49,623 bases of DNA, from the sequence record SRR22947725_3046, one strand, 5' to 3'. Each line of letters begins with the position of its first letter. Within the stretch, counting starts at the first letter, position 1. A program made the position numbers and the translations under genes. The notes below the pieces were generated by a model that did not search any database, was not told where the DNA came from, and was given only the letters and a program-made list of their open reading frames with translations. Positions 1 through 49,623 of this stretch are shown in pieces.

Positions 1-1
1 A

Positions 2-265
2 CAACTAGATGCGTACTTACAAGTAGCAAATAGTTCTAGTTTAGGTTCTGGTAACACTAACTTGACTCAATCTGACTCTCCTCCTGGAGGCCCATCTGTC
101 GGTGACCTGTGGTTCGATACGTCAGACCCCAGATTATATGTTTACTATTCAGATGGCTCGTCTAATCAATGGGTACAAACAAATCCAGCTGGTTCTGGCG
201 GTAGCTCGTCTAGCAGTGCCTCAACAGGAACAATCATTGCCTTAAACTATTTCTTCGGAGGATAA
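2..265 (+). CDS. 3' end of a virion/fibre structural protein (open at the window edge)
   Basis: Frame 2 is open from base 2 (QLDAYLQVANSSSLGSG...). Contains a GDLWFDT..RLYVYY..QWV module typical of phage fibre proteins and shares LDxYLxVANSSS with the 4035 ORF. Confidence 0.7.
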   Translation, partial: QLDAYLQVANSSSLGSGNTNLTQSDSPPGGPSVGDLWFDTSDPRLYVYYSDGSSNQWVQTNPAGSGGSSSSSASTGTIIALNYFFGG

Positions 266-266
266 C

Positions 267-620
267 ATGGCAGGTCCAAATATCGTAAGCGTTGCAACGC
301 TTTCAGCTCAGACAGCTGTACAGGCAGTATCTACTACCGCTACAGCTATTGTAACTAACTCAGCAGGTTCAGGCCGCGTTATTAAAGTAAATGCTTTATA
401 TGTCAGTAACGTCGATGGAACTAACAATGCAGATGTTAACGTTGATGTGTTCAGAAACAGCACAGCATATCACGTTGCAAAGACTTTAGTTGTTCCAGCA
501 GACGCTACTCTCGATATAGTATCCAAAGCCCTTTATCTTGAAGAAGGAGACGCGTTGCGTCTTACGGCTAGCGCTAATAGCGATCTTGAAGCTGTATGTT
601 CGTTTGAACAACTTAGTTAA
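267..620 (+). CDS. small beta-rich virion-associated protein
   Basis: GGAGG RBS; C-terminal LYLEEGD.L....S..SDL motif typical of small structural proteins of marine phages. Confidence 0.6.
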   Translation: MAGPNIVSVATLSAQTAVQAVSTTATAIVTNSAGSGRVIKVNALYVSNVDGTNNADVNVDVFRNSTAYHVAKTLVVPADATLDIVSKALYLEEGDALRLTASANSDLEAVCSFEQLS

Positions 621-631
621 GGAGGTCGGCT

Positions 632-730
632 ATGTCTCGTAAAACTCCGTTCGGCCGAATAGGTAAGAAGAATACACCTGGATCTTTTAGCATTTACGAG
701 TTCACAGGTTCCGGATCAATTACTTTTTAG
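632..730 (+). CDS. 32-aa mini-paralogue of the Gly-rich proteins (N- and C-terminal motifs only)
   Basis: GGAGG at 621-625, ATG at 632; translates MSRKTPFGRIGKKNTPGSFSIYEFTGSGSITF*. Not in the ORF track. Confidence 0.7.
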   Translation: MSRKTPFGRIGKKNTPGSFSIYEFTGSGSITF

Positions 731-739
731 GAACGAATT

Positions 740-1651
740 ATGCGTAGAGGAAACTCAGGTCAATTAGGTAAAACCAAAAATACGTCAGATACCGCTGCCT
801 CGGGTATTTTTGATTTAAACACACAAGCACTTGCTCAAGGTGATGGCAATTGGCCAGGCCTGGCCGCCTCTGTAGTAGTTGATCTTCTTCTAGTTGCTGG
901 AGGCGGCGGAGGTGGTTCTACTGAAGGACACTCTGGCGCTGGAGGTGGCGGCGGTGGCGGATATATATCAAGCAACACCGTTACTTTGGCAGAAGGTACG
1001 TCATATACCGTCACAGTCGGATCCGGCGGAGCGGCTGGATCTGGTGGTGGCAACGGAGGCGTAGGTAGTAATACTACTTTCACCGGGACAGGATTTACTA
1101 CTCTTGATGCTAACAGGGGTGGTTATGGATCTAGGCGAGTCGGCACCGGCGGTAATGGTGGTTCCGGAGGCGGAGGAGCTCTGTACAGTGGAGGTGTAGC
1201 TGAACCTGCTGGCCAAGGTAATCCTGGTGGTTCAGGTACAAATGACTATGGTGGTGGTGGCGGTGGCGGTGGCGCTGGCCAAGCCGGTTTTGATCGCAAT
1301 GGAAATAATGGCGGCGCCGGCGGTGATGGCGAATACAATAGTATTACTGGTACCAATACAGCTTACGCTGGCGGAGGCGGTGGAGGTAGACACTCCTCTG
1401 GAAGCAATCCTGGACCTGGCGGCGCCGGAGGCGGAGGTTCCGATCAGGGCTCTGGAGCCGTAAATTCAGGTGGTGGTGGAGGAGGCCGAGGCGGCCAAAA
1501 CTTCAATTCCACCGGTGGTGCTGGTGGTTCTGGAGTTATGATTTTACGTACAATTAGTACTGCTACGACTACAACTGGATCGCCTACCATCAGTACTGAT
1601 GGTTCTTATAACATCTATAAATTTACTGGTTCAGGATCAATTACTTTTTAA
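740..1651 (+). CDS. glycine-rich virion protein, paralogue 1
   Basis: LLVAGGGGGG motif, Gly-rich core, C-terminal DGSYNIYKFTGSGSITF. Confidence 0.8.
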   Translation: MRRGNSGQLGKTKNTSDTAASGIFDLNTQALAQGDGNWPGLAASVVVDLLLVAGGGGGGSTEGHSGAGGGGGGGYISSNTVTLAEGTSYTVTVGSGGAAGSGGGNGGVGSNTTFTGTGFTTLDANRGGYGSRRVGTGGNGGSGGGGALYSGGVAEPAGQGNPGGSGTNDYGGGGGGGGAGQAGFDRNGNNGGAGGDGEYNSITGTNTAYAGGGGGGRHSSGSNPGPGGAGGGGSDQGSGAVNSGGGGGGRGGQNFNSTGGAGGSGVMILRTISTATTTTGSPTISTDGSYNIYKFTGSGSITF

Positions 1652-1660
1652 GGAGTTACT

Positions 1661-2662
1661 GTGTCTCGTTGGAACTCAGGTATCATTGGCAAAAAAGCAA
1701 TTGCAGCTAATACTAGCTCTGCAAGTGGTATTTTTTCGGTTAACGATGCTGCTTACGAGACTGGTGCCGGCAATTGGCCCTCAGTGGCGATCCCAGCATC
1801 GATGGAGTTTCTGGTTGTTGCAGGTGGCGGTGGAGGCAGTGGCAGCCCCAGCAACCGACACGGAGGTGGTGGTGGAGCCGGTGGTTATAGAACTTCCACA
1901 CATTCGATAACCGCAGGTGAAACTTATACGATAACGGTTGGTTCAGGTGGTACAGGCGGTGCTTCTGCCACGCAAGGAGTTAATGGAGCTAATTCGTCTA
2001 TAATTGGCCCCGGTAGCCTTAGTTTTATTTCTGCCGGCGGTGGAGCTGGCGGTGTGGCTAGACTTGATACAGGTAACGGCAATGGTACCGGTGCTGGTAA
2101 CGATGGTGGTAGCGGCGGCGGTGGTGGTGAATCCTTTGGCGGCCCTGGTTTTGGTAACGGTAACGTCCCTTCTACAAGTCCTTCGCAGGGTAATCCAGGC
2201 GGCACTACAATAGGATCGACTAACGCAAGCGGTGGCGGTGGTGCTGGCTCGATTGGAGCAAACAATACTACACTGGCACCTGGCGGAGGCCTCAGCGCTG
2301 GGCCAGGCGGCGCAGGCCTGTACTCGTCCATAACAGGATCCAATACTGCGTATGCAGGTGGCGGCGCCGGAGGAAACGATGAATATTATGGTGTTTCTGT
2401 AGGCGGTGTTGGCGGCGGCGGAGGTGGTTCTGGTACTAATGGTTTTTCAAGAGGAACTCCAGGTACCGTAAACACTGGCGGTGGTGCCGGCGGGTCTTGG
2501 AGTGACGCGGGTGGTGGCGGCTACACGCCCAACGGCGGCTCTGGTATTGTAATCATTCGGACCTCATCTACCGCGGCCTCAACTACAGGCTCGCCTACCG
2601 TCAGTACCGATGGGTCTTATAACATCTATCAGTTCACTGGATCTGGAACAATAACTTTTTAG
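1661..2662 (+). CDS. glycine-rich virion protein, paralogue 2
   Basis: AAGGAG RBS with GTG start; same architecture and C-terminus as paralogue 1. Confidence 0.8.
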   Translation: MSRWNSGIIGKKAIAANTSSASGIFSVNDAAYETGAGNWPSVAIPASMEFLVVAGGGGGSGSPSNRHGGGGGAGGYRTSTHSITAGETYTITVGSGGTGGASATQGVNGANSSIIGPGSLSFISAGGGAGGVARLDTGNGNGTGAGNDGGSGGGGGESFGGPGFGNGNVPSTSPSQGNPGGTTIGSTNASGGGGAGSIGANNTTLAPGGGLSAGPGGAGLYSSITGSNTAYAGGGAGGNDEYYGVSVGGVGGGGGGSGTNGFSRGTPGTVNTGGGAGGSWSDAGGGGYTPNGGSGIVIIRTSSTAASTTGSPTVSTDGSYNIYQFTGSGTITF

Positions 2663-2670
2663 GTAAAGTT

Positions 2671-3624
2671 ATGAGACGCAATGCTGGTACATTAGGTAAA
2701 AAGAATGCAGCTAACACATCTAGCGCTTCTGGTATATTTCAAATTAATACAGCGGCTTACCTGCAAGGCCGAAGCGAGTGGCCATCGTCACCTACAGACA
2801 CGTTAGTTGATTATCTAATTGTTGCTGGCGGAGGCGGTGGATTATTTGGCGGCGGCGGTGGCGGTGGTGTGTTAGCCGCCTCTGATGTCCCATTCTCTTC
2901 TGGTACGACATATACTATAACAGTAGGCGGCGGTGGAGATGGTTGGAAAAGAGTAGATGGATCCAACCTACCTACGCGGGGAGGCAATTCATCTATTGTA
3001 ACAGTTACAACTGCAGTGGGCGGTGGAGCTGGTGGTGCAAACCCCAGCACTCACGATAGGTACAATGGTGGATCGGGAGGCGGCGCTGGACACAGTTCAT
3101 CTACTTACTTTGTAGGTGGTAAAGGTATTTACACAGGTTCTTCATACATTTCAGGTCCCCGCCAAGGTTATGATGGCGGCGCTAATAAAACAACCAATCC
3201 TTACGGTCAAGGTGGCGGCGGCGGCGGCGGTGGCGTTGGTGGCTCGGCCGCAGGATCAGCTAGTGGCAATGGAGGAATAGGATACTATTCGTCTATTACC
3301 GGTTCCAACACTGCTTATGCGGGTGGTGGTGGCGGTGGCGGTTGGGCTGGAGGAACTTCAGCGGGAGCAGGTGGCACTGGAGGAGGTGCTGCAGGATCTA
3401 CCTCTGATGGGGCCACAGCTAGTAGTGGAACAAATGGTCTCGGAGGGGGCGGTGGTGGCGGCTCTATTGGAGCGGCTGGAGGACCGGGTGGAAACGGCGG
3501 TGATGGTGTTATAATTATAAGGACACTAGGCACAGCGTCGTCAACCACAGGCTCGCCTACTGTAACAACAGATGGATCTTATAACATCTATCAGTTTACC
3601 GGATCGGGAACAATTACTTTCTAA
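2671..3624 (+). CDS. glycine-rich virion protein, paralogue 3
   Basis: Same architecture; ends DGSYNIYQFTGSGTITF. Confidence 0.8.
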   Translation: MRRNAGTLGKKNAANTSSASGIFQINTAAYLQGRSEWPSSPTDTLVDYLIVAGGGGGLFGGGGGGGVLAASDVPFSSGTTYTITVGGGGDGWKRVDGSNLPTRGGNSSIVTVTTAVGGGAGGANPSTHDRYNGGSGGGAGHSSSTYFVGGKGIYTGSSYISGPRQGYDGGANKTTNPYGQGGGGGGGGVGGSAAGSASGNGGIGYYSSITGSNTAYAGGGGGGGWAGGTSAGAGGTGGGAAGSTSDGATASSGTNGLGGGGGGGSIGAAGGPGGNGGDGVIIIRTLGTASSTTGSPTVTTDGSYNIYQFTGSGTITF

Positions 3625-3636
3625 GAGGAAACAAAA

Positions 3637-4002
3637 ATGGCGCATTTTGCTGAACTAGGCATAGATAATATTGTCAATCGAGTTATTGTAGTTCACAACA
3701 ACGAATTATTAGACGGTGACGGCGTAGAGCAAGAGCACTTGGGTGTTGCATTTTGTAACAATTTGTTTGGTGGTACGTGGATTCAAACTTCGTACAACGG
3801 AAACATTAGAGCCCGATTTGCAGGCGTAGGTTACACTTATAATAGCTCACTAGATGCTTTTATCACTCCTAAGCCTTACGACAGTTGGGTACTTAATAAC
3901 GAAACCACTGAGTGGGAAGCTCCAGTCGCAAGGCCTGATGATGGGCAGAAATACGAGTGGGATGAAGAAAATACTCAATGGACACTAATACCGTCCGAAT
4001 AA
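3637..4002 (+). CDS. conserved phage protein (MAHFAEL family), possibly a fibre chaperone or accessory
   Basis: MAHFAEL..N.V..VIVV, W.QTSYN..IR..FAG.GY.Y....DAFI.PKP..SW; this family commonly follows Gly-rich genes in aquatic phages. Confidence 0.7.
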   Translation: MAHFAELGIDNIVNRVIVVHNNELLDGDGVEQEHLGVAFCNNLFGGTWIQTSYNGNIRARFAGVGYTYNSSLDAFITPKPYDSWVLNNETTEWEAPVARPDDGQKYEWDEENTQWTLIPSE

Positions 4003-4034
4003 ATAATTAACAACCTTGAAACTTTGGATCATGA

Positions 4035-6608
4035 ATGGCGGTCAACTTTCCAGACAATCCCTCAAACGGCCAGACGGTAACTTTTGGTTCGACGACCTAT
4101 ACCTATAATTCGACAAAAGGTATATGGACGTCTGGCTCTACAAATACAGATCAGTCTATACTCGACAATTATCTCGAAGTAGCAAATAGCTCATCGATTG
4201 GTGTTACTACGTACTCTGCGTTATCTGATTTACCTTTGTCAGGACAATCTACAGGTAAGATGGCTTATGTGTCAGGTACAAGCAGATTGTATCTGTGGGC
4301 TGGTAGTGGCTGGTACAACATTGCGCTGGTTAATACAGATCCAAGCATTAGCGGAGCCAGTTCAACTTACAATCTTGATACAGGTGGTGCCAACACAGTT
4401 GTTACATTAGCTTCTTCTGATCCAGAAGGGCTACCGATTTCGTTCAGTTTGTCTACTTCGGGGCTTGGTGTTGGCGCTAATGCCATTGCTACTGTTACTC
4501 AGTCAAATAATATCTTTACATTTACTCCTACAACTAACACGGCCCTAGCAGGAACATTTACAGCTACGTTCACTGCAAGTGATGGTGTAAACGTAGCCGT
4601 TGCCAATAGTTCGTTTACACTGGCATTCACTGTTAACAATAGTAATTACACTACTGCATTAATTACATCAGTAGGTACTAATAATCAAGTCAATAATACC
4701 TTCGTAGATTCAAGTACCAATAGTCATACTATCACTGCTGCTGGTGATGCAACACAGACTACATTTAGTCCTTATCGTCATGGTGGGTATTCGACTTATT
4801 TTGATGGGACGGGTGACTATCTATCAGCTGCAGGTACAACAATTTTTGATATATCTAGCTCTACGGCTACGTTTACTGTTGAGGCGTGGATATACCCAAC
4901 CTCATTTGTTAGCGGTGCCTATAATTATAGATTTGCATATATTATTTCCAAGGGAGTTGTATATGCTGGCTTTGGTTACGCTAGTGACGGTAAGTTACGC
5001 TTTTACACATACAGCGGCAGCGAAAACTACGTTAACTCAAGTGCAGGTGCTATAAAATTAAATACGTGGACCCACGTTGCAGTTGTGTCTAATGCAGGAA
5101 GTGTAACTCTATATGTCAATGGTGTGGCTGACGGTACTGGTACGCTAGTAGCACCTCAGTCAGGTGGAGTTGGTGTTGCTCCTAAAATAGGATCGGCTGA
5201 TACAAGCCAGTCCGCTGATTTTGTAAACGGCATTATATCTAATTTAAGAGTTGTTGATGGCACCGCTGTCTACACTTCTGCGTTTACACCACCAACAGAA
5301 CGCCTCACAGCAATCACCAATACTAGCCTACTCACTTGTCACTTGCCTTACATAGCAGACGGCTCGACTAACAGCCACTCTATAACTGTGGCGGGCGACC
5401 CAATTGTAGAGCCTTTTGCTCCCTTTGATGCACAAGAATATTCAGCATCAGATCATGGAGGCTCCGCACAATTTGATGGTACAGGAGATTACTTAGCTAC
5501 TGCAGCAGATTCTTCGCTAACAGTAGGTACCGGACAGTTTACTCTAGAATGCTGGTTTCAAGTTAACACAGATGCCCAATATACTCTTCTTGCTCTTATC
5601 AACGGGGGCACTAATGTAATGAACATTTTTTATTACCACACAAATGATAGTATTGGTATATATGATTCAGGTTGGGTAACAGGAAATACAGGAAGCGGGA
5701 CAAATCATGATATTATTGATTTAAATATTTGGCATCATTTAGCTCTAGTAAGAGATGCTACAAACATGAAAGTATATGTTAATGGAGTAGAGAGGTATAG
5801 TGGGGCTAATAGTACTAATTATAATAATGATCGAATATGGATTGGGCAAAATCAATATGGTAATAATTTAGTGGGAAATATATCTGATGTTCGTCTAGTA
5901 AAAGGCACAGCAGTATATACAAGTAATTTTACTCCACCAACTGCTCCACTAACAGCAATCACCAACACCTCTCTACTTCTTAATGGCACAAACGCAGGTA
6001 TTATTGATAAGTCGCAGTCAGTTAAGACATTGACACTGGCTGGTGATACTAAATCATCTACTACTCAGACAAAGTATTTAAGTTCGTCAATGTATTTTGA
6101 TGGTACAGGAGATTACATAGAGTCAAATAAAGATGGAAATTTTTTAAACAATGGTTCTTGGACTATGGAAATGTGGCTACGCCCTTCTGGTACAGGTAAT
6201 CAAGCTATTGGGCCTTCTTTTGGAGGAGGTTTCGGAGGGTGGAATAGTTCAAATGGTCACCAATGGATAAATTATAATTATGAAGGTACTTTTACTCTGG
6301 CCTACTATGGAACGAATAGTACTTATAATGTTGTAACTATTGGAAGTTTTCCTTTTGTTGCAGATACTTGGTATCATTACGCAATTTCTTGGGACGGAAC
6401 AACATTAAGATTTTTTAAAGATGGAACTTCAATACATACAACTACAACTTTTATACCGAAAGATATGACTGCTACATATATGAATCTTGGCAGAATGAAT
6501 GATAATTCATACTATTTTACAGGATATTATTCGGATGTACGTATAACTGAAGGTCTAGCAAGGTACACCTCAAACTTCACGCCACCCACCTCAGCTTTAT
6601 TAGGCTAA
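4035..6608 (+). CDS. LamG/concanavalin A-like lectin-domain fibre protein (three LamG repeats)
   Basis: MAVNFP.NP..GQ N-terminus; three S.xFDGTGDY...F/WTxExW...WxHxA...SxxR...YTSxFTPPT repeats. Confidence 0.8.
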   Translation: MAVNFPDNPSNGQTVTFGSTTYTYNSTKGIWTSGSTNTDQSILDNYLEVANSSSIGVTTYSALSDLPLSGQSTGKMAYVSGTSRLYLWAGSGWYNIALVNTDPSISGASSTYNLDTGGANTVVTLASSDPEGLPISFSLSTSGLGVGANAIATVTQSNNIFTFTPTTNTALAGTFTATFTASDGVNVAVANSSFTLAFTVNNSNYTTALITSVGTNNQVNNTFVDSSTNSHTITAAGDATQTTFSPYRHGGYSTYFDGTGDYLSAAGTTIFDISSSTATFTVEAWIYPTSFVSGAYNYRFAYIISKGVVYAGFGYASDGKLRFYTYSGSENYVNSSAGAIKLNTWTHVAVVSNAGSVTLYVNGVADGTGTLVAPQSGGVGVAPKIGSADTSQSADFVNGIISNLRVVDGTAVYTSAFTPPTERLTAITNTSLLTCHLPYIADGSTNSHSITVAGDPIVEPFAPFDAQEYSASDHGGSAQFDGTGDYLATAADSSLTVGTGQFTLECWFQVNTDAQYTLLALINGGTNVMNIFYYHTNDSIGIYDSGWVTGNTGSGTNHDIIDLNIWHHLALVRDATNMKVYVNGVERYSGANSTNYNNDRIWIGQNQYGNNLVGNISDVRLVKGTAVYTSNFTPPTAPLTAITNTSLLLNGTNAGIIDKSQSVKTLTLAGDTKSSTTQTKYLSSSMYFDGTGDYIESNKDGNFLNNGSWTMEMWLRPSGTGNQAIGPSFGGGFGGWNSSNGHQWINYNYEGTFTLAYYGTNSTYNVVTIGSFPFVADTWYHYAISWDGTTLRFFKDGTSIHTTTTFIPKDMTATYMNLGRMNDNSYYFTGYYSDVRITEGLARYTSNFTPPTSALLG

Positions 6609-6621
6609 GGTAATTTATTTT

Positions 6622-6629
6622 TATAAATA
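6622..6629 (+). promoter_or_regulatory. T4-type late promoter
   Basis: TATAAATA in the intergenic gap upstream of the head genes; gp55 is encoded in the window. Confidence 0.8.
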
Positions 6630-6649
6630 CTATGATCGAGGAGTATATT

Positions 6650-6865
6650 ATGCCAGAAGTAAAAGACGCGATTGATCAACTTGCCAATAAGCAATACGAT
6701 CAGTTTCGCTCAACCGTCAGTGACCTTTTAATGGATCGCCTTAAAGGTAGAATTGATAACGAAAAGTATGCAGTAGGGCAATCTATCTTTGCCGACGAGC
6801 AGCCCGAAGAAGTTGATGCGGAACTTGAAGACGATCAGGCAGAGCCTGAGGTCGACGAATTATAA
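6650..6865 (+). CDS. small acidic protein, gp67-like prohead core by position
   Basis: GAGGAG RBS before ATG 6650; acidic tail; upstream of gp21. Confidence 0.5.
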   Translation: MPEVKDAIDQLANKQYDQFRSTVSDLLMDRLKGRIDNEKYAVGQSIFADEQPEEVDAELEDDQAEPEVDEL

Positions 6866-6884
6866 CAACCAGAGGAGACTTCTG

Positions 6885-7415
6885 ATGAAGAAGTTTAAGG
6901 ACCTGTTTGAAGATAGTCCTGCAAAAGACTATAAAACAAACAAGGAAGACGATAAGCAGGAGTATAAGCCCCGCTCAAAAGGCGAGCAGGATTTTGCTAA
7001 TATGCATATGGTCACTAAGACCGGGCACCCCGTAGCCTTTGATCATCAGTTTACCGGTAATGTTACTGGCAATCCTGATGAACACAAGGGCGGCAAAAAG
7101 CATGCAGGTGGCGAAACCGAACCTGTCAAGCAGGGTTCTTCTAAGATTAAAGAGAGCAAGAAGTTTAGCGACTTCCGAACAGTTCTTGACGAAGGGGTCG
7201 TCGATACTCTAAAAAAGATTAAAAGCAGTAAGCGCCCAGAATCTGTAAAGTTTAAGAACAAGCAAACTTTAAAGGTAGATGCGGTTACTGCTAATAAAAT
7301 ACTGGCGGTTCATGATGCTCTCAAGCCAGCTAATGCAAAAAAGTTTAGAGACAATTTGGAAAAGGGCGAGTCATCATTTATGACGATGGTTGATTTTGCT
7401 ATGCAGAACGCGTAA
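6885..7415 (+). CDS. hypothetical head-associated/prohead core protein
   Basis: GAGGAG RBS before ATG 6885; MKKFKDLFE N-terminus resembles T4 capsid-targeting leaders. Confidence 0.55.
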   Translation: MKKFKDLFEDSPAKDYKTNKEDDKQEYKPRSKGEQDFANMHMVTKTGHPVAFDHQFTGNVTGNPDEHKGGKKHAGGETEPVKQGSSKIKESKKFSDFRTVLDEGVVDTLKKIKSSKRPESVKFKNKQTLKVDAVTANKILAVHDALKPANAKKFRDNLEKGESSFMTMVDFAMQNA

Positions 7416-7424
7416 GGATCTATA

Positions 7425-7757
7425 ATGCCTATTACAACAAATCAAAACAAGCCAGGCGGTTACGTAGTTGTACGAGCTACAGCTAACGATACCATCAATC
7501 TGACAACAGCAGCCACCGCTGGTGAGACTGTCAATTCAATGTCAATATCTCAAATTGTTTGGGCAGTAGATGGTACCAACCGTTGGACAGTAACTCGCGG
7601 AAGCGATACGGTAGCAGTACTAACTGGTTCTGGTGGCCAGGATTATCAGGGCCTTCGCCTTGAAACAGACGCTCAGCTTACTGCTAATTGTAACGTAGCT
7701 CTTAGTGGCGGTAACGGTTACATCATTGTTCAGCTGCACAAGGTATCTGGAGAATGA
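7425..7757 (+). CDS. hypothetical virion protein
   Basis: Lies in the late operon, beta-rich composition, translationally coupled to gp21. Confidence 0.55.
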   Translation: MPITTNQNKPGGYVVVRATANDTINLTTAATAGETVNSMSISQIVWAVDGTNRWTVTRGSDTVAVLTGSGGQDYQGLRLETDAQLTANCNVALSGGNGYIIVQLHKVSGE

Positions 7758-8410
7758 GCATGAAGCTAATCACAGAGATTAACGAATCTGTAGAATACAT
7801 TGCAGAAGCAAGAGAGGACGGAAAGAAGGATTACTTCATTCGTGGTCCTTTTATGCAAGCAAATATTAAGAACCGTAATGGACGAGTATATCCTGCAGAA
7901 GTACTTCAAAAAGAAGTAGATAGATACGTCAACGAAAACGTACAAAAGAACAGAGCATATGGTGAGCTTGGACATCCAACTAGTCCAACAATTAATCTTG
8001 ATCGTGTCAGCCATATGATCAAAGAGCTTACTAGAGACGGTGATAACTTTATCGGTAAGGCTAAAATTATGACAGAGACTCCTATGGGTCGGATTGTGAA
8101 AAACTTGATGGATGAAGGAGCGAGCTTGGGTGTTTCATCACGCGGAATGGGATCGCTTAAAAACAAAAATAATGCTGCAGAGGTACAGAACGATTTCTAC
8201 CTTGCTACAGCAGCAGATATTGTAGCAGATCCATCTGCGCCAGATGCTTTCGTTGAGGGTATTATGGAAGGTAAGGAATGGGTTTGGGATAACGGTGTTA
8301 TCCGTGAAGCAACCATCAATGACTATAAGGAAGTAATTAAGGAAGCTCCTTCCAAAGATTTAACAGAAGCCAAACTTAAAGTTTGGTCTGACTTCCTGTC
8401 CAAGCTATAA
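7754..8410 (+). CDS. 21: prohead core protease gp21
   Basis: MKLITE, NRNGRVYP, GELGHP, GVSSRGMGSL, DIVADPSAPDAFV motifs (start 7754 or 7760). Confidence 0.97.
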   Translation: MSMKLITEINESVEYIAEAREDGKKDYFIRGPFMQANIKNRNGRVYPAEVLQKEVDRYVNENVQKNRAYGELGHPTSPTINLDRVSHMIKELTRDGDNFIGKAKIMTETPMGRIVKNLMDEGASLGVSSRGMGSLKNKNNAAEVQNDFYLATAADIVADPSAPDAFVEGIMEGKEWVWDNGVIREATINDYKEVIKEAPSKDLTEAKLKVWSDFLSKL

Positions 8411-8414
8411 TTTT

Positions 8415-8422
8415 TATAAATA
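8415..8422 (+). promoter_or_regulatory. T4-type late promoter
   Basis: TATAAATA upstream of gp22. Confidence 0.85.
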
Positions 8423-8450
8423 ACATTAGACCACTCAAAGGAGTTTTAAA

Positions 8451-9590
8451 ATGTCTGAACAAGATATTCAAGAAGTGGAGCTTCAGGAGACTGAGCAGCA
8501 GGTTGAAGAATCTGTTGAGACAGTAGAAGAAGAGCAACTTGACGAGTTTAAAGCGTCAATGGGCGATCCTTCAGAAGTGCCTGAGCCAACTTCAACTAAG
8601 GCAAAGCCACGCAAGGGCGACAAAAAAGTAACGGACGATCCTCAGGATTCTCCTACTGCTGTTAAAGTACCTGGCACTAAGGCAGGTATGATCAACGCCA
8701 TGATGTCTAAGATGAATGAGATGCCTACAAAGCAACTCAAGGCATCTTATGGCAAAATGATGTCTGGCCTTAAAATGGAAGACTTAGAGGTAGACGAAGA
8801 CACTATTAAAGAAGTTCATAGTGCCCGCGATCTTCCTAAGATTACATCTGAAGATGTATCAGTAGCCGAAGACGTAAATGCTATGTTTGAAGGTGCTGAC
8901 GATCTGAACGAAGAGTTCAAAGAGAAAGCTGCTACTATTTTTGAAGCAGCAGTCGTTGCTAAGGTAAATGAGCAGCTTGAAAAGATCTCGACTAACTTTG
9001 AAGCAGAGCTTGCAGAAGAAGTTGAGACTCTTCAGAAAGAAATGTCTGATAATCTTGATCAATATCTCGACTACGTAGTTGAGCAGTGGATAGAAGAAAA
9101 CCGTCTTGCTGTAGAACAAGGTTTGAAAGCTGAAATGGTAGAAGACTTTTTAAGAGGCCTTAAGGGTCTGTTTGAAGAGCACTACATTGAAATCCCAGAC
9201 GAGAAGGTTGACGTTGTTGAAGAACTCGCTGCTAAGACTGAAGAATTGGAGTCCAAGTTGAACGAGCAAATCGAAAAGAACGTTGAGCTTCACGGTGTTG
9301 TTGAGCAATATAAAAGGGATCAGCTGATTGAGTCAGTAAGCGCAAGCCTAACTGATACTCAAAAGGCTAAATTTGAGACCTTAGCTGAAGGAATTGATTT
9401 TAGTGATGAAGAGACTTTTGTTAATAAACTTAGTGTTATTAAGGAAAGTTATTTTGGCAAAGGTGAGGAAGTAACTTCATCATATGAGTTGGACGACGAT
9501 GAGCCACTAACAGAAGAAACTGCTGACAAGCAAGTTCCTGCTGAGATGGCAAATTACGTAAATGCCATTTCTAGGTCCATAAAGAAGTAA
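8451..9590 (+). CDS. 22: prohead core scaffold protein gp22
   Basis: Acidic coiled coil, FKEKAATIFEAAV, YLDYVVEQW.EEN, IKESYF; between gp21 and gp23. Confidence 0.95.
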   Translation: MSEQDIQEVELQETEQQVEESVETVEEEQLDEFKASMGDPSEVPEPTSTKAKPRKGDKKVTDDPQDSPTAVKVPGTKAGMINAMMSKMNEMPTKQLKASYGKMMSGLKMEDLEVDEDTIKEVHSARDLPKITSEDVSVAEDVNAMFEGADDLNEEFKEKAATIFEAAVVAKVNEQLEKISTNFEAELAEEVETLQKEMSDNLDQYLDYVVEQWIEENRLAVEQGLKAEMVEDFLRGLKGLFEEHYIEIPDEKVDVVEELAAKTEELESKLNEQIEKNVELHGVVEQYKRDQLIESVSASLTDTQKAKFETLAEGIDFSDEETFVNKLSVIKESYFGKGEEVTSSYELDDDEPLTEETADKQVPAEMANYVNAISRSIKK

Positions 9591-9593
9591 TAT

Positions 9594-9601
9594 TATAAAT
9601 A
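9594..9601 (+). promoter_or_regulatory. T4-type late promoter
   Basis: TATAAATA upstream of gp23. Confidence 0.85.
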
Positions 9602-9628
9602 ACTTTAGATAGATTAGAGGAGACTATC

Positions 9629-11017
9629 ATGTTATCTGAACAACTTATCGAGAAGTGGCAGCCAGTGCTCGATCACGGCGATCTCGGCGAGATCAAAGAT
9701 TCACATCGTCGTGCTGTAACTGCTCAACTTCTGGAAAACCAAGAGCGATCAGCTCGTGAGCAAGCAATGGGTTCAGGTGGATACCAAATGCCATCGCTGT
9801 TGGGTGAGGCTTCGCCTACCAACGCAATGGGTGGTTCTTCCGCTCCTGCTACTTCACCTGCTGGTAACGTAGACCTTTTTGATCCAGTACTGATTTCTTT
9901 GGTACGACGATCTATGCCAAACCTGATTGCATACGACGTATGTGGCGTACAGCCAATGACTGGTCCTACTGGACTGATCTTTGCAATGCGTGCACGTTAC
10001 AACAGTCAGTCTGGCGCAGAGGCTCTGTACAACGAAGCTGATACTTCACACTCTGCTTCAGCTTCTGGTAACAGCGCTTCTAAAGCTGTTATCGATGGTG
10101 AAGGTAACCCAGGTGTAGGTCAGGCTGGTTCTGATCCAACTACTCGTGCAGTAGGTAACACTTACTCTGTTGAGACTGGTATGTCTACCACGGCCGCTGA
10201 AGCCCTGGGTGATGGTGCTGCTAACCAGTTCCAAGAGATGGCCTTCTCAATCGAGAAAGTTGCTGTAACGGCTGTTTCACGTGCTCTGAAAGCTGAGTAC
10301 ACGATGGAACTCGCTCAGGACCTGAAAGCTATCCACGGCCTCGATGCTGAGACTGAGCTTTCTAACATCCTGTCAGCTGAGATCCTAGCTGAAATCAACC
10401 GTGAAGTTGTCCGAACGATCAACTACACTGCTACAGCTGGTGCTCAGCAGAACGTTGCTTCGGCCGGTACTTTCAACCTTGACGTTGATTCAAACGGTCG
10501 TTGGTCTGTAGAGCGCTTCAAGGGTCTGATCTTCCAGATCGAGCGTGACGCTAACCAAATTGCTAAAGACACTCGTCGCGGTAAGGGTAACATCCTGATC
10601 TGCTCTTCTGACGTAGCTTCTGCTCTTCAGATGGCTGGCGTTCTGGATTACACTCCTGCACTGTCTGCTAACTTGAACGTAGACGACACTGGTAACACCT
10701 TCGCTGGTGTACTGAATGGTCGGATCCGAGTTTACATCGATCCATACTTCAGCTCAGCTGCTGGTAACCAGTACTACACTCTTGGCTACAAGGGCTCTAG
10801 CGCCTTTGATGCTGGTATCTTCTACTGCCCATATGTACCTCTGCAGATGGTACGTGCGGTTGGCGAAGACACCTTCCAGCCTAAGATTGGCTTCAAGACT
10901 CGTTACGGCATGGTTGCTAACCCATTTGCAGAAGGCGGTACTGCCGGCAATGGTACAATCAGCTTCAACAACAAGAACGTATACTACCGCGTTGTTTCAG
11001 TAACGAACCTGATGTAA
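9629..11017 (+). CDS. 23: major capsid protein gp23
   Basis: LVRRSMPNLIAYDVCGVQPMTGPTGLIFAMR, SRALKAEYTMELAQDLKAIHGLDAE, FQPKIGFKTRYG. Confidence 0.99.
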   Translation: MLSEQLIEKWQPVLDHGDLGEIKDSHRRAVTAQLLENQERSAREQAMGSGGYQMPSLLGEASPTNAMGGSSAPATSPAGNVDLFDPVLISLVRRSMPNLIAYDVCGVQPMTGPTGLIFAMRARYNSQSGAEALYNEADTSHSASASGNSASKAVIDGEGNPGVGQAGSDPTTRAVGNTYSVETGMSTTAAEALGDGAANQFQEMAFSIEKVAVTAVSRALKAEYTMELAQDLKAIHGLDAETELSNILSAEILAEINREVVRTINYTATAGAQQNVASAGTFNLDVDSNGRWSVERFKGLIFQIERDANQIAKDTRRGKGNILICSSDVASALQMAGVLDYTPALSANLNVDDTGNTFAGVLNGRIRVYIDPYFSSAAGNQYYTLGYKGSSAFDAGIFYCPYVPLQMVRAVGEDTFQPKIGFKTRYGMVANPFAEGGTAGNGTISFNNKNVYYRVVSVTNLM

Positions 11018-11043
11018 TAAAAAGACCCGTAAGGGCGATTTTG

Positions 11044-11071
11044 GACGGGAGCTTCGGCTCCCGTTTTTTTT
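11044..11071 (+). terminator. Rho-independent terminator with cUUCGg tetraloop
   Basis: GACGGGAGC-TTCG-GCTCCCGTT followed by a T-tract after gp23. Confidence 0.9.
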
Positions 11072-11099
11072 GTCTGGATAAATACATTAGGAGGACATT

Positions 11100-11633
11100 A
11101 TGGTCGCTACAAGTAATCAGCCTGAAAATAGAAACTACCTATCTGCTCTTGGGTTTAGGTTTATTCTAAACAGGACACCAAATACAAACTACTTTGTACA
11201 AAATGTACGTCTTCCTACCCTGACTCTAGGTCAGTTTGATATAGACGACCCTTTTGTAAAATTACCTACACCAGGCACCAAATTATCGTTCGAACCTCTT
11301 GACATTACGTTTCTAGTAGATGAAGATATGACCAACTACTTGGAACTTCATGATTGGTTAAGAGGTTTAGGTTTCCCAGAATCGTTCGATCAGTATGGCA
11401 ACCTGGTTAGGCAGAATCAAACTTCCCCATCACAAAAAAACTCAGCAGTGTTTAGTGACGGTACTCTAATGGTACTTTCAAGTCATCAAAACGCAAACAT
11501 TAAAGTAACATTTGAAGATATGTTCCCTATTGCGTTGTCTGACCTTACGTTTGATAGTACACTTACCGATATAGAATACCTGCGAGCTACAGTTACGTTC
11601 AGGTATAGGCTTTATAGTATTGAAAAAATGTAG
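11100..11633 (+). CDS. 3: tail completion/sheath stabiliser gp3
   Basis: NYLS..GFRF, FLVDEDM.NYLE...W..GLGFP; gp23-gp3-uvsY-uvsW synteny; GATAAATA late-promoter variant at 11077. Confidence 0.85.
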   Translation: MVATSNQPENRNYLSALGFRFILNRTPNTNYFVQNVRLPTLTLGQFDIDDPFVKLPTPGTKLSFEPLDITFLVDEDMTNYLELHDWLRGLGFPESFDQYGNLVRQNQTSPSQKNSAVFSDGTLMVLSSHQNANIKVTFEDMFPIALSDLTFDSTLTDIEYLRATVTFRYRLYSIEKM

Positions 11634-11636
11634 ATT

Positions 11637-12077
11637 ATGAAAATCGAACAGATTATTGAGATGTGGCAGAAAGATGCCAAGATAGATGATGTTGAGTTGG
11701 ATACCGAGTCGTTAAACGTCCCTGTATTGCATGGTAAATATCTAAAACTGTTCTATGAGCAGAAACTCAAACTCAAAAAGTATAAGATTCAATATAAGTC
11801 GCTCAACAAAGTTTTGAGTGAATATTATCGTGGTGAATTGAATAATCCTGAAGACCTAAAACAAATTGGACGCGACCCTTGGGAGAAGCATGTTCTCAAG
11901 GCAGACGTGTCTCAATACATTGAGGGCGATCAGGAGATGGTTGATCTTGTTACCCGTATGGTGTATCAAGAGCAAGTTGTTTCGTTATTGGAAGATATTA
12001 TGAAAAGTATAAACAATAGAGGCTTCCATATTAATGCAGCGATCAACTGGAGGAAACTCACCCAGTTCGGCGTATAG
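11637..12077 (+). CDS. uvsY: recombination mediator UvsY
   Basis: W.KD..ID...LD.ES...P.LH.KY, YY.G, I.NR.F.I..AI.W. Confidence 0.92.
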   Translation: MKIEQIIEMWQKDAKIDDVELDTESLNVPVLHGKYLKLFYEQKLKLKKYKIQYKSLNKVLSEYYRGELNNPEDLKQIGRDPWEKHVLKADVSQYIEGDQEMVDLVTRMVYQEQVVSLLEDIMKSINNRGFHINAAINWRKLTQFGV

Positions 12078-13527
12078 AGAATTGTTAGTAATTGAGAAAG
12101 TGAATGAGACCTTTTTGAAGGTCAACTGTAACCAGGGTATTGCACAGGAGCTGAATGAGTTCTTCTCATTTTTTGCACCTGGGTATAAATTTATGCCAGC
12201 GTTTAAGCGTAGGCAGTGGGATGGCCGTATACGTTTATTCAATAGTCGTAACAATGGGTTGTATGTTGGGCTGCTTCAGTATCTAAAGACGTTTTGTGAT
12301 GAGAGAGATTACGATTTAGAATTCAGCTCTGATCTAGAACTGCAAGAAGAGTTCTCGTTTCAAGAAGCAGTGGAATTTGCAGGTGAGATTAACTTACCGT
12401 TTGAACCACGTAAGTATCAACTAGAAGCATTTACTCATTGCGTACGTAACAACAGATCAATGATCCTATCTCCAACTGGATCTGGTAAGTCGTTGATCAT
12501 CTATCTACTATCAAGATTCTATAACGAGAAAACATTGATAGTAGTACCAACAGTATCATTGGTTCGTCAGATGTATAGTGACTTCAAGGACTATGGATAC
12601 AAAAAAGAATGTAAGCTGATTAGTGCTGGAGTCGATAAGGAGTTTATTGACGAGGACATAACCATTACCACTTGGCAGTCAATATACAAGATGCCAAAGA
12701 AATGGTTTGATCAATTTAATGTAGTGATAGGTGACGAAGCTCATCTATTCAAAGCAAAGTCTCTCACTACCATCATGACGAGGTTAAGTGATTGTAAGTA
12801 CCGGTTTGGATTTACTGGTACGCTAGATGGTACAGAAACACATAAGTTAGTATTAGAAGGTTTGTTTGGCACGGTCAAGTCATTTGTAAAAACCAAGCAG
12901 CTTATTGAAGGTAATACATTAGCAGACCTCAAGATCAAGATACTTGTACTGAAATATAGTGAGTTGACACGTAAAGCTCACAAAGAGGATAAGTTCCATG
13001 ATGAGATGGACTTCCTTACACAGAATGGTAAACGAAACAACTTTATATCGAACTTGACACTATCATTAGAAGGAAACACATTAGTCCTGTTTAGCTTTGT
13101 TGAAAAACATGGTAAAGTATTGTATGATCTCGTTAACAGTAAAGTAGCTAAGGGTCGTCAAGTATTTTTTGTATTTGGAGGAACAGATGCCGATACCAGA
13201 GAGAGTATCCGTGCCATCACGGAAAAGGAATCAAACGCAATCATCATTGCTTCTTACGGAACATTCAGTACTGGGATTAACATTCGCAATCTTCACAACA
13301 TCGTGTTTGCTAGCCCTAGCAAGTCTCGGATTCGCAATCTACAGTCTATTGGGCGCGGCTTGAGAAAGAGTGATAGTAAGACCGTCTGTACGTTATATGA
13401 TATCGCAGATGATCTTCAATATAAGAAAAGTGTAAACCATACACTAAGACATTTGTACGAACGTGTAAAGATTTACAACGAAGAACAGTTTGATTACAAG
13501 ATGTACAAAATTAAACTAGAGAACTAA
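12034..13527 (+). CDS. uvsW: DNA/RNA helicase UvsW
   Basis: WDGRIRLF, SPTGSGKS, DEAH, ASYGTFSTGINI, LQSIGR.LR; start uncertain (ATG 12034 or TTG 12082). Confidence 0.95.
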   Translation: MQRSTGGNSPSSAYRELLVIEKVNETFLKVNCNQGIAQELNEFFSFFAPGYKFMPAFKRRQWDGRIRLFNSRNNGLYVGLLQYLKTFCDERDYDLEFSSDLELQEEFSFQEAVEFAGEINLPFEPRKYQLEAFTHCVRNNRSMILSPTGSGKSLIIYLLSRFYNEKTLIVVPTVSLVRQMYSDFKDYGYKKECKLISAGVDKEFIDEDITITTWQSIYKMPKKWFDQFNVVIGDEAHLFKAKSLTTIMTRLSDCKYRFGFTGTLDGTETHKLVLEGLFGTVKSFVKTKQLIEGNTLADLKIKILVLKYSELTRKAHKEDKFHDEMDFLTQNGKRNNFISNLTLSLEGNTLVLFSFVEKHGKVLYDLVNSKVAKGRQVFFVFGGTDADTRESIRAITEKESNAIIIASYGTFSTGINIRNLHNIVFASPSKSRIRNLQSIGRGLRKSDSKTVCTLYDIADDLQYKKSVNHTLRHLYERVKIYNEEQFDYKMYKIKLEN

Positions 13528-13530
13528 CTT

Positions 13531-14073
13531 ATGGCTAAGAAAAAAGCAAATTATATTAACAACCCTGATTTCCTTCAGGCGATGATTGAGTATCGTGAGA
13601 AGGTTGCAGAGGCCAAAGAATCTGGGAAGCCAAAACCTCAAGTGCCGCCATACATTGGCGAGTGCTTCATGAAGATCGCGACAAGGTTATCTCATAAGCC
13701 AAACTTTATTAATTATTCGTTTCGTGATGAGATGATCTGTGACGGTATTGAAAACTGCATGCAGTATATCGATAACTTCAATCCGGAAAAGTCCAGTAAT
13801 CCATTTGCATACTTTACTCAGATAATCTACTTTGCATTCTTACGTCGTATTGATAAAGAAAAGAAGCAGCTGTATATAAAATTTAAGTTGTCTGAGAGAA
13901 TGAACATTGATGAAACGACGAGTGAAAAACAAGATCACGACTCTGATGTCGACTTCAACGATGCGATTAAAAATGATCCGGATAGTCAAGAGTACATAGA
14001 CAACTTCATCAAGTCGTTTGAAGAGAGTCGTAAGAGCAAGAACAAAAAAGCAAAAGATGCAGAAAAAGTTTAA
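13531..14073 (+). CDS. 55: late-transcription sigma factor gp55
   Basis: YIGECFMKIA..LS.KPNF.NY, MI.DGIENC.QY..NF.PEKS.NPFAYFTQI. Confidence 0.96.
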   Translation: MAKKKANYINNPDFLQAMIEYREKVAEAKESGKPKPQVPPYIGECFMKIATRLSHKPNFINYSFRDEMICDGIENCMQYIDNFNPEKSSNPFAYFTQIIYFAFLRRIDKEKKQLYIKFKLSERMNIDETTSEKQDHDSDVDFNDAIKNDPDSQEYIDNFIKSFEESRKSKNKKAKDAEKV

Positions 14074-14088
14074 AGATGCCTACATGCA

Positions 14089-14583
14089 ATGAAGCCCAAG
14101 TTTATATTAGCGTATATGGATGTTGCTGAACGGTTCGCTCAGCTGAGCCATGCCAGCCGAGCTAAAGTAGGCGCCATTATAGTGAAGGATAACCGCGTAA
14201 TCAGCATAGGTTACAATGGCATGCCAAGCGGTTGGCCTAACGAGTGTGAGTACCAAATACACCATCACGAGCTAGGGACTACTACATGTATTAGCAATAA
14301 AGAAGTACTCCATGCTGAAGCTAATGCAATTGCAAAGGTTGCCAAGAGCAACGAAAGCTGCGATAATGCTACGATATTTTGTACACATGAACCGTGCATG
14401 GAATGCGCCAAGCTAATATTGCAGTGTGGTATATCATCTGTATACTACAGGTATGCACATAACTCAAATAACTATGGAAGTGGTATTGAGTTCCTTAAGC
14501 AGTCAAATATTAATGTTGAGATAGTGAATGAGGACACATCTATTATGAAAAGTATGATTGATTATGTTGAGGCGCACTCATAA
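14089..14583 (+). CDS. cd: dCMP deaminase
   Basis: KVGA.IV, GYNG, HAEANAI, PCMECAK zinc motifs. Confidence 0.93.
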   Translation: MKPKFILAYMDVAERFAQLSHASRAKVGAIIVKDNRVISIGYNGMPSGWPNECEYQIHHHELGTTTCISNKEVLHAEANAIAKVAKSNESCDNATIFCTHEPCMECAKLILQCGISSVYYRYAHNSNNYGSGIEFLKQSNINVEIVNEDTSIMKSMIDYVEAHS

Positions 14584-15653
14584 TGCGGCTGGCTCTTTTG
14601 ACCGACACGCACTTTGGTGCTCGTAATGATAGTCAGGCTTTCGCCAAACACTTTTATCAATTTTACCATAAAGTGTTCTTTCCATACCTGGATGAGCACA
14701 ATATTAAGACCGTAGTTCATTTAGGTGACATTGTAGACAGACGCAAGTATATCAACTACACGTCTGCCAGACTTCTACGCGAAGCATTGATCAAGCCGTT
14801 GCATAAACGTAGCATTGAAGCTCACTTCCTCATTGGTAATCACGACACCTACTTTAAAAATACTAATGAGATCAACTCTCTTAGCGAACTGTACTCTAAT
14901 AATAGTTATCCAAATGTACACATCTATGCAAACGAACCTCAGGCTGTAGACTTTGATGGGTGTGAGATTCTTCTTACTCCTTGGATCTGCAGTGGTAACT
15001 ATGAGAGGTCTATGGAAGTTATTAGTAACACGTCAGCGCAAATACTATTTGGACATCTAGAGCTTAAAGGGTTCGAGATGTACAAGGGAGCGATCAATAA
15101 CCATGGATTTGACAGCACTGTTTTTAGTAATTTTGATATCGTGTGTAGTGGCCATTTTCACCACAAGTCTACTGTGGGTAATATTAACTACCTTGGAGCC
15201 CCTTATCAAATTACTTGGTCTGATTACGATGACCCTCGTGGTTGGCATATTTTTGATACAGATACTCGTACCTTGGAGTTTATTCCTAATCCAATGACGA
15301 TGTTTGCAAAAATTCATTACGATGATAGCAACACGACAATGGAACTAATAGTCAACCAAGATTTTGATCTGTACAAAGATAAGTATGTGAAAGTAATCAT
15401 TCGTGAGAAGACTAACCCATACTGGTTCGATATGTTTATCGATAAGTTGGAAAAGGCTGGTCCCCACAACGTACAGGTGGTTGAAGACCACCTCCATCTC
15501 GACCTAGAGTCTGATGATGATATTGTCAATGAGGCCGAGGACACAATGACAATCCTCAGTAAGTACATTGAAGCATTAGACATTAGTACCGACAAACAGC
15601 TCGTTGAGCAGACAATAAAAGATCTGTATAATGAAGCACTTAGCGTAGTGTAA
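14583..15653 (+). CDS. 47: recombination nuclease gp47 (Mre11-like)
   Basis: TDTHFG, HLGD..DRRK, GNHD, SGHFH. Confidence 0.96.
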   Translation: MRLALLTDTHFGARNDSQAFAKHFYQFYHKVFFPYLDEHNIKTVVHLGDIVDRRKYINYTSARLLREALIKPLHKRSIEAHFLIGNHDTYFKNTNEINSLSELYSNNSYPNVHIYANEPQAVDFDGCEILLTPWICSGNYERSMEVISNTSAQILFGHLELKGFEMYKGAINNHGFDSTVFSNFDIVCSGHFHHKSTVGNINYLGAPYQITWSDYDDPRGWHIFDTDTRTLEFIPNPMTMFAKIHYDDSNTTMELIVNQDFDLYKDKYVKVIIREKTNPYWFDMFIDKLEKAGPHNVQVVEDHLHLDLESDDDIVNEAEDTMTILSKYIEALDISTDKQLVEQTIKDLYNEALSVV

Positions 15654-15661
15654 CTTATCTT

Positions 15662-17386
15662 ATGATTTTATTCAAGTATATTCGTTGGAAGAACATACTT
15701 TCAACTGGCAACAACTTTACCGAAATAAAACTAAACAAGTCTAAGTCGACGTTAATTGTAGGAGAGAACGGTACTGGTAAGTCCACTATCCTCGATGCGT
15801 TGTCATGGTCGTTGTACGGTAAAGCGTTCCGTAAGATTAATAAGCTGCAAATGATAAACTCAATCAATGGCAAGGGTGCCGAGGTACAAGTCGAGTTCGT
15901 TATTGGTAAGGATAGCTTTAAGATTGAGCGAGAGATTAAGAAGTATGGGTCGAGTCGATTTGAGATATTTAAAAACGATAAGCTAGTCGATCAAGCTGCT
16001 AACTCACGTGACTACCAAGAGTACTTAGAACGACATATCCTCAAGATGAATCACCGTTCGTTTTGTCAAATCGTAGTGCTTGGTAGTGCTACGTTCATGC
16101 CGTTCATGCAGTTAACAGCTCAGCACCGCAGAGAAGTAATTGAGGACCTTCTTGACATTGAAATCTTCACTACGATGAACACTTTACTTAAAGAGAAAGT
16201 GTCTACCAACAAAGATAGTCTACAGCAGGTCGTATACGACACTGATATCCTAAACGAAAAGATTGATCTACAGAATCAATATCTAAAGACTGTTAAGGAT
16301 GATAATGATAAACGTATCCAGCAGCATCACGACAAGATAGAAAAATCTCGTAGTGAGATTGATAAGTACGAACAGAAAAACGATAAACTTAACGTAGAAG
16401 TAATTGTATTGAATGGTGAGATTTCGGATAAGGATTCTGTATCTAAAAAGAAGAAGAAAATAGAGCAGCTAGAGTACAAGCTCAAGGATAAGATTGTATC
16501 GTTAGAGAAAGAAATACAATTCTATGATAACCATGATAACTGTCCTACCTGTAAGCAGGATATCGATCATGAGTTTAAATGCAGCACTGTTGATAATAAG
16601 AATAGTGCGTTAGTTGAAACGTCAAATGGGTTCGAACAACTACAAGAAGAGTATCAAAAAGTAACTGAGCGCATGGAGCAGATATCTGATATTCAACAAC
16701 AGGTAAACGATCTATTAAATGAGATTAACAGTAACAACTCTCACATCAATGCTATTAATCAAATGATTGGTAGCATCCAAAAAGACATCGATCAACTACA
16801 GTCGGAAGACCAAGATACTAGCGAATTAAGTGGTAAGCTGGATGAACTGAATCAGCAGCTAGAAGCGTGTCAAACACGCAGAGAAGAACTTTCTACAGAA
16901 AAGAGTGTACTTGATATTGCTCAACTTATCTTAAAGGATAGCGGTATTAAAACCAAAATTATCAAACAGTATGTACCGGTGATGAACAAGCTGATAAATA
17001 AATATCTTGCTGCTATGGATTTCTTCGTACAGTTTGAGCTAGATGAGAACTTCAACGAAACTATTAAGTCGAGATTTAGAGATGAGTTTAGCTATGCATC
17101 ATTTAGCGAAGGTGAGAAGCTTCGTATTGACCTGGCTCTACTTTTCACTTGGCGAGCTATTGCAAAGCTACGCAATAGCGTCAGTACCAATCTCCTTATT
17201 ATGGATGAGGTCTTTGACAGCAGTCTAGACTCTACTGGTACGGAAGAGTTTATGAAGGTACTAAACACTCTGGTGGATGATGCCAATGTGTTTATCATAT
17301 CTCATAAGGGCGACCAGTTATACGATAAGTTCCATAGTGTGATTAAGTTTGAAAAAGTGAAGAACTTTAGTAGGATGGCAGCGTGA
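15662..17386 (+). CDS. 46: recombination ATPase gp46 (Rad50-like)
   Basis: GENGTGKST, CPTC zinc hook, FSEGEK.RIDL, DEVFDSSLD. Confidence 0.97.
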   Translation: MILFKYIRWKNILSTGNNFTEIKLNKSKSTLIVGENGTGKSTILDALSWSLYGKAFRKINKLQMINSINGKGAEVQVEFVIGKDSFKIEREIKKYGSSRFEIFKNDKLVDQAANSRDYQEYLERHILKMNHRSFCQIVVLGSATFMPFMQLTAQHRREVIEDLLDIEIFTTMNTLLKEKVSTNKDSLQQVVYDTDILNEKIDLQNQYLKTVKDDNDKRIQQHHDKIEKSRSEIDKYEQKNDKLNVEVIVLNGEISDKDSVSKKKKKIEQLEYKLKDKIVSLEKEIQFYDNHDNCPTCKQDIDHEFKCSTVDNKNSALVETSNGFEQLQEEYQKVTERMEQISDIQQQVNDLLNEINSNNSHINAINQMIGSIQKDIDQLQSEDQDTSELSGKLDELNQQLEACQTRREELSTEKSVLDIAQLILKDSGIKTKIIKQYVPVMNKLINKYLAAMDFFVQFELDENFNETIKSRFRDEFSYASFSEGEKLRIDLALLFTWRAIAKLRNSVSTNLLIMDEVFDSSLDSTGTEEFMKVLNTLVDDANVFIISHKGDQLYDKFHSVIKFEKVKNFSRMAA

Positions 17387-17916
17387 AATTAGTCAAGGCT
17401 AGTGACCCTATACTACATACTCCCCCCAAACGATTTGATTTTACTAACCCTCCAATCGATCCTGAACAGCTTGCCGATGACCTTAAAGAGGCAATGATAA
17501 AGTTCAGGGGCATAGGGCTGTCTGCTAACCAAGTTGGTATACCATATCAAGTATTTGCAGCTGGAGATTACAACGATCCAGATAACATAGTCGTTTGCTT
17601 TAATCCCCGTATAGTCTTTGCTAGTGATCACACTATACCAATAGAAGAAGGCTGCCTGTCCTATCCAGGAATATTTCTTATTATCGAACGTCCTTCTGTT
17701 ATAAGATTGAGGTGCGCAAACTTTACTGGCCGTGTGGACACGCAGATCTATGACGGAGTGCCTGCTCGTATAGTACAGCATGAAATGGACCATATGATGG
17801 GAACCAATTTTACTACTCATGTGAGCAAACTTAAATTGGATCGAGCAAAAGCTCACAAGAAAAAGTTAGATAAAATGAGACAAAAGAACCTAGAGAGGTT
17901 AAAGCAATATGGATAA
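17383..17916 (+). CDS. def: peptide deformylase
   Basis: GIGLSANQVG, EGCLS, QHEMDH motifs. Confidence 0.95.
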   Translation: MKLVKASDPILHTPPKRFDFTNPPIDPEQLADDLKEAMIKFRGIGLSANQVGIPYQVFAAGDYNDPDNIVVCFNPRIVFASDHTIPIEEGCLSYPGIFLIIERPSVIRLRCANFTGRVDTQIYDGVPARIVQHEMDHMMGTNFTTHVSKLKLDRAKAHKKKLDKMRQKNLERLKQYG

Positions 17917-18481
17917 ACTACCAGAACATTTAGGTGGTGGGGAGCGTCGATGTCATAATGATAGAGGTGCTCTCAGGTTTGCAATTAAGAACTGGGACGT
18001 CAAGTCCATGTTAGACATTGGATGCGGCCGTGCCTGTGTAGTAAAAGACGCAATCGATATTCATAAAATGGATGCACTCGGCATTGATGGTGATCCAGGT
18101 ACATTGCATGGTGAGTTCAACTTTGAGCGACCGGATGTACCGTTCATGCTACACGACTATACAGAAGGTCCCGCGCCTTTGGAAGATCGTGAATTTGATC
18201 TTTGCTGGACAGTTGAGTTTCTTGAACACGTCGATGAAAAGTACATGGGCAACTGGATGGAAGACGTGAGACGTTGCAAGTACGTAATCTGTACACATGC
18301 AGAACCTGGTGATGGTGGTCGTCATCATGTCAACGAACAGTACATGGAATATTGGGTTAATAAGTTTGATCAATTTGGCTTTGACTTTGATGTTGATCTC
18401 ACCAACGAATTAAGGGAAGCTAGCACGATGACTAAGAAGTTCATGCGTGAAAACGGCCTCGTGTTCATAAGGAGAGGGTGA
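17909..18481 (+). CDS. class I SAM-dependent methyltransferase
   Basis: MLDIGCG motif I, FDL.W.VEFLEH, HHVNEQ...YW. Confidence 0.8.
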   Translation: MDKLPEHLGGGERRCHNDRGALRFAIKNWDVKSMLDIGCGRACVVKDAIDIHKMDALGIDGDPGTLHGEFNFERPDVPFMLHDYTEGPAPLEDREFDLCWTVEFLEHVDEKYMGNWMEDVRRCKYVICTHAEPGDGGRHHVNEQYMEYWVNKFDQFGFDFDVDLTNELREASTMTKKFMRENGLVFIRRG

Positions 18482-18645
18482 TGCCTGTAGGTAAGGATCC
18501 AAGAGATACACATTTCATTATCAGTCTTATCAAAAGCTCGGTAAGACTTTTAGGTTGTGTTCTTGGTATTTTGTTTCAAAGTATTACTGTATTTGCTTTT
18601 ATGTTCTTAGTTGCCGAGCTGCTTGGCATATATGAGGAATTGTAA
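18481..18645 (+). CDS. small membrane protein (54 aa)
   Basis: MPVGKDPRDTHFIISLIKSSVRLLGC...AELLGIYEEL*; coupled to both neighbours; not in the ORF track. Confidence 0.65.
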   Translation: MPVGKDPRDTHFIISLIKSSVRLLGCVLGILFQSITVFAFMFLVAELLGIYEEL

Positions 18646-19550
18646 TGAAGACATACAAGTATAGTGAGACTTTCTTCTCACCTCAAGGTGAGGGAAACTA
18701 TACTGGTCACTCAACATTGTGGATACGATTCTTTCTATGTAATCTACAATGCAATGGCTTTGGCCAAGACAATCCAACTGACCCTGACAGCTGGGAGCTG
18801 CCGTATGAAAAATTAGACTTGACTGACATTACTAAGGTAGAAGACCTACCGGTGTTTGATAAAGGATGCGATAGTTCATATACGTGGGCAAAGCGATATC
18901 GTCATTTAATGCATGATAAGAGTGCGTCTGATATTTGTGATGAGCTGGAAGCGTTACTGCCTCATGGTAAGTTCTTGAATCCAGAAACAGGCCAGGAAGT
19001 GCACATGGCGTTTACTGGTGGTGAGCCAATGCTTAAGCAAAATCAGTTAGCTATTATTGACATCATGGAAGAATTTGAGAGACGTGGCAACATGCCAATG
19101 TTTGTAACGGTTGAGACTAATGGTACTAAGCCACTAGAGCCTGATATGAAAAAATTCTTAGATTACTGTGCTATACGTGGCGGTGAGTGGTTTTGGTCAG
19201 TGTCTCCAAAGCTATGGTCTACTGCAGGTGAGAAACCTAAGAAGGCTATTAGACCTGACGTAGTAAGAGACTACTGTGCATTCTCTAGCACAGGTCAGTT
19301 GAAGTATGTAGTGAACGGATGCGCAGAGTCTTGGCAGGAAGTTAAGATCAATACAGATAGTTATAGACAAGCTGGAGCCACCTTCCCAGTTTGGATTATG
19401 TCGTCAGGTGCTCGTAAAGAGGAGCTGGTAGAAGAAGTAGAAGAAGGTGTAACACACGAAGCAAAGATTGCTGTTGAGGCTTTGCAGAGGGGGTATAATT
19501 ATTCAACAAGAGCACATTGCCATGTGTTTGGTAATGTAATAGGGACATAA
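18645..19550 (+). CDS. queE: 7-carboxy-7-deazaguanine synthase (radical SAM)
   Basis: E.F.S.QGEG, RF..CNL.C...CDS, FTGGEP, ETNGT, SVSPK. Confidence 0.9.
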   Translation: MKTYKYSETFFSPQGEGNYTGHSTLWIRFFLCNLQCNGFGQDNPTDPDSWELPYEKLDLTDITKVEDLPVFDKGCDSSYTWAKRYRHLMHDKSASDICDELEALLPHGKFLNPETGQEVHMAFTGGEPMLKQNQLAIIDIMEEFERRGNMPMFVTVETNGTKPLEPDMKKFLDYCAIRGGEWFWSVSPKLWSTAGEKPKKAIRPDVVRDYCAFSSTGQLKYVVNGCAESWQEVKINTDSYRQAGATFPVWIMSSGARKEELVEEVEEGVTHEAKIAVEALQRGYNYSTRAHCHVFGNVIGT

Positions 19551-19552
19551 CC

Positions 19553-20047
19553 ATGCAACCAGTAACATACAAATACGTCTCCACTAAGGAGTATCACGAT
19601 GAGTTTCCATGTGCATATAGACAATTCCGTGCTGACTCGCACTGTAATCTAATCCACGGATACTCTTTTAACATGAAGTTCTACTTTGGTACTAACAATC
19701 TAGATGCACGCAACTGGTGCGCGGACTATGGAGGCTTGAAGGAGTTAAAGGCTATTCTAAAGGATCAGTTCGATCACACTCTTCTTGTAGCAGAAGATGA
19801 TCCAGAGATGGAGACATATAAACTGCTTGAGCAAAAGAAGATGGCTCGCTTAACTATCCTTCCTAAGTTAGGATGTGAAGGCCTTGCTGATCAACTGTAC
19901 CGTTTTGTTAATGGTGTTTATATTCCTGATTACTGGGGTCAAGCAGAAGCTGAACGTCTGTGGTGCTTCCGAGTAGAGGTACGTGAGACACAATCTAATA
20001 TGGCTTTCCGTGAAGGTCATCGCGAGTGGGATGAAGAGCTTATATGA
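19553..20047 (+). CDS. queD: 6-carboxytetrahydropterin synthase
   Basis: C..IHGY, DYGGLK.LK, FDHT, V.V.ET; adjacent to queE. Confidence 0.88.
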   Translation: MQPVTYKYVSTKEYHDEFPCAYRQFRADSHCNLIHGYSFNMKFYFGTNNLDARNWCADYGGLKELKAILKDQFDHTLLVAEDDPEMETYKLLEQKKMARLTILPKLGCEGLADQLYRFVNGVYIPDYWGQAEAERLWCFRVEVRETQSNMAFREGHREWDEELI

Positions 20048-20484
20048 GTTTTGAAGTTGAGATGCCAGTATTTGAAAAAGTTTGCTGGTGTGATTATAAT
20101 GTAATGGTTCATGACTTAGCTCGTAAGATAAAACAAAATAAGCGAGGAGTGCCCAAGCAAATAGTTGCTCTTGGCCGTGGAGGCTTTGTGCCTGGTGTAC
20201 AGCTATCTCATATGCTCGATTTGCCTCTGATCCCTATTATGTGGCAGACCCGTGATGGGAAAGACAAGGCTAAACATATTGCTGATGAGCACGCACTCAT
20301 TGTTGACGATATTAACGACACTGGTCGTACCTTGTTAGACTTTGTTAGCTCCAATGTTTGGAATGACTCGTATAGTGTAGCTACTTTATTGCACAAGAAT
20401 AGTAGTGATTTTCATGCTGTTGATTATTTTGCTCAAATAGCGGAAGATGACGTTTGGTATGTGTTCCCTTGGGAGAAAAAATGA
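20044..20484 (+). CDS. purine (xanthine/guanine-type) phosphoribosyltransferase
   Basis: RGG..P, PRPP-binding loop LIVDDINDTGRT, W.VFPWE C-terminus. Confidence 0.88.
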   Translation: MSFEVEMPVFEKVCWCDYNVMVHDLARKIKQNKRGVPKQIVALGRGGFVPGVQLSHMLDLPLIPIMWQTRDGKDKAKHIADEHALIVDDINDTGRTLLDFVSSNVWNDSYSVATLLHKNSSDFHAVDYFAQIAEDDVWYVFPWEKK

Positions 20485-21173
20485 GATTTAGTGATAAGAT
20501 TCGTGAACGGTTGGAGAAGGCCGGTCGGCGTTATTGGGCTGGCGATAACATCAGTGACTTTATTGGTGAGGATGAGTTAGAGGATCTGATTGATGAGGCT
20601 GAGCTTGCCTTTGAGGATGTACTTACCGCCTTAGTAATTGATCCCGAAGATCCTAACAGTGCGGACACTCCTCGTCGTCTAGCCAAGATGTATATCAACG
20701 AGCTCATGGAAGGACGGTATCATGCACGTCCTCGCGTAGCTGCATTTCCTAACGATAACTCTGAAGACCGATACACAGGCATGCTTGTAGTACGAGCAGA
20801 GTTAAAGTCTATGTGTTCGCATCATCACCAGCCAGTACGTGGCACCGCCTACATCGGAATCATTCCTGGTGTACAAGTAATTGGTCTGTCTAAGTATGCA
20901 CGTATTGCTCAGTGGTGTGCTCGTCGTGGTACTTTGCAAGAAGAGCTTACTCGTAACATTGCAGATGAGATTATGATGGCTACTGGTAGTGAGGACGTAG
21001 GCATATACATTCAAGGTACTCACGGTTGTATGGAAAACCGAGGTGTGTGCGCTCACTCATCTTTGACTCAGACTTGTGTGCTACGTGGTCAGTTCTATAG
21101 CGCTTCTATCAAGGAAGAGTTCTACAACAACATCAAGCTGCAGCAAGGCGCAGTCGCCAATGCAGTCGGATGA
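20481..21173 (+). CDS. folE: GTP cyclohydrolase I
   Basis: TP.RLAKMY, SMCSHHHQP, GLSK.AR, LQE, H.CM..RG. Confidence 0.95.
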   Translation: MRFSDKIRERLEKAGRRYWAGDNISDFIGEDELEDLIDEAELAFEDVLTALVIDPEDPNSADTPRRLAKMYINELMEGRYHARPRVAAFPNDNSEDRYTGMLVVRAELKSMCSHHHQPVRGTAYIGIIPGVQVIGLSKYARIAQWCARRGTLQEELTRNIADEIMMATGSEDVGIYIQGTHGCMENRGVCAHSSLTQTCVLRGQFYSASIKEEFYNNIKLQQGAVANAVG

Positions 21174-21429
21174 CATACGAGATATCCTAGGTAAGGATAC
21201 ACTCCACAAGATATTCAACAATCGTTACTTAAATCAAAAACTACTTGTCGATGTACCAGACGGCATCTATGATCATGTTTCGAAACAAGGTCTTGGTTGG
21301 CGTATGGTTTACATCGACAAGTTCATGACTTATATTATCTCCAGTAGTTGGATAGAAAAAGGTGGACCTTGTGATCTACCTGATGTAATATGTAAACCTA
21401 CATTTGGAACTTTTCCGGAGCTGCCGTGA
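21160..21429 (+). CDS. hypothetical protein
   Basis: ATG 21160 overlaps the folE end and the ORF fills the gap. Confidence 0.5.
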   Translation: MQSDDIRDILGKDTLHKIFNNRYLNQKLLVDVPDGIYDHVSKQGLGWRMVYIDKFMTYIISSSWIEKGGPCDLPDVICKPTFGTFPELP

Positions 21430-21504
21430 TTGTTAATATTTTACTTATAGCTGTAATGACTGTATTTGCCGTATCTGCTTTAGCAAACGCATACGAGAAA
21501 TCTA

Positions 21505-21852
21505 ATGATAGAATCAAGTAAGTATATTTGGGTAACCTATCAGAAAGAAGGTATCCACTGTTACCCTGATGCACCAGCAGGGGTAGAGTTTCTTAGACAC
21601 CCACATCGTCATACTTTTCACTTTAAAGTTGAGATTGAGGTGTTTCACGATGACAGAGATATTGAGTTTATCTTGTTTAAGAGAGAGCTTGAAAACCTGT
21701 ACGAGGAAGGCACTTTACAACTGAATCACAGATCATGTGAGATGATGGCCGATGATTTAGCTGACTACATTTTGGTGAATTATCCCAATCGTAAACTTAC
21801 GATTACTGTGAGCGAAGACGGAGAAAACGGAGCGACTTGTTATTATGATTGA
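21505..21852 (+). CDS. QueD-like T-fold protein, DpdL-like (putative CDG decarboxylase)
   Basis: LRHPHRHTF (LxxxHRHxF), DRDIEF, SCEM.A, VSEDGENG; second T-fold protein in a deazaguanine cluster. Confidence 0.65.
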   Translation: MIESSKYIWVTYQKEGIHCYPDAPAGVEFLRHPHRHTFHFKVEIEVFHDDRDIEFILFKRELENLYEEGTLQLNHRSCEMMADDLADYILVNYPNRKLTITVSEDGENGATCYYD

Positions 21853-22678
21853 GTTCGCACATATAGTTCCAACACCACATCTTGATCTAGTTAAAGATCG
21901 TAGGACCCATTTACTACTTGCTCATCTTGTTGAGGATGATGCGGACTATGTTAAGTTCTACGTTGATCTAAAGAAGAATAATCGAGGCCTGACTTACATC
22001 CTGGACAACAGTGCATTTGAGATGTACAAGCAGGGTCGTCAGATGTACCCATCTAATAAGTTGATTGAGATGGGTGAGAAGATCGATGCGGACTACATTG
22101 TAATGTCTGACTATCCTGGTGAGTCGGGTCAGCGTACTATTAGTGCAGCTTGCTTCATGGCACCTCAGTTACGTGAAGCTGGGTTCGGTACTTTCTTTGT
22201 ACCACAGTCTGATATTGGTAACATCCGAGATTACCTTGAAACGTGTATGTGGGCATCGAGAATACAACACGTAGACTACATTGGTGTTTCTATCCTTGGC
22301 GTACCCAATGCTTATGGAGTAGAGAAGGACAATAAGCTACAGCGATTTGTTAGTCGGTGGAAAGTACTGACAAAGCTAACACGCATGGGTTTTTTTGGTA
22401 ACGTAGTAATGAATAAGAAGAAGATCCATATGCTTGGCATGGTTGATGGGCCCAATGAGATTGATTTAGTTAAGCACTTCCCGATCGATACTTGGGATAG
22501 CAGTGCTGGTGTGTGGACCGGTCTTAATGGTATAAGGTTTGATGGATCACCTACTGGTTTGATCAATGGAAAGTTTGAGAAAGAAGTTGACTTTAATTTC
22601 CATACCGATGATACTAGCCTGGTGAATACAGCACTTGATAATATGGCATACATTGACAGGCTTTGTTCTAATGAGTGA
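21845..22678 (+). CDS. DpdA/TGT-like guanine transglycosylase
   Basis: ILDNSAFE (TGT DSG-equivalent), HMLG, DTWDSS motifs; cluster context. Confidence 0.7.
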   Translation: MIEFAHIVPTPHLDLVKDRRTHLLLAHLVEDDADYVKFYVDLKKNNRGLTYILDNSAFEMYKQGRQMYPSNKLIEMGEKIDADYIVMSDYPGESGQRTISAACFMAPQLREAGFGTFFVPQSDIGNIRDYLETCMWASRIQHVDYIGVSILGVPNAYGVEKDNKLQRFVSRWKVLTKLTRMGFFGNVVMNKKKIHMLGMVDGPNEIDLVKHFPIDTWDSSAGVWTGLNGIRFDGSPTGLINGKFEKEVDFNFHTDDTSLVNTALDNMAYIDRLCSNE

Positions 22679-23006
22679 GAAGTTTAGATTTAATGAAGAT
22701 CAGATTCTAGCCCAAGCATTAACTTATCTTGAGTCTACCTACGCTGGTCACTATGTTGGTGAGTTAGCAGGCCAAGAGCAGAATAACATCCAAACGATTG
22801 ACGTATGGCAGACTCTTGGGTCTGTCGATACTACGTGTCGGGATACTGCTATCAAGTACTTAATGCGGTACGGTAAGAAGGAAGGACACAATAAGAAGGA
22901 TTTGCTCAAAGCAATCCACTATATTGTTTTATTATGGTATTTTACACAGGATACATTTGATGATGATTCATCTAGCATCACCAAGCTCGAAATCGTTACT
23001 AAGTGA
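22671..23006 (+). CDS. DUF3310-like conserved phage protein
   Basis: TY..HY, AIKYL.RYGKK.G.NK.DLLKAIHY. Confidence 0.75.
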   Translation: MSEKFRFNEDQILAQALTYLESTYAGHYVGELAGQEQNNIQTIDVWQTLGSVDTTCRDTAIKYLMRYGKKEGHNKKDLLKAIHYIVLLWYFTQDTFDDDSSSITKLEIVTK

Positions 23007-23481
23007 GTTTGACGACGATCAAGTACAGCCTAATGCCATTGACCTGAGAGTTGATAAGATATTTCAATCTTATAGTCAAGTCTTTGTTATTAGTGAAGAA
23101 GAAAAGTCTCACCGAGAAACTGAGGAGATTAAACCTACCAAGTTAGTGAACCAGTCAGCTATAGATGATTGGTGGAGACTTGAAGTTGGTAGTTACGAAA
23201 TTATTATGCAGGGTATAGTAACTTTAGCCGACGATGAAGCTGGGTGGGTCATCACTAGATCATCTCTCAATCGCAACGGATGCTTTATTACATCCGGTTT
23301 ATACGATTCTGGGTATAGCGGTGTCATGGCTGGTGTACTGCATGTCAATAACGGCCCAGTAAGAATCAAACGCGGTACTCGTGTAGGACAATTCTTATTA
23401 TTTAAAGCTGAAGCGCTGAATCAGTATGATGGTGATTACGGTATCGGTAAGCAGCACGATCAAAAGTATGGAGAAAGTTAA
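22960..23481 (+). CDS. trimeric dUTPase/dCTP deaminase family protein
   Basis: QPNAIDLR, RSSL.R.G, YDSGYSG, G.RVGQ, Y.G.Y. Confidence 0.85.
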   Translation: MMIHLASPSSKSLLSEFDDDQVQPNAIDLRVDKIFQSYSQVFVISEEEKSHRETEEIKPTKLVNQSAIDDWWRLEVGSYEIIMQGIVTLADDEAGWVITRSSLNRNGCFITSGLYDSGYSGVMAGVLHVNNGPVRIKRGTRVGQFLLFKAEALNQYDGDYGIGKQHDQKYGES

Positions 23482-24329
23482 TGGAAGTTGAAGTTAGTAT
23501 TGAAGAGCTGCGCAAGCGAAAACTAATGGTATGTACTCCAATGTACGGAGGTATGTGTGCTGGTACTTACACTAAGTCGTCTACCGACCTTGCACAGGTA
23601 GCTGCAAAGTATGGAGTGGAGTTGGTATTCTTTTATCTGTTTAACGAGTCGTTGATTACACGAGCTCGTAACTACTGCGTCGATACATTCATGCGGTCGG
23701 ACTGCACGCACATGATCTTCTTGGACAGTGACATTGGATTTGATTATAATGATGTGCTTGCTATGCTTGCTTTAATGAGCGATGATAGCGATTACGATAT
23801 TATGTGTGCTCCTTATCCTAAGAAGACAATTGCTTGGGAGAAGATCAAGGATGCTGTCGATCGTGGATACGCTGACGATAATCCAAACGAACTTGACAAC
23901 TTCGTTGGGGACTTTGTATTCAATCCTGCAGCAGGTGCTGGTACTTTCCAACTTAACGAACCTGTAGAGGTACTAGAAGGTGGTACAGGTTTTATGATGA
24001 TACAGCGACGAGCGTTTGAAAAGTTTGATGAAGCATACCCACAACAAAAGTATCTACCTGATCACGTACGTACAAAGGAGTTTGATGGTAGCCGCGAGAT
24101 CATGGCCTACTTTGATACGGTTATTGATGAAGAGAGCAAGCGTTACTTGTCTGAAGACTATATGTTTTGTCAGTGGGCCCGTAAGGCGGGTATCAAGGTT
24201 TGGTTGTGTCCGTGGATGAAAACTAACCACATGGGTTCGTATTTCTTTGGAGGATCGTTAATCCACCTGGCTCAGATTGGAGCATCGGCTACTGTTGATG
24301 TCAATAAGGTTAATAAGGTTAAGCGATGA
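23481..24329 (+). CDS. GT-A (GT2-like) glycosyltransferase
   Basis: NESLITRARN, FLDSDI (DxD), YPKK, GTGFM.I.R, LSEDY.FC. Confidence 0.75.
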   Translation: MEVEVSIEELRKRKLMVCTPMYGGMCAGTYTKSSTDLAQVAAKYGVELVFFYLFNESLITRARNYCVDTFMRSDCTHMIFLDSDIGFDYNDVLAMLALMSDDSDYDIMCAPYPKKTIAWEKIKDAVDRGYADDNPNELDNFVGDFVFNPAAGAGTFQLNEPVEVLEGGTGFMMIQRRAFEKFDEAYPQQKYLPDHVRTKEFDGSREIMAYFDTVIDEESKRYLSEDYMFCQWARKAGIKVWLCPWMKTNHMGSYFFGGSLIHLAQIGASATVDVNKVNKVKR

Positions 24330-24997
24330 AACTAACACAACGTACTTTCCAAGTTCTAAAGAACTTCTCTACCATCAACCCAACGTTGTGTGTATTAAAA
24401 GGCAATGTGATTCGCACTGTATCACAGAACAAGACCGTACTTGCGCAAGCTGTCGTACAGGAAGAGTTTCCACGAGAGTTTGCTATCTACGACCTCAGTG
24501 AATTTTTGGGTGTAGTGAGTCTGTTCGACGAACCGGACTTCAACTTTGACACCTACTACGTTTCAATAAGCGATGACAATAAAGCTAGCAGTCAGTACTT
24601 TTATGCTGACAAGTCAATGGTGACTGTACCACCTGACAAAGCAGTGACATTACCGGACGAGCCAATTAAGTTTGTACTTGGTGACAAAGTACTTAAGCAC
24701 CTACTGCAAGCTGCGTCTGTAATGGGTCTACCAGAGTTGAGTATTCAAGGCGATGGTGAAAATATCAAAGTACTTGCTACGAACACCAAGAACACTACAG
24801 CTCATCAGTTTTCATACGAGGTTGGTAAGACCAGCGAACAGTTTAAAATTGTGTTTAAAGTTGAAAACCTTAAGCTGATTGCAGGAGCATATGATGTTAC
24901 AATCTCTACTAAGAGATTAGCACAATTTACATTAACAGACGGATCACTGACATATTGGATTGCTATGGAAGGTTCGTCATACTTTGGAGGACAATAA
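24326..24997 (+). CDS. 45: sliding clamp gp45
   Basis: MKL...T..VLKNFSTIN, F.IYDL.EFL, ENLK...G.Y.V, Y.IA.E. Confidence 0.95.
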   Translation: MKLTQRTFQVLKNFSTINPTLCVLKGNVIRTVSQNKTVLAQAVVQEEFPREFAIYDLSEFLGVVSLFDEPDFNFDTYYVSISDDNKASSQYFYADKSMVTVPPDKAVTLPDEPIKFVLGDKVLKHLLQAASVMGLPELSIQGDGENIKVLATNTKNTTAHQFSYEVGKTSEQFKIVFKVENLKLIAGAYDVTISTKRLAQFTLTDGSLTYWIAMEGSSYFGGQ

Positions 24998-24999
24998 AG

Positions 25000-25152
25000 T
25001 TGGCTAAGAAGTTCGGGAGTAACATCCTGGGAGTAAATATGAACCGTGATGGTAACCATAAGCGTACCAGTATCGGCCGAGGTAAAGTAAAGACAAGTTC
25101 ACTGAACAAGTCTGCTAAGCGTAGTTTTAAGAAGTATCGCGGACAAGGTTAA
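25000..25152 (+). CDS. small basic protein with C-terminal KKYRGQG
   Basis: GGAGG RBS with TTG 25000; the K.YRGQG end is typical of a family in T4-like aquatic phages. Confidence 0.65.
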   Translation: MAKKFGSNILGVNMNRDGNHKRTSIGRGKVKTSSLNKSAKRSFKKYRGQG

Positions 25153-25231
25153 TTTTTTATTTTATTATGAGCGTATGTGATGGCTGCTGCCAAAGCTCTG
25201 GGGCGGTCACAACGATATGTGAGGTTACACG

Positions 25232-26182
25232 ATGAGCTCAACGAATGGACCTATTGACTTCCTTTGGTGCGAACGGTACAGACCGCAAACAATACAAGAT
25301 ACAATATTATCTGACGATCTTAAGCAAACATTTCAACAGTTTGTAGATCAAGATAACATTCCTAACCTATTGTTGTCTGGAGGTCCTGGTGTAGGTAAGA
25401 CTACTATTGCTCGTGCTATGTGTGAGCAGCTTAATGTCGACTACATTGTTATCAACGGATCGATGAATGGTAACATTGATACTCTTCGCACAGAGATCAA
25501 AGACTTCGCATCGACTATCTCTTTCACGGGTAACCGCAAGTATGTCATCCTCGATGAGGCTGACTACCTAAACCCACAGTCTACTCAACCTGCCCTTCGT
25601 AACTTTATGGAGGAGTATAGTAAGAACTGTGGGTTCATTCTTACCTGCAATTTCAAGAACCGTATTATTGATCCACTACACTCTCGTTGCAGCGTGATTG
25701 AGTTCAAGATAAATGGCAAAGACAAAGCCTCTATGGCTAGCCAGCTGTTTAAGCGTGTCAAAGCGATTCTAAGCGACGAACACGTCAAGTATGATCAGAA
25801 GGCCGTAGCTGAGCTTATCACCTTATACTTCCCGGATTTCAGGCGTATAATCAACGAACTGCAAAGGTACAGTGTTACCGGTAGTATTGATAGTGGTATT
25901 CTTGCTAACCACAGTAGTAACATACAAGACCTTGTTAGCATATTGAAAAACAAGAAGTTTGGTGATATGCGTAAGTGGATTGCAGATCACAAGGATATGG
26001 ATACGGCTCAGTTGTACAGGCAGCTGTATGATAATGCTTCACAATATGTCAAACCTCAAAGCATTCCACAGCTCGTAGTCACTTTAGCTGACTATCAATA
26101 CAAAGCTGCGTTTGTAGCTGATCACGAGATCAACAACGTAGCATGTATGACTGAACTTATGATGGAAGTAGAATGGATATAG
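25232..26182 (+). CDS. 44: clamp loader large subunit gp44
   Basis: LW.E.YRP, GPGVGKTT, DEADY, LHSRC, FPDFRR. Confidence 0.97.
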   Translation: MSSTNGPIDFLWCERYRPQTIQDTILSDDLKQTFQQFVDQDNIPNLLLSGGPGVGKTTIARAMCEQLNVDYIVINGSMNGNIDTLRTEIKDFASTISFTGNRKYVILDEADYLNPQSTQPALRNFMEEYSKNCGFILTCNFKNRIIDPLHSRCSVIEFKINGKDKASMASQLFKRVKAILSDEHVKYDQKAVAELITLYFPDFRRIINELQRYSVTGSIDSGILANHSSNIQDLVSILKNKKFGDMRKWIADHKDMDTAQLYRQLYDNASQYVKPQSIPQLVVTLADYQYKAAFVADHEINNVACMTELMMEVEWI

Positions 26183-26796
26183 ACGAGAGAGAAGTAAGCG
26201 TATGGCCGTTACGAGCTCGTCATGAGAATGAGCAAAATAGCTTCACGTACATTGATAACTTCTTTTCGGCCGAAGATTGTAAGATGATACAGCAATTAGT
26301 CGAAGCTGATCATGAGTTAGAATCCGCTGTGACTCGTGATCAAAAAATCTCCCCCGATATAAGAGTATCGCAGGTCGCGTGGATATCAATGCAAGATCCA
26401 CACTCAAAGCTGTATGAAAAGATTACAGGCAGCGTGATAGCTGCAAATCAACGGTTCTGGCACTTTAACTTATCAGATATAGAGACTATACAATATACTG
26501 TATACGATAGTAGCATCTCAACCAAATCAAGATATGACTGGCATCAAGATGATGGATTTAGTACGACGTGGAATAACAGTATCCGCAAGTTGTCGTTTGT
26601 ATGTCTTCTTACTGACCCTGAAGAATTTGAGGGAGGTGATCTTGAAATCATGGTAAGCGCTAAACCTGAACCGCTGCCGCAAGCGCAGGGAAAGATGCTC
26701 TTTTTTCCATCCCCAACAATGCACCGAGTATCTCCTGTAACATCTGGAGTTCGTAGGACATTAGTAGGATGGGTGCGAGGACCTTGTTGGTCATGA
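26173..26796 (+). CDS. 2OG-Fe(II) oxygenase (PKHD/P4H-like)
   Basis: YDWHQD, RKLS, FEGGDL, FPS...HRV.PVT.G.R..LV.W. Confidence 0.9.
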   Translation: MDIDEREVSVWPLRARHENEQNSFTYIDNFFSAEDCKMIQQLVEADHELESAVTRDQKISPDIRVSQVAWISMQDPHSKLYEKITGSVIAANQRFWHFNLSDIETIQYTVYDSSISTKSRYDWHQDDGFSTTWNNSIRKLSFVCLLTDPEEFEGGDLEIMVSAKPEPLPQAQGKMLFFPSPTMHRVSPVTSGVRRTLVGWVRGPCWS

Positions 26797-27206
26797 ACCC
26801 GTTTGACTATATAAACGCCATCAATTATACTAAGCAAGATATTATTACTCATAGTGATAATCCAGAGCTTGCCGAAAAGTTGTACCCGTCCTTTCTAGTT
26901 AACCGAGGACTATCATTCTTTATAGATACCGTATATCTCGCTAACGAGATGAACCGCTACCACCAGCTAGAAAACAAAATGCAGTTTGACTTTCTTATAA
27001 ATATCGTAAGAAAGAAGAAGCGTTATAGCAAGTGGTTTAAACCTCAACCAGATGAAGATGTCGAAGCTGTCATGGAATATTATGGATACAGCCTGGACAA
27101 AGCACGTCAGGTTGTAGGATTACTTACCCAAGACCAAATAACACAAATAAAAAAGAGTCATTATAAGGGTGGTTTGAATGACGGTAACAATAGATCAAAT
27201 GGTTGA
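26793..27206 (+). CDS. 62: clamp loader small subunit gp62
   Basis: PFDY.N.I, Y..F.VNR.LS, ANEMN, KKKRYSKW, YYGYS..KA. Confidence 0.93.
   Translation: MNPFDYINAINYTKQDIITHSDNPELAEKLYPSFLVNRGLSFFIDTVYLANEMNRYHQLENKMQFDFLINIVRKKKRYSKWFKPQPDEDVEAVMEYYGYSLDKARQVVGLLTQDQITQIKKSHYKGGLNDGNNRSNG
26996..27003 (+). promoter_or_regulatory. possible late promoter inside gp62, upstream of regA
   Basis: TATAAATA. Confidence 0.45.
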
Positions 27207-27576
27207 AGTGACACTACAGGATCAAGACGACTTTTTGAAGGTAAGGGAAACTCTTACCCGTATTGGCATTGCCTCACGTAAAGATAAAACTCTCTTCCAA
27301 TCTTGCCACATACTCCATAAGCAAGGCAAGTATTACATCGTACATTTTAAAGAGCTGTTTGGATTAGATGGCAAGCCGGCTAACTTCGATTCAGGAGACC
27401 TTGCACGTCGCAACACAATTGCAAATTTGTTAGCTGACTGGGGTCTTATTAGTTTAGTTGAACCAAACAAATCAAGTGAGCCAGTAGCTCCAATGTCACA
27501 GATTAAGATTATTCCTCACAAGGATAAAGATGAATGGACACTACAAGCGAAGTACACGATCGGAAGAAAGAAGTAG
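27178..27576 (+). CDS. regA: translational repressor RegA
   Basis: DDFLKVRETLTRIGIASRK, QSCHILHKQG.YYIVHFKELF.LDG, RRNTIA.LL.DWGL. Confidence 0.97.
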   Translation: MTVTIDQMVEVTLQDQDDFLKVRETLTRIGIASRKDKTLFQSCHILHKQGKYYIVHFKELFGLDGKPANFDSGDLARRNTIANLLADWGLISLVEPNKSSEPVAPMSQIKIIPHKDKDEWTLQAKYTIGRKK

Positions 27577-27725
27577 TGATCAATGAGTGGTTGAGTGAAA
27601 CCACAGACACGGTCATGAAGTATGTTGTCATAGAGAAGGTTGACGGTAGACCTTATCGTAGTCAACTATGTTCTACTATTGATGAGGCTACTAAAGTTCA
27701 ACAGCAGTGGCAAGGCTTGTTTTAG
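27576..27725 (+). CDS. small hypothetical protein
   Basis: GTG coupled to the regA stop; C-terminal part of the track ORF 27534..27725. Confidence 0.4.
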   Translation: MINEWLSETTDTVMKYVVIEKVDGRPYRSQLCSTIDEATKVQQQWQGLF

Positions 27726-27826
27726 TGACAAGCGAGCAGCATGCAGAAAAATTCTTGGAGATGTTTCCAGATTGCCCAAATCCAAAACATCATCCTAAGA
27801 TGTTTAATTACTATATAAATATGTAA
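27725..27826 (+). CDS. small hypothetical protein (33 aa)
   Basis: GTG start; ...FLEMFPDCPNPKHHPKMFNYYINM*. Confidence 0.45.
   Translation: MTSEQHAEKFLEMFPDCPNPKHHPKMFNYYINM
27814..27821 (+). promoter_or_regulatory. T4-type late promoter
   Basis: TATAAATA upstream of the lipoprotein gene. Confidence 0.6.
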
Positions 27827-27851
27827 ATATATTATTCCTTGAAAGGAGGAC

Positions 27852-28874
27852 GTGGTAATGTTTAAGTTGTTAGGTTCTGTGAGTGTGATGTTTTTCCTCA
27901 CGGTTAGTATGGGTTGCGCTAATAATTCTGGTAAAGAATATTACGCAGCAGTAAACGCAGCTGCCGAAGCTCAAGCTAAGGCATCTGAAGCTCGCTACAG
28001 AGCACTCGCTACTGTAGCTCAAAGTGGTGATGGTCAGGCAGCCTCTGCTGCTGTAATGGCCATTGCGCTTACTCAAGATAAGACAATTGCACCTCAGTAT
28101 GTCGAATCTAATGCTCTTAAGTGGGCTCAGGTTCTTACGCCTACTATTGGTACTCTTGGTATTGGCATTGTACAAGCCGGTGTAGCGAAAAATGCATCGA
28201 ACAATGCAGCTGATGTTCAAATGGCAAGCATGGCTAGCAATCAAGCTATTCAACTTGGCCAACAGGACATGATCTCCAACTTAGGTGGCCAATGGGCTGC
28301 CGGTGCTGCCGCTTCTGGTCAGCAGCTAGTTGATCTTGGTGTTGCTGGTTTTGGTGCTCTAAACAATGCTGGCGATCAAACGGTTGCGCTTGGTGTTGCT
28401 GGTCTTAATACAGCTGATAGTATTGCTTCTACCGGTCTTAATACAGTTGGTGCAGTGTCTTTGGCAGGCTTTCAGTCTAACGAGAACATCGCAACCGCTG
28501 GTATTCAAGGCGTAGTTGATACTGCTACGATTGGTATGGATAACCTTAATGACATGGGTCAGTTTGGTATGACTACGGTTGGAGCAGTTGGCTTGGCAGG
28601 TATGGATAACCTCACTACGCTTGGCACCACTGGCATGGAAAACATGCTTAACTTGTCTTTAGATTACAACGATCTAATCGATAGTATGAATACTACTAAC
28701 GCTGATACATTGACTACGACATTGGCTGATGCAAACGATACTAACCTTCAAGGTCAGACAAACTTTGCTCAGATCATTGCAGACATGCAAGCTACGATCG
28801 ATGCAATGTCCGCACAGCTGAACGATCCAATTGTTTGTCAGGACGATGGTACTGGTACTATAGTTTGTAGTTGA
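27852..28874 (+). CDS. putative lipoprotein with 11-residue repeats
   Basis: GGAGG RBS; hydrophobic leader with lipobox-like VSMGC; eight xxxG-hydrophobic 11-mers. Confidence 0.7.
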   Translation: MVMFKLLGSVSVMFFLTVSMGCANNSGKEYYAAVNAAAEAQAKASEARYRALATVAQSGDGQAASAAVMAIALTQDKTIAPQYVESNALKWAQVLTPTIGTLGIGIVQAGVAKNASNNAADVQMASMASNQAIQLGQQDMISNLGGQWAAGAAASGQQLVDLGVAGFGALNNAGDQTVALGVAGLNTADSIASTGLNTVGAVSLAGFQSNENIATAGIQGVVDTATIGMDNLNDMGQFGMTTVGAVGLAGMDNLTTLGTTGMENMLNLSLDYNDLIDSMNTTNADTLTTTLADANDTNLQGQTNFAQIIADMQATIDAMSAQLNDPIVCQDDGTGTIVCS

Positions 28875-29230
28875 TGAAAAGGGCCAGCCGACTGCTGCCG
28901 TTGTTATTAGCAGTCGGCTCCACCTATTCTTTTGCAGACGACGTGTACAGCGCTGCATCTAAACAGTGCTTTAGTCTTATTAAAGATCAGTGGCCAACAA
29001 AACGCATCTACCTTAATACGCACGATAGAATAAAGGGATCCACGGATAGTAGATACTTCATGTCCGGTAGATGCTTTGAACCCGTTTGCTCCGAACCATT
29101 TAGTTGGTTTGTATATCAAGTAAGATATATTGAAGGTCGTAAGGTATACATCACCTGCACCATGAAAGATGCAGGTGAGCCTGTACTAGATCGGTATAAT
29201 GATCAGAACAGTTTTATGCCGCCTGGATAG
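28871..29230 (+). CDS. secreted hypothetical protein
   Basis: Signal-peptide-like N-terminus, four Cys. Confidence 0.55.
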   Translation: MMKRASRLLPLLLAVGSTYSFADDVYSAASKQCFSLIKDQWPTKRIYLNTHDRIKGSTDSRYFMSGRCFEPVCSEPFSWFVYQVRYIEGRKVYITCTMKDAGEPVLDRYNDQNSFMPPG

Positions 29231-29489
29231 ATTCTATCTCACAATGCAAATCGTTACTTAACTGAACGAACTTCCCTGAAGACAGTACTTTGCCCTTGAC
29301 AGTAAACTGCTTGACATCTTGTGGATTAATTTCACAGCGAGTAACTACAGCCCACTCGTTGCCTTTCTTATCAGTAACATAGATAATGTCTTCTGAAATA
29401 CGAACAACGGGTTCAAGGGTGCGGGTGGTCAGTGCATTTGCACTTACAAGTGATGGTACTAATAGTAGAGCGAACAATACAGTTCTCAT
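29214..29489 (-). CDS. secreted hypothetical protein (only convincing minus-strand gene)
   Basis: AGGAGG RBS on the minus strand; signal peptide; two Cys. Confidence 0.7.
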   Translation of the reverse strand: MRTVLFALLLVPSLVSANALTTRTLEPVVRISEDIIYVTDKKGNEWAVVTRCEINPQDVKQFTVKGKVLSSGKFVQLSNDLHCEIESIQAA

Positions 29490-29533
29490 GTTACCTCCTA
29501 ACGCTTCACAGCGAATATGAACTTTTTATTAAA

Positions 29534-29550
29534 ATACCTTTAAAAGGTAT
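29534..29550. promoter_or_regulatory. palindromic operator candidate
   Basis: ATACCTTT-A-AAAGGTAT perfect inverted repeat in the AT-rich divergent intergenic region. Confidence 0.45.
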
Positions 29551-29582
29551 ATATATTATATATAAGAAATGAGTACTATGAA

Positions 29583-29732
29583 ATGAAAAAAGATGACACA
29601 TTGCTGATAAAAATTAACAAAGAGGATAAGAAGAGGTTTATCTCTTTGTGCAAAGAGAAGGATACGTCAGCAAGTAGAGAGATTAGGGCCTACATAAAAA
29701 GATTTATCGATATGGCAGATAAACTGCAATAA
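29583..29732 (+). CDS. ribbon-helix-helix (CopG/Arc-like) regulator, 49 aa
   Basis: MKKDDTLLIKINKEDKKRFISLCKEKDTSASREIRAYIKRFIDMADKLQ: beta strand LIKI, helix, S.S..IR..I helix; not in the ORF track. Confidence 0.65.
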   Translation: MKKDDTLLIKINKEDKKRFISLCKEKDTSASREIRAYIKRFIDMADKLQ

Positions 29733-29757
29733 TACGATTTGTTTTTGTGATAAGTTT

Positions 29758-29765
29758 TATAAATA
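29758..29765 (+). promoter_or_regulatory. T4-type late promoter
   Basis: TATAAATA upstream of hsp20. Confidence 0.75.
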
Positions 29766-29831
29766 GTTGTGCTGATGCGGATGGTCCGGTCAGTAGACAA
29801 CAACCTTGCTTTTAACTAAGGAGGCACCACA
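29766..29831 (+). promoter_or_regulatory. structured hsp20 5' UTR, ROSE-like RNA thermometer candidate
   Basis: Stem GTTGT/ACAAC and CTGA/TCAG, then CCTTGCTT able to pair with the AAGGAGG Shine-Dalgarno. Confidence 0.6.
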
Positions 29832-30275
29832 ATGGTAGCAACTAAAGCATTTTCGTTTCCACGTTCACACTTCATCGGATTTGACCACGTATGGTCTGAG
29901 ATAGAGCGACTGTCAGAGATGGCAGACAACAAGCTGTATCCTCCACATAACGTCGTCAAGAAAGATGAAACACACTTTTCAATCGAGCTTGCCCTAGCTG
30001 GGTATAACAAAGAACAGTTGACCGTAGAGGTAAAAGACGGGATACTGGTCGTAGCTGGTGGAAAGGGTGACGGAGAGGTTGAACGTGAGTATCTCCACCG
30101 CGGTATTTCTGCAAAGAAGTTTACCCGCACCTTTAGACTATCAGAGCATGTTGTCGTTGATGGAGCTGACTTCATCGACGGCTTACTCGTCATTGATCTG
30201 AGAGTAGAAGTCCCAGAAGATAAGCGTCCCCGGTCTATACCAATTGGAGGTCAATTGTTGACGGAGGCAAAATGA
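29832..30275 (+). CDS. hsp20: small heat-shock protein Hsp20 (IbpA-like)
   Basis: FIGFD, YPPHN, IELALAG, YLHRGIS...F.R.F.L, GA...DGLL.I.L. Confidence 0.95.
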   Translation: MVATKAFSFPRSHFIGFDHVWSEIERLSEMADNKLYPPHNVVKKDETHFSIELALAGYNKEQLTVEVKDGILVVAGGKGDGEVEREYLHRGISAKKFTRTFRLSEHVVVDGADFIDGLLVIDLRVEVPEDKRPRSIPIGGQLLTEAK

Positions 30276-30466
30276 AACATTTGGCAGTAGTTGCCTTATG
30301 TTTATTTTCGACTTTTGCAAGCGCTAGTGAGATTGAAGAAGTTGCTGTGAAGGCAAGACAAGTTCGTGTTGTATTAGTAAAACTTTCTGAAAATCATCGC
30401 CAGAACCCTGTCACTGGGAACTGGTACTACGTGGAAGAAAAGAAAGAAGAGAAAACTAAGGCGTAA
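30272..30466 (+). CDS. small secreted protein with a TonB-box-like N-terminus
   Basis: GGAGG RBS, signal peptide ending ASA, mature SEIEEVAVKARQ. Confidence 0.6.
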   Translation: MKHLAVVALCLFSTFASASEIEEVAVKARQVRVVLVKLSENHRQNPVTGNWYYVEEKKEEKTKA

Positions 30467-30470
30467 AGTC

Positions 30471-30494
30471 TGGGGCCCTTCGGGGCCCCTTTTT
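30471..30494 (+). terminator. Rho-independent terminator (UUCG loop)
   Basis: GGGGCCC-TTCG-GGGCCCC with TTTTT. Confidence 0.88.
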
Positions 30495-30508
30495 GTGAGG
30501 AATATAGC

Positions 30509-30787
30509 ATGGCTATTAAAGTTGTAAGAATGTTGTCTGGAGAAGATATTCTCTGTGAGTGTGAAGATAAGACCGACTACTTGGAAATTGTTAACGGAGT
30601 AGTCGTTGTCCCCACCCAGCAAAGTAGTGTACAATTCGTACCATACAGTCCCTTTACTACAAAGGATCCGTTACATATTAACAAGGACATGGTCGTCTTT
30701 GTTGGAGAGCCAGACAACAGTCTTATGAATCAGCATAAGAAAATGTTTGGTGGAATTATTACCCCTGAATCAGGACTTATAGCATGA
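30509..30787 (+). CDS. Sm-like fold phage protein, paralogue A
   Basis: IK..R..SGED..C, F.PY.PF, V.F..EP. Confidence 0.65.
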   Translation: MAIKVVRMLSGEDILCECEDKTDYLEIVNGVVVVPTQQSSVQFVPYSPFTTKDPLHINKDMVVFVGEPDNSLMNQHKKMFGGIITPESGLIA

Positions 30788-31071
30788 GTAAATTTATAGT
30801 AATGAAATTGGTTGGTGGTCAAGATGTAATGGCCAAACTTATTGAGGAGACTGATACATCTTACAAATTAGAGTCTCCGATGGTAATGACAGTAGACGCT
30901 GATAGGATCATGTACATGGCACTTGCGCCTTTTAGTCCTATGGATGAGGAAGTAGAACTCAGTAAGCAACACGTACTCTTTGATGCAAGACCATTACCAC
31001 ATATGATTGATCAGTTCGATGATCTTATGAACGGTAAGCTACCGCAAGCAACGCCTGTTGATAATGAGTAA
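30784..31071 (+). CDS. Sm-like fold phage protein, paralogue B
   Basis: KL.GGQDV.A, P.., APF, V.F...P; same pattern as the upstream gene. Confidence 0.55.
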
Positions 31072-33622
31072 ACCTTTCTATACGAACGTGACCAGGGGTC
31101 GCGGTCGGCAAGGCGACTATCTTTATTTTAGAGGATATAACAACAGCAAACGTATCCAGCGTAAGGTAAGGTATAAGCCTACTTTGTACGTTCCAAGTCC
31201 CGAACCAACTGAGTTTAAATCACTTGGTGGTTCTTACCTGGCTGATATGACTTTCGAAAGTATTCGCGAAGCTCGAAATTTTATTGACGAGTACAAGAAC
31301 GTCGATAATTTTGACATCCACGGTAACCAAGACTTCATACAACAGTTCATTAGTGATGCGTTCCAGCATGTGATTGAGTTTAACCGTGACGTTATCAACC
31401 TTACGACTATTGATATCGAAGTCCAATCTGATCAAGGGTTTCCAAGACCCGAAGATGCCAACCATCCAGTAACAGCAATCACTATTAAAAACAATATCGA
31501 TAACGTATACTACGTTTGGGGTATGGGTGACTGGGACCACAGCAAGTCTATCGTTAATCATTTGACAGTTAAGTACGTCAAGTGTGCCAATGAAGCCGAG
31601 CTGCTCCACAAGTTCATGGATCAATGGGCGTCCAACTATCCAGACGCAGTCACTGGTTGGAACAGTAGATTCTTTGACCTCGTCTATTTGGTTAACCGTA
31701 TTAACAAAGTACTTGGTGACGGTCACGCTAACAAGCTATCACCGTGGCACCACGAAATGGGTCACACGCTCAGATATCGAGAAGTTGGTTCGTTCGAGAC
31801 TCCTGTATATGAGATCGAAGGTATTGAGCAGTTAGATTACTTGGATCTGTTTAAGAAGTTTGCATACAGTTATGGTACTCAAGAGTCTTACAAGCTAGAT
31901 CACATTGCTCATGTTGTACTTGGTGAAAATAAGATCGACTACAGTGAATATGGATCTCTTAACGAACTGTACCTAAACGACTTTCAGAAGTTTATCGACT
32001 ATAACATTAAGGACGTTGAGATTGTAGACCGACTTGAGGACAAGATGGGTCTTGCTACCTTGTGCATGACGATAGCATACAAAGGTAAAGTCAACTACGC
32101 TGATGCTTTTGGTTCTGTTGCGGTGTGGGATGCTTTGATATTCAATGAGCTCCGTAGTAGAGGAATCATTTGTCCTCCCAAGAGGAGCAACGAAAAAGAA
32201 AGGAAGATTGAAGGTGCACACGTAAAGGATCCGCAGGTTGGCATGCATGAATGGGTAATGTCGTTTGACTTAAACAGTCTATATCCACATATCATCATGC
32301 AATACAATATGTCACCAGAGACGATTGTAGATAGCGTGCATTCGTTTGATCTACTTAAACGAGACAACACATACGGACACTATCATTCGTCTGTAGATTA
32401 TCTGTTGGATCAAAACCCACTTAATATAAAGACAGAGCACAGTATGGCTGGCACCGGCCAGTTCTTTGATCGTACTAAGCGAGGACTGTTTCCTGAGCTA
32501 GTTGATAACCTGTATAGTGAGCGTAAGCAATACAAAAAGCAAATGCTAGACGTGGAGCAGCAGATACAGGATCAAGGATCTAATTATGAGTTGGAGAAGT
32601 TAGTAACGACTTTAGACAATAAGCAGATGGCTATTAAGATTCTAATGAATAGCCTTTATGGTGCGATGTCTAATGAGTACTTCAGATATTACGATATGAG
32701 GATTGCTGAGGGTATCACAATCAGTGGTCAGCTTACAATTCGTTGGGCAGAGAAGCATCTTAACCAGTACATGAATAAGGTACTGGGTACAGATAACCAA
32801 GACTATGTGATTGCAATCGATACTGATTCCCTGTACATTAACATGGGCGGACTTGTAAACAAAGTCAATCCAAAAGACCCAGTAAAGTTCTTAGACAAGG
32901 TTGCCACAGAGAAGATTGAGCCTCTACTTGATCTTGCGTATCAAAAGCTGAAGGACTATCTACACGGTTATGATCAGATGATGGTCATGAAGCGAGAGGT
33001 GATTGCATCTAAAGGCGTGTGGACTGGTAAGAAGCACTACGTGCTAAACGTACACAACAGCGAAGGTGTACAATACAAAGAACCTAAGCTAAAGATGATG
33101 GGCATCGAGGCTGTAAGATCATCGACTCCAGCTGTGTGTCGTGAGATGTTTAAGGATACTCTTAAGGTAATCTTGGAAAAGGACGAGATCAGTACACAGA
33201 ACTATATCCGTGAATTACGTGATAAGTTCAAACATTTACCCATTGAAGACATAGCATTTCCACGCTCTGTCAATCGACTACCCTTTTACAAAGACAGTGT
33301 AACGCTGTTTAAGAAAGGAACACCGATACAGGTTCGTGCAGCATTGAAGTATAATTACTACATTGATCAATATCAGTTGAACAATAAATATGAGAAGATA
33401 TACTCGGGTGAGAAGATTAAGTTTTGTTATCTAAAACAACCCAACAAGGTACAGAGCAATGTCATTGCATTCCCTCAAATCCTGCCTGAAGAATTTGGTG
33501 TACGCGAGCATGTGGATTACGATACCCAGTTTGAGAAGGCTTTTGTTGAACCCGTCAAGAGCATTTTGGATGCTGTGGGTTGGGATGTAGAACCAAGGGC
33601 AACTCTGGAGGCATTCTTCTAA
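31064..33622 (+). CDS. 43: family B DNA polymerase gp43
   Basis: Exo DIEV, GWNS..FD; pol [24 protein letters not shown]-terminal clamp-binding TLEAFF. Confidence 0.99.
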
Positions 33623-33894
33623 TGAGCGACAACATATACAACGCTTTCGATTTTGGATTTTCCATGGTCGATGAGGATGAGCTGGAAGCAGTACAGGCAG
33701 CTCATGAACAAGTACAGACTACCTCGGCAACAGCCGAACAATTACAAGCGCGGCTAACTAAATTATATGATGCGGTGCAGCCACTCCTTCATAATCTTAG
33801 ACAGAGCTCCGATAAAGAATATATTTGGTGGCCAAACAGATTGGAGAAGATCGAGCAATTTTCGGACATGCTCGATGGAATCTACAAAGGCTAA
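33622..33894 (+). CDS. conserved hypothetical protein
   Basis: FDFGFS.VDEDEL, PLL.NL....KEYI.WPNR pattern; coupled to gp43. Confidence 0.65.
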   Translation: MSDNIYNAFDFGFSMVDEDELEAVQAAHEQVQTTSATAEQLQARLTKLYDAVQPLLHNLRQSSDKEYIWWPNRLEKIEQFSDMLDGIYKG

Positions 33895-33896
33895 CA

Positions 33897-34955
33897 ATGG
33901 GCATTTTAACCCTTGTTATGGCTCTTGCTATCTCTGGTGTAGCAGCGTGGTATAGTATTGCTGGTCTAGTTGCTATCTTTTCTGGAGCAGCAACTGCAAT
34001 TATTATTATGGGTGGTGTGTTGGAGGCAGGTAAGCTGGTCACCGCTTCGTGGTTATACCGTAACTGGAAGCAAGTACCGTTATTACTAAAAACATATCTT
34101 ACATCAGCAGTGGTTGTGTTGATGTTTATCACCTCAATGGGTATCTTTGGCTTTTTGTCAAAGGCACATTTGGAACATTCAATATCAGTAGGTGGCACTA
34201 ATGAACTACAAATCACTAACTTGGAGAGACAGATTGCGAGACAGCAATCAATCATTGCTGATGCAGAAACGGTACTCACGCAACTGGATTCGCAAGTCGC
34301 CACCCTCATCGAATACGACAGGATTCGTGGTCCTTCAGGTTCGATTGCGGTTCGCGAAAGTCAATCGGATGAGAGGCGTCTTCTCAACGAGACGATTGAT
34401 GCTGCGTACATTCGCATTGATGGACTCCAAAAAGATCTCACTCCGATCCAGCAGGAAAAATTGGCTCTCGAGGTCGAGGTTGGGCCGCTTAAATATATTG
34501 CGGAGCTAATCTATGGAGACCAGGCACGTGACTTTTTTGATGAAGCCGTACGTTGGGTCATTCTTCTTATTGTCTTTGTATTTGATCCACTTGCTGTTCT
34601 TCTGCTCATAGCAGCTAATATGACGTTGACTCAACCTAAGTCTCCAAAACCACTAAGAAAGACCGAGGCTGTAGTTGTTGGTGAAATAAACGATCACTGG
34701 TCGACAGAAACTGTTCAAGTAGAAGATGAACCACATGATGACTATGAAGTTACTGAATGGGAAGTAGTCAATACAACTAATTCTAAAGATCAGCTAAAAA
34801 GTATGTTAAACGATGTTGATCAAAAGCTGGTAGATCTGTATACTCACCGTAACACTTTAGAAAACAAAAGAGAAAAACGTTCATTGCAACGTCTAAAGAA
34901 AAAAATAATAGATAGACTAAACAATTTGGAGAACACACATGAAAGTTCCAGCTAG
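33897..34955 (+). CDS. membrane protein with coiled coil
   Basis: N-terminal TM helices (ISGVAAWYSI.GL, LEAGKLV, ITSMGIFGFLSKAH), coiled coil, GPLKYIA, FVFDPLAV TM. Confidence 0.75.
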   Translation: MGILTLVMALAISGVAAWYSIAGLVAIFSGAATAIIIMGGVLEAGKLVTASWLYRNWKQVPLLLKTYLTSAVVVLMFITSMGIFGFLSKAHLEHSISVGGTNELQITNLERQIARQQSIIADAETVLTQLDSQVATLIEYDRIRGPSGSIAVRESQSDERRLLNETIDAAYIRIDGLQKDLTPIQQEKLALEVEVGPLKYIAELIYGDQARDFFDEAVRWVILLIVFVFDPLAVLLLIAANMTLTQPKSPKPLRKTEAVVVGEINDHWSTETVQVEDEPHDDYEVTEWEVVNTTNSKDQLKSMLNDVDQKLVDLYTHRNTLENKREKRSLQRLKKKIIDRLNNLENTHESSS

Positions 34956-35226
34956 TCTTAAAGCGTGGGCGGAAACTACCGTACCAGAGAACGCTACCGA
35001 AGACGAAAGACATTCAATAGTTACACAAAAACTTACCGATAAACTGTTGGAATATCAGGTTGAGTATAGATTAAAACTAGGGCTGGTAGATGGATCATTA
35101 TCCATCCCTGAAGGATGCACGGTTGGATCCATATTAGCCAAATCTGATGAGGCATCGGTAGCTGCTTTTAATGAACACGCAGAGGCGATATTAAACGAAT
35201 GCGTTTTTAACGACACTGCTCTTTAA
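34939..35226 (+). CDS. hypothetical protein
   Basis: GGAG RBS; fills the gap before uvsX. Confidence 0.55.
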   Translation: MKVPASLKAWAETTVPENATEDERHSIVTQKLTDKLLEYQVEYRLKLGLVDGSLSIPEGCTVGSILAKSDEASVAAFNEHAEAILNECVFNDTAL

Positions 35227-35243
35227 CAGATAGGAATATTATA

Positions 35244-36296
35244 ATGAGTGAATTTTTCCGTGATATTGTAAAGCAACTTAATGATGAAAACACAACCATC
35301 GCAGAAGATGGGTTAGCAAGTGCTGAGTACAGTGGCAACATTGATACGGGCAGCTACATCTTAAACGCTGCTCTTAGCGGTAGTATCTTTGGTGGTGTCC
35401 CTAACAACAAGATCACAGCATTCGCTGGTGAGTCTGCAACTGGTAAAACTTTCTTCGTAATGGGCGTTGTGAAAAAGTTCTTAGACGATCATACCGACGG
35501 TGCTGTGTTCTATTTCGACACCGAGGCTGCTGTAACTAAGGATATGATGAAGCAAAGGGGTATTGATACCAATCGAGTAATCATCAGTGAACCAGATACC
35601 ATTCAACGGTTCCGTCATACAGCACTTCAGATCCTAGACAACTACAACAGCACGTCTGGTGAGAAGCCTCCAATGCTGATGGTACTAGACTCTCTTGGCC
35701 AGCTTTCCACTACTAAGGAGGTAGAGGACACTGCTGCTGGTAGCGAAACAAGAGACATGACAAAGGCTGCTACTCTCAAGGCTACTTTCCGAGTACTTAA
35801 TTTAAAGTTAGCTAAAGCTAACGTACCAATGCTTGTTACCAACCACGTATATGAGATGGTCGGATCATACATTCCTACCAAAGAAATGGCTGGTGGCAGC
35901 GGCCTAAAGTATACCGCATCTCAGATCTGCTTTTTGTCTAAGAAGAAGGAAAAGGATGGCAAGGATGTAATCGGTAACATTATCAAAGTACGTATGGCTA
36001 AGTCTCGTCTTACCAAAGAAAATAAGCAGATAGAAGTACTGCTTACATATGACAAAGGTCTTGATAGGTATTATGGTCTATTGGAGTTAGCTGAAAAGTA
36101 TGAGATAATTAAGAAGGTGGCTAACCGTTATGAGATGCCTGATGGCACTAAAGTATACGCCAAGGCAATCCTAAAAGAGCCTACTAAGTACTTTGACGAT
36201 GAGCTGCTTGCTCGCATTGACGAAGCTGCACGTATGGAGTTTACTTACGGTTCCACTGACGATTACGAGCTCGAAGAGAACGAGTTGGCTGTATGA
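35244..36296 (+). CDS. uvsX: RecA-like recombinase UvsX
   Basis: DTGSY.LNA.LSG, AGESATGKTFF, LDSLG, GG.GLKY. Confidence 0.96.
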   Translation: MSEFFRDIVKQLNDENTTIAEDGLASAEYSGNIDTGSYILNAALSGSIFGGVPNNKITAFAGESATGKTFFVMGVVKKFLDDHTDGAVFYFDTEAAVTKDMMKQRGIDTNRVIISEPDTIQRFRHTALQILDNYNSTSGEKPPMLMVLDSLGQLSTTKEVEDTAAGSETRDMTKAATLKATFRVLNLKLAKANVPMLVTNHVYEMVGSYIPTKEMAGGSGLKYTASQICFLSKKKEKDGKDVIGNIIKVRMAKSRLTKENKQIEVLLTYDKGLDRYYGLLELAEKYEIIKKVANRYEMPDGTKVYAKAILKEPTKYFDDELLARIDEAARMEFTYGSTDDYELEENELAV

Positions 36297-36565
36297 TTCC
36301 CAAGTATGCTGTCCTTGAAGCTAAGGACAAAGATAGTGTATGTCCAATAATGATAGTTGAAGGTGAGTATGAAGGAACCGTACTTACCTTTGACGTCGTT
36401 AAGTTATCTGAAGACGGTGTACTATCTTTTACATATAATGTATTAGAAGGTGACGCTACAGGCGATCAATTTCAGAACACCCTTGGCGACATTCTTGTAA
36501 AGATGATTGAAGAGAAAGTTTTAAATGACCATAGAAACGAATATTCTGAGTCAGCTAATCAATAG
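36293..36565 (+). CDS. hypothetical protein (gp40-like by position)
   Basis: Between uvsX and gp41, as gp40 is in T4. Confidence 0.5.
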   Translation: MIPKYAVLEAKDKDSVCPIMIVEGEYEGTVLTFDVVKLSEDGVLSFTYNVLEGDATGDQFQNTLGDILVKMIEEKVLNDHRNEYSESANQ

Positions 36566-37925
36566 CGAATCCTATGCACGTAAAGTGCTTCCCTTTCTAA
36601 AAGAAGAATACTTCCAGACAATTACCGATAGGTTACTGGTAACCAAGATCAAGGAGTACATGGAGAAGTACAACGTACCTCCGTCTAAGGATGCGTTGTA
36701 CATTGAGTTGGAAAATACAGACTCACTAAGTGAAGCAGACTACAGCAACACTGTATCACAAGTCGAGCAGCTAAAGCAAGACGATGATGTGAACGAACAG
36801 TGGCTTATTGATAAGACTGAACAGTTCTGTCAAGAGAAGGCCGTGTATAATGCTATCATGGAATCAATTCATATCATCGATGGCAAGAATAAGAATAAGA
36901 CTAAGCAAGCTATTCCACAGGTTCTATCGGAAGCACTTGCCGTGTCTTTTGATAACCATATTGGTCATGACTTTATAGAAGACTATCAGCAACGATTTGA
37001 CTTCTACCATCACAAAGAAGAGCGTATACCTTTTGATCTTGATTATATGAACCGGATCACCAAGGGTGGTCTTCCTCGTAAGTCTCTAAACATTATCCTT
37101 GCTGGTACAGGTGTAGGTAAATCTCTTGCGATGTGTCACTTTGCTGCAAGTAATATGATGGAAGGTAAGAACGTACTGTACATCACAATGGAGATGGCAG
37201 AAGAAAAGATTGCAGAACGTATCGATGCAAACTTACTTAATGTCAAGGTCGATGAGCTTGTAAACCTTCCAAAGGATATGTACGACAAGAAGATTAGTGA
37301 TCTTAGACAAAGGACTCCTGGTCGACTTATTATCAAAGAGTATCCGACTGCATCAGCTCACTCTGGACACTTCCGTCATTTGATAAATGAGTTAAAGATC
37401 AAACGTAACTTTACTCCCGACATCATATACATCGACTACCTAAATATTTGTAGCAGCAGCAGAACAAAGGCGATAGGAGGTACTATAAACTCCTATACGT
37501 ACATTAAAGCGATAGCAGAGGAGCTACGTGGACTAGCTGTCGAAAAGAACGTACCGATCGTCTCAGCGACTCAGACGACGCGTTCTGGCTTCAATAACAG
37601 CGATCTTGGATTAGAGGATACTTCGGAATCATTTGGACTGCCTGCTACAGCTGATTTTATGTTTGCTATTATCAACAGCGATGAAATGGAGCAACTCGGT
37701 CAGCTAATGGTCAAGCAGTTGAAGAATAGATATAATGACCCGACTTTGTTTAAGAGATTTGTTATTGGTGTTGATAGAGCTAAGATGAGACTGTATGATG
37801 TTGAACAGACAGCACAAACTGACATAGTAGATGATGGTCCTGTAATGGATAACACAGAAGTTGGTAAAGGTCTTAATCAAGCGTTTGGTAAACCTAAAAA
37901 AGATTTTAGTGATTTATTTGTATGA
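36525..37925 (+). CDS. 41: replicative helicase gp41
   Basis: AGTGVGKSL.MC, KEYPT, IDYLNIC, ATQTTR, SESFGLPATAD, KQLKNRY. Confidence 0.98.
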   Translation: MTIETNILSQLINSESYARKVLPFLKEEYFQTITDRLLVTKIKEYMEKYNVPPSKDALYIELENTDSLSEADYSNTVSQVEQLKQDDDVNEQWLIDKTEQFCQEKAVYNAIMESIHIIDGKNKNKTKQAIPQVLSEALAVSFDNHIGHDFIEDYQQRFDFYHHKEERIPFDLDYMNRITKGGLPRKSLNIILAGTGVGKSLAMCHFAASNMMEGKNVLYITMEMAEEKIAERIDANLLNVKVDELVNLPKDMYDKKISDLRQRTPGRLIIKEYPTASAHSGHFRHLINELKIKRNFTPDIIYIDYLNICSSSRTKAIGGTINSYTYIKAIAEELRGLAVEKNVPIVSATQTTRSGFNNSDLGLEDTSESFGLPATADFMFAIINSDEMEQLGQLMVKQLKNRYNDPTLFKRFVIGVDRAKMRLYDVEQTAQTDIVDDGPVMDNTEVGKGLNQAFGKPKKDFSDLFV

Positions 37926-38668
37926 AAGTATTATTGATTGGTGAGTTGTGTAACGACGAGTATGTTTATTGCAACGTCAATAGAGTGAGTCCAGAAGCAC
38001 CGGTTCCTGTTGCTGACGTAAACTGGATTAACAAAATGGATGGTATGGCTGGTAATGTGGCCAACAACCTACGGGCCTTTGGTATCGATGTTCTTCACTA
38101 TCGTAACAGAGCTGACCAAGGTATAAGAAAAGTAAGGTACGTTGACATCAAAACCGGTCATCATCTACTTAGAGTAGACACGACGCATCCGAACATTACT
38201 CCCTTTGATGTAAAAAAAGTAAGTCATAATTTAGAACAGTTTGACGTAATTGTAGTTAGTGATTACAATAAAGGGTATGTTACTTACGAAGCAGTTCAGC
38301 AACTACGAACAATATTTAAAGGTCCTATCCTTATAGATAGTAAGAAGGATGATCTTGGTCAGTTTGAGGGGTGTATTGTCAAGATTAACGAGGATGAGTA
38401 CAACAAAGCCAAATCGTTACCTCGTTCCGTAATCGTAACACTTGGTAGCAAAGGTGCAAGGTACAACGATCAGGTGTTCTCATCTCCACCAGTTGAAATG
38501 TTTGACGTATGTGGTGCAGGTGATACTTTCCTTGCTGGTCTCACATATAAAATACTTCAAGGTGAATCTATAGGTCCTTGTATTGAATATGCAAACAAAT
38601 GTGCAGGCATTGCTGTACAGCATAGAGGCACGTACACATTACGTAAAACAGATATTGAATCGCTATGA
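37922..38668 (+). CDS. heptose-7-phosphate kinase (HldE/RfaE kinase domain, PfkB family)
   Basis: R.SPEAPVPV, G.A.NVA.N, SDY.KG, DVCGAGDTF anion hole. Confidence 0.88.
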   Translation: MKVLLIGELCNDEYVYCNVNRVSPEAPVPVADVNWINKMDGMAGNVANNLRAFGIDVLHYRNRADQGIRKVRYVDIKTGHHLLRVDTTHPNITPFDVKKVSHNLEQFDVIVVSDYNKGYVTYEAVQQLRTIFKGPILIDSKKDDLGQFEGCIVKINEDEYNKAKSLPRSVIVTLGSKGARYNDQVFSSPPVEMFDVCGAGDTFLAGLTYKILQGESIGPCIEYANKCAGIAVQHRGTYTLRKTDIESL

Positions 38669-39528
38669 AAATTCTTGTTACTGGTTACAAAGGTTTTATT
38701 GGTAGTCACGTCTACAAATATCTTGTCGAAGAAGGCCATGATGTAGCTGGTTATGATTGGGACGAGAGTTATGGTTGTTTACCGTACGTAAGAGATCTAG
38801 ATTGGGTAATACATCTCGGTGCAATCAGCAGCACTACAGAGAAAGATGTATCAAAGGTATTTGCTCACAACTACGACTTCTCAATTAAACTGTATAACGA
38901 ATGCTGCGCGTACGGTGTTAGTATGCAGTACGCTTCCAGTGCAAGCGTGTACGGTGACTTGAAGTCTTTCTCAGAAGAAAGCGACTGCAGACCAATGAAC
39001 GCATATGCTTGGTCTAAGTATATGTTTGATCGATATGTAAACAACATCGATGTGTGCCGTAATATAACTTGCCAGGGTTTCAGATACTTTAACGTATACG
39101 GTACTAACGAAGAACACAAAGGTGATCAAGCATCTGTGTTTACTAAATTCAAGAACCAGGCTGTTCAAGACGGTAAGATTAAATTATTTGAAAACAGTGA
39201 AAACTACAAGCGTGACTTTGTTTGTGTAGATGACATTGTACAGGTGCACAAGCAGATGCTTTGGAAAAAAGACCGAGGTGTGTTTAATGTCGGTAGTGGT
39301 ACAGCGACTAGTTTTCAGAAGGTAGCTGATCTTTGTAGTAAGCGACTTGGTGTGCCTATTGAATACATTCCAATGCCCGACAATTTAAAGAACCAATATC
39401 AAGAATACACAAAAGCAGACATTAGCAAACTAAATATTATAATCGATATTAATTGGACTACTCCTAAGCAGTGGATAGATGCTAACTTAGATGCAGTTGA
39501 AGATATCAGACAATCAGCTCTTACCTAA
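38665..39528 (+). CDS. hldD: ADP-L-glycero-D-manno-heptose 6-epimerase
   Basis: GYKGFIGS, HLGAISSTTE, YASSASVYG, YAWSK, RYFNVYG..E.HKG, YQ.YT.AD. Confidence 0.9.
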   Translation: MKILVTGYKGFIGSHVYKYLVEEGHDVAGYDWDESYGCLPYVRDLDWVIHLGAISSTTEKDVSKVFAHNYDFSIKLYNECCAYGVSMQYASSASVYGDLKSFSEESDCRPMNAYAWSKYMFDRYVNNIDVCRNITCQGFRYFNVYGTNEEHKGDQASVFTKFKNQAVQDGKIKLFENSENYKRDFVCVDDIVQVHKQMLWKKDRGVFNVGSGTATSFQKVADLCSKRLGVPIEYIPMPDNLKNQYQEYTKADISKLNIIIDINWTTPKQWIDANLDAVEDIRQSALT

Positions 39529-40132
39529 TCCTACAATCACTAAGCCGGTTGATTGTGAGCTGCTGTTGCAAGCGGATCACAGATACTTCGATAAAGATGG
39601 TTACGAATTAAACTACCAAGAAAGACTGTTTCATAAAAACAGCGGTGTCGTGATCGACGAAGGCCATTTGTTCCATACTGCTAACCATGTGACGTGGTTC
39701 TATGACAAAGAAGAGAGTCAGAATCAACTCGTCCTTGATCACAGCACGCTTAACATGAGATGGAACTATACAGGCGCTGCTCGTGAACAAATCAAAGAGC
39801 TTGCTGTGCACAAGCCATCTTTAAACAAACTTCTTGGCGTTGTGCAAAAATGGGGTATTGACTTTAGTCTTGACTATGTGTATACTGGGCACTGTTTGGA
39901 AGTGTTCCACATAGAAGCGGATTATTTGAATTACCATGAAGCCATGGTAGATAAAGAGAAAGCCGAGAAGCTAATCAAGAACACCGATTGGTATGACGGT
40001 GCTTATTGTTTGCTTCGTGATGCAGACAAGTGGTCACATTTAAACAGCGACGACCAAGCAGACTACAAGTCTAAGTATTTTGGTTGGAAGCGTGCGTTTG
40101 ATAATAGAAAGGTTTTTAGTTTTGCGACTTGA
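39491..40132 (+). CDS. hypothetical protein
   Basis: 213-aa ORF in the operon; no recognised motif. Confidence 0.65.
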   Translation: MQLKISDNQLLPNPTITKPVDCELLLQADHRYFDKDGYELNYQERLFHKNSGVVIDEGHLFHTANHVTWFYDKEESQNQLVLDHSTLNMRWNYTGAAREQIKELAVHKPSLNKLLGVVQKWGIDFSLDYVYTGHCLEVFHIEADYLNYHEAMVDKEKAEKLIKNTDWYDGAYCLLRDADKWSHLNSDDQADYKSKYFGWKRAFDNRKVFSFAT

Positions 40133-40505
40133 AGGTTTAGTTAAAAAGGGTTGGGGGCACGAGTACATATTTGCTACAAACGACAAGTATTGTGGCAAGC
40201 TACTTAAATTCAATACTGGGTCAAAGTTCTCTATGCACTTCCATGATGAGAAGGACGAGACTTGGTTTGTAATGGAAGGTAAGTTTTTAGTTAGGTACAT
40301 TAACACTCTAAACGCAGATCTCAACGAGATCATCTTGAATCCTGGTGATACATGGCGCAATGAGCCACTTGAACCTCATCAGATCATTTGTTTAGAGGAA
40401 GGTACTATTATTGAAGTGTCTACCCCAGATAGTGTCGAGGATAACTATAGGGTTTGGCCTGGCGATAGCCAGAATGGAGATAGTGATGAAAAAGAGAAGT
40501 TATGA
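40122..40505 (+). CDS. cupin, sugar-isomerase-like
   Basis: KGWG.E, S.HFH..KDETW, H, EVST.D..EDNYR..PGDSQ. Confidence 0.8.
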   Translation: MRLEGLVKKGWGHEYIFATNDKYCGKLLKFNTGSKFSMHFHDEKDETWFVMEGKFLVRYINTLNADLNEIILNPGDTWRNEPLEPHQIICLEEGTIIEVSTPDSVEDNYRVWPGDSQNGDSDEKEKL

Positions 40506-41712
40506 CCAATCCGTAGTTGATCAGCTCAAGGGAAGCGTCCATATTGAACATACTTTGGCTAAGCGAGGTGCGCTTCAGCTACGCAAGTTGTTTTCTGAGA
40601 ACCCATACATAAACACTTTCGGTGCCTATAATGGGCAACAGGCGGTGCAGCATGTCAAAGCCGGTCTCAAAGCAATCTACGTTAGTGGGTGGCAAGTCGC
40701 AGCAGCAGCGAACTCAACGGATGAAACTTATCCTGACCAGAGTTTGTATGCTGTTAACTCTGTTCCTAATGTCGTTCGTAATATCAATAATAGTTTTCGT
40801 CGACAAGATCAAATCTCTGTTTCAGAAGGTGGAGACGGGTTTCCATTCGTGCCTATCGTCGCTGATGCAGAAGCGGGCTTTGGAGGCGCACTCAACTCTT
40901 ATGAGCTTGCAAGGAACCTTATCGAAGCCGGAGCAGCAGCGGTACATTTCGAAGATCAGCTCGCGTCTGAAAAGAAGTGCGGACATCTGGGCGGAAAAGT
41001 ACTTATACCTACTAGTCAGGCTATTCGCAATCTTAATGCTGCTCGCCTCGCTGCAGACGTGGCCGGGATCGACACCCTGGTCATTGCCCGTACAGACGCT
41101 GAGTCAGCAAGACTTCTAACAACCGATATTGATGAAATCGATAGTAAGTTTATCAAGAACGGTAAGCGCGTTTACGATAAACATGCTCGTACACCAGAAG
41201 GATACTATGAGATCGAAGGTGGTCTTGAGATGGGTTGTGAGAGGGGACAGGCTTATGCTGAGTATGCTGACCTTGTGTGGTGTGAGACTTCCAAACCTTG
41301 TCTAGTTGAAGCAAAACGATTTGCAGATGCTGTCAAAGGAGCAGTGCCCGATGCAATGTTGGCGTACAACTGCTCACCTTCTTTCAACTGGCGTCAGTCT
41401 ATCCCAAGCGATCAAGAGCTACAAGACTTCCAGTGGAAGCTTGGTAAGATGGGCTTTAAGTTTCAATTCATTACACTAGCAGGGTTCCACGCCACTAACT
41501 ATGCGGTGTTTGACTTTGCTCGCAAGTATAAGAAGGATGGGATGTTTGCATACTCTCGATTGCAGGAGATGGAGTTTGCAGCTCAGTCAGACGGATACAC
41601 TAGTGCCAAGCATCAACGTGAAGTTGGTGTTGGATACTTCGATATTATAACTAATGCATTGGGGGCCTCTACTGCCGGGTTGGCAGAATCAACAGAGACG
41701 GAGCAGTTTTAA
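40486..41712 (+). CDS. aceA: isocitrate lyase
   Basis: YVSGWQVA, YPDQSLY, PIVADAEAGFGG, HFEDQ, catalytic KKCGHLGGK, ARTDA, YNCSPSFNW, FITLAGFH, HQREVG.GYFD. Confidence 0.97.
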   Translation: MKKRSYDQSVVDQLKGSVHIEHTLAKRGALQLRKLFSENPYINTFGAYNGQQAVQHVKAGLKAIYVSGWQVAAAANSTDETYPDQSLYAVNSVPNVVRNINNSFRRQDQISVSEGGDGFPFVPIVADAEAGFGGALNSYELARNLIEAGAAAVHFEDQLASEKKCGHLGGKVLIPTSQAIRNLNAARLAADVAGIDTLVIARTDAESARLLTTDIDEIDSKFIKNGKRVYDKHARTPEGYYEIEGGLEMGCERGQAYAEYADLVWCETSKPCLVEAKRFADAVKGAVPDAMLAYNCSPSFNWRQSIPSDQELQDFQWKLGKMGFKFQFITLAGFHATNYAVFDFARKYKKDGMFAYSRLQEMEFAAQSDGYTSAKHQREVGVGYFDIITNALGASTAGLAESTETEQF

Positions 41713-41819
41713 TGAAACCTACACCACTTGTAAGTGATCTTGTATTTTTCTGTTCAGTAATTGCTATCGTCTGTATTGCATGGAGTTTGTAAGTGTGTGT
41801 GGGACTTGGAGAAAGAAGG

Positions 41820-42032
41820 ATGAAAGAGAAGTTACTTAAAGCAGTCAAAACCAAACATAAGGCTGTAATGGAAGAGGCGCTTGTTAATATCGAAGTGTAT
41901 GAAAACAGTGTAGGTATTGGGGAACACCCAGATATCGTAAGTGCTGTAGAGGAACAAGTTGACAAGTATGTCCATGCTCATGAAATGGTGGAGGGAGTCG
42001 ACAAGATACTTCACTCTTTAAGCTATGAGTAG
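41820..42032 (+). CDS. conserved small hypothetical protein
   Basis: N..VY....VGIGEHPDI pattern; AAGGA RBS. Confidence 0.6.
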   Translation: MKEKLLKAVKTKHKAVMEEALVNIEVYENSVGIGEHPDIVSAVEEQVDKYVHAHEMVEGVDKILHSLSYE

Positions 42033-42075
42033 TAATTATATTATGAGGAGCTCCTTATCGCGAAAGGAAGTTAAC

Positions 42076-42360
42076 ATGAGCGCAATCTTTGATCTAGAAC
42101 AACAAATGCTTGAGTTTGCTAATGTCACCTCTGACATTGAGATGGTGAACAGGCATTTCACTGAATATGAAAAATGGGAAAACATGGATGGTGAATTATG
42201 TGATGCCATTCTCAATAAGTACGGTGCAATACAGGAACTGTACGAGATTAAGTTTCAGAACATGTGGGACACATTCGAAACAGTGTGTAAAGAATATCAT
42301 GCAGCAAGGAAGGATAAAGAACAGCGGGAACGAGATACCTCTCTGGACGATATCGGATGA
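42076..42360 (+). CDS. hypothetical protein
   Basis: IFDLEQ, LYE.KF...W..FE pattern; AAGGA RBS. Confidence 0.6.
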   Translation: MSAIFDLEQQMLEFANVTSDIEMVNRHFTEYEKWENMDGELCDAILNKYGAIQELYEIKFQNMWDTFETVCKEYHAARKDKEQRERDTSLDDIG

Positions 42361-42923
42361 GAGATTGGTTCGCAAAATCCATGACTAAGTTCTTTCGGTT
42401 CTTTGCTGATACGTTTTTTGCTAAACGGTATGGCCACCGAGCGGTTGTGCTTGAGACAGTTGCTGGTGTACCTGGTATGGTAGCAGGGATGTTGATTCAT
42501 CTTCGTAGTCTTCGTAAGATGGAGCGTGGTAATGGTACGATGATTCACGAGATGCTTAAAGAGGCAGAGAACGAACGTAAGCATTTAATGTTCTTTATTG
42601 AGATTGCACAGCCCAACCAGTTTGAAAGATTCCTTATTGTGATGGCACAATTTATCTTTTGGCACTTCTATTTGGTGTTCTATATCCTAGCACCAAAGAC
42701 TGCTCACAAGATGATTGCATACTTTGAGGAAGAAGCTGTGCGCTCATATACCGAGTATCTTGAGTTAATTGAATCGGGTCAGATAGAGAATGTACCTGCT
42801 CCTCAGCTTGCTATTGAGTATTATGGTTTACTTGAAGACGCCAAGCTGTCTGATATGGTAAAGTATGTGCGAGCAGACGAAGCCAATCACAGCAAAGTTA
42901 ATCATCGTATAGCAGGCTTCTGA
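42357..42923 (+). CDS. aox: alternative oxidase (di-iron ubiquinol oxidase)
   Basis: RYGHRAVVLETVAGVPGMV, EAENERKH, YFEEEA...Y, RADEANH di-iron ligands. Confidence 0.93.
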   Translation: MRDWFAKSMTKFFRFFADTFFAKRYGHRAVVLETVAGVPGMVAGMLIHLRSLRKMERGNGTMIHEMLKEAENERKHLMFFIEIAQPNQFERFLIVMAQFIFWHFYLVFYILAPKTAHKMIAYFEEEAVRSYTEYLELIESGQIENVPAPQLAIEYYGLLEDAKLSDMVKYVRADEANHSKVNHRIAGF

Positions 42924-43042
42924 TGGACTGGGGTCTTATAGGTATATTTTGTATAATGATGCTACCTCTCGTTGCAGGTGGCCTTACTTTTATTCTTTCT
43001 GGTATGAGTATTGAGGAGTCACGTAAGCGTGAGTCTTCCTAA
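42923..43042 (+). CDS. small single-TM protein (39 aa)
   Basis: MDWGLIGIFCIMMLPLVAGGLTFILSGMSIEESRKRESS*; coupled to the aox stop. Confidence 0.45.
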   Translation: MDWGLIGIFCIMMLPLVAGGLTFILSGMSIEESRKRESS

Positions 43043-43622
43043 GGTATTTTTCATTGGTTTTAATAAAACTGCCACGACTTCCTTTGACTATTTGTTTAAG
43101 CATAGCGGGTATCGTACGTACCACAGTCTTGACAGTAAAGGTTTCTCCTTGGCTGCAACCATGCATTCCAACTATAAAAATGGTAAGCGAATGCTTGTAG
43201 GCATTGACGACGCTGACTGCTATAGCGATCTGACTTTTAGTAGCTACCAACGTTACATAGAGGCTAACGAGTACTTTAAAGAGCTTGATAATGAATATCC
43301 TAATAGCTACTTTATACTTCAAGCTAGAAATATGGACGATTGGATTGAAAGCAGGCTTAACCACTCCGATAAAGATTCGTTTTTAGAAAGATGCATAACC
43401 GTACTTCATTGCAACAAGCAAGATGTTATTAGGCGGTGGAAGGATTTGAAGATAGCTCATTTTTCAAACGTACGTAGGTACTTTCAAGATCATACTCAGT
43501 TTTTAGAGTTTAACATAGACATTGATGATATTTCCAAACTTATAGATCATGTTAGCCCTCACTATGTGTTAAATGCCGGTCATTGGAAGCGTCTCAACGT
43601 AACAAGAGAACAACAAATATAA
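43029..43622 (+). CDS. sulfotransferase family protein
   Basis: KVFFIGFNKTATTS PAPS loop, YP.S.FIL..R...W..S. Confidence 0.8.
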   Translation: MSLPKVFFIGFNKTATTSFDYLFKHSGYRTYHSLDSKGFSLAATMHSNYKNGKRMLVGIDDADCYSDLTFSSYQRYIEANEYFKELDNEYPNSYFILQARNMDDWIESRLNHSDKDSFLERCITVLHCNKQDVIRRWKDLKIAHFSNVRRYFQDHTQFLEFNIDIDDISKLIDHVSPHYVLNAGHWKRLNVTREQQI

Positions 43623-44353
43623 AAAGTGATATTCAAAATATAAACGGTTGGCAGCTGCTTTCTATAGAGAGAGACAGGACTATGCTAAACTATGCTAACG
43701 ATAACCATCTTAAAAGCAATCCCGTTGCATGGCATGCCAACCTAATTCAAGATATTAACGATTTGTACTTGGCTAAAGACTGTACAAAGCAGGTAGCCAT
43801 AGACATAGGTGCATCGTACGGATGGATGTCAGTTCCTATGTCTAGTGTTTTTAAACACGTATATTCATTTGAAATAATTCCTACTATTCGTGATTGTCTT
43901 AAATTAAACACCGCTAGTTTGTCTAATGTTCATGTTATGGACAGCGGCCTTAGCTCCATTTCTGGGTCGGTTCCGTTTAAAGTGCTACCTAATTCTGGGG
44001 TTAGTCGTGTTTGCCACGTCTCCGACAGTAATTCTGTTTTGCAGGTTAAACGTCTAGACGATTTTCAGTTTGATCATGTTGACTTGATAAAAATTGACGT
44101 AGAAGATCACGAAATGGACGTGTTGATTGGAGCTAAGGATACGCTTACTAATAATACCCCCCTACTTGTAGTAGAGTGTAACTATGTTGAACGTCTCCGA
44201 CATCATTTGATAAAACGCCAAGAAATTATATCATACCTATTATCATTAAAGTATTCACTAATCGACTTCAGAGGCCACGATTTAATCTTTACTAAAAAGA
44301 ACACCAATATCCAATCGTACCTAGATAAATTTAAGACAACAAAAAGCCGTTGA
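43583..44353 (+). CDS. FkbM-family methyltransferase
   Basis: AIDIGA..G, V.SFE, VDLIKIDVE.HE..VL.GA, P....E; start uncertain. Confidence 0.85.
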   Translation: MEASQRNKRTTNIKSDIQNINGWQLLSIERDRTMLNYANDNHLKSNPVAWHANLIQDINDLYLAKDCTKQVAIDIGASYGWMSVPMSSVFKHVYSFEIIPTIRDCLKLNTASLSNVHVMDSGLSSISGSVPFKVLPNSGVSRVCHVSDSNSVLQVKRLDDFQFDHVDLIKIDVEDHEMDVLIGAKDTLTNNTPLLVVECNYVERLRHHLIKRQEIISYLLSLKYSLIDFRGHDLIFTKKNTNIQSYLDKFKTTKSR

Positions 44354-44378
44354 CTATTCTGCCCGCTGCCCTGATAAT
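44350..44378 (+). promoter_or_regulatory. sigma70-type early promoter
   Basis: TTGACT-17 nt-GATAAT; shares CCTGATAATGT with the promoter at 44853. Confidence 0.75.
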
Positions 44379-44433
44379 GTACGTCATGAATGGGCACACC
44401 CTGTTCATGTTTTTTTGTTTAGCTTAATAGGAA

Positions 44434-44694
44434 ATGATTATGTCTATTTTTGACAAAGTGTTTAACCTTTTGGTAGTTGAGGGCCGTGAGGCATCCGCAA
44501 AGCAAATGGCTAGCTGGTTCGGTACCACCACTGGTACTATCTCTGCTCGAGTCTCTGAGCTCCGCACTCAGGAAGGCTTCGCTATCTACGCTAACAAGCG
44601 TGTCGATAGCAAAGGACGTACTTCTACGTTCTATCGCGCTGGTAACCCCACTCGCGCCGTTGTAGCTGCTGGCTACCGAGCTCTTGCTGCGTAA
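44434..44694 (+). CDS. small winged-helix DNA-binding protein
   Basis: Q....FG.....ARVSELR..G..IYAN...YR.G.P.R.VVAAGY. Confidence 0.65.
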   Translation: MIMSIFDKVFNLLVVEGREASAKQMASWFGTTTGTISARVSELRTQEGFAIYANKRVDSKGRTSTFYRAGNPTRAVVAAGYRALAA

Positions 44695-44706
44695 GAGCCC
44701 CCCCTC

Positions 44707-44745
44707 AAGGCCGCAATCAGTGCGGCCTTACCCTTATTCCTTTTT
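44707..44745 (+). terminator. hairpin/terminator candidate
   Basis: AAGGCCGCA-ATCAG-TGCGGCCTT followed by T-rich sequence. Confidence 0.5.
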
Positions 44746-44797
44746 TGCCTTTTTGTAGCTTTTTTATATGCAAAATGGTTCTAAGAAAGATAGTCTC

Positions 44798-44848
44798 TAA
44801 CCCCTTGATTCTACTGGGAAATAAAACTCCTTTTAGATCAAGGGGTTA
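44798..44848. repeat. 12-bp perfect inverted repeat with a 27-nt spacer
   Basis: TAACCCCTTGAT (44798-44809) and ATCAAGGGGTTA (44837-44848). Confidence 0.85.
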
Positions 44849-44852
44849 CTGC

Positions 44853-44881
44853 TTGACAAATTCGTCCATATACCTGATAAT
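44853..44881 (+). promoter_or_regulatory. sigma70-type early promoter
   Basis: TTGACA-17 nt-GATAAT. Confidence 0.8.
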
Positions 44882-44916
44882 GTCCCCATTGAATGAGAGA
44901 TCGCCTGGAGGGCACT

Positions 44917-45264
44917 ATGGAACGACTGTTTGACTTCAAGAACACCTTTGACGATTCGCCTAAGAAAGTCGCTCGTCACTTCATGAAGAAGTACCGACCT
45001 CACCTGCTCAAAGCTAAGAAGAAGCCTTTGATGTCTGACGATGACTTTGCCAAGGTTGGTGACGAGATCATTAAGCAAGCCAAAGCTAAGGTTGCTAAGC
45101 CTGTCCACACCAATGCTATCAAGGCCCGTAAGAACAGCAAGCGTAACGCTGCTTTCGATATGTACCATGCTGGTGCTTCAGCTGCTGACGTTGCTAAGAC
45201 GTTGTGCATCACGTATGCCAATGCTCACTACTACAAGCGTGCATTCAAGAAGGAGTTCGGTTAA
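44917..45264 (+). CDS. early basic protein with a C-terminal HTH-like motif
   Basis: GGAGG RBS; AFDMY..G.S..DVA..L.ITYANA.YY. Confidence 0.6.
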   Translation: MERLFDFKNTFDDSPKKVARHFMKKYRPHLLKAKKKPLMSDDDFAKVGDEIIKQAKAKVAKPVHTNAIKARKNSKRNAAFDMYHAGASAADVAKTLCITYANAHYYKRAFKKEFG

Positions 45265-45656
45265 TGCCTAGGAAGTTGGATCCTGCTGTCCAGAAGGTGC
45301 TTGATAAGATGTTAGTCAAGCCAACTGCTACCTTTGACAACCACATGCTGGAATATGCTAAGGGTGTAGCTGACGGTTCTATCAAGGTTAAATACTTCAA
45401 GGCATGTGACATTCCTGAGAAGAAGCCTGTGCCCGAGGCATTCAAGGAGAAGGCTAAGGCAAAGACCAAGGCGAAGCAGAAGCGTTCAGGACGTAGACCT
45501 CCAGTATTCAGTCATGATGAGATTGTACCTACCATACATGGTGGTATCATTAGAGGGTACTCTAGGCAAGAAGTCATACAATGCCTAGTTGAGCAATTCA
45601 GAGTTTCAAAGCATAGTGCTGGTTACCACTATGATAAGTTCGTTGGGAAGCGATAA
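45264..45656 (+). CDS. early basic hypothetical protein
   Basis: Coupled ATG; Lys-rich; C-terminal G.SR.EVI..L...F..S..SA.Y.Y, HTH-like. Confidence 0.55.
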   Translation: MPRKLDPAVQKVLDKMLVKPTATFDNHMLEYAKGVADGSIKVKYFKACDIPEKKPVPEAFKEKAKAKTKAKQKRSGRRPPVFSHDEIVPTIHGGIIRGYSRQEVIQCLVEQFRVSKHSAGYHYDKFVGKR

Positions 45657-45666
45657 GGAGGTTAGG

Positions 45667-45915
45667 ATGAGTACTGTTGAACTGTACAGGCAAGCGTTGG
45701 AGAAGATTACCAGTACGATCGAACTGCGTCGCGAAGGTTACATTGAGGACTTTCGTGAGGCTGCTGAAACTGGTGATGGTTGGTTTACTAATCATGAGCA
45801 AGGCATACTTGATGCATATGATGAGGTTCAGATGTTGGTGGACTCAGTCAACTATGAGCTGAACCAGATGCTCGATGCTCATAACTCATACGCTGGCGCG
45901 GTGATGCAACCATGA
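45667..45915 (+). CDS. hypothetical protein
   Basis: AAGGAGG RBS. Confidence 0.6.
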   Translation: MSTVELYRQALEKITSTIELRREGYIEDFREAAETGDGWFTNHEQGILDAYDEVQMLVDSVNYELNQMLDAHNSYAGAVMQP

Positions 45916-46346
45916 GTTTCGATACGCTGCAAAAGAATCTACGAGCTGAAGGTTGGTTTGTTGAATGGAACATGCCTTGCTGCCAGACCTGTGCCTGGGC
46001 TGACGTTGATCATGACGATATGTCTCGTGTCCTTTTTAACCACACACAAGATTGTGAGAACGAAGAGGACTGGGAGTCTGAGGTTGAATGTACCGAGTGC
46101 TTTGGCCACATTAACCACGAAGAGGATGAAGAGGATTGTCCTGAGTGTGGCGGCTGGGGTTATGTTGACAACGAGGAATGTCCTCCTGTCATGACGCCTG
46201 AAGAAGCTGGTGTCAGTCTGTTTTGTTTCAACGGTGACAAGGAAGGTACCAAGAACCTAGTTGACATTCTTCCCTTGATAGAGGAGAGTGGATGTAACTG
46301 GTCTTGGGACAAGTCTGGTGGCACACGAATAGAGATTAGCTGGTAA
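45912..46346 (+). CDS. Cys-rich acidic hypothetical protein
   Basis: CCQTC plus a CxxC...CxxC zinc-finger-like insert. Confidence 0.6.
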   Translation: MSFDTLQKNLRAEGWFVEWNMPCCQTCAWADVDHDDMSRVLFNHTQDCENEEDWESEVECTECFGHINHEEDEEDCPECGGWGYVDNEECPPVMTPEEAGVSLFCFNGDKEGTKNLVDILPLIEESGCNWSWDKSGGTRIEISW

Positions 46347-46413
46347 TGTCTGTGTTATTGACTATTTTAGGTTTCGTAATTTTAGTTACTTGGTTAATAA
46401 TAAGGGACGAAGA

Positions 46414-47037
46414 ATGATCGAACTCGACAACAAAATTCTACTGGCCATCCCTGGCTTCGATGTAGAGCTTGTCAGAAAGTACAATGCCTATGTTCGCAAG
46501 CGTACTCGTCAAGTAGCTACTGGTCGCGTCTCTTATCGTAAGGATGGGTCTCAGAATAAGTGCTACCGAGCAGAGTGGAACTTCAATGCTCGTAACGGTT
46601 ACGGGATCCAGTTTAAGGACATTAAACAAGCTCAGAAGTACTGTGAGCGTATCCAGAAGTCTAAGACGTATCGAGACCTCAATGGTACGTACACATACGT
46701 TGTAGCTAAGAAGGACATGGGTAGCCGCTCAAGGTTTACTGGTATGGCCTACAACAATGGAAAGATCACGTTGTGTCCTCGTGGCGGTATGAATCAGTAT
46801 ACTCTGCTTCACGAGATGGCGCACCAGTGTGGTGCACGTCACCATGATGTTAAGTTCAGACAGATACTTGTCAAGCTGGTGTCTCGGTTCATGGGGCGTG
46901 ACATGGCGAAGAAGCTCAAGCAAGAGTTTCGTAATGTTGGTTTGAAGATGAGTCAGACTACAACTATCAAGAGTCCTCAAAAGTGGTTAGAGGATTACTA
47001 TAGAATGCAGTCGCTTAGAGAGCTAAGAGCATGTTAG
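46414..47037 (+). CDS. SprT-like zinc metalloprotein
   Basis: TLLHEMAHQ (HExxH) followed by HH..F. Confidence 0.7.
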   Translation: MIELDNKILLAIPGFDVELVRKYNAYVRKRTRQVATGRVSYRKDGSQNKCYRAEWNFNARNGYGIQFKDIKQAQKYCERIQKSKTYRDLNGTYTYVVAKKDMGSRSRFTGMAYNNGKITLCPRGGMNQYTLLHEMAHQCGARHHDVKFRQILVKLVSRFMGRDMAKKLKQEFRNVGLKMSQTTTIKSPQKWLEDYYRMQSLRELRAC

Positions 47038-47201
47038 AGATTATTGGTATACTTGCTCTGATCTACTTAGCAGTAAAGTTTCTACCAGACTTTATAATGT
47101 TCGTAATTAAGTTCTTTGTAACATTGTTCATTTTAGGTATACTACTGTTCTTGTTTAGCGAGTCAATTTTTTTACACATACATACTATAGGAGGTATGTA
47201 A
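47031..47201 (+). CDS. small two-TM membrane protein
   Basis: MLEIIGILALIYLAVKFLPDFIMFVIKFFVTLFILG...; not in the ORF track. Confidence 0.5.
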   Translation: MLEIIGILALIYLAVKFLPDFIMFVIKFFVTLFILGILLFLFSESIFLHIHTIGGM

Positions 47202-47202
47202 C

Positions 47203-47544
47203 ATGAAGAAAGTAATTTTATTTGTTGCTATGATTGCTTTGATGATCTATTCCACTACTTCTAGTGCTCTTGGTGAGCGTGAGAAGGGTGTACTGATTGG
47301 GATTGGTACGTCAATCGTATACGATCGAGTGTTCCGTAATGGTGGCCTCGGCTATCCAGGCAGCTATCCTGGTACATATGGTAACAACGGAGCGTTTCCT
47401 CAGTTTAGATGCTCGCATCCTAACCCTCAGTCGGTTCAGTGCTCTTATGAGCGTGGCGTATATGAGCGAGAACGTCAGATCTGGCAGGAAGAAAAGAATG
47501 CTGCGTACCGTTGTGGCCGCTATGGTGAGTGTGACAACCAGTAA
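47203..47544 (+). CDS. secreted hypothetical protein
   Basis: GGAGG RBS, signal peptide, Cys pairs. Confidence 0.65.
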   Translation: MKKVILFVAMIALMIYSTTSSALGEREKGVLIGIGTSIVYDRVFRNGGLGYPGSYPGTYGNNGAFPQFRCSHPNPQSVQCSYERGVYERERQIWQEEKNAAYRCGRYGECDNQ

Positions 47545-47548
47545 GTGA

Positions 47549-48028
47549 ATGGACGTACTCGAGAACATAGTCTACCCAGACAGTGAGTTACTGATACAAC
47601 GTATCGATCAATACGGATCCAGAGATCAGTCTAAAACTAATGTAATGTTAGGTACGACAAAGGCTCGAGTATATTCACCCCACAAGCACAACAACGATCA
47701 CTACGACGATTACAAACGCTGGCTCAACAGCAGACCGTTTGTAAAACCATACGGTATAGTTGTAGATGATTCGCATCTGTGGGGCATGTCATATTCACCT
47801 GATCAATATACAGAGTCTCACAATCATCCTAAGTTTGAAGTTTCTGGCATTCATTTCCTATGTGCCGATCGTGGTTGCGGTAAGCTGTTTATCGGCAACC
47901 ATGAAATAGAACCAAATACAAACATGGTTGTCATGTTTCCAGGATCAGCTCAGCACTGGGTTGATAAGGCTACAAATCCTAAATCAAAAAGAGTGTGTAT
48001 GGTGTTTAACATAAGCCAACGATTATAG
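47549..48028 (+). CDS. 2OG-Fe(II) oxygenase/cupin-like protein
   Basis: W...Y......HNHP....S, FP....H.V......R....FN. Confidence 0.65.
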   Translation: MDVLENIVYPDSELLIQRIDQYGSRDQSKTNVMLGTTKARVYSPHKHNNDHYDDYKRWLNSRPFVKPYGIVVDDSHLWGMSYSPDQYTESHNHPKFEVSGIHFLCADRGCGKLFIGNHEIEPNTNMVVMFPGSAQHWVDKATNPKSKRVCMVFNISQRL

Positions 48029-48035
48029 TTGTGTT

Positions 48036-48043
48036 TATAAATA
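48036..48043 (+). promoter_or_regulatory. T4-type late promoter
   Basis: TATAAATA. Confidence 0.75.
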
Positions 48044-48068
48044 GCTGGGTCCCCCGGCTATTTTTTTT
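48041..48068 (+). terminator. terminator overlapping the late promoter
   Basis: ATAGCTGGG-TCC-CCCGGCTAT with a T-tract. Confidence 0.65.
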
Positions 48069-48077
48069 GGAACACTC

Positions 48078-49046
48078 ATGGCTACATTTAATCCTCTTAA
48101 GATCACAGATTTTAAAAAAGATCAAAATAGAGTACTGGCTTTTATTGACAAAGTAAAGAAAGGCGAAGTGTTTTCAACAGTATCAAAAGGCGAGGTAATC
48201 ATTCCTAAAGATCAACTAAATCTAGTTGAGTTCTTTATGACCGTCGACAACGGTTATCCTAAATCTGGTACCTCTACTCCTGTTAAGACTAACAAGGGTG
48301 AGTTAATTATTCCAAAAGACTTTCTCAAGACTGGAGAGTTTGGAGGTAGGGGAGCTGGTTCAGGTACATCAGCCGAAACCATGGCTATGAATTATTTCAA
48401 CGACGGTCTTAACAAAATCTTAACCAGTCAGAAAAGAAGTTACATTAATCTTCAAATTAATGGCCGTACAGTCAAATGCGCAGCAATGGTTAAGACCGAA
48501 GGAAAGTATCAAGGTAGAGAACCTAAGTCGGACATGACTATCGTTGATCACAAAGGTACTCCTGTTGCTTATATTTCACACAAAGCTGGTAGCAGTGCAA
48601 AAGACTATCAGCAGTATGGCGGCCTGTCTTATGCTCAGTATCAGAGCAACAAAGACATACAAGGTTTTATGGACACCGTAATTGAAACAACTGGCGGTGA
48701 GCTGTCGACAGGACAATCATATTATCGTCCTATCAAAGATAAGAAGTTGATTCGAGAAGCAATGTACGGGCCAGAATATTCTAGAGGCCTTCCAAGCATA
48801 TCTAACGTAGACGAATTCCACTTAGGTAATATGGACTTAAGAGGGTCTGGAAGAGCACCTTATAGGATAGAATCAGCTCACAAAGGTACTAATGGAGAAG
48901 TACCCGGCGGAGAATTCCAAGCAGTCTTTTTTGCAAGGTTTCAAGGGTCACGAGGTGACGCTCGTGCTGGCGGCAGAGTATTAAGGAAAGCAAGAGTAGG
49001 CATCTTTCCCTTAGCTAAAATATCAGGCACATCTGTAAAGATATGA
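48078..49046 (+). CDS. hypothetical protein, possible PD-(D/E)XK nuclease fold
   Basis: E...PKSD.....YISHK pattern; KT.EFGG motif; late promoter upstream. Confidence 0.55.
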   Translation: MATFNPLKITDFKKDQNRVLAFIDKVKKGEVFSTVSKGEVIIPKDQLNLVEFFMTVDNGYPKSGTSTPVKTNKGELIIPKDFLKTGEFGGRGAGSGTSAETMAMNYFNDGLNKILTSQKRSYINLQINGRTVKCAAMVKTEGKYQGREPKSDMTIVDHKGTPVAYISHKAGSSAKDYQQYGGLSYAQYQSNKDIQGFMDTVIETTGGELSTGQSYYRPIKDKKLIREAMYGPEYSRGLPSISNVDEFHLGNMDLRGSGRAPYRIESAHKGTNGEVPGGEFQAVFFARFQGSRGDARAGGRVLRKARVGIFPLAKISGTSVKI

Positions 49047-49623
49047 AAAAGTTTTCAGCAATATTAACAGAGTCTAAGAACACTCACATGGAGCACATTG
49101 AGGATATGATCTTCAATGAAGGCTCTGCTGGTGCTCGTAGAGCAATCAACTCTCTGAGAAATCTTCGAGACATGTTAGCGGGAAACAGTAGCCAAAAGGT
49201 TAATGCTACTGTAAAATGGGACGGCGCACCAGCTATCTTTGCTGGTATCGATCCTAGTGATGGGAAATTCTTTGTTGCTAAGAAGGGGATATTCAATGTC
49301 AATCCACAGCTCTTCAAAACCCAAGCAGACATCAACAGGGGGCTATCGGGTGAACTCCGAGACAAGTTTACTATCGCCCTTAGAGAGTTTCGCAAACTGG
49401 GCATTAAGAAAGGTGTCTATCAAGGCGACCTTCTCTTTACTAAAGGAGATGTCAAGGCGGATACCATATCTGACGAAAAGATGTTTACGTTCCATCCGAA
49501 TACGATTGTATATGCTGTGCCTGCTGCTTCTGGTCTCGGACAAAGAATTGCAAAAGCGTCTATTGGAATTGTCTGGCATACAAGTTATTCCGGACGAACC
49601 CTAAAAGACATGACAGCGTCGTT
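49043..49623 (+). CDS. conserved T4-like protein with KWDG motif (DUF6267-like), truncated by the window end
   Basis: MKKFSAILTESKNTHMEHIED...TVKWDGAPAIFAG.DP..GKFFV..K, YQGD.LF, FHPNTIVY; not in the ORF track because there is no stop. Confidence 0.75.
   Translation, partial: MKKFSAILTESKNTHMEHIEDMIFNEGSAGARRAINSLRNLRDMLAGNSSQKVNATVKWDGAPAIFAGIDPSDGKFFVAKKGIFNVNPQLFKTQADINRGLSGELRDKFTIALREFRKLGIKKGVYQGDLLFTKGDVKADTISDEKMFTFHPNTIVYAVPAASGLGQRIAKASIGIVWHTSYSGRTLKDMTAS

What the first reader, a model, noticed from the sequence alone, without database searches (positions are those of the whole stretch)
40486..42923. ICL and alternative oxidase co-located: candidate iron-sparing or redox-bypass module
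Seen: aceA and an AOX with intact di-iron ligands lie about 650 bp apart in one operon-like run. Established: AOX bypasses the heme/Fe-S-rich complexes III and IV, and the glyoxylate shunt is reported to rise under iron limitation or oxidative stress in heterotrophic bacteria. Inference: a coordinated viral rewiring of both the TCA cycle and respiration in a heterotroph, analogous to cyanophage photosynthesis AMGs. I am not aware of this pairing having been described.
Basis: partly seen in the sequence, partly recalled or inferred. Interest (0 to 1): 0.75.

Follow-up and report, generated by a model that had tools for sequence, protein, structure and literature searches.

The report
Phage isocitrate lyase beside alternative oxidase
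An uncultured marine T4-like phage, probably of non-photosynthetic Gammaproteobacteria, carries intact genes for isocitrate lyase and a true alternative oxidase side by side, a pairing that recurs in related phages but is optional, so it looks like two mobile redox-relief genes sharing a flexible island, not a fixed module.

Summary
The window is a T4-like myovirus fragment. ICL (40486-41712) passes NCBI's equivalog cut-off. The oxidase (42357-42923) is a true AOX with all six di-iron ligands, about 25-29% identical to cyanophage PTOX. Both genes are under strong purifying selection (dN/dS about 0.05).

ICL-AOX adjacency recurs in IMG/VR contigs in several layouts, four of them with overlapping stop and start codons. 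It needs at least 8 gains or losses on the ICL tree. It was absent from all 80 cellular AOX loci examined.

The pairing is optional:
- The window's closest relatives (ICL 98%) lack AOX; here AOX lies in a 1.2-kb insertion.
- Only 4 of 34 well-flanked ICL loci have AOX within 3 kb, and 7 of 26 AOX loci have ICL.
- 3 of 7 near-complete ICL genomes have no AOX, and 3 carry it 16-19 kb away.
- Co-orientation means nothing, because essentially the whole window is on one strand.

Related phages place peroxiredoxin, an IscU scaffold and Hsp20 in the same islands.

Best reading: two separately mobile auxiliary genes that complement each other in redox and carbon balance. The iron link and the host (SAR86 or Porticoccaceae?) are inferred, not shown. 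Each gene was already reported from viruses; I found no paper on the pair.

The parts
40486..41712 (+). Isocitrate lyase (aceA, short E. coli/Bacillus type), 408 aa. It lacks about 25 N-terminal residues of cellular homologues, as do the viral relatives.
   Evidence: family, equivalog cut-off, KKCGH loop. (dN/dS 0.044-0.046). (153 of 155 candidate stretches in IMG/VR encode a relative). (67 viral ICL separated from 80 cellular ICL by one branch, support 99).
41820..42032 (+). Small ORF, 70 aa from the ATG (listed as 41793-42032 from a GTG). PHROG phrog_1811, function unknown. Often travels with ICL and/or AOX in relatives.
   Evidence: phrog_1811, E 4.6e-17. (within 4 kb of 14 of 67 distinct ICL loci and 13 of 51 distinct AOX loci).
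42076..42360 (+). Small ORF, 94 aa from the ATG (listed as 42025-42360), with no family match. Its stop overlaps the AOX start in an ATGA.
42357..42923 (+). True alternative oxidase (ubiquinol oxidase), 188 aa, with all six di-iron ligands and the conserved tyrosine.
41715..42908 (.). 1,194-bp block holding the two small ORFs and AOX. It is absent from the closest relatives L066 and L067, where 131 bp stand in its place. It is a presence/absence cassette that begins right after the ICL stop codon.
   Evidence: blastn: 36000-41714 at 89% identity, then 42909-43006. (one RNA-library contig joins 41714 to 42909; short side 27 nt).
43007..44332 (.). Second block absent from L066 and L067. It holds a sulfotransferase-like gene (43011-43622) and an FkbM methyltransferase (43583-44353).
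40080..40505 (+). Cupin-domain protein whose end overlaps the ICL start. Found next to ICL in 11 of 67 distinct ICL loci.
37922..39528 (+). Heptose-7-phosphate-kinase-like gene (37922-38668) and ADP-heptose-6-epimerase-like gene (38665-39528). These are cell-surface sugar genes at the head of the same flexible island. Both score below the equivalog cut-offs.
36525..37925 (+). gp41-type replicative helicase, the conserved backbone gene that bounds the island upstream.
   Evidence: ICL lies downstream of this helicase in C48C1 as well.

Best explanation
ICL and AOX are two separately mobile, host-derived auxiliary metabolic genes. They sit in one of the flexible islands of an uncultured marine T4-like myovirus that probably infects non-photosynthetic Gammaproteobacteria of the SAR86/Porticoccaceae kind.

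Shown:
- Both genes are intact, viral and under strong purifying selection.
- Recombination brought them together in this genome.
- The adjacency has arisen or been lost many times in this phage group, and is optional.

Inferred mechanism:
- The phage ICL splits isocitrate into succinate and glyoxylate. This skips the two CO2- and NADH-producing TCA steps.
- The host's own malate synthase uses the glyoxylate, so C4 acids and carbon are kept for biosynthesis.
- Succinate's electrons enter the ubiquinone pool through the host's complex II.
- The phage AOX passes them straight to oxygen. It does not need the bc1 or cytochrome oxidases and is not held back by the proton gradient.

Together the two genes would keep central carbon flux running and limit over-reduction and reactive oxygen. 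This would help while the infected cell's cytochrome chain is limiting, whether from iron scarcity, oxidative damage or shut-off of host synthesis.

The pair is one facultative combination within a wider set of redox, iron and stress genes that occupy the same islands in relatives: peroxiredoxin, IscU/NifU scaffold and Hsp20.

Viral setting:
- Major head protein, gp43 polymerase, UvsX, gp41 and the late sigma factor were found among 64 ORFs scanned.

Not a cyanophage:
- psbA (PF00124) was found in 0 of 5 related near-complete genomes.
- The polymerase is at most 47.5% identical to any listed phage.

Recombination brought the genes together:
- The nearest ICL relatives (L066 and L067, 98%) have no AOX.
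- L068 and L069 have ICL at 96% but AOX at only 76%.
- The nearest AOX (L003, 94%) sits by an ICL that is only 80% identical.
- L006 (AOX 94%) has no ICL within its flanks.

Repeated adjacency:
- Stop and start codons overlap (TTGA or TAATG) in L018, L070, L110 and L146.
- Other layouts are ICL, small ORF, then AOX (L014, L015); AOX, then peroxiredoxin and/or a denV-like gene, then ICL (L029, L032, L034); and AOX, IscU, lysozyme, peroxiredoxin, a denV-like gene, then ICL (L020).
- The AOX-adjacent state needs 8 changes on the ICL tree.
- The ICL-adjacent state needs 10 changes on the AOX tree, of which starred branches force at least 3; 4 of 500 shuffles were as low.

Not inherited from cells:
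- 0 of 80 cellular AOX loci have an aceA-type ICL within 4 kb.

The host can complete the shunt:
- Malate synthase was found in 5 of 5 Porticoccus/SAR86 genomes.
- It was found in 0 of 5 related phage genomes.

The phage ICL is a different isoform from the candidate hosts':
- Their ICL is the NF005074 long type and only 29% identical.

Shared redox neighbourhood:
- Peroxiredoxin is near 10 of 67 ICL loci and 8 of 51 AOX loci.
- NifU/IscU is near 10 of 67 and 6 of 51.
- Hsp20 is near 9 of 51 AOX loci.
- C48C1 has a NifU-like gene and a peroxiredoxin within about 3 kb of its ICL.

Other support:
- Contigs from RNA libraries of three studies cover the ICL of close relatives. The longest is 1029 bp with 50 differences.
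Against: The pairing is optional and in the minority:
- 4 of 34 well-flanked distinct ICL loci have AOX within 3 kb, and 7 of 26 AOX loci have ICL. The window is counted in both figures.
- Of 7 near-complete ICL genomes, 1 has AOX adjacent, 3 have it 16-19 kb away in the gp45/gp44 gap, and 3 have none.
- 0 of 5 long AOX contigs hold ICL, though these are only 15-78% complete.

A hot-spot explanation is possible:
- Both genes use the same few hypervariable slots. ICL itself sits in the gp45/gp44 gap in L104-L107.
- Unrelated genes (lysozyme, a denV-like gene, DUF6267) are comparably frequent neighbours.
- Overlapping stop and start codons are common between unrelated genes in these dense genomes. 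In the window, the cupin overlaps ICL.

No function was measured:
- The RNA-library contigs do not bridge ICL to AOX and may contain carried-over DNA.
- No activity, timing of expression or host is shown.
- All counts rest on fragmentary, partly redundant IMG/VR contigs, and on the best 80 of at least 153 ICL hits.
Confidence: 0.5

Rival explanations
1. Hot-spot co-residence only. ICL and AOX are independent auxiliary genes that each help the phage on their own. ICL would serve carbon conservation or precursor supply. AOX would serve poison- or stress-resistant respiration. They end up together only because T4-like genomes accept foreign genes at a few hypervariable sites.
For: - Both genes occur in the same two slots, downstream of gp41 and between gp45 and gp44.
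- Each is mostly found without the other.
- AOX and the sulfotransferase/methyltransferase pair are simple insertions relative to 89%-identical relatives.
- Unrelated genes are comparably frequent neighbours.
- Notes from other windows of this scan report phage AOX beside quite different partners (unchecked).
Against: - ICL is the most frequent neighbour of AOX with a metabolic annotation (13 of 51).
- The adjacency recurs in at least four layouts and needs 8 changes on the ICL tree.
- Four lineages have the two genes fused stop-to-start.
- In the public phage collection, the only record with the viral-type ICL is also the only one with a true AOX, out of 50,697 records.
Confidence: 0.3
2. Strict iron-sparing module. 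The pair is selected specifically by iron scarcity. It replaces flux through iron-rich complexes I, III and IV with complex II plus a two-iron oxidase.
For: - Glyoxylate-shunt expression is linked to low iron in marine heterotrophs (PMC11069385, passages).
- AOX needs only two iron atoms and no haem (established biochemistry, recalled).
- IscU-type Fe-S scaffold genes recur in the same islands.
Against: - No iron data were available, so no environmental correlation is shown.
- Run labels include marine, estuary and freshwater. None was laid as DNA, so they say nothing about habitat.
- The chain ICL, complex II, AOX pumps no protons, so it saves iron only at a large energy cost.
- Peroxiredoxin and Hsp20 neighbours point to general oxidative or proteotoxic stress as much as to iron.
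Confidence: 0.12
3. Nucleotide-supply reading. AOX keeps ubiquinone oxidised so that quinone-linked dihydroorotate dehydrogenase (pyrimidines) and complex II keep running. ICL feeds glyoxylate towards glycine (purines) and C4 acids towards aspartate (pyrimidines). Both would serve phage DNA synthesis.
For: - The genes lie among replication and nucleotide genes: gp43, UvsX, gp41, dCMP deaminase and a 7-deazaguanine pathway.
- There is no T4 late-promoter motif between 29765 and 48036, whereas structural genes have one. This fits expression with the replication genes.
- Hurwitz 2013 proposed succinate and oxaloacetate as a branch point for such supply (PMC4053976, passage).
Against: This is purely inferential. 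No nucleotide-pathway gene is a recurrent direct neighbour of ICL or AOX. The quinone dependence of the host's dihydroorotate dehydrogenase was not examined.
Confidence: 0.08

Closest known systems
Viral aceA/aceB (glyoxylate-shunt auxiliary genes) in ocean viromes, and the aceBA operon of a T4-like environmental viral genome (Hurwitz 2013, PMC4053976; Nishimura 2017, PMC5332604; passages and section 17 read)
   Same: A phage-borne isocitrate lyase in a marine T4-like genome, proposed to redirect host TCA flux. Cell-surface sugar genes lie nearby, as in Nishimura's genome.
   Different: Here ICL comes without malate synthase (0 of 5 related genomes). It belongs to a large clade set apart from all 80 cellular ICL sampled. 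It is paired with AOX, which neither paper mentions (0 occurrences of 'oxidase' in both).
Cyanophage plastoquinol terminal oxidase (PTOX)
   Same: A di-iron quinol oxidase carried by T4-like marine phages as a safety valve for an over-reduced quinone pool; same Pfam family, PF01786.
   Different: The rows listed are 24.5-29.2% identical over 57-68% of the protein, with E at least 0.1. A branch with support 100 separates it from all AOX. PHROG PTOX matches only at E 3e-6, against Pfam AOX at 1.9e-70. PTOX sits beside photosynthesis and pentose-phosphate genes.
Bacterial and mitochondrial alternative oxidase (for example trypanosome AOX, PDB 3vv9; cellular AOX of Porticoccaceae, SAR86, Halieaceae, Methylophilaceae, Pelagibacteraceae)
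   Same: All iron ligands are present. It is 69-72% identical to Porticoccaceae AOX and 65-69% to the SAR86 rows near the top of the list; further SAR86 rows are 63-64%. In the tree, viral AOX interleave with that cellular clade.
   Different: It is encoded by a virus. In cells it is never next to an aceA-type ICL (0 of 80 loci).
Phage C48C1 (OQ984149.1, 156 kb, filed under Kyanoviridae)
   Same: The only record in the 50,697-record phage collection with both the viral-type ICL (74.5%) and a true AOX (65.8%). ICL lies downstream of the gp41 helicase, as it does here.
   Different: The two genes are 17 kb apart, with AOX between gp45 and gp44. Both are annotated 'hypothetical protein'.

Membership tests
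Isocitrate lyase (NCBIfam NF011645 / Pfam PF00463) | Whole-protein score above the curated equivalog cut-off, and above the sister enzyme methylisocitrate lyase | tested here: met
   613.6 bits against a cut-off of 562. prpB scores 104.8 against 354.4.
Isocitrate lyase (NCBIfam NF011645 / Pfam PF00463) | Catalytic KKCGH loop and the C-terminal lid segment | tested here: met
   'sekkcghlggk' and the terminal 'esteteqf' align to solved ICL 6lrp. The motif name is recalled.
Isocitrate lyase (NCBIfam NF011645 / Pfam PF00463) | Full-length architecture | tested here: inconclusive
   The match starts at profile position 27 and at chain residues 24-42, so about 25 N-terminal residues are missing. Viral relatives match from query residues 1-3, apart from a few truncated contigs, and dN/dS is about 0.045. 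The short form is therefore conserved, but its activity is untested.
Isocitrate lyase (NCBIfam NF011645 / Pfam PF00463) | Cleaves isocitrate to succinate and glyoxylate | not testable with these tools
   Needs an enzyme assay or complementation of an aceA mutant.
Alternative oxidase (true AOX, PF01786) | Family score above the gathering cut-off over the whole domain | tested here: met
   237.3 bits against 22.7, profile positions 19-215 of 216.
Alternative oxidase (true AOX, PF01786) | Four Glu and two His di-iron ligands plus the conserved Tyr | tested here: met
   Aligned to 9kun and 3vv9. Invariant in 16 of 16 sequences. The trypanosome residue numbering is recalled.
Alternative oxidase (true AOX, PF01786) | Groups with AOX and not with PTOX | tested here: met
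   (a branch with support 100 splits off 3 cyanophage PTOX; quick tree, long outgroup branch).
Alternative oxidase (true AOX, PF01786) | Cyanide-resistant, SHAM-sensitive ubiquinol oxidation | not testable with these tools
   Needs expression and respirometry.
Cyanophage PTOX | Close sequence kinship with cyanophage PTOX (phrog_4235) | tested here: not met
   E 3e-6 to phrog_4235. tblastn E at least 0.1 and identity at most 29.2% in the rows listed.
Dedicated two-gene module or operon (ICL-AOX) | Adjacency conserved across relatives | tested here: not met
   The closest relatives lack AOX. 4 of 34 ICL loci and 7 of 26 AOX loci have the partner within 3 kb. The adjacency is recurrent but facultative.
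Dedicated two-gene module or operon (ICL-AOX) | Co-transcription | tested here: inconclusive
   No supported promoter or terminator lies between the genes. RNA-library contigs do not bridge them.
Complete phage-borne glyoxylate shunt (aceBA) | Malate synthase in the phage | tested here: not met
   PF01274 was found in 0 of 5 related near-complete genomes. No such match appeared among the window ORFs scanned (64 by PHROGs, 14 by Pfam). The window is only a fragment of the genome.
Phage auxiliary metabolic gene | A gene of cellular metabolism inside a bona fide viral genome, flanked by viral hallmark genes and conserved among viruses | tested here: met

The most novel reading that the evidence does not exclude
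ICL plus AOX, acting through the host's complex II, form a phage-installed route from succinate to oxygen that pumps no protons. Streamlined hosts that carry proteorhodopsin, such as SAR86 or SAR92-type cells, can make a proton gradient from light. In such hosts this route would uncouple carbon flux and precursor supply from the iron-rich, gradient-controlled respiratory chain. That would make it the heterotroph counterpart of the cyanophage psbA/PTOX strategy. Selection would repeatedly reassemble the pair, together with IscU and peroxiredoxin, in phage genomes.
Probability: 0.2. Interest if true: 0.8.

Novelty: new member of a known kind. Interest (0 to 1): 0.45.

Why it matters
Auxiliary genes of cyanophages changed how viral infection is placed in ocean carbon budgets. 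Comparable knowledge for phages of the abundant uncultured heterotrophs is thin. This phage group carries a divergent, strongly conserved ICL and a true AOX, and has joined them repeatedly. That gives a concrete, testable case of viral rewiring of both the TCA cycle and the respiratory chain. It also offers a sequence marker set (ICL, AOX, IscU, peroxiredoxin) with natural presence/absence variants that could be compared across iron and oxygen gradients. If the pairing is only a hot-spot effect, the finding still documents how freely such genes shuffle between two defined slots of T4-like genomes.

Tried and rejected
- Megablast of 39000-44500 against the phage collection found no match.
- No whole genome is held for the window. 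An 'of' centre given as a locus was not accepted; I then obtained a handle.
- Literature search for 'C48C1' returned 9 unrelated papers.
- The search 'pelagimyophages' OR 'alternative oxidase' returned only general AOX papers.
- Zaragoza-Solas 2020 (PMC7029224): the main text and the two readable xlsx supplements have no AOX, isocitrate or glyoxylate. Tables S4 and S5, the AMG lists, are PDFs that cannot be read here. The claim in earlier scan notes that AOX is listed there could therefore not be checked.
- A sample of 80 gp41-helicase loci, meant as an unbiased background, drew mostly distant T4-likes (61-71% identity). Of the 26 with at least 6 kb downstream, 1 had ICL and 0 had AOX. It is too distant to serve as a fair control.
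- Sigma-70 promoter and terminator scans were not above shuffles. The hairpin at 42961-42982 is not significant. No transcription unit is claimed.
- RNA libraries: short or poorly matching pieces over AOX, and parts without cover, say nothing about AOX expression.
- Our-findings look-ups by place and by words returned nothing.
- The 199-aa gene directly upstream of ICL in several relatives, considered as a possible metabolic partner, looks like a denV or DNA-binding family protein and was dropped.
- One family scan failed on wrong coordinates and was repeated with the right frame.
Full report
**What is there**

The 49.6-kb window is a fragment of a T4-like myovirus. Of 64 + strand ORFs scanned against PHROGs, clear matches include:
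- head maturation protease, scaffold and major head protein (9629-11017);
- tail tube, UvsY, late sigma factor, gp45 clamp and gp44/62 clamp loader;
- RegA, gp43 polymerase (31058-33622), UvsX and gp41 helicase (36525-37925).

No tRNA gene was found. All ORFs with a family match are on the + strand.

Downstream of the helicase lies a run of non-core genes:
- a heptose-7-phosphate-kinase-like gene;
- an ADP-heptose-epimerase-like gene;
- a 213-aa unknown;
- a cupin;
- ICL (40486-41712);
- two small ORFs;
- AOX (42357-42923);
- a sulfotransferase-like gene;
- an FkbM methyltransferase.

ICL:
- It passes NCBI's isocitrate lyase equivalog NF011645 (613.6 bits against a cut-off of 562).
- It fails the methylisocitrate lyase models.
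- It matches solved bacterial ICLs at E 6.9e-150, with the KKCGH loop aligned.
- It lacks about 25 N-terminal residues of cellular enzymes. Its viral relatives share this feature, since they match from query residues 1-3.

The oxidase:
- It matches Pfam AOX at E 1.9e-70.
- It matches solved mitochondrial AOX at E about 2e-39.
- The four glutamates, two histidines and the tyrosine of the di-iron site are invariant in 16 of 16 aligned viral and cellular AOX.

Both genes are under strong purifying selection. For the pairs where dS could be estimated, dN/dS is 0.044-0.046 for ICL and 0.046-0.050 for AOX. The closest AOX pair is 94% identical in protein but only 80% in DNA.

The genes are 644 bp apart. 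The second small ORF overlaps the AOX start.

**AOX, not PTOX**

- With the E-value limit raised to 5, tblastn against 50,697 phage records found 41 records.
- These were Phage C48C1 (65.8%), 38 cyanophage records and 2 Erwinia phage records.
- The cyanophage rows listed are annotated PTOX. They are 24.5-29.2% identical over 57-68% of the query, with E at least 0.1.
- In a tree of 54 viral AOX, 89 cellular AOX and 3 cyanophage PTOX, a branch with support 100 splits off the PTOX. This was a quick search, and the outgroup branch is very long.

**Whose phage**

- psbA was found in 0 of 5 related near-complete genomes.
- The polymerase is at most 47.5% identical to any listed phage. The best matches are Synechococcus phages, C48C1 and the OM43 phage Melnitz.
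- The nearest cellular AOX are from Porticoccus/Porticoccaceae MAGs (69-72%), including chromosomes of 1.3 Mb.
- Next come SAR86 single-cell genomes (65-69% near the top of the list, further rows 63-64%), then Halieaceae, Methylophilaceae and Pelagibacteraceae.
- In the tree, viral AOX interleave with the Porticoccaceae/SAR86/Halieaceae clade. A second clade of 60 cellular AOX is separate, with support 100.
- Two phage-like contigs with these genes are binned in a Porticoccaceae MAG and a gammaproteobacterial MAG. This is weak evidence.

A host among streamlined marine Gammaproteobacteria is my inference, at roughly even odds.

**Is the pairing more than this one genome?**

Yes, but it is optional. 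IMG/VR gave 63 loci with a close AOX relative. It gave 153 of 155 candidate stretches with an ICL relative, of which the best 80 were kept.

Mapping both genes on all loci shows these layouts:
- (a) ICL directly followed by AOX with overlapping stop and start codons (TTGA or TAATG) in L018, L070, L110 and L146.
- (b) ICL, then a small ORF or ORFs, then AOX: the window, L068/L069 and L014/L015.
- (c) ICL, 1.1-1.2 kb, then AOX: L003-L005 and L080.
- (d) AOX upstream of ICL with peroxiredoxin and/or a denV-like gene between them: L029, L032, L034. In L020 the order is AOX, IscU, lysozyme, peroxiredoxin, denV-like gene, ICL.
- (e) 8.5 kb apart: L138.
- (f) 16-25 kb apart. In C48C1, G002, G005 and the MAG contig G012:C1, AOX sits in the gap between gp45 and gp44. 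In G419, G423 and the contig of L027/L135 only the distance is known.

ICL itself occupies the gp45/gp44 gap in L104-L107. The two genes therefore move between the same few flexible slots.

**Counts**

Dereplicated by protein sequence, and requiring 3 kb of flank on both sides:
- AOX lies within 3 kb of ICL in 4 of 34 ICL loci.
- ICL lies within 3 kb of AOX in 7 of 26 AOX loci. The window is included in both figures.

Near-complete or complete ICL genomes (7 in all):
- 1 has AOX adjacent (G001).
- 3 have it 16-19 kb away (C48C1, G002, G005).
- 3 have none (G003, G004, G006).

Other long contigs:
- Of five further ICL contigs of 38-102 kb (14-41% complete), 2 hold AOX at a distance and 3 hold none.
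- Of five AOX contigs of 54-103 kb (15-78% complete), 0 hold ICL.

All these contigs are fragments and partly redundant, so absences are soft.

**History**

- Viral ICL (67 distinct proteins) are separated from 80 cellular ICL by a single branch with support 99, in a FastTree tree. The cellular ICL are at most 60% identical and come from many phyla. This fits one old capture.
- On the ICL tree, the AOX-adjacent state needs 8 changes.
- On the AOX tree, the ICL-adjacent state needs 10 changes. Starred branches force at least 3, and 4 of 500 shuffles were as low. The clamp-slot state needs only 2 changes.

The histories of the two genes in this window disagree:
- The nearest ICL (L066 and L067, 98%) have no AOX.
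- L068 and L069 have ICL at 96% but AOX at 76%.
- The nearest AOX (L003, 94%) lies by an 80% ICL.
- L006 (AOX 94%) has no ICL in its flanks.

At the DNA level the window matches L066 and L067 at 89% from 36000 to 41714, which is 2 nt past the ICL stop codon. It then has a 1,194-bp block (41715-42908: two small ORFs plus AOX) where the relatives have 131 bp. A shared 98 bp follows. Then comes a second 1,326-bp block (sulfotransferase, FkbM) that the relatives also lack. One contig from an RNA library shows the AOX-less joint 41714 to 42909, with a short side of 27 nt.

So AOX is a cassette that recombination placed next to ICL here.

**Not inherited from cells**

- Of 80 cellular AOX loci with 4-kb flanks, 0 have an aceA-type ICL nearby. 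One has a 28%-identical ICL-family gene.
- The candidate hosts have their own shunt. Malate synthase was found in 5 of 5 Porticoccus/SAR86 genomes.
- In 4 of those 5 genomes there is a long ICL frame of 534-551 aa. The two that I scanned match equivalog NF005074. The Porticoccus one is only 29% identical to the phage enzyme.
- The fifth genome, a SAR86, gave only a weak match in a 337-aa frame.
- Related phages have no malate synthase (0 of 5).

If these are the hosts, the phage adds a second, different ICL isoform and relies on host malate synthase and complex II.

**Neighbourhood**

I clustered same-strand ORFs within 4 kb of 67 distinct ICL loci and 51 distinct AOX loci. Not all loci had full flanks.

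| Neighbour | ICL loci (of 67) | AOX loci (of 51) |
|---|---|---|
| AOX / ICL (each other) | 13 | 13 |
| 112-aa membrane protein | 19 | 15 |
| phrog_1811 small protein | 14 | 13 |
| denV-like / DNA-binding protein | 9 | 17 |
| peroxiredoxin | 10 | 8 |
| NifU/IscU scaffold | 10 | 6 |
| Hsp20 | not counted | 9 |
| cupin | 11 | not counted |

Cell-wall hydrolase and lysozyme are also frequent neighbours.

C48C1 has a NifU-like gene and a peroxiredoxin within about 3 kb of its ICL.

ICL is the most frequent neighbour of AOX with a metabolic annotation. It is one of several redox, iron or stress genes in these islands, and unrelated genes are comparably frequent.

**Expression**

- No sigma-70-like promoter or terminator signal exceeds shuffles.
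- The hairpin after AOX is not significant.
- The T4 late-promoter motif occurs 7 times in the window, against 3.3 expected. Five copies lie just upstream of ORF starts, three of them before structural genes. None lies between 29765 and 48036. This fits non-late expression together with the replication genes; that is an inference from T4 biology.
- Contigs from RNA libraries of three studies cover the ICL of close relatives: 1029 bp with 50 differences, 149 bp with 1, and 224 bp with 5. None bridges ICL to AOX, and DNA carry-over cannot be excluded.

**How it most likely works**

Steps shown:
- Two intact, conserved enzymes sit in a phage.
- The pairing is facultative and has been reassembled repeatedly.
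- The candidate hosts have malate synthase.

Steps inferred:
- ICL diverts isocitrate to succinate and glyoxylate. This lowers NADH and CO2 output and keeps carbon for C4 acids.
- Complex II passes succinate's electrons to ubiquinone.
- AOX returns ubiquinol to ubiquinone without the cytochrome branch and without control by the proton gradient.

This fits the published idea that the shunt helps under low iron by routing electrons through succinate dehydrogenase past complex I (PMC11069385, passages). It also fits the redox and stress neighbours. I put this 'complementary redox-relief pair' at about 0.5.

The rivals are:
- pure hot-spot co-residence, 0.3;
- a strictly iron-selected module, 0.12;
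- a nucleotide-supply role, 0.08.

**Comparison and novelty**

- Viral aceA/aceB were reported from viromes (PMC4053976, passages).
- An aceBA operon was reported in a T4-like environmental genome (PMC5332604, section 17).
- Cyanophage PTOX is well known. A cyanomyovirus paper annotates an 'AOX' (PMC12801897, passages).
- Earlier unchecked notes of this scan report true AOX in other marine phages beside IscU, SdhB or cytochrome c. They say a 2020 supplementary table lists AOX for pelagimyophages. I could not read those PDF tables.
- A search for papers holding 'alternative oxidase', 'isocitrate lyase', 'auxiliary metabolic' and 'phage' found 0. Two looser searches found nothing on the pair.

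The components are therefore known. The recurrent ICL-AOX linkage, and the virus-specific ICL clade behind it, appear undescribed in the library searched. I file it as a new member of a known kind (phage auxiliary metabolic genes), of moderate interest.

Noticed in passing
window 18645-21173: Four adjacent genes: QueE-like radical SAM, QueD-like 6-pyruvoyl-tetrahydropterin synthase, a phosphoribosyltransferase-like gene and GTP cyclohydrolase (PHROG matches). This looks like a 7-deazaguanine pathway, possibly for DNA modification.
   Followed up: no
window 740-3624: Three tandem paralogues (303, 333 and 317 aa) all match the same part of phrog_2295, function unknown. The region has 49-53% G+C against about 40-42% elsewhere.
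   Followed up: no
window 37922-40505 and 43011-44353: Cell-surface sugar genes frame the ICL-AOX pair: a heptose-7-phosphate-kinase-like gene, an ADP-heptose-6-epimerase-like gene (both below equivalog cut-offs), a cupin, a sulfotransferase-like gene and an FkbM methyltransferase. The last two are a separate insertion relative to L066 and L067.
   Followed up: partly
L080:2566-2904 (P0122) and its cluster in relatives; absent from the window: A 112-aa predicted membrane protein with no Pfam or PHROG match is the most frequent neighbour of ICL (19 of 67 loci) and is common near AOX (15 of 51). In the loci mapped it starts right at the ICL stop in L015, L020, L080 and L138.
   Followed up: partly
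L020:3883-7749; L029, L032, L034; C48C1 (L001): In one lineage AOX, IscU/NifU, lysozyme, peroxiredoxin, a denV-like gene and ICL form one compact block. C48C1 has NifU-like and peroxiredoxin genes within about 3 kb of ICL.
   Followed up: partly
L104-L107; L002, L016, L048, L058, L062, L147, L228, L229: The short gap between the gp45 clamp and the gp44 clamp loader is a second insertion slot. It holds AOX in eight distinct sequences and ICL in L104-L107.
   Followed up: partly
L411 (Porticoccus MAG), L409 (SAR86): The candidate hosts encode the long NF005074-type ICL, only 29% identical to the phage's short type. In the three Porticoccus MAGs, malate synthase lies about 2.5 kb from ICL.
   Followed up: yes
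window 17383-17916, 26173-26796, 47549-48028, 29832-30275: Further auxiliary genes: peptide deformylase, two 2OG-Fe(II) oxygenases and Hsp20. Hsp20 is preceded by a late-promoter motif at 29758.
   Followed up: no
L146 (6-kb contig of a gammaproteobacterial MAG); G012:C1 (93-kb contig of a Porticoccaceae MAG): Phage-like contigs carrying ICL and AOX are binned inside bacterial MAGs in the species-representative genome set. This may be a host hint or binning contamination.
   Followed up: partly
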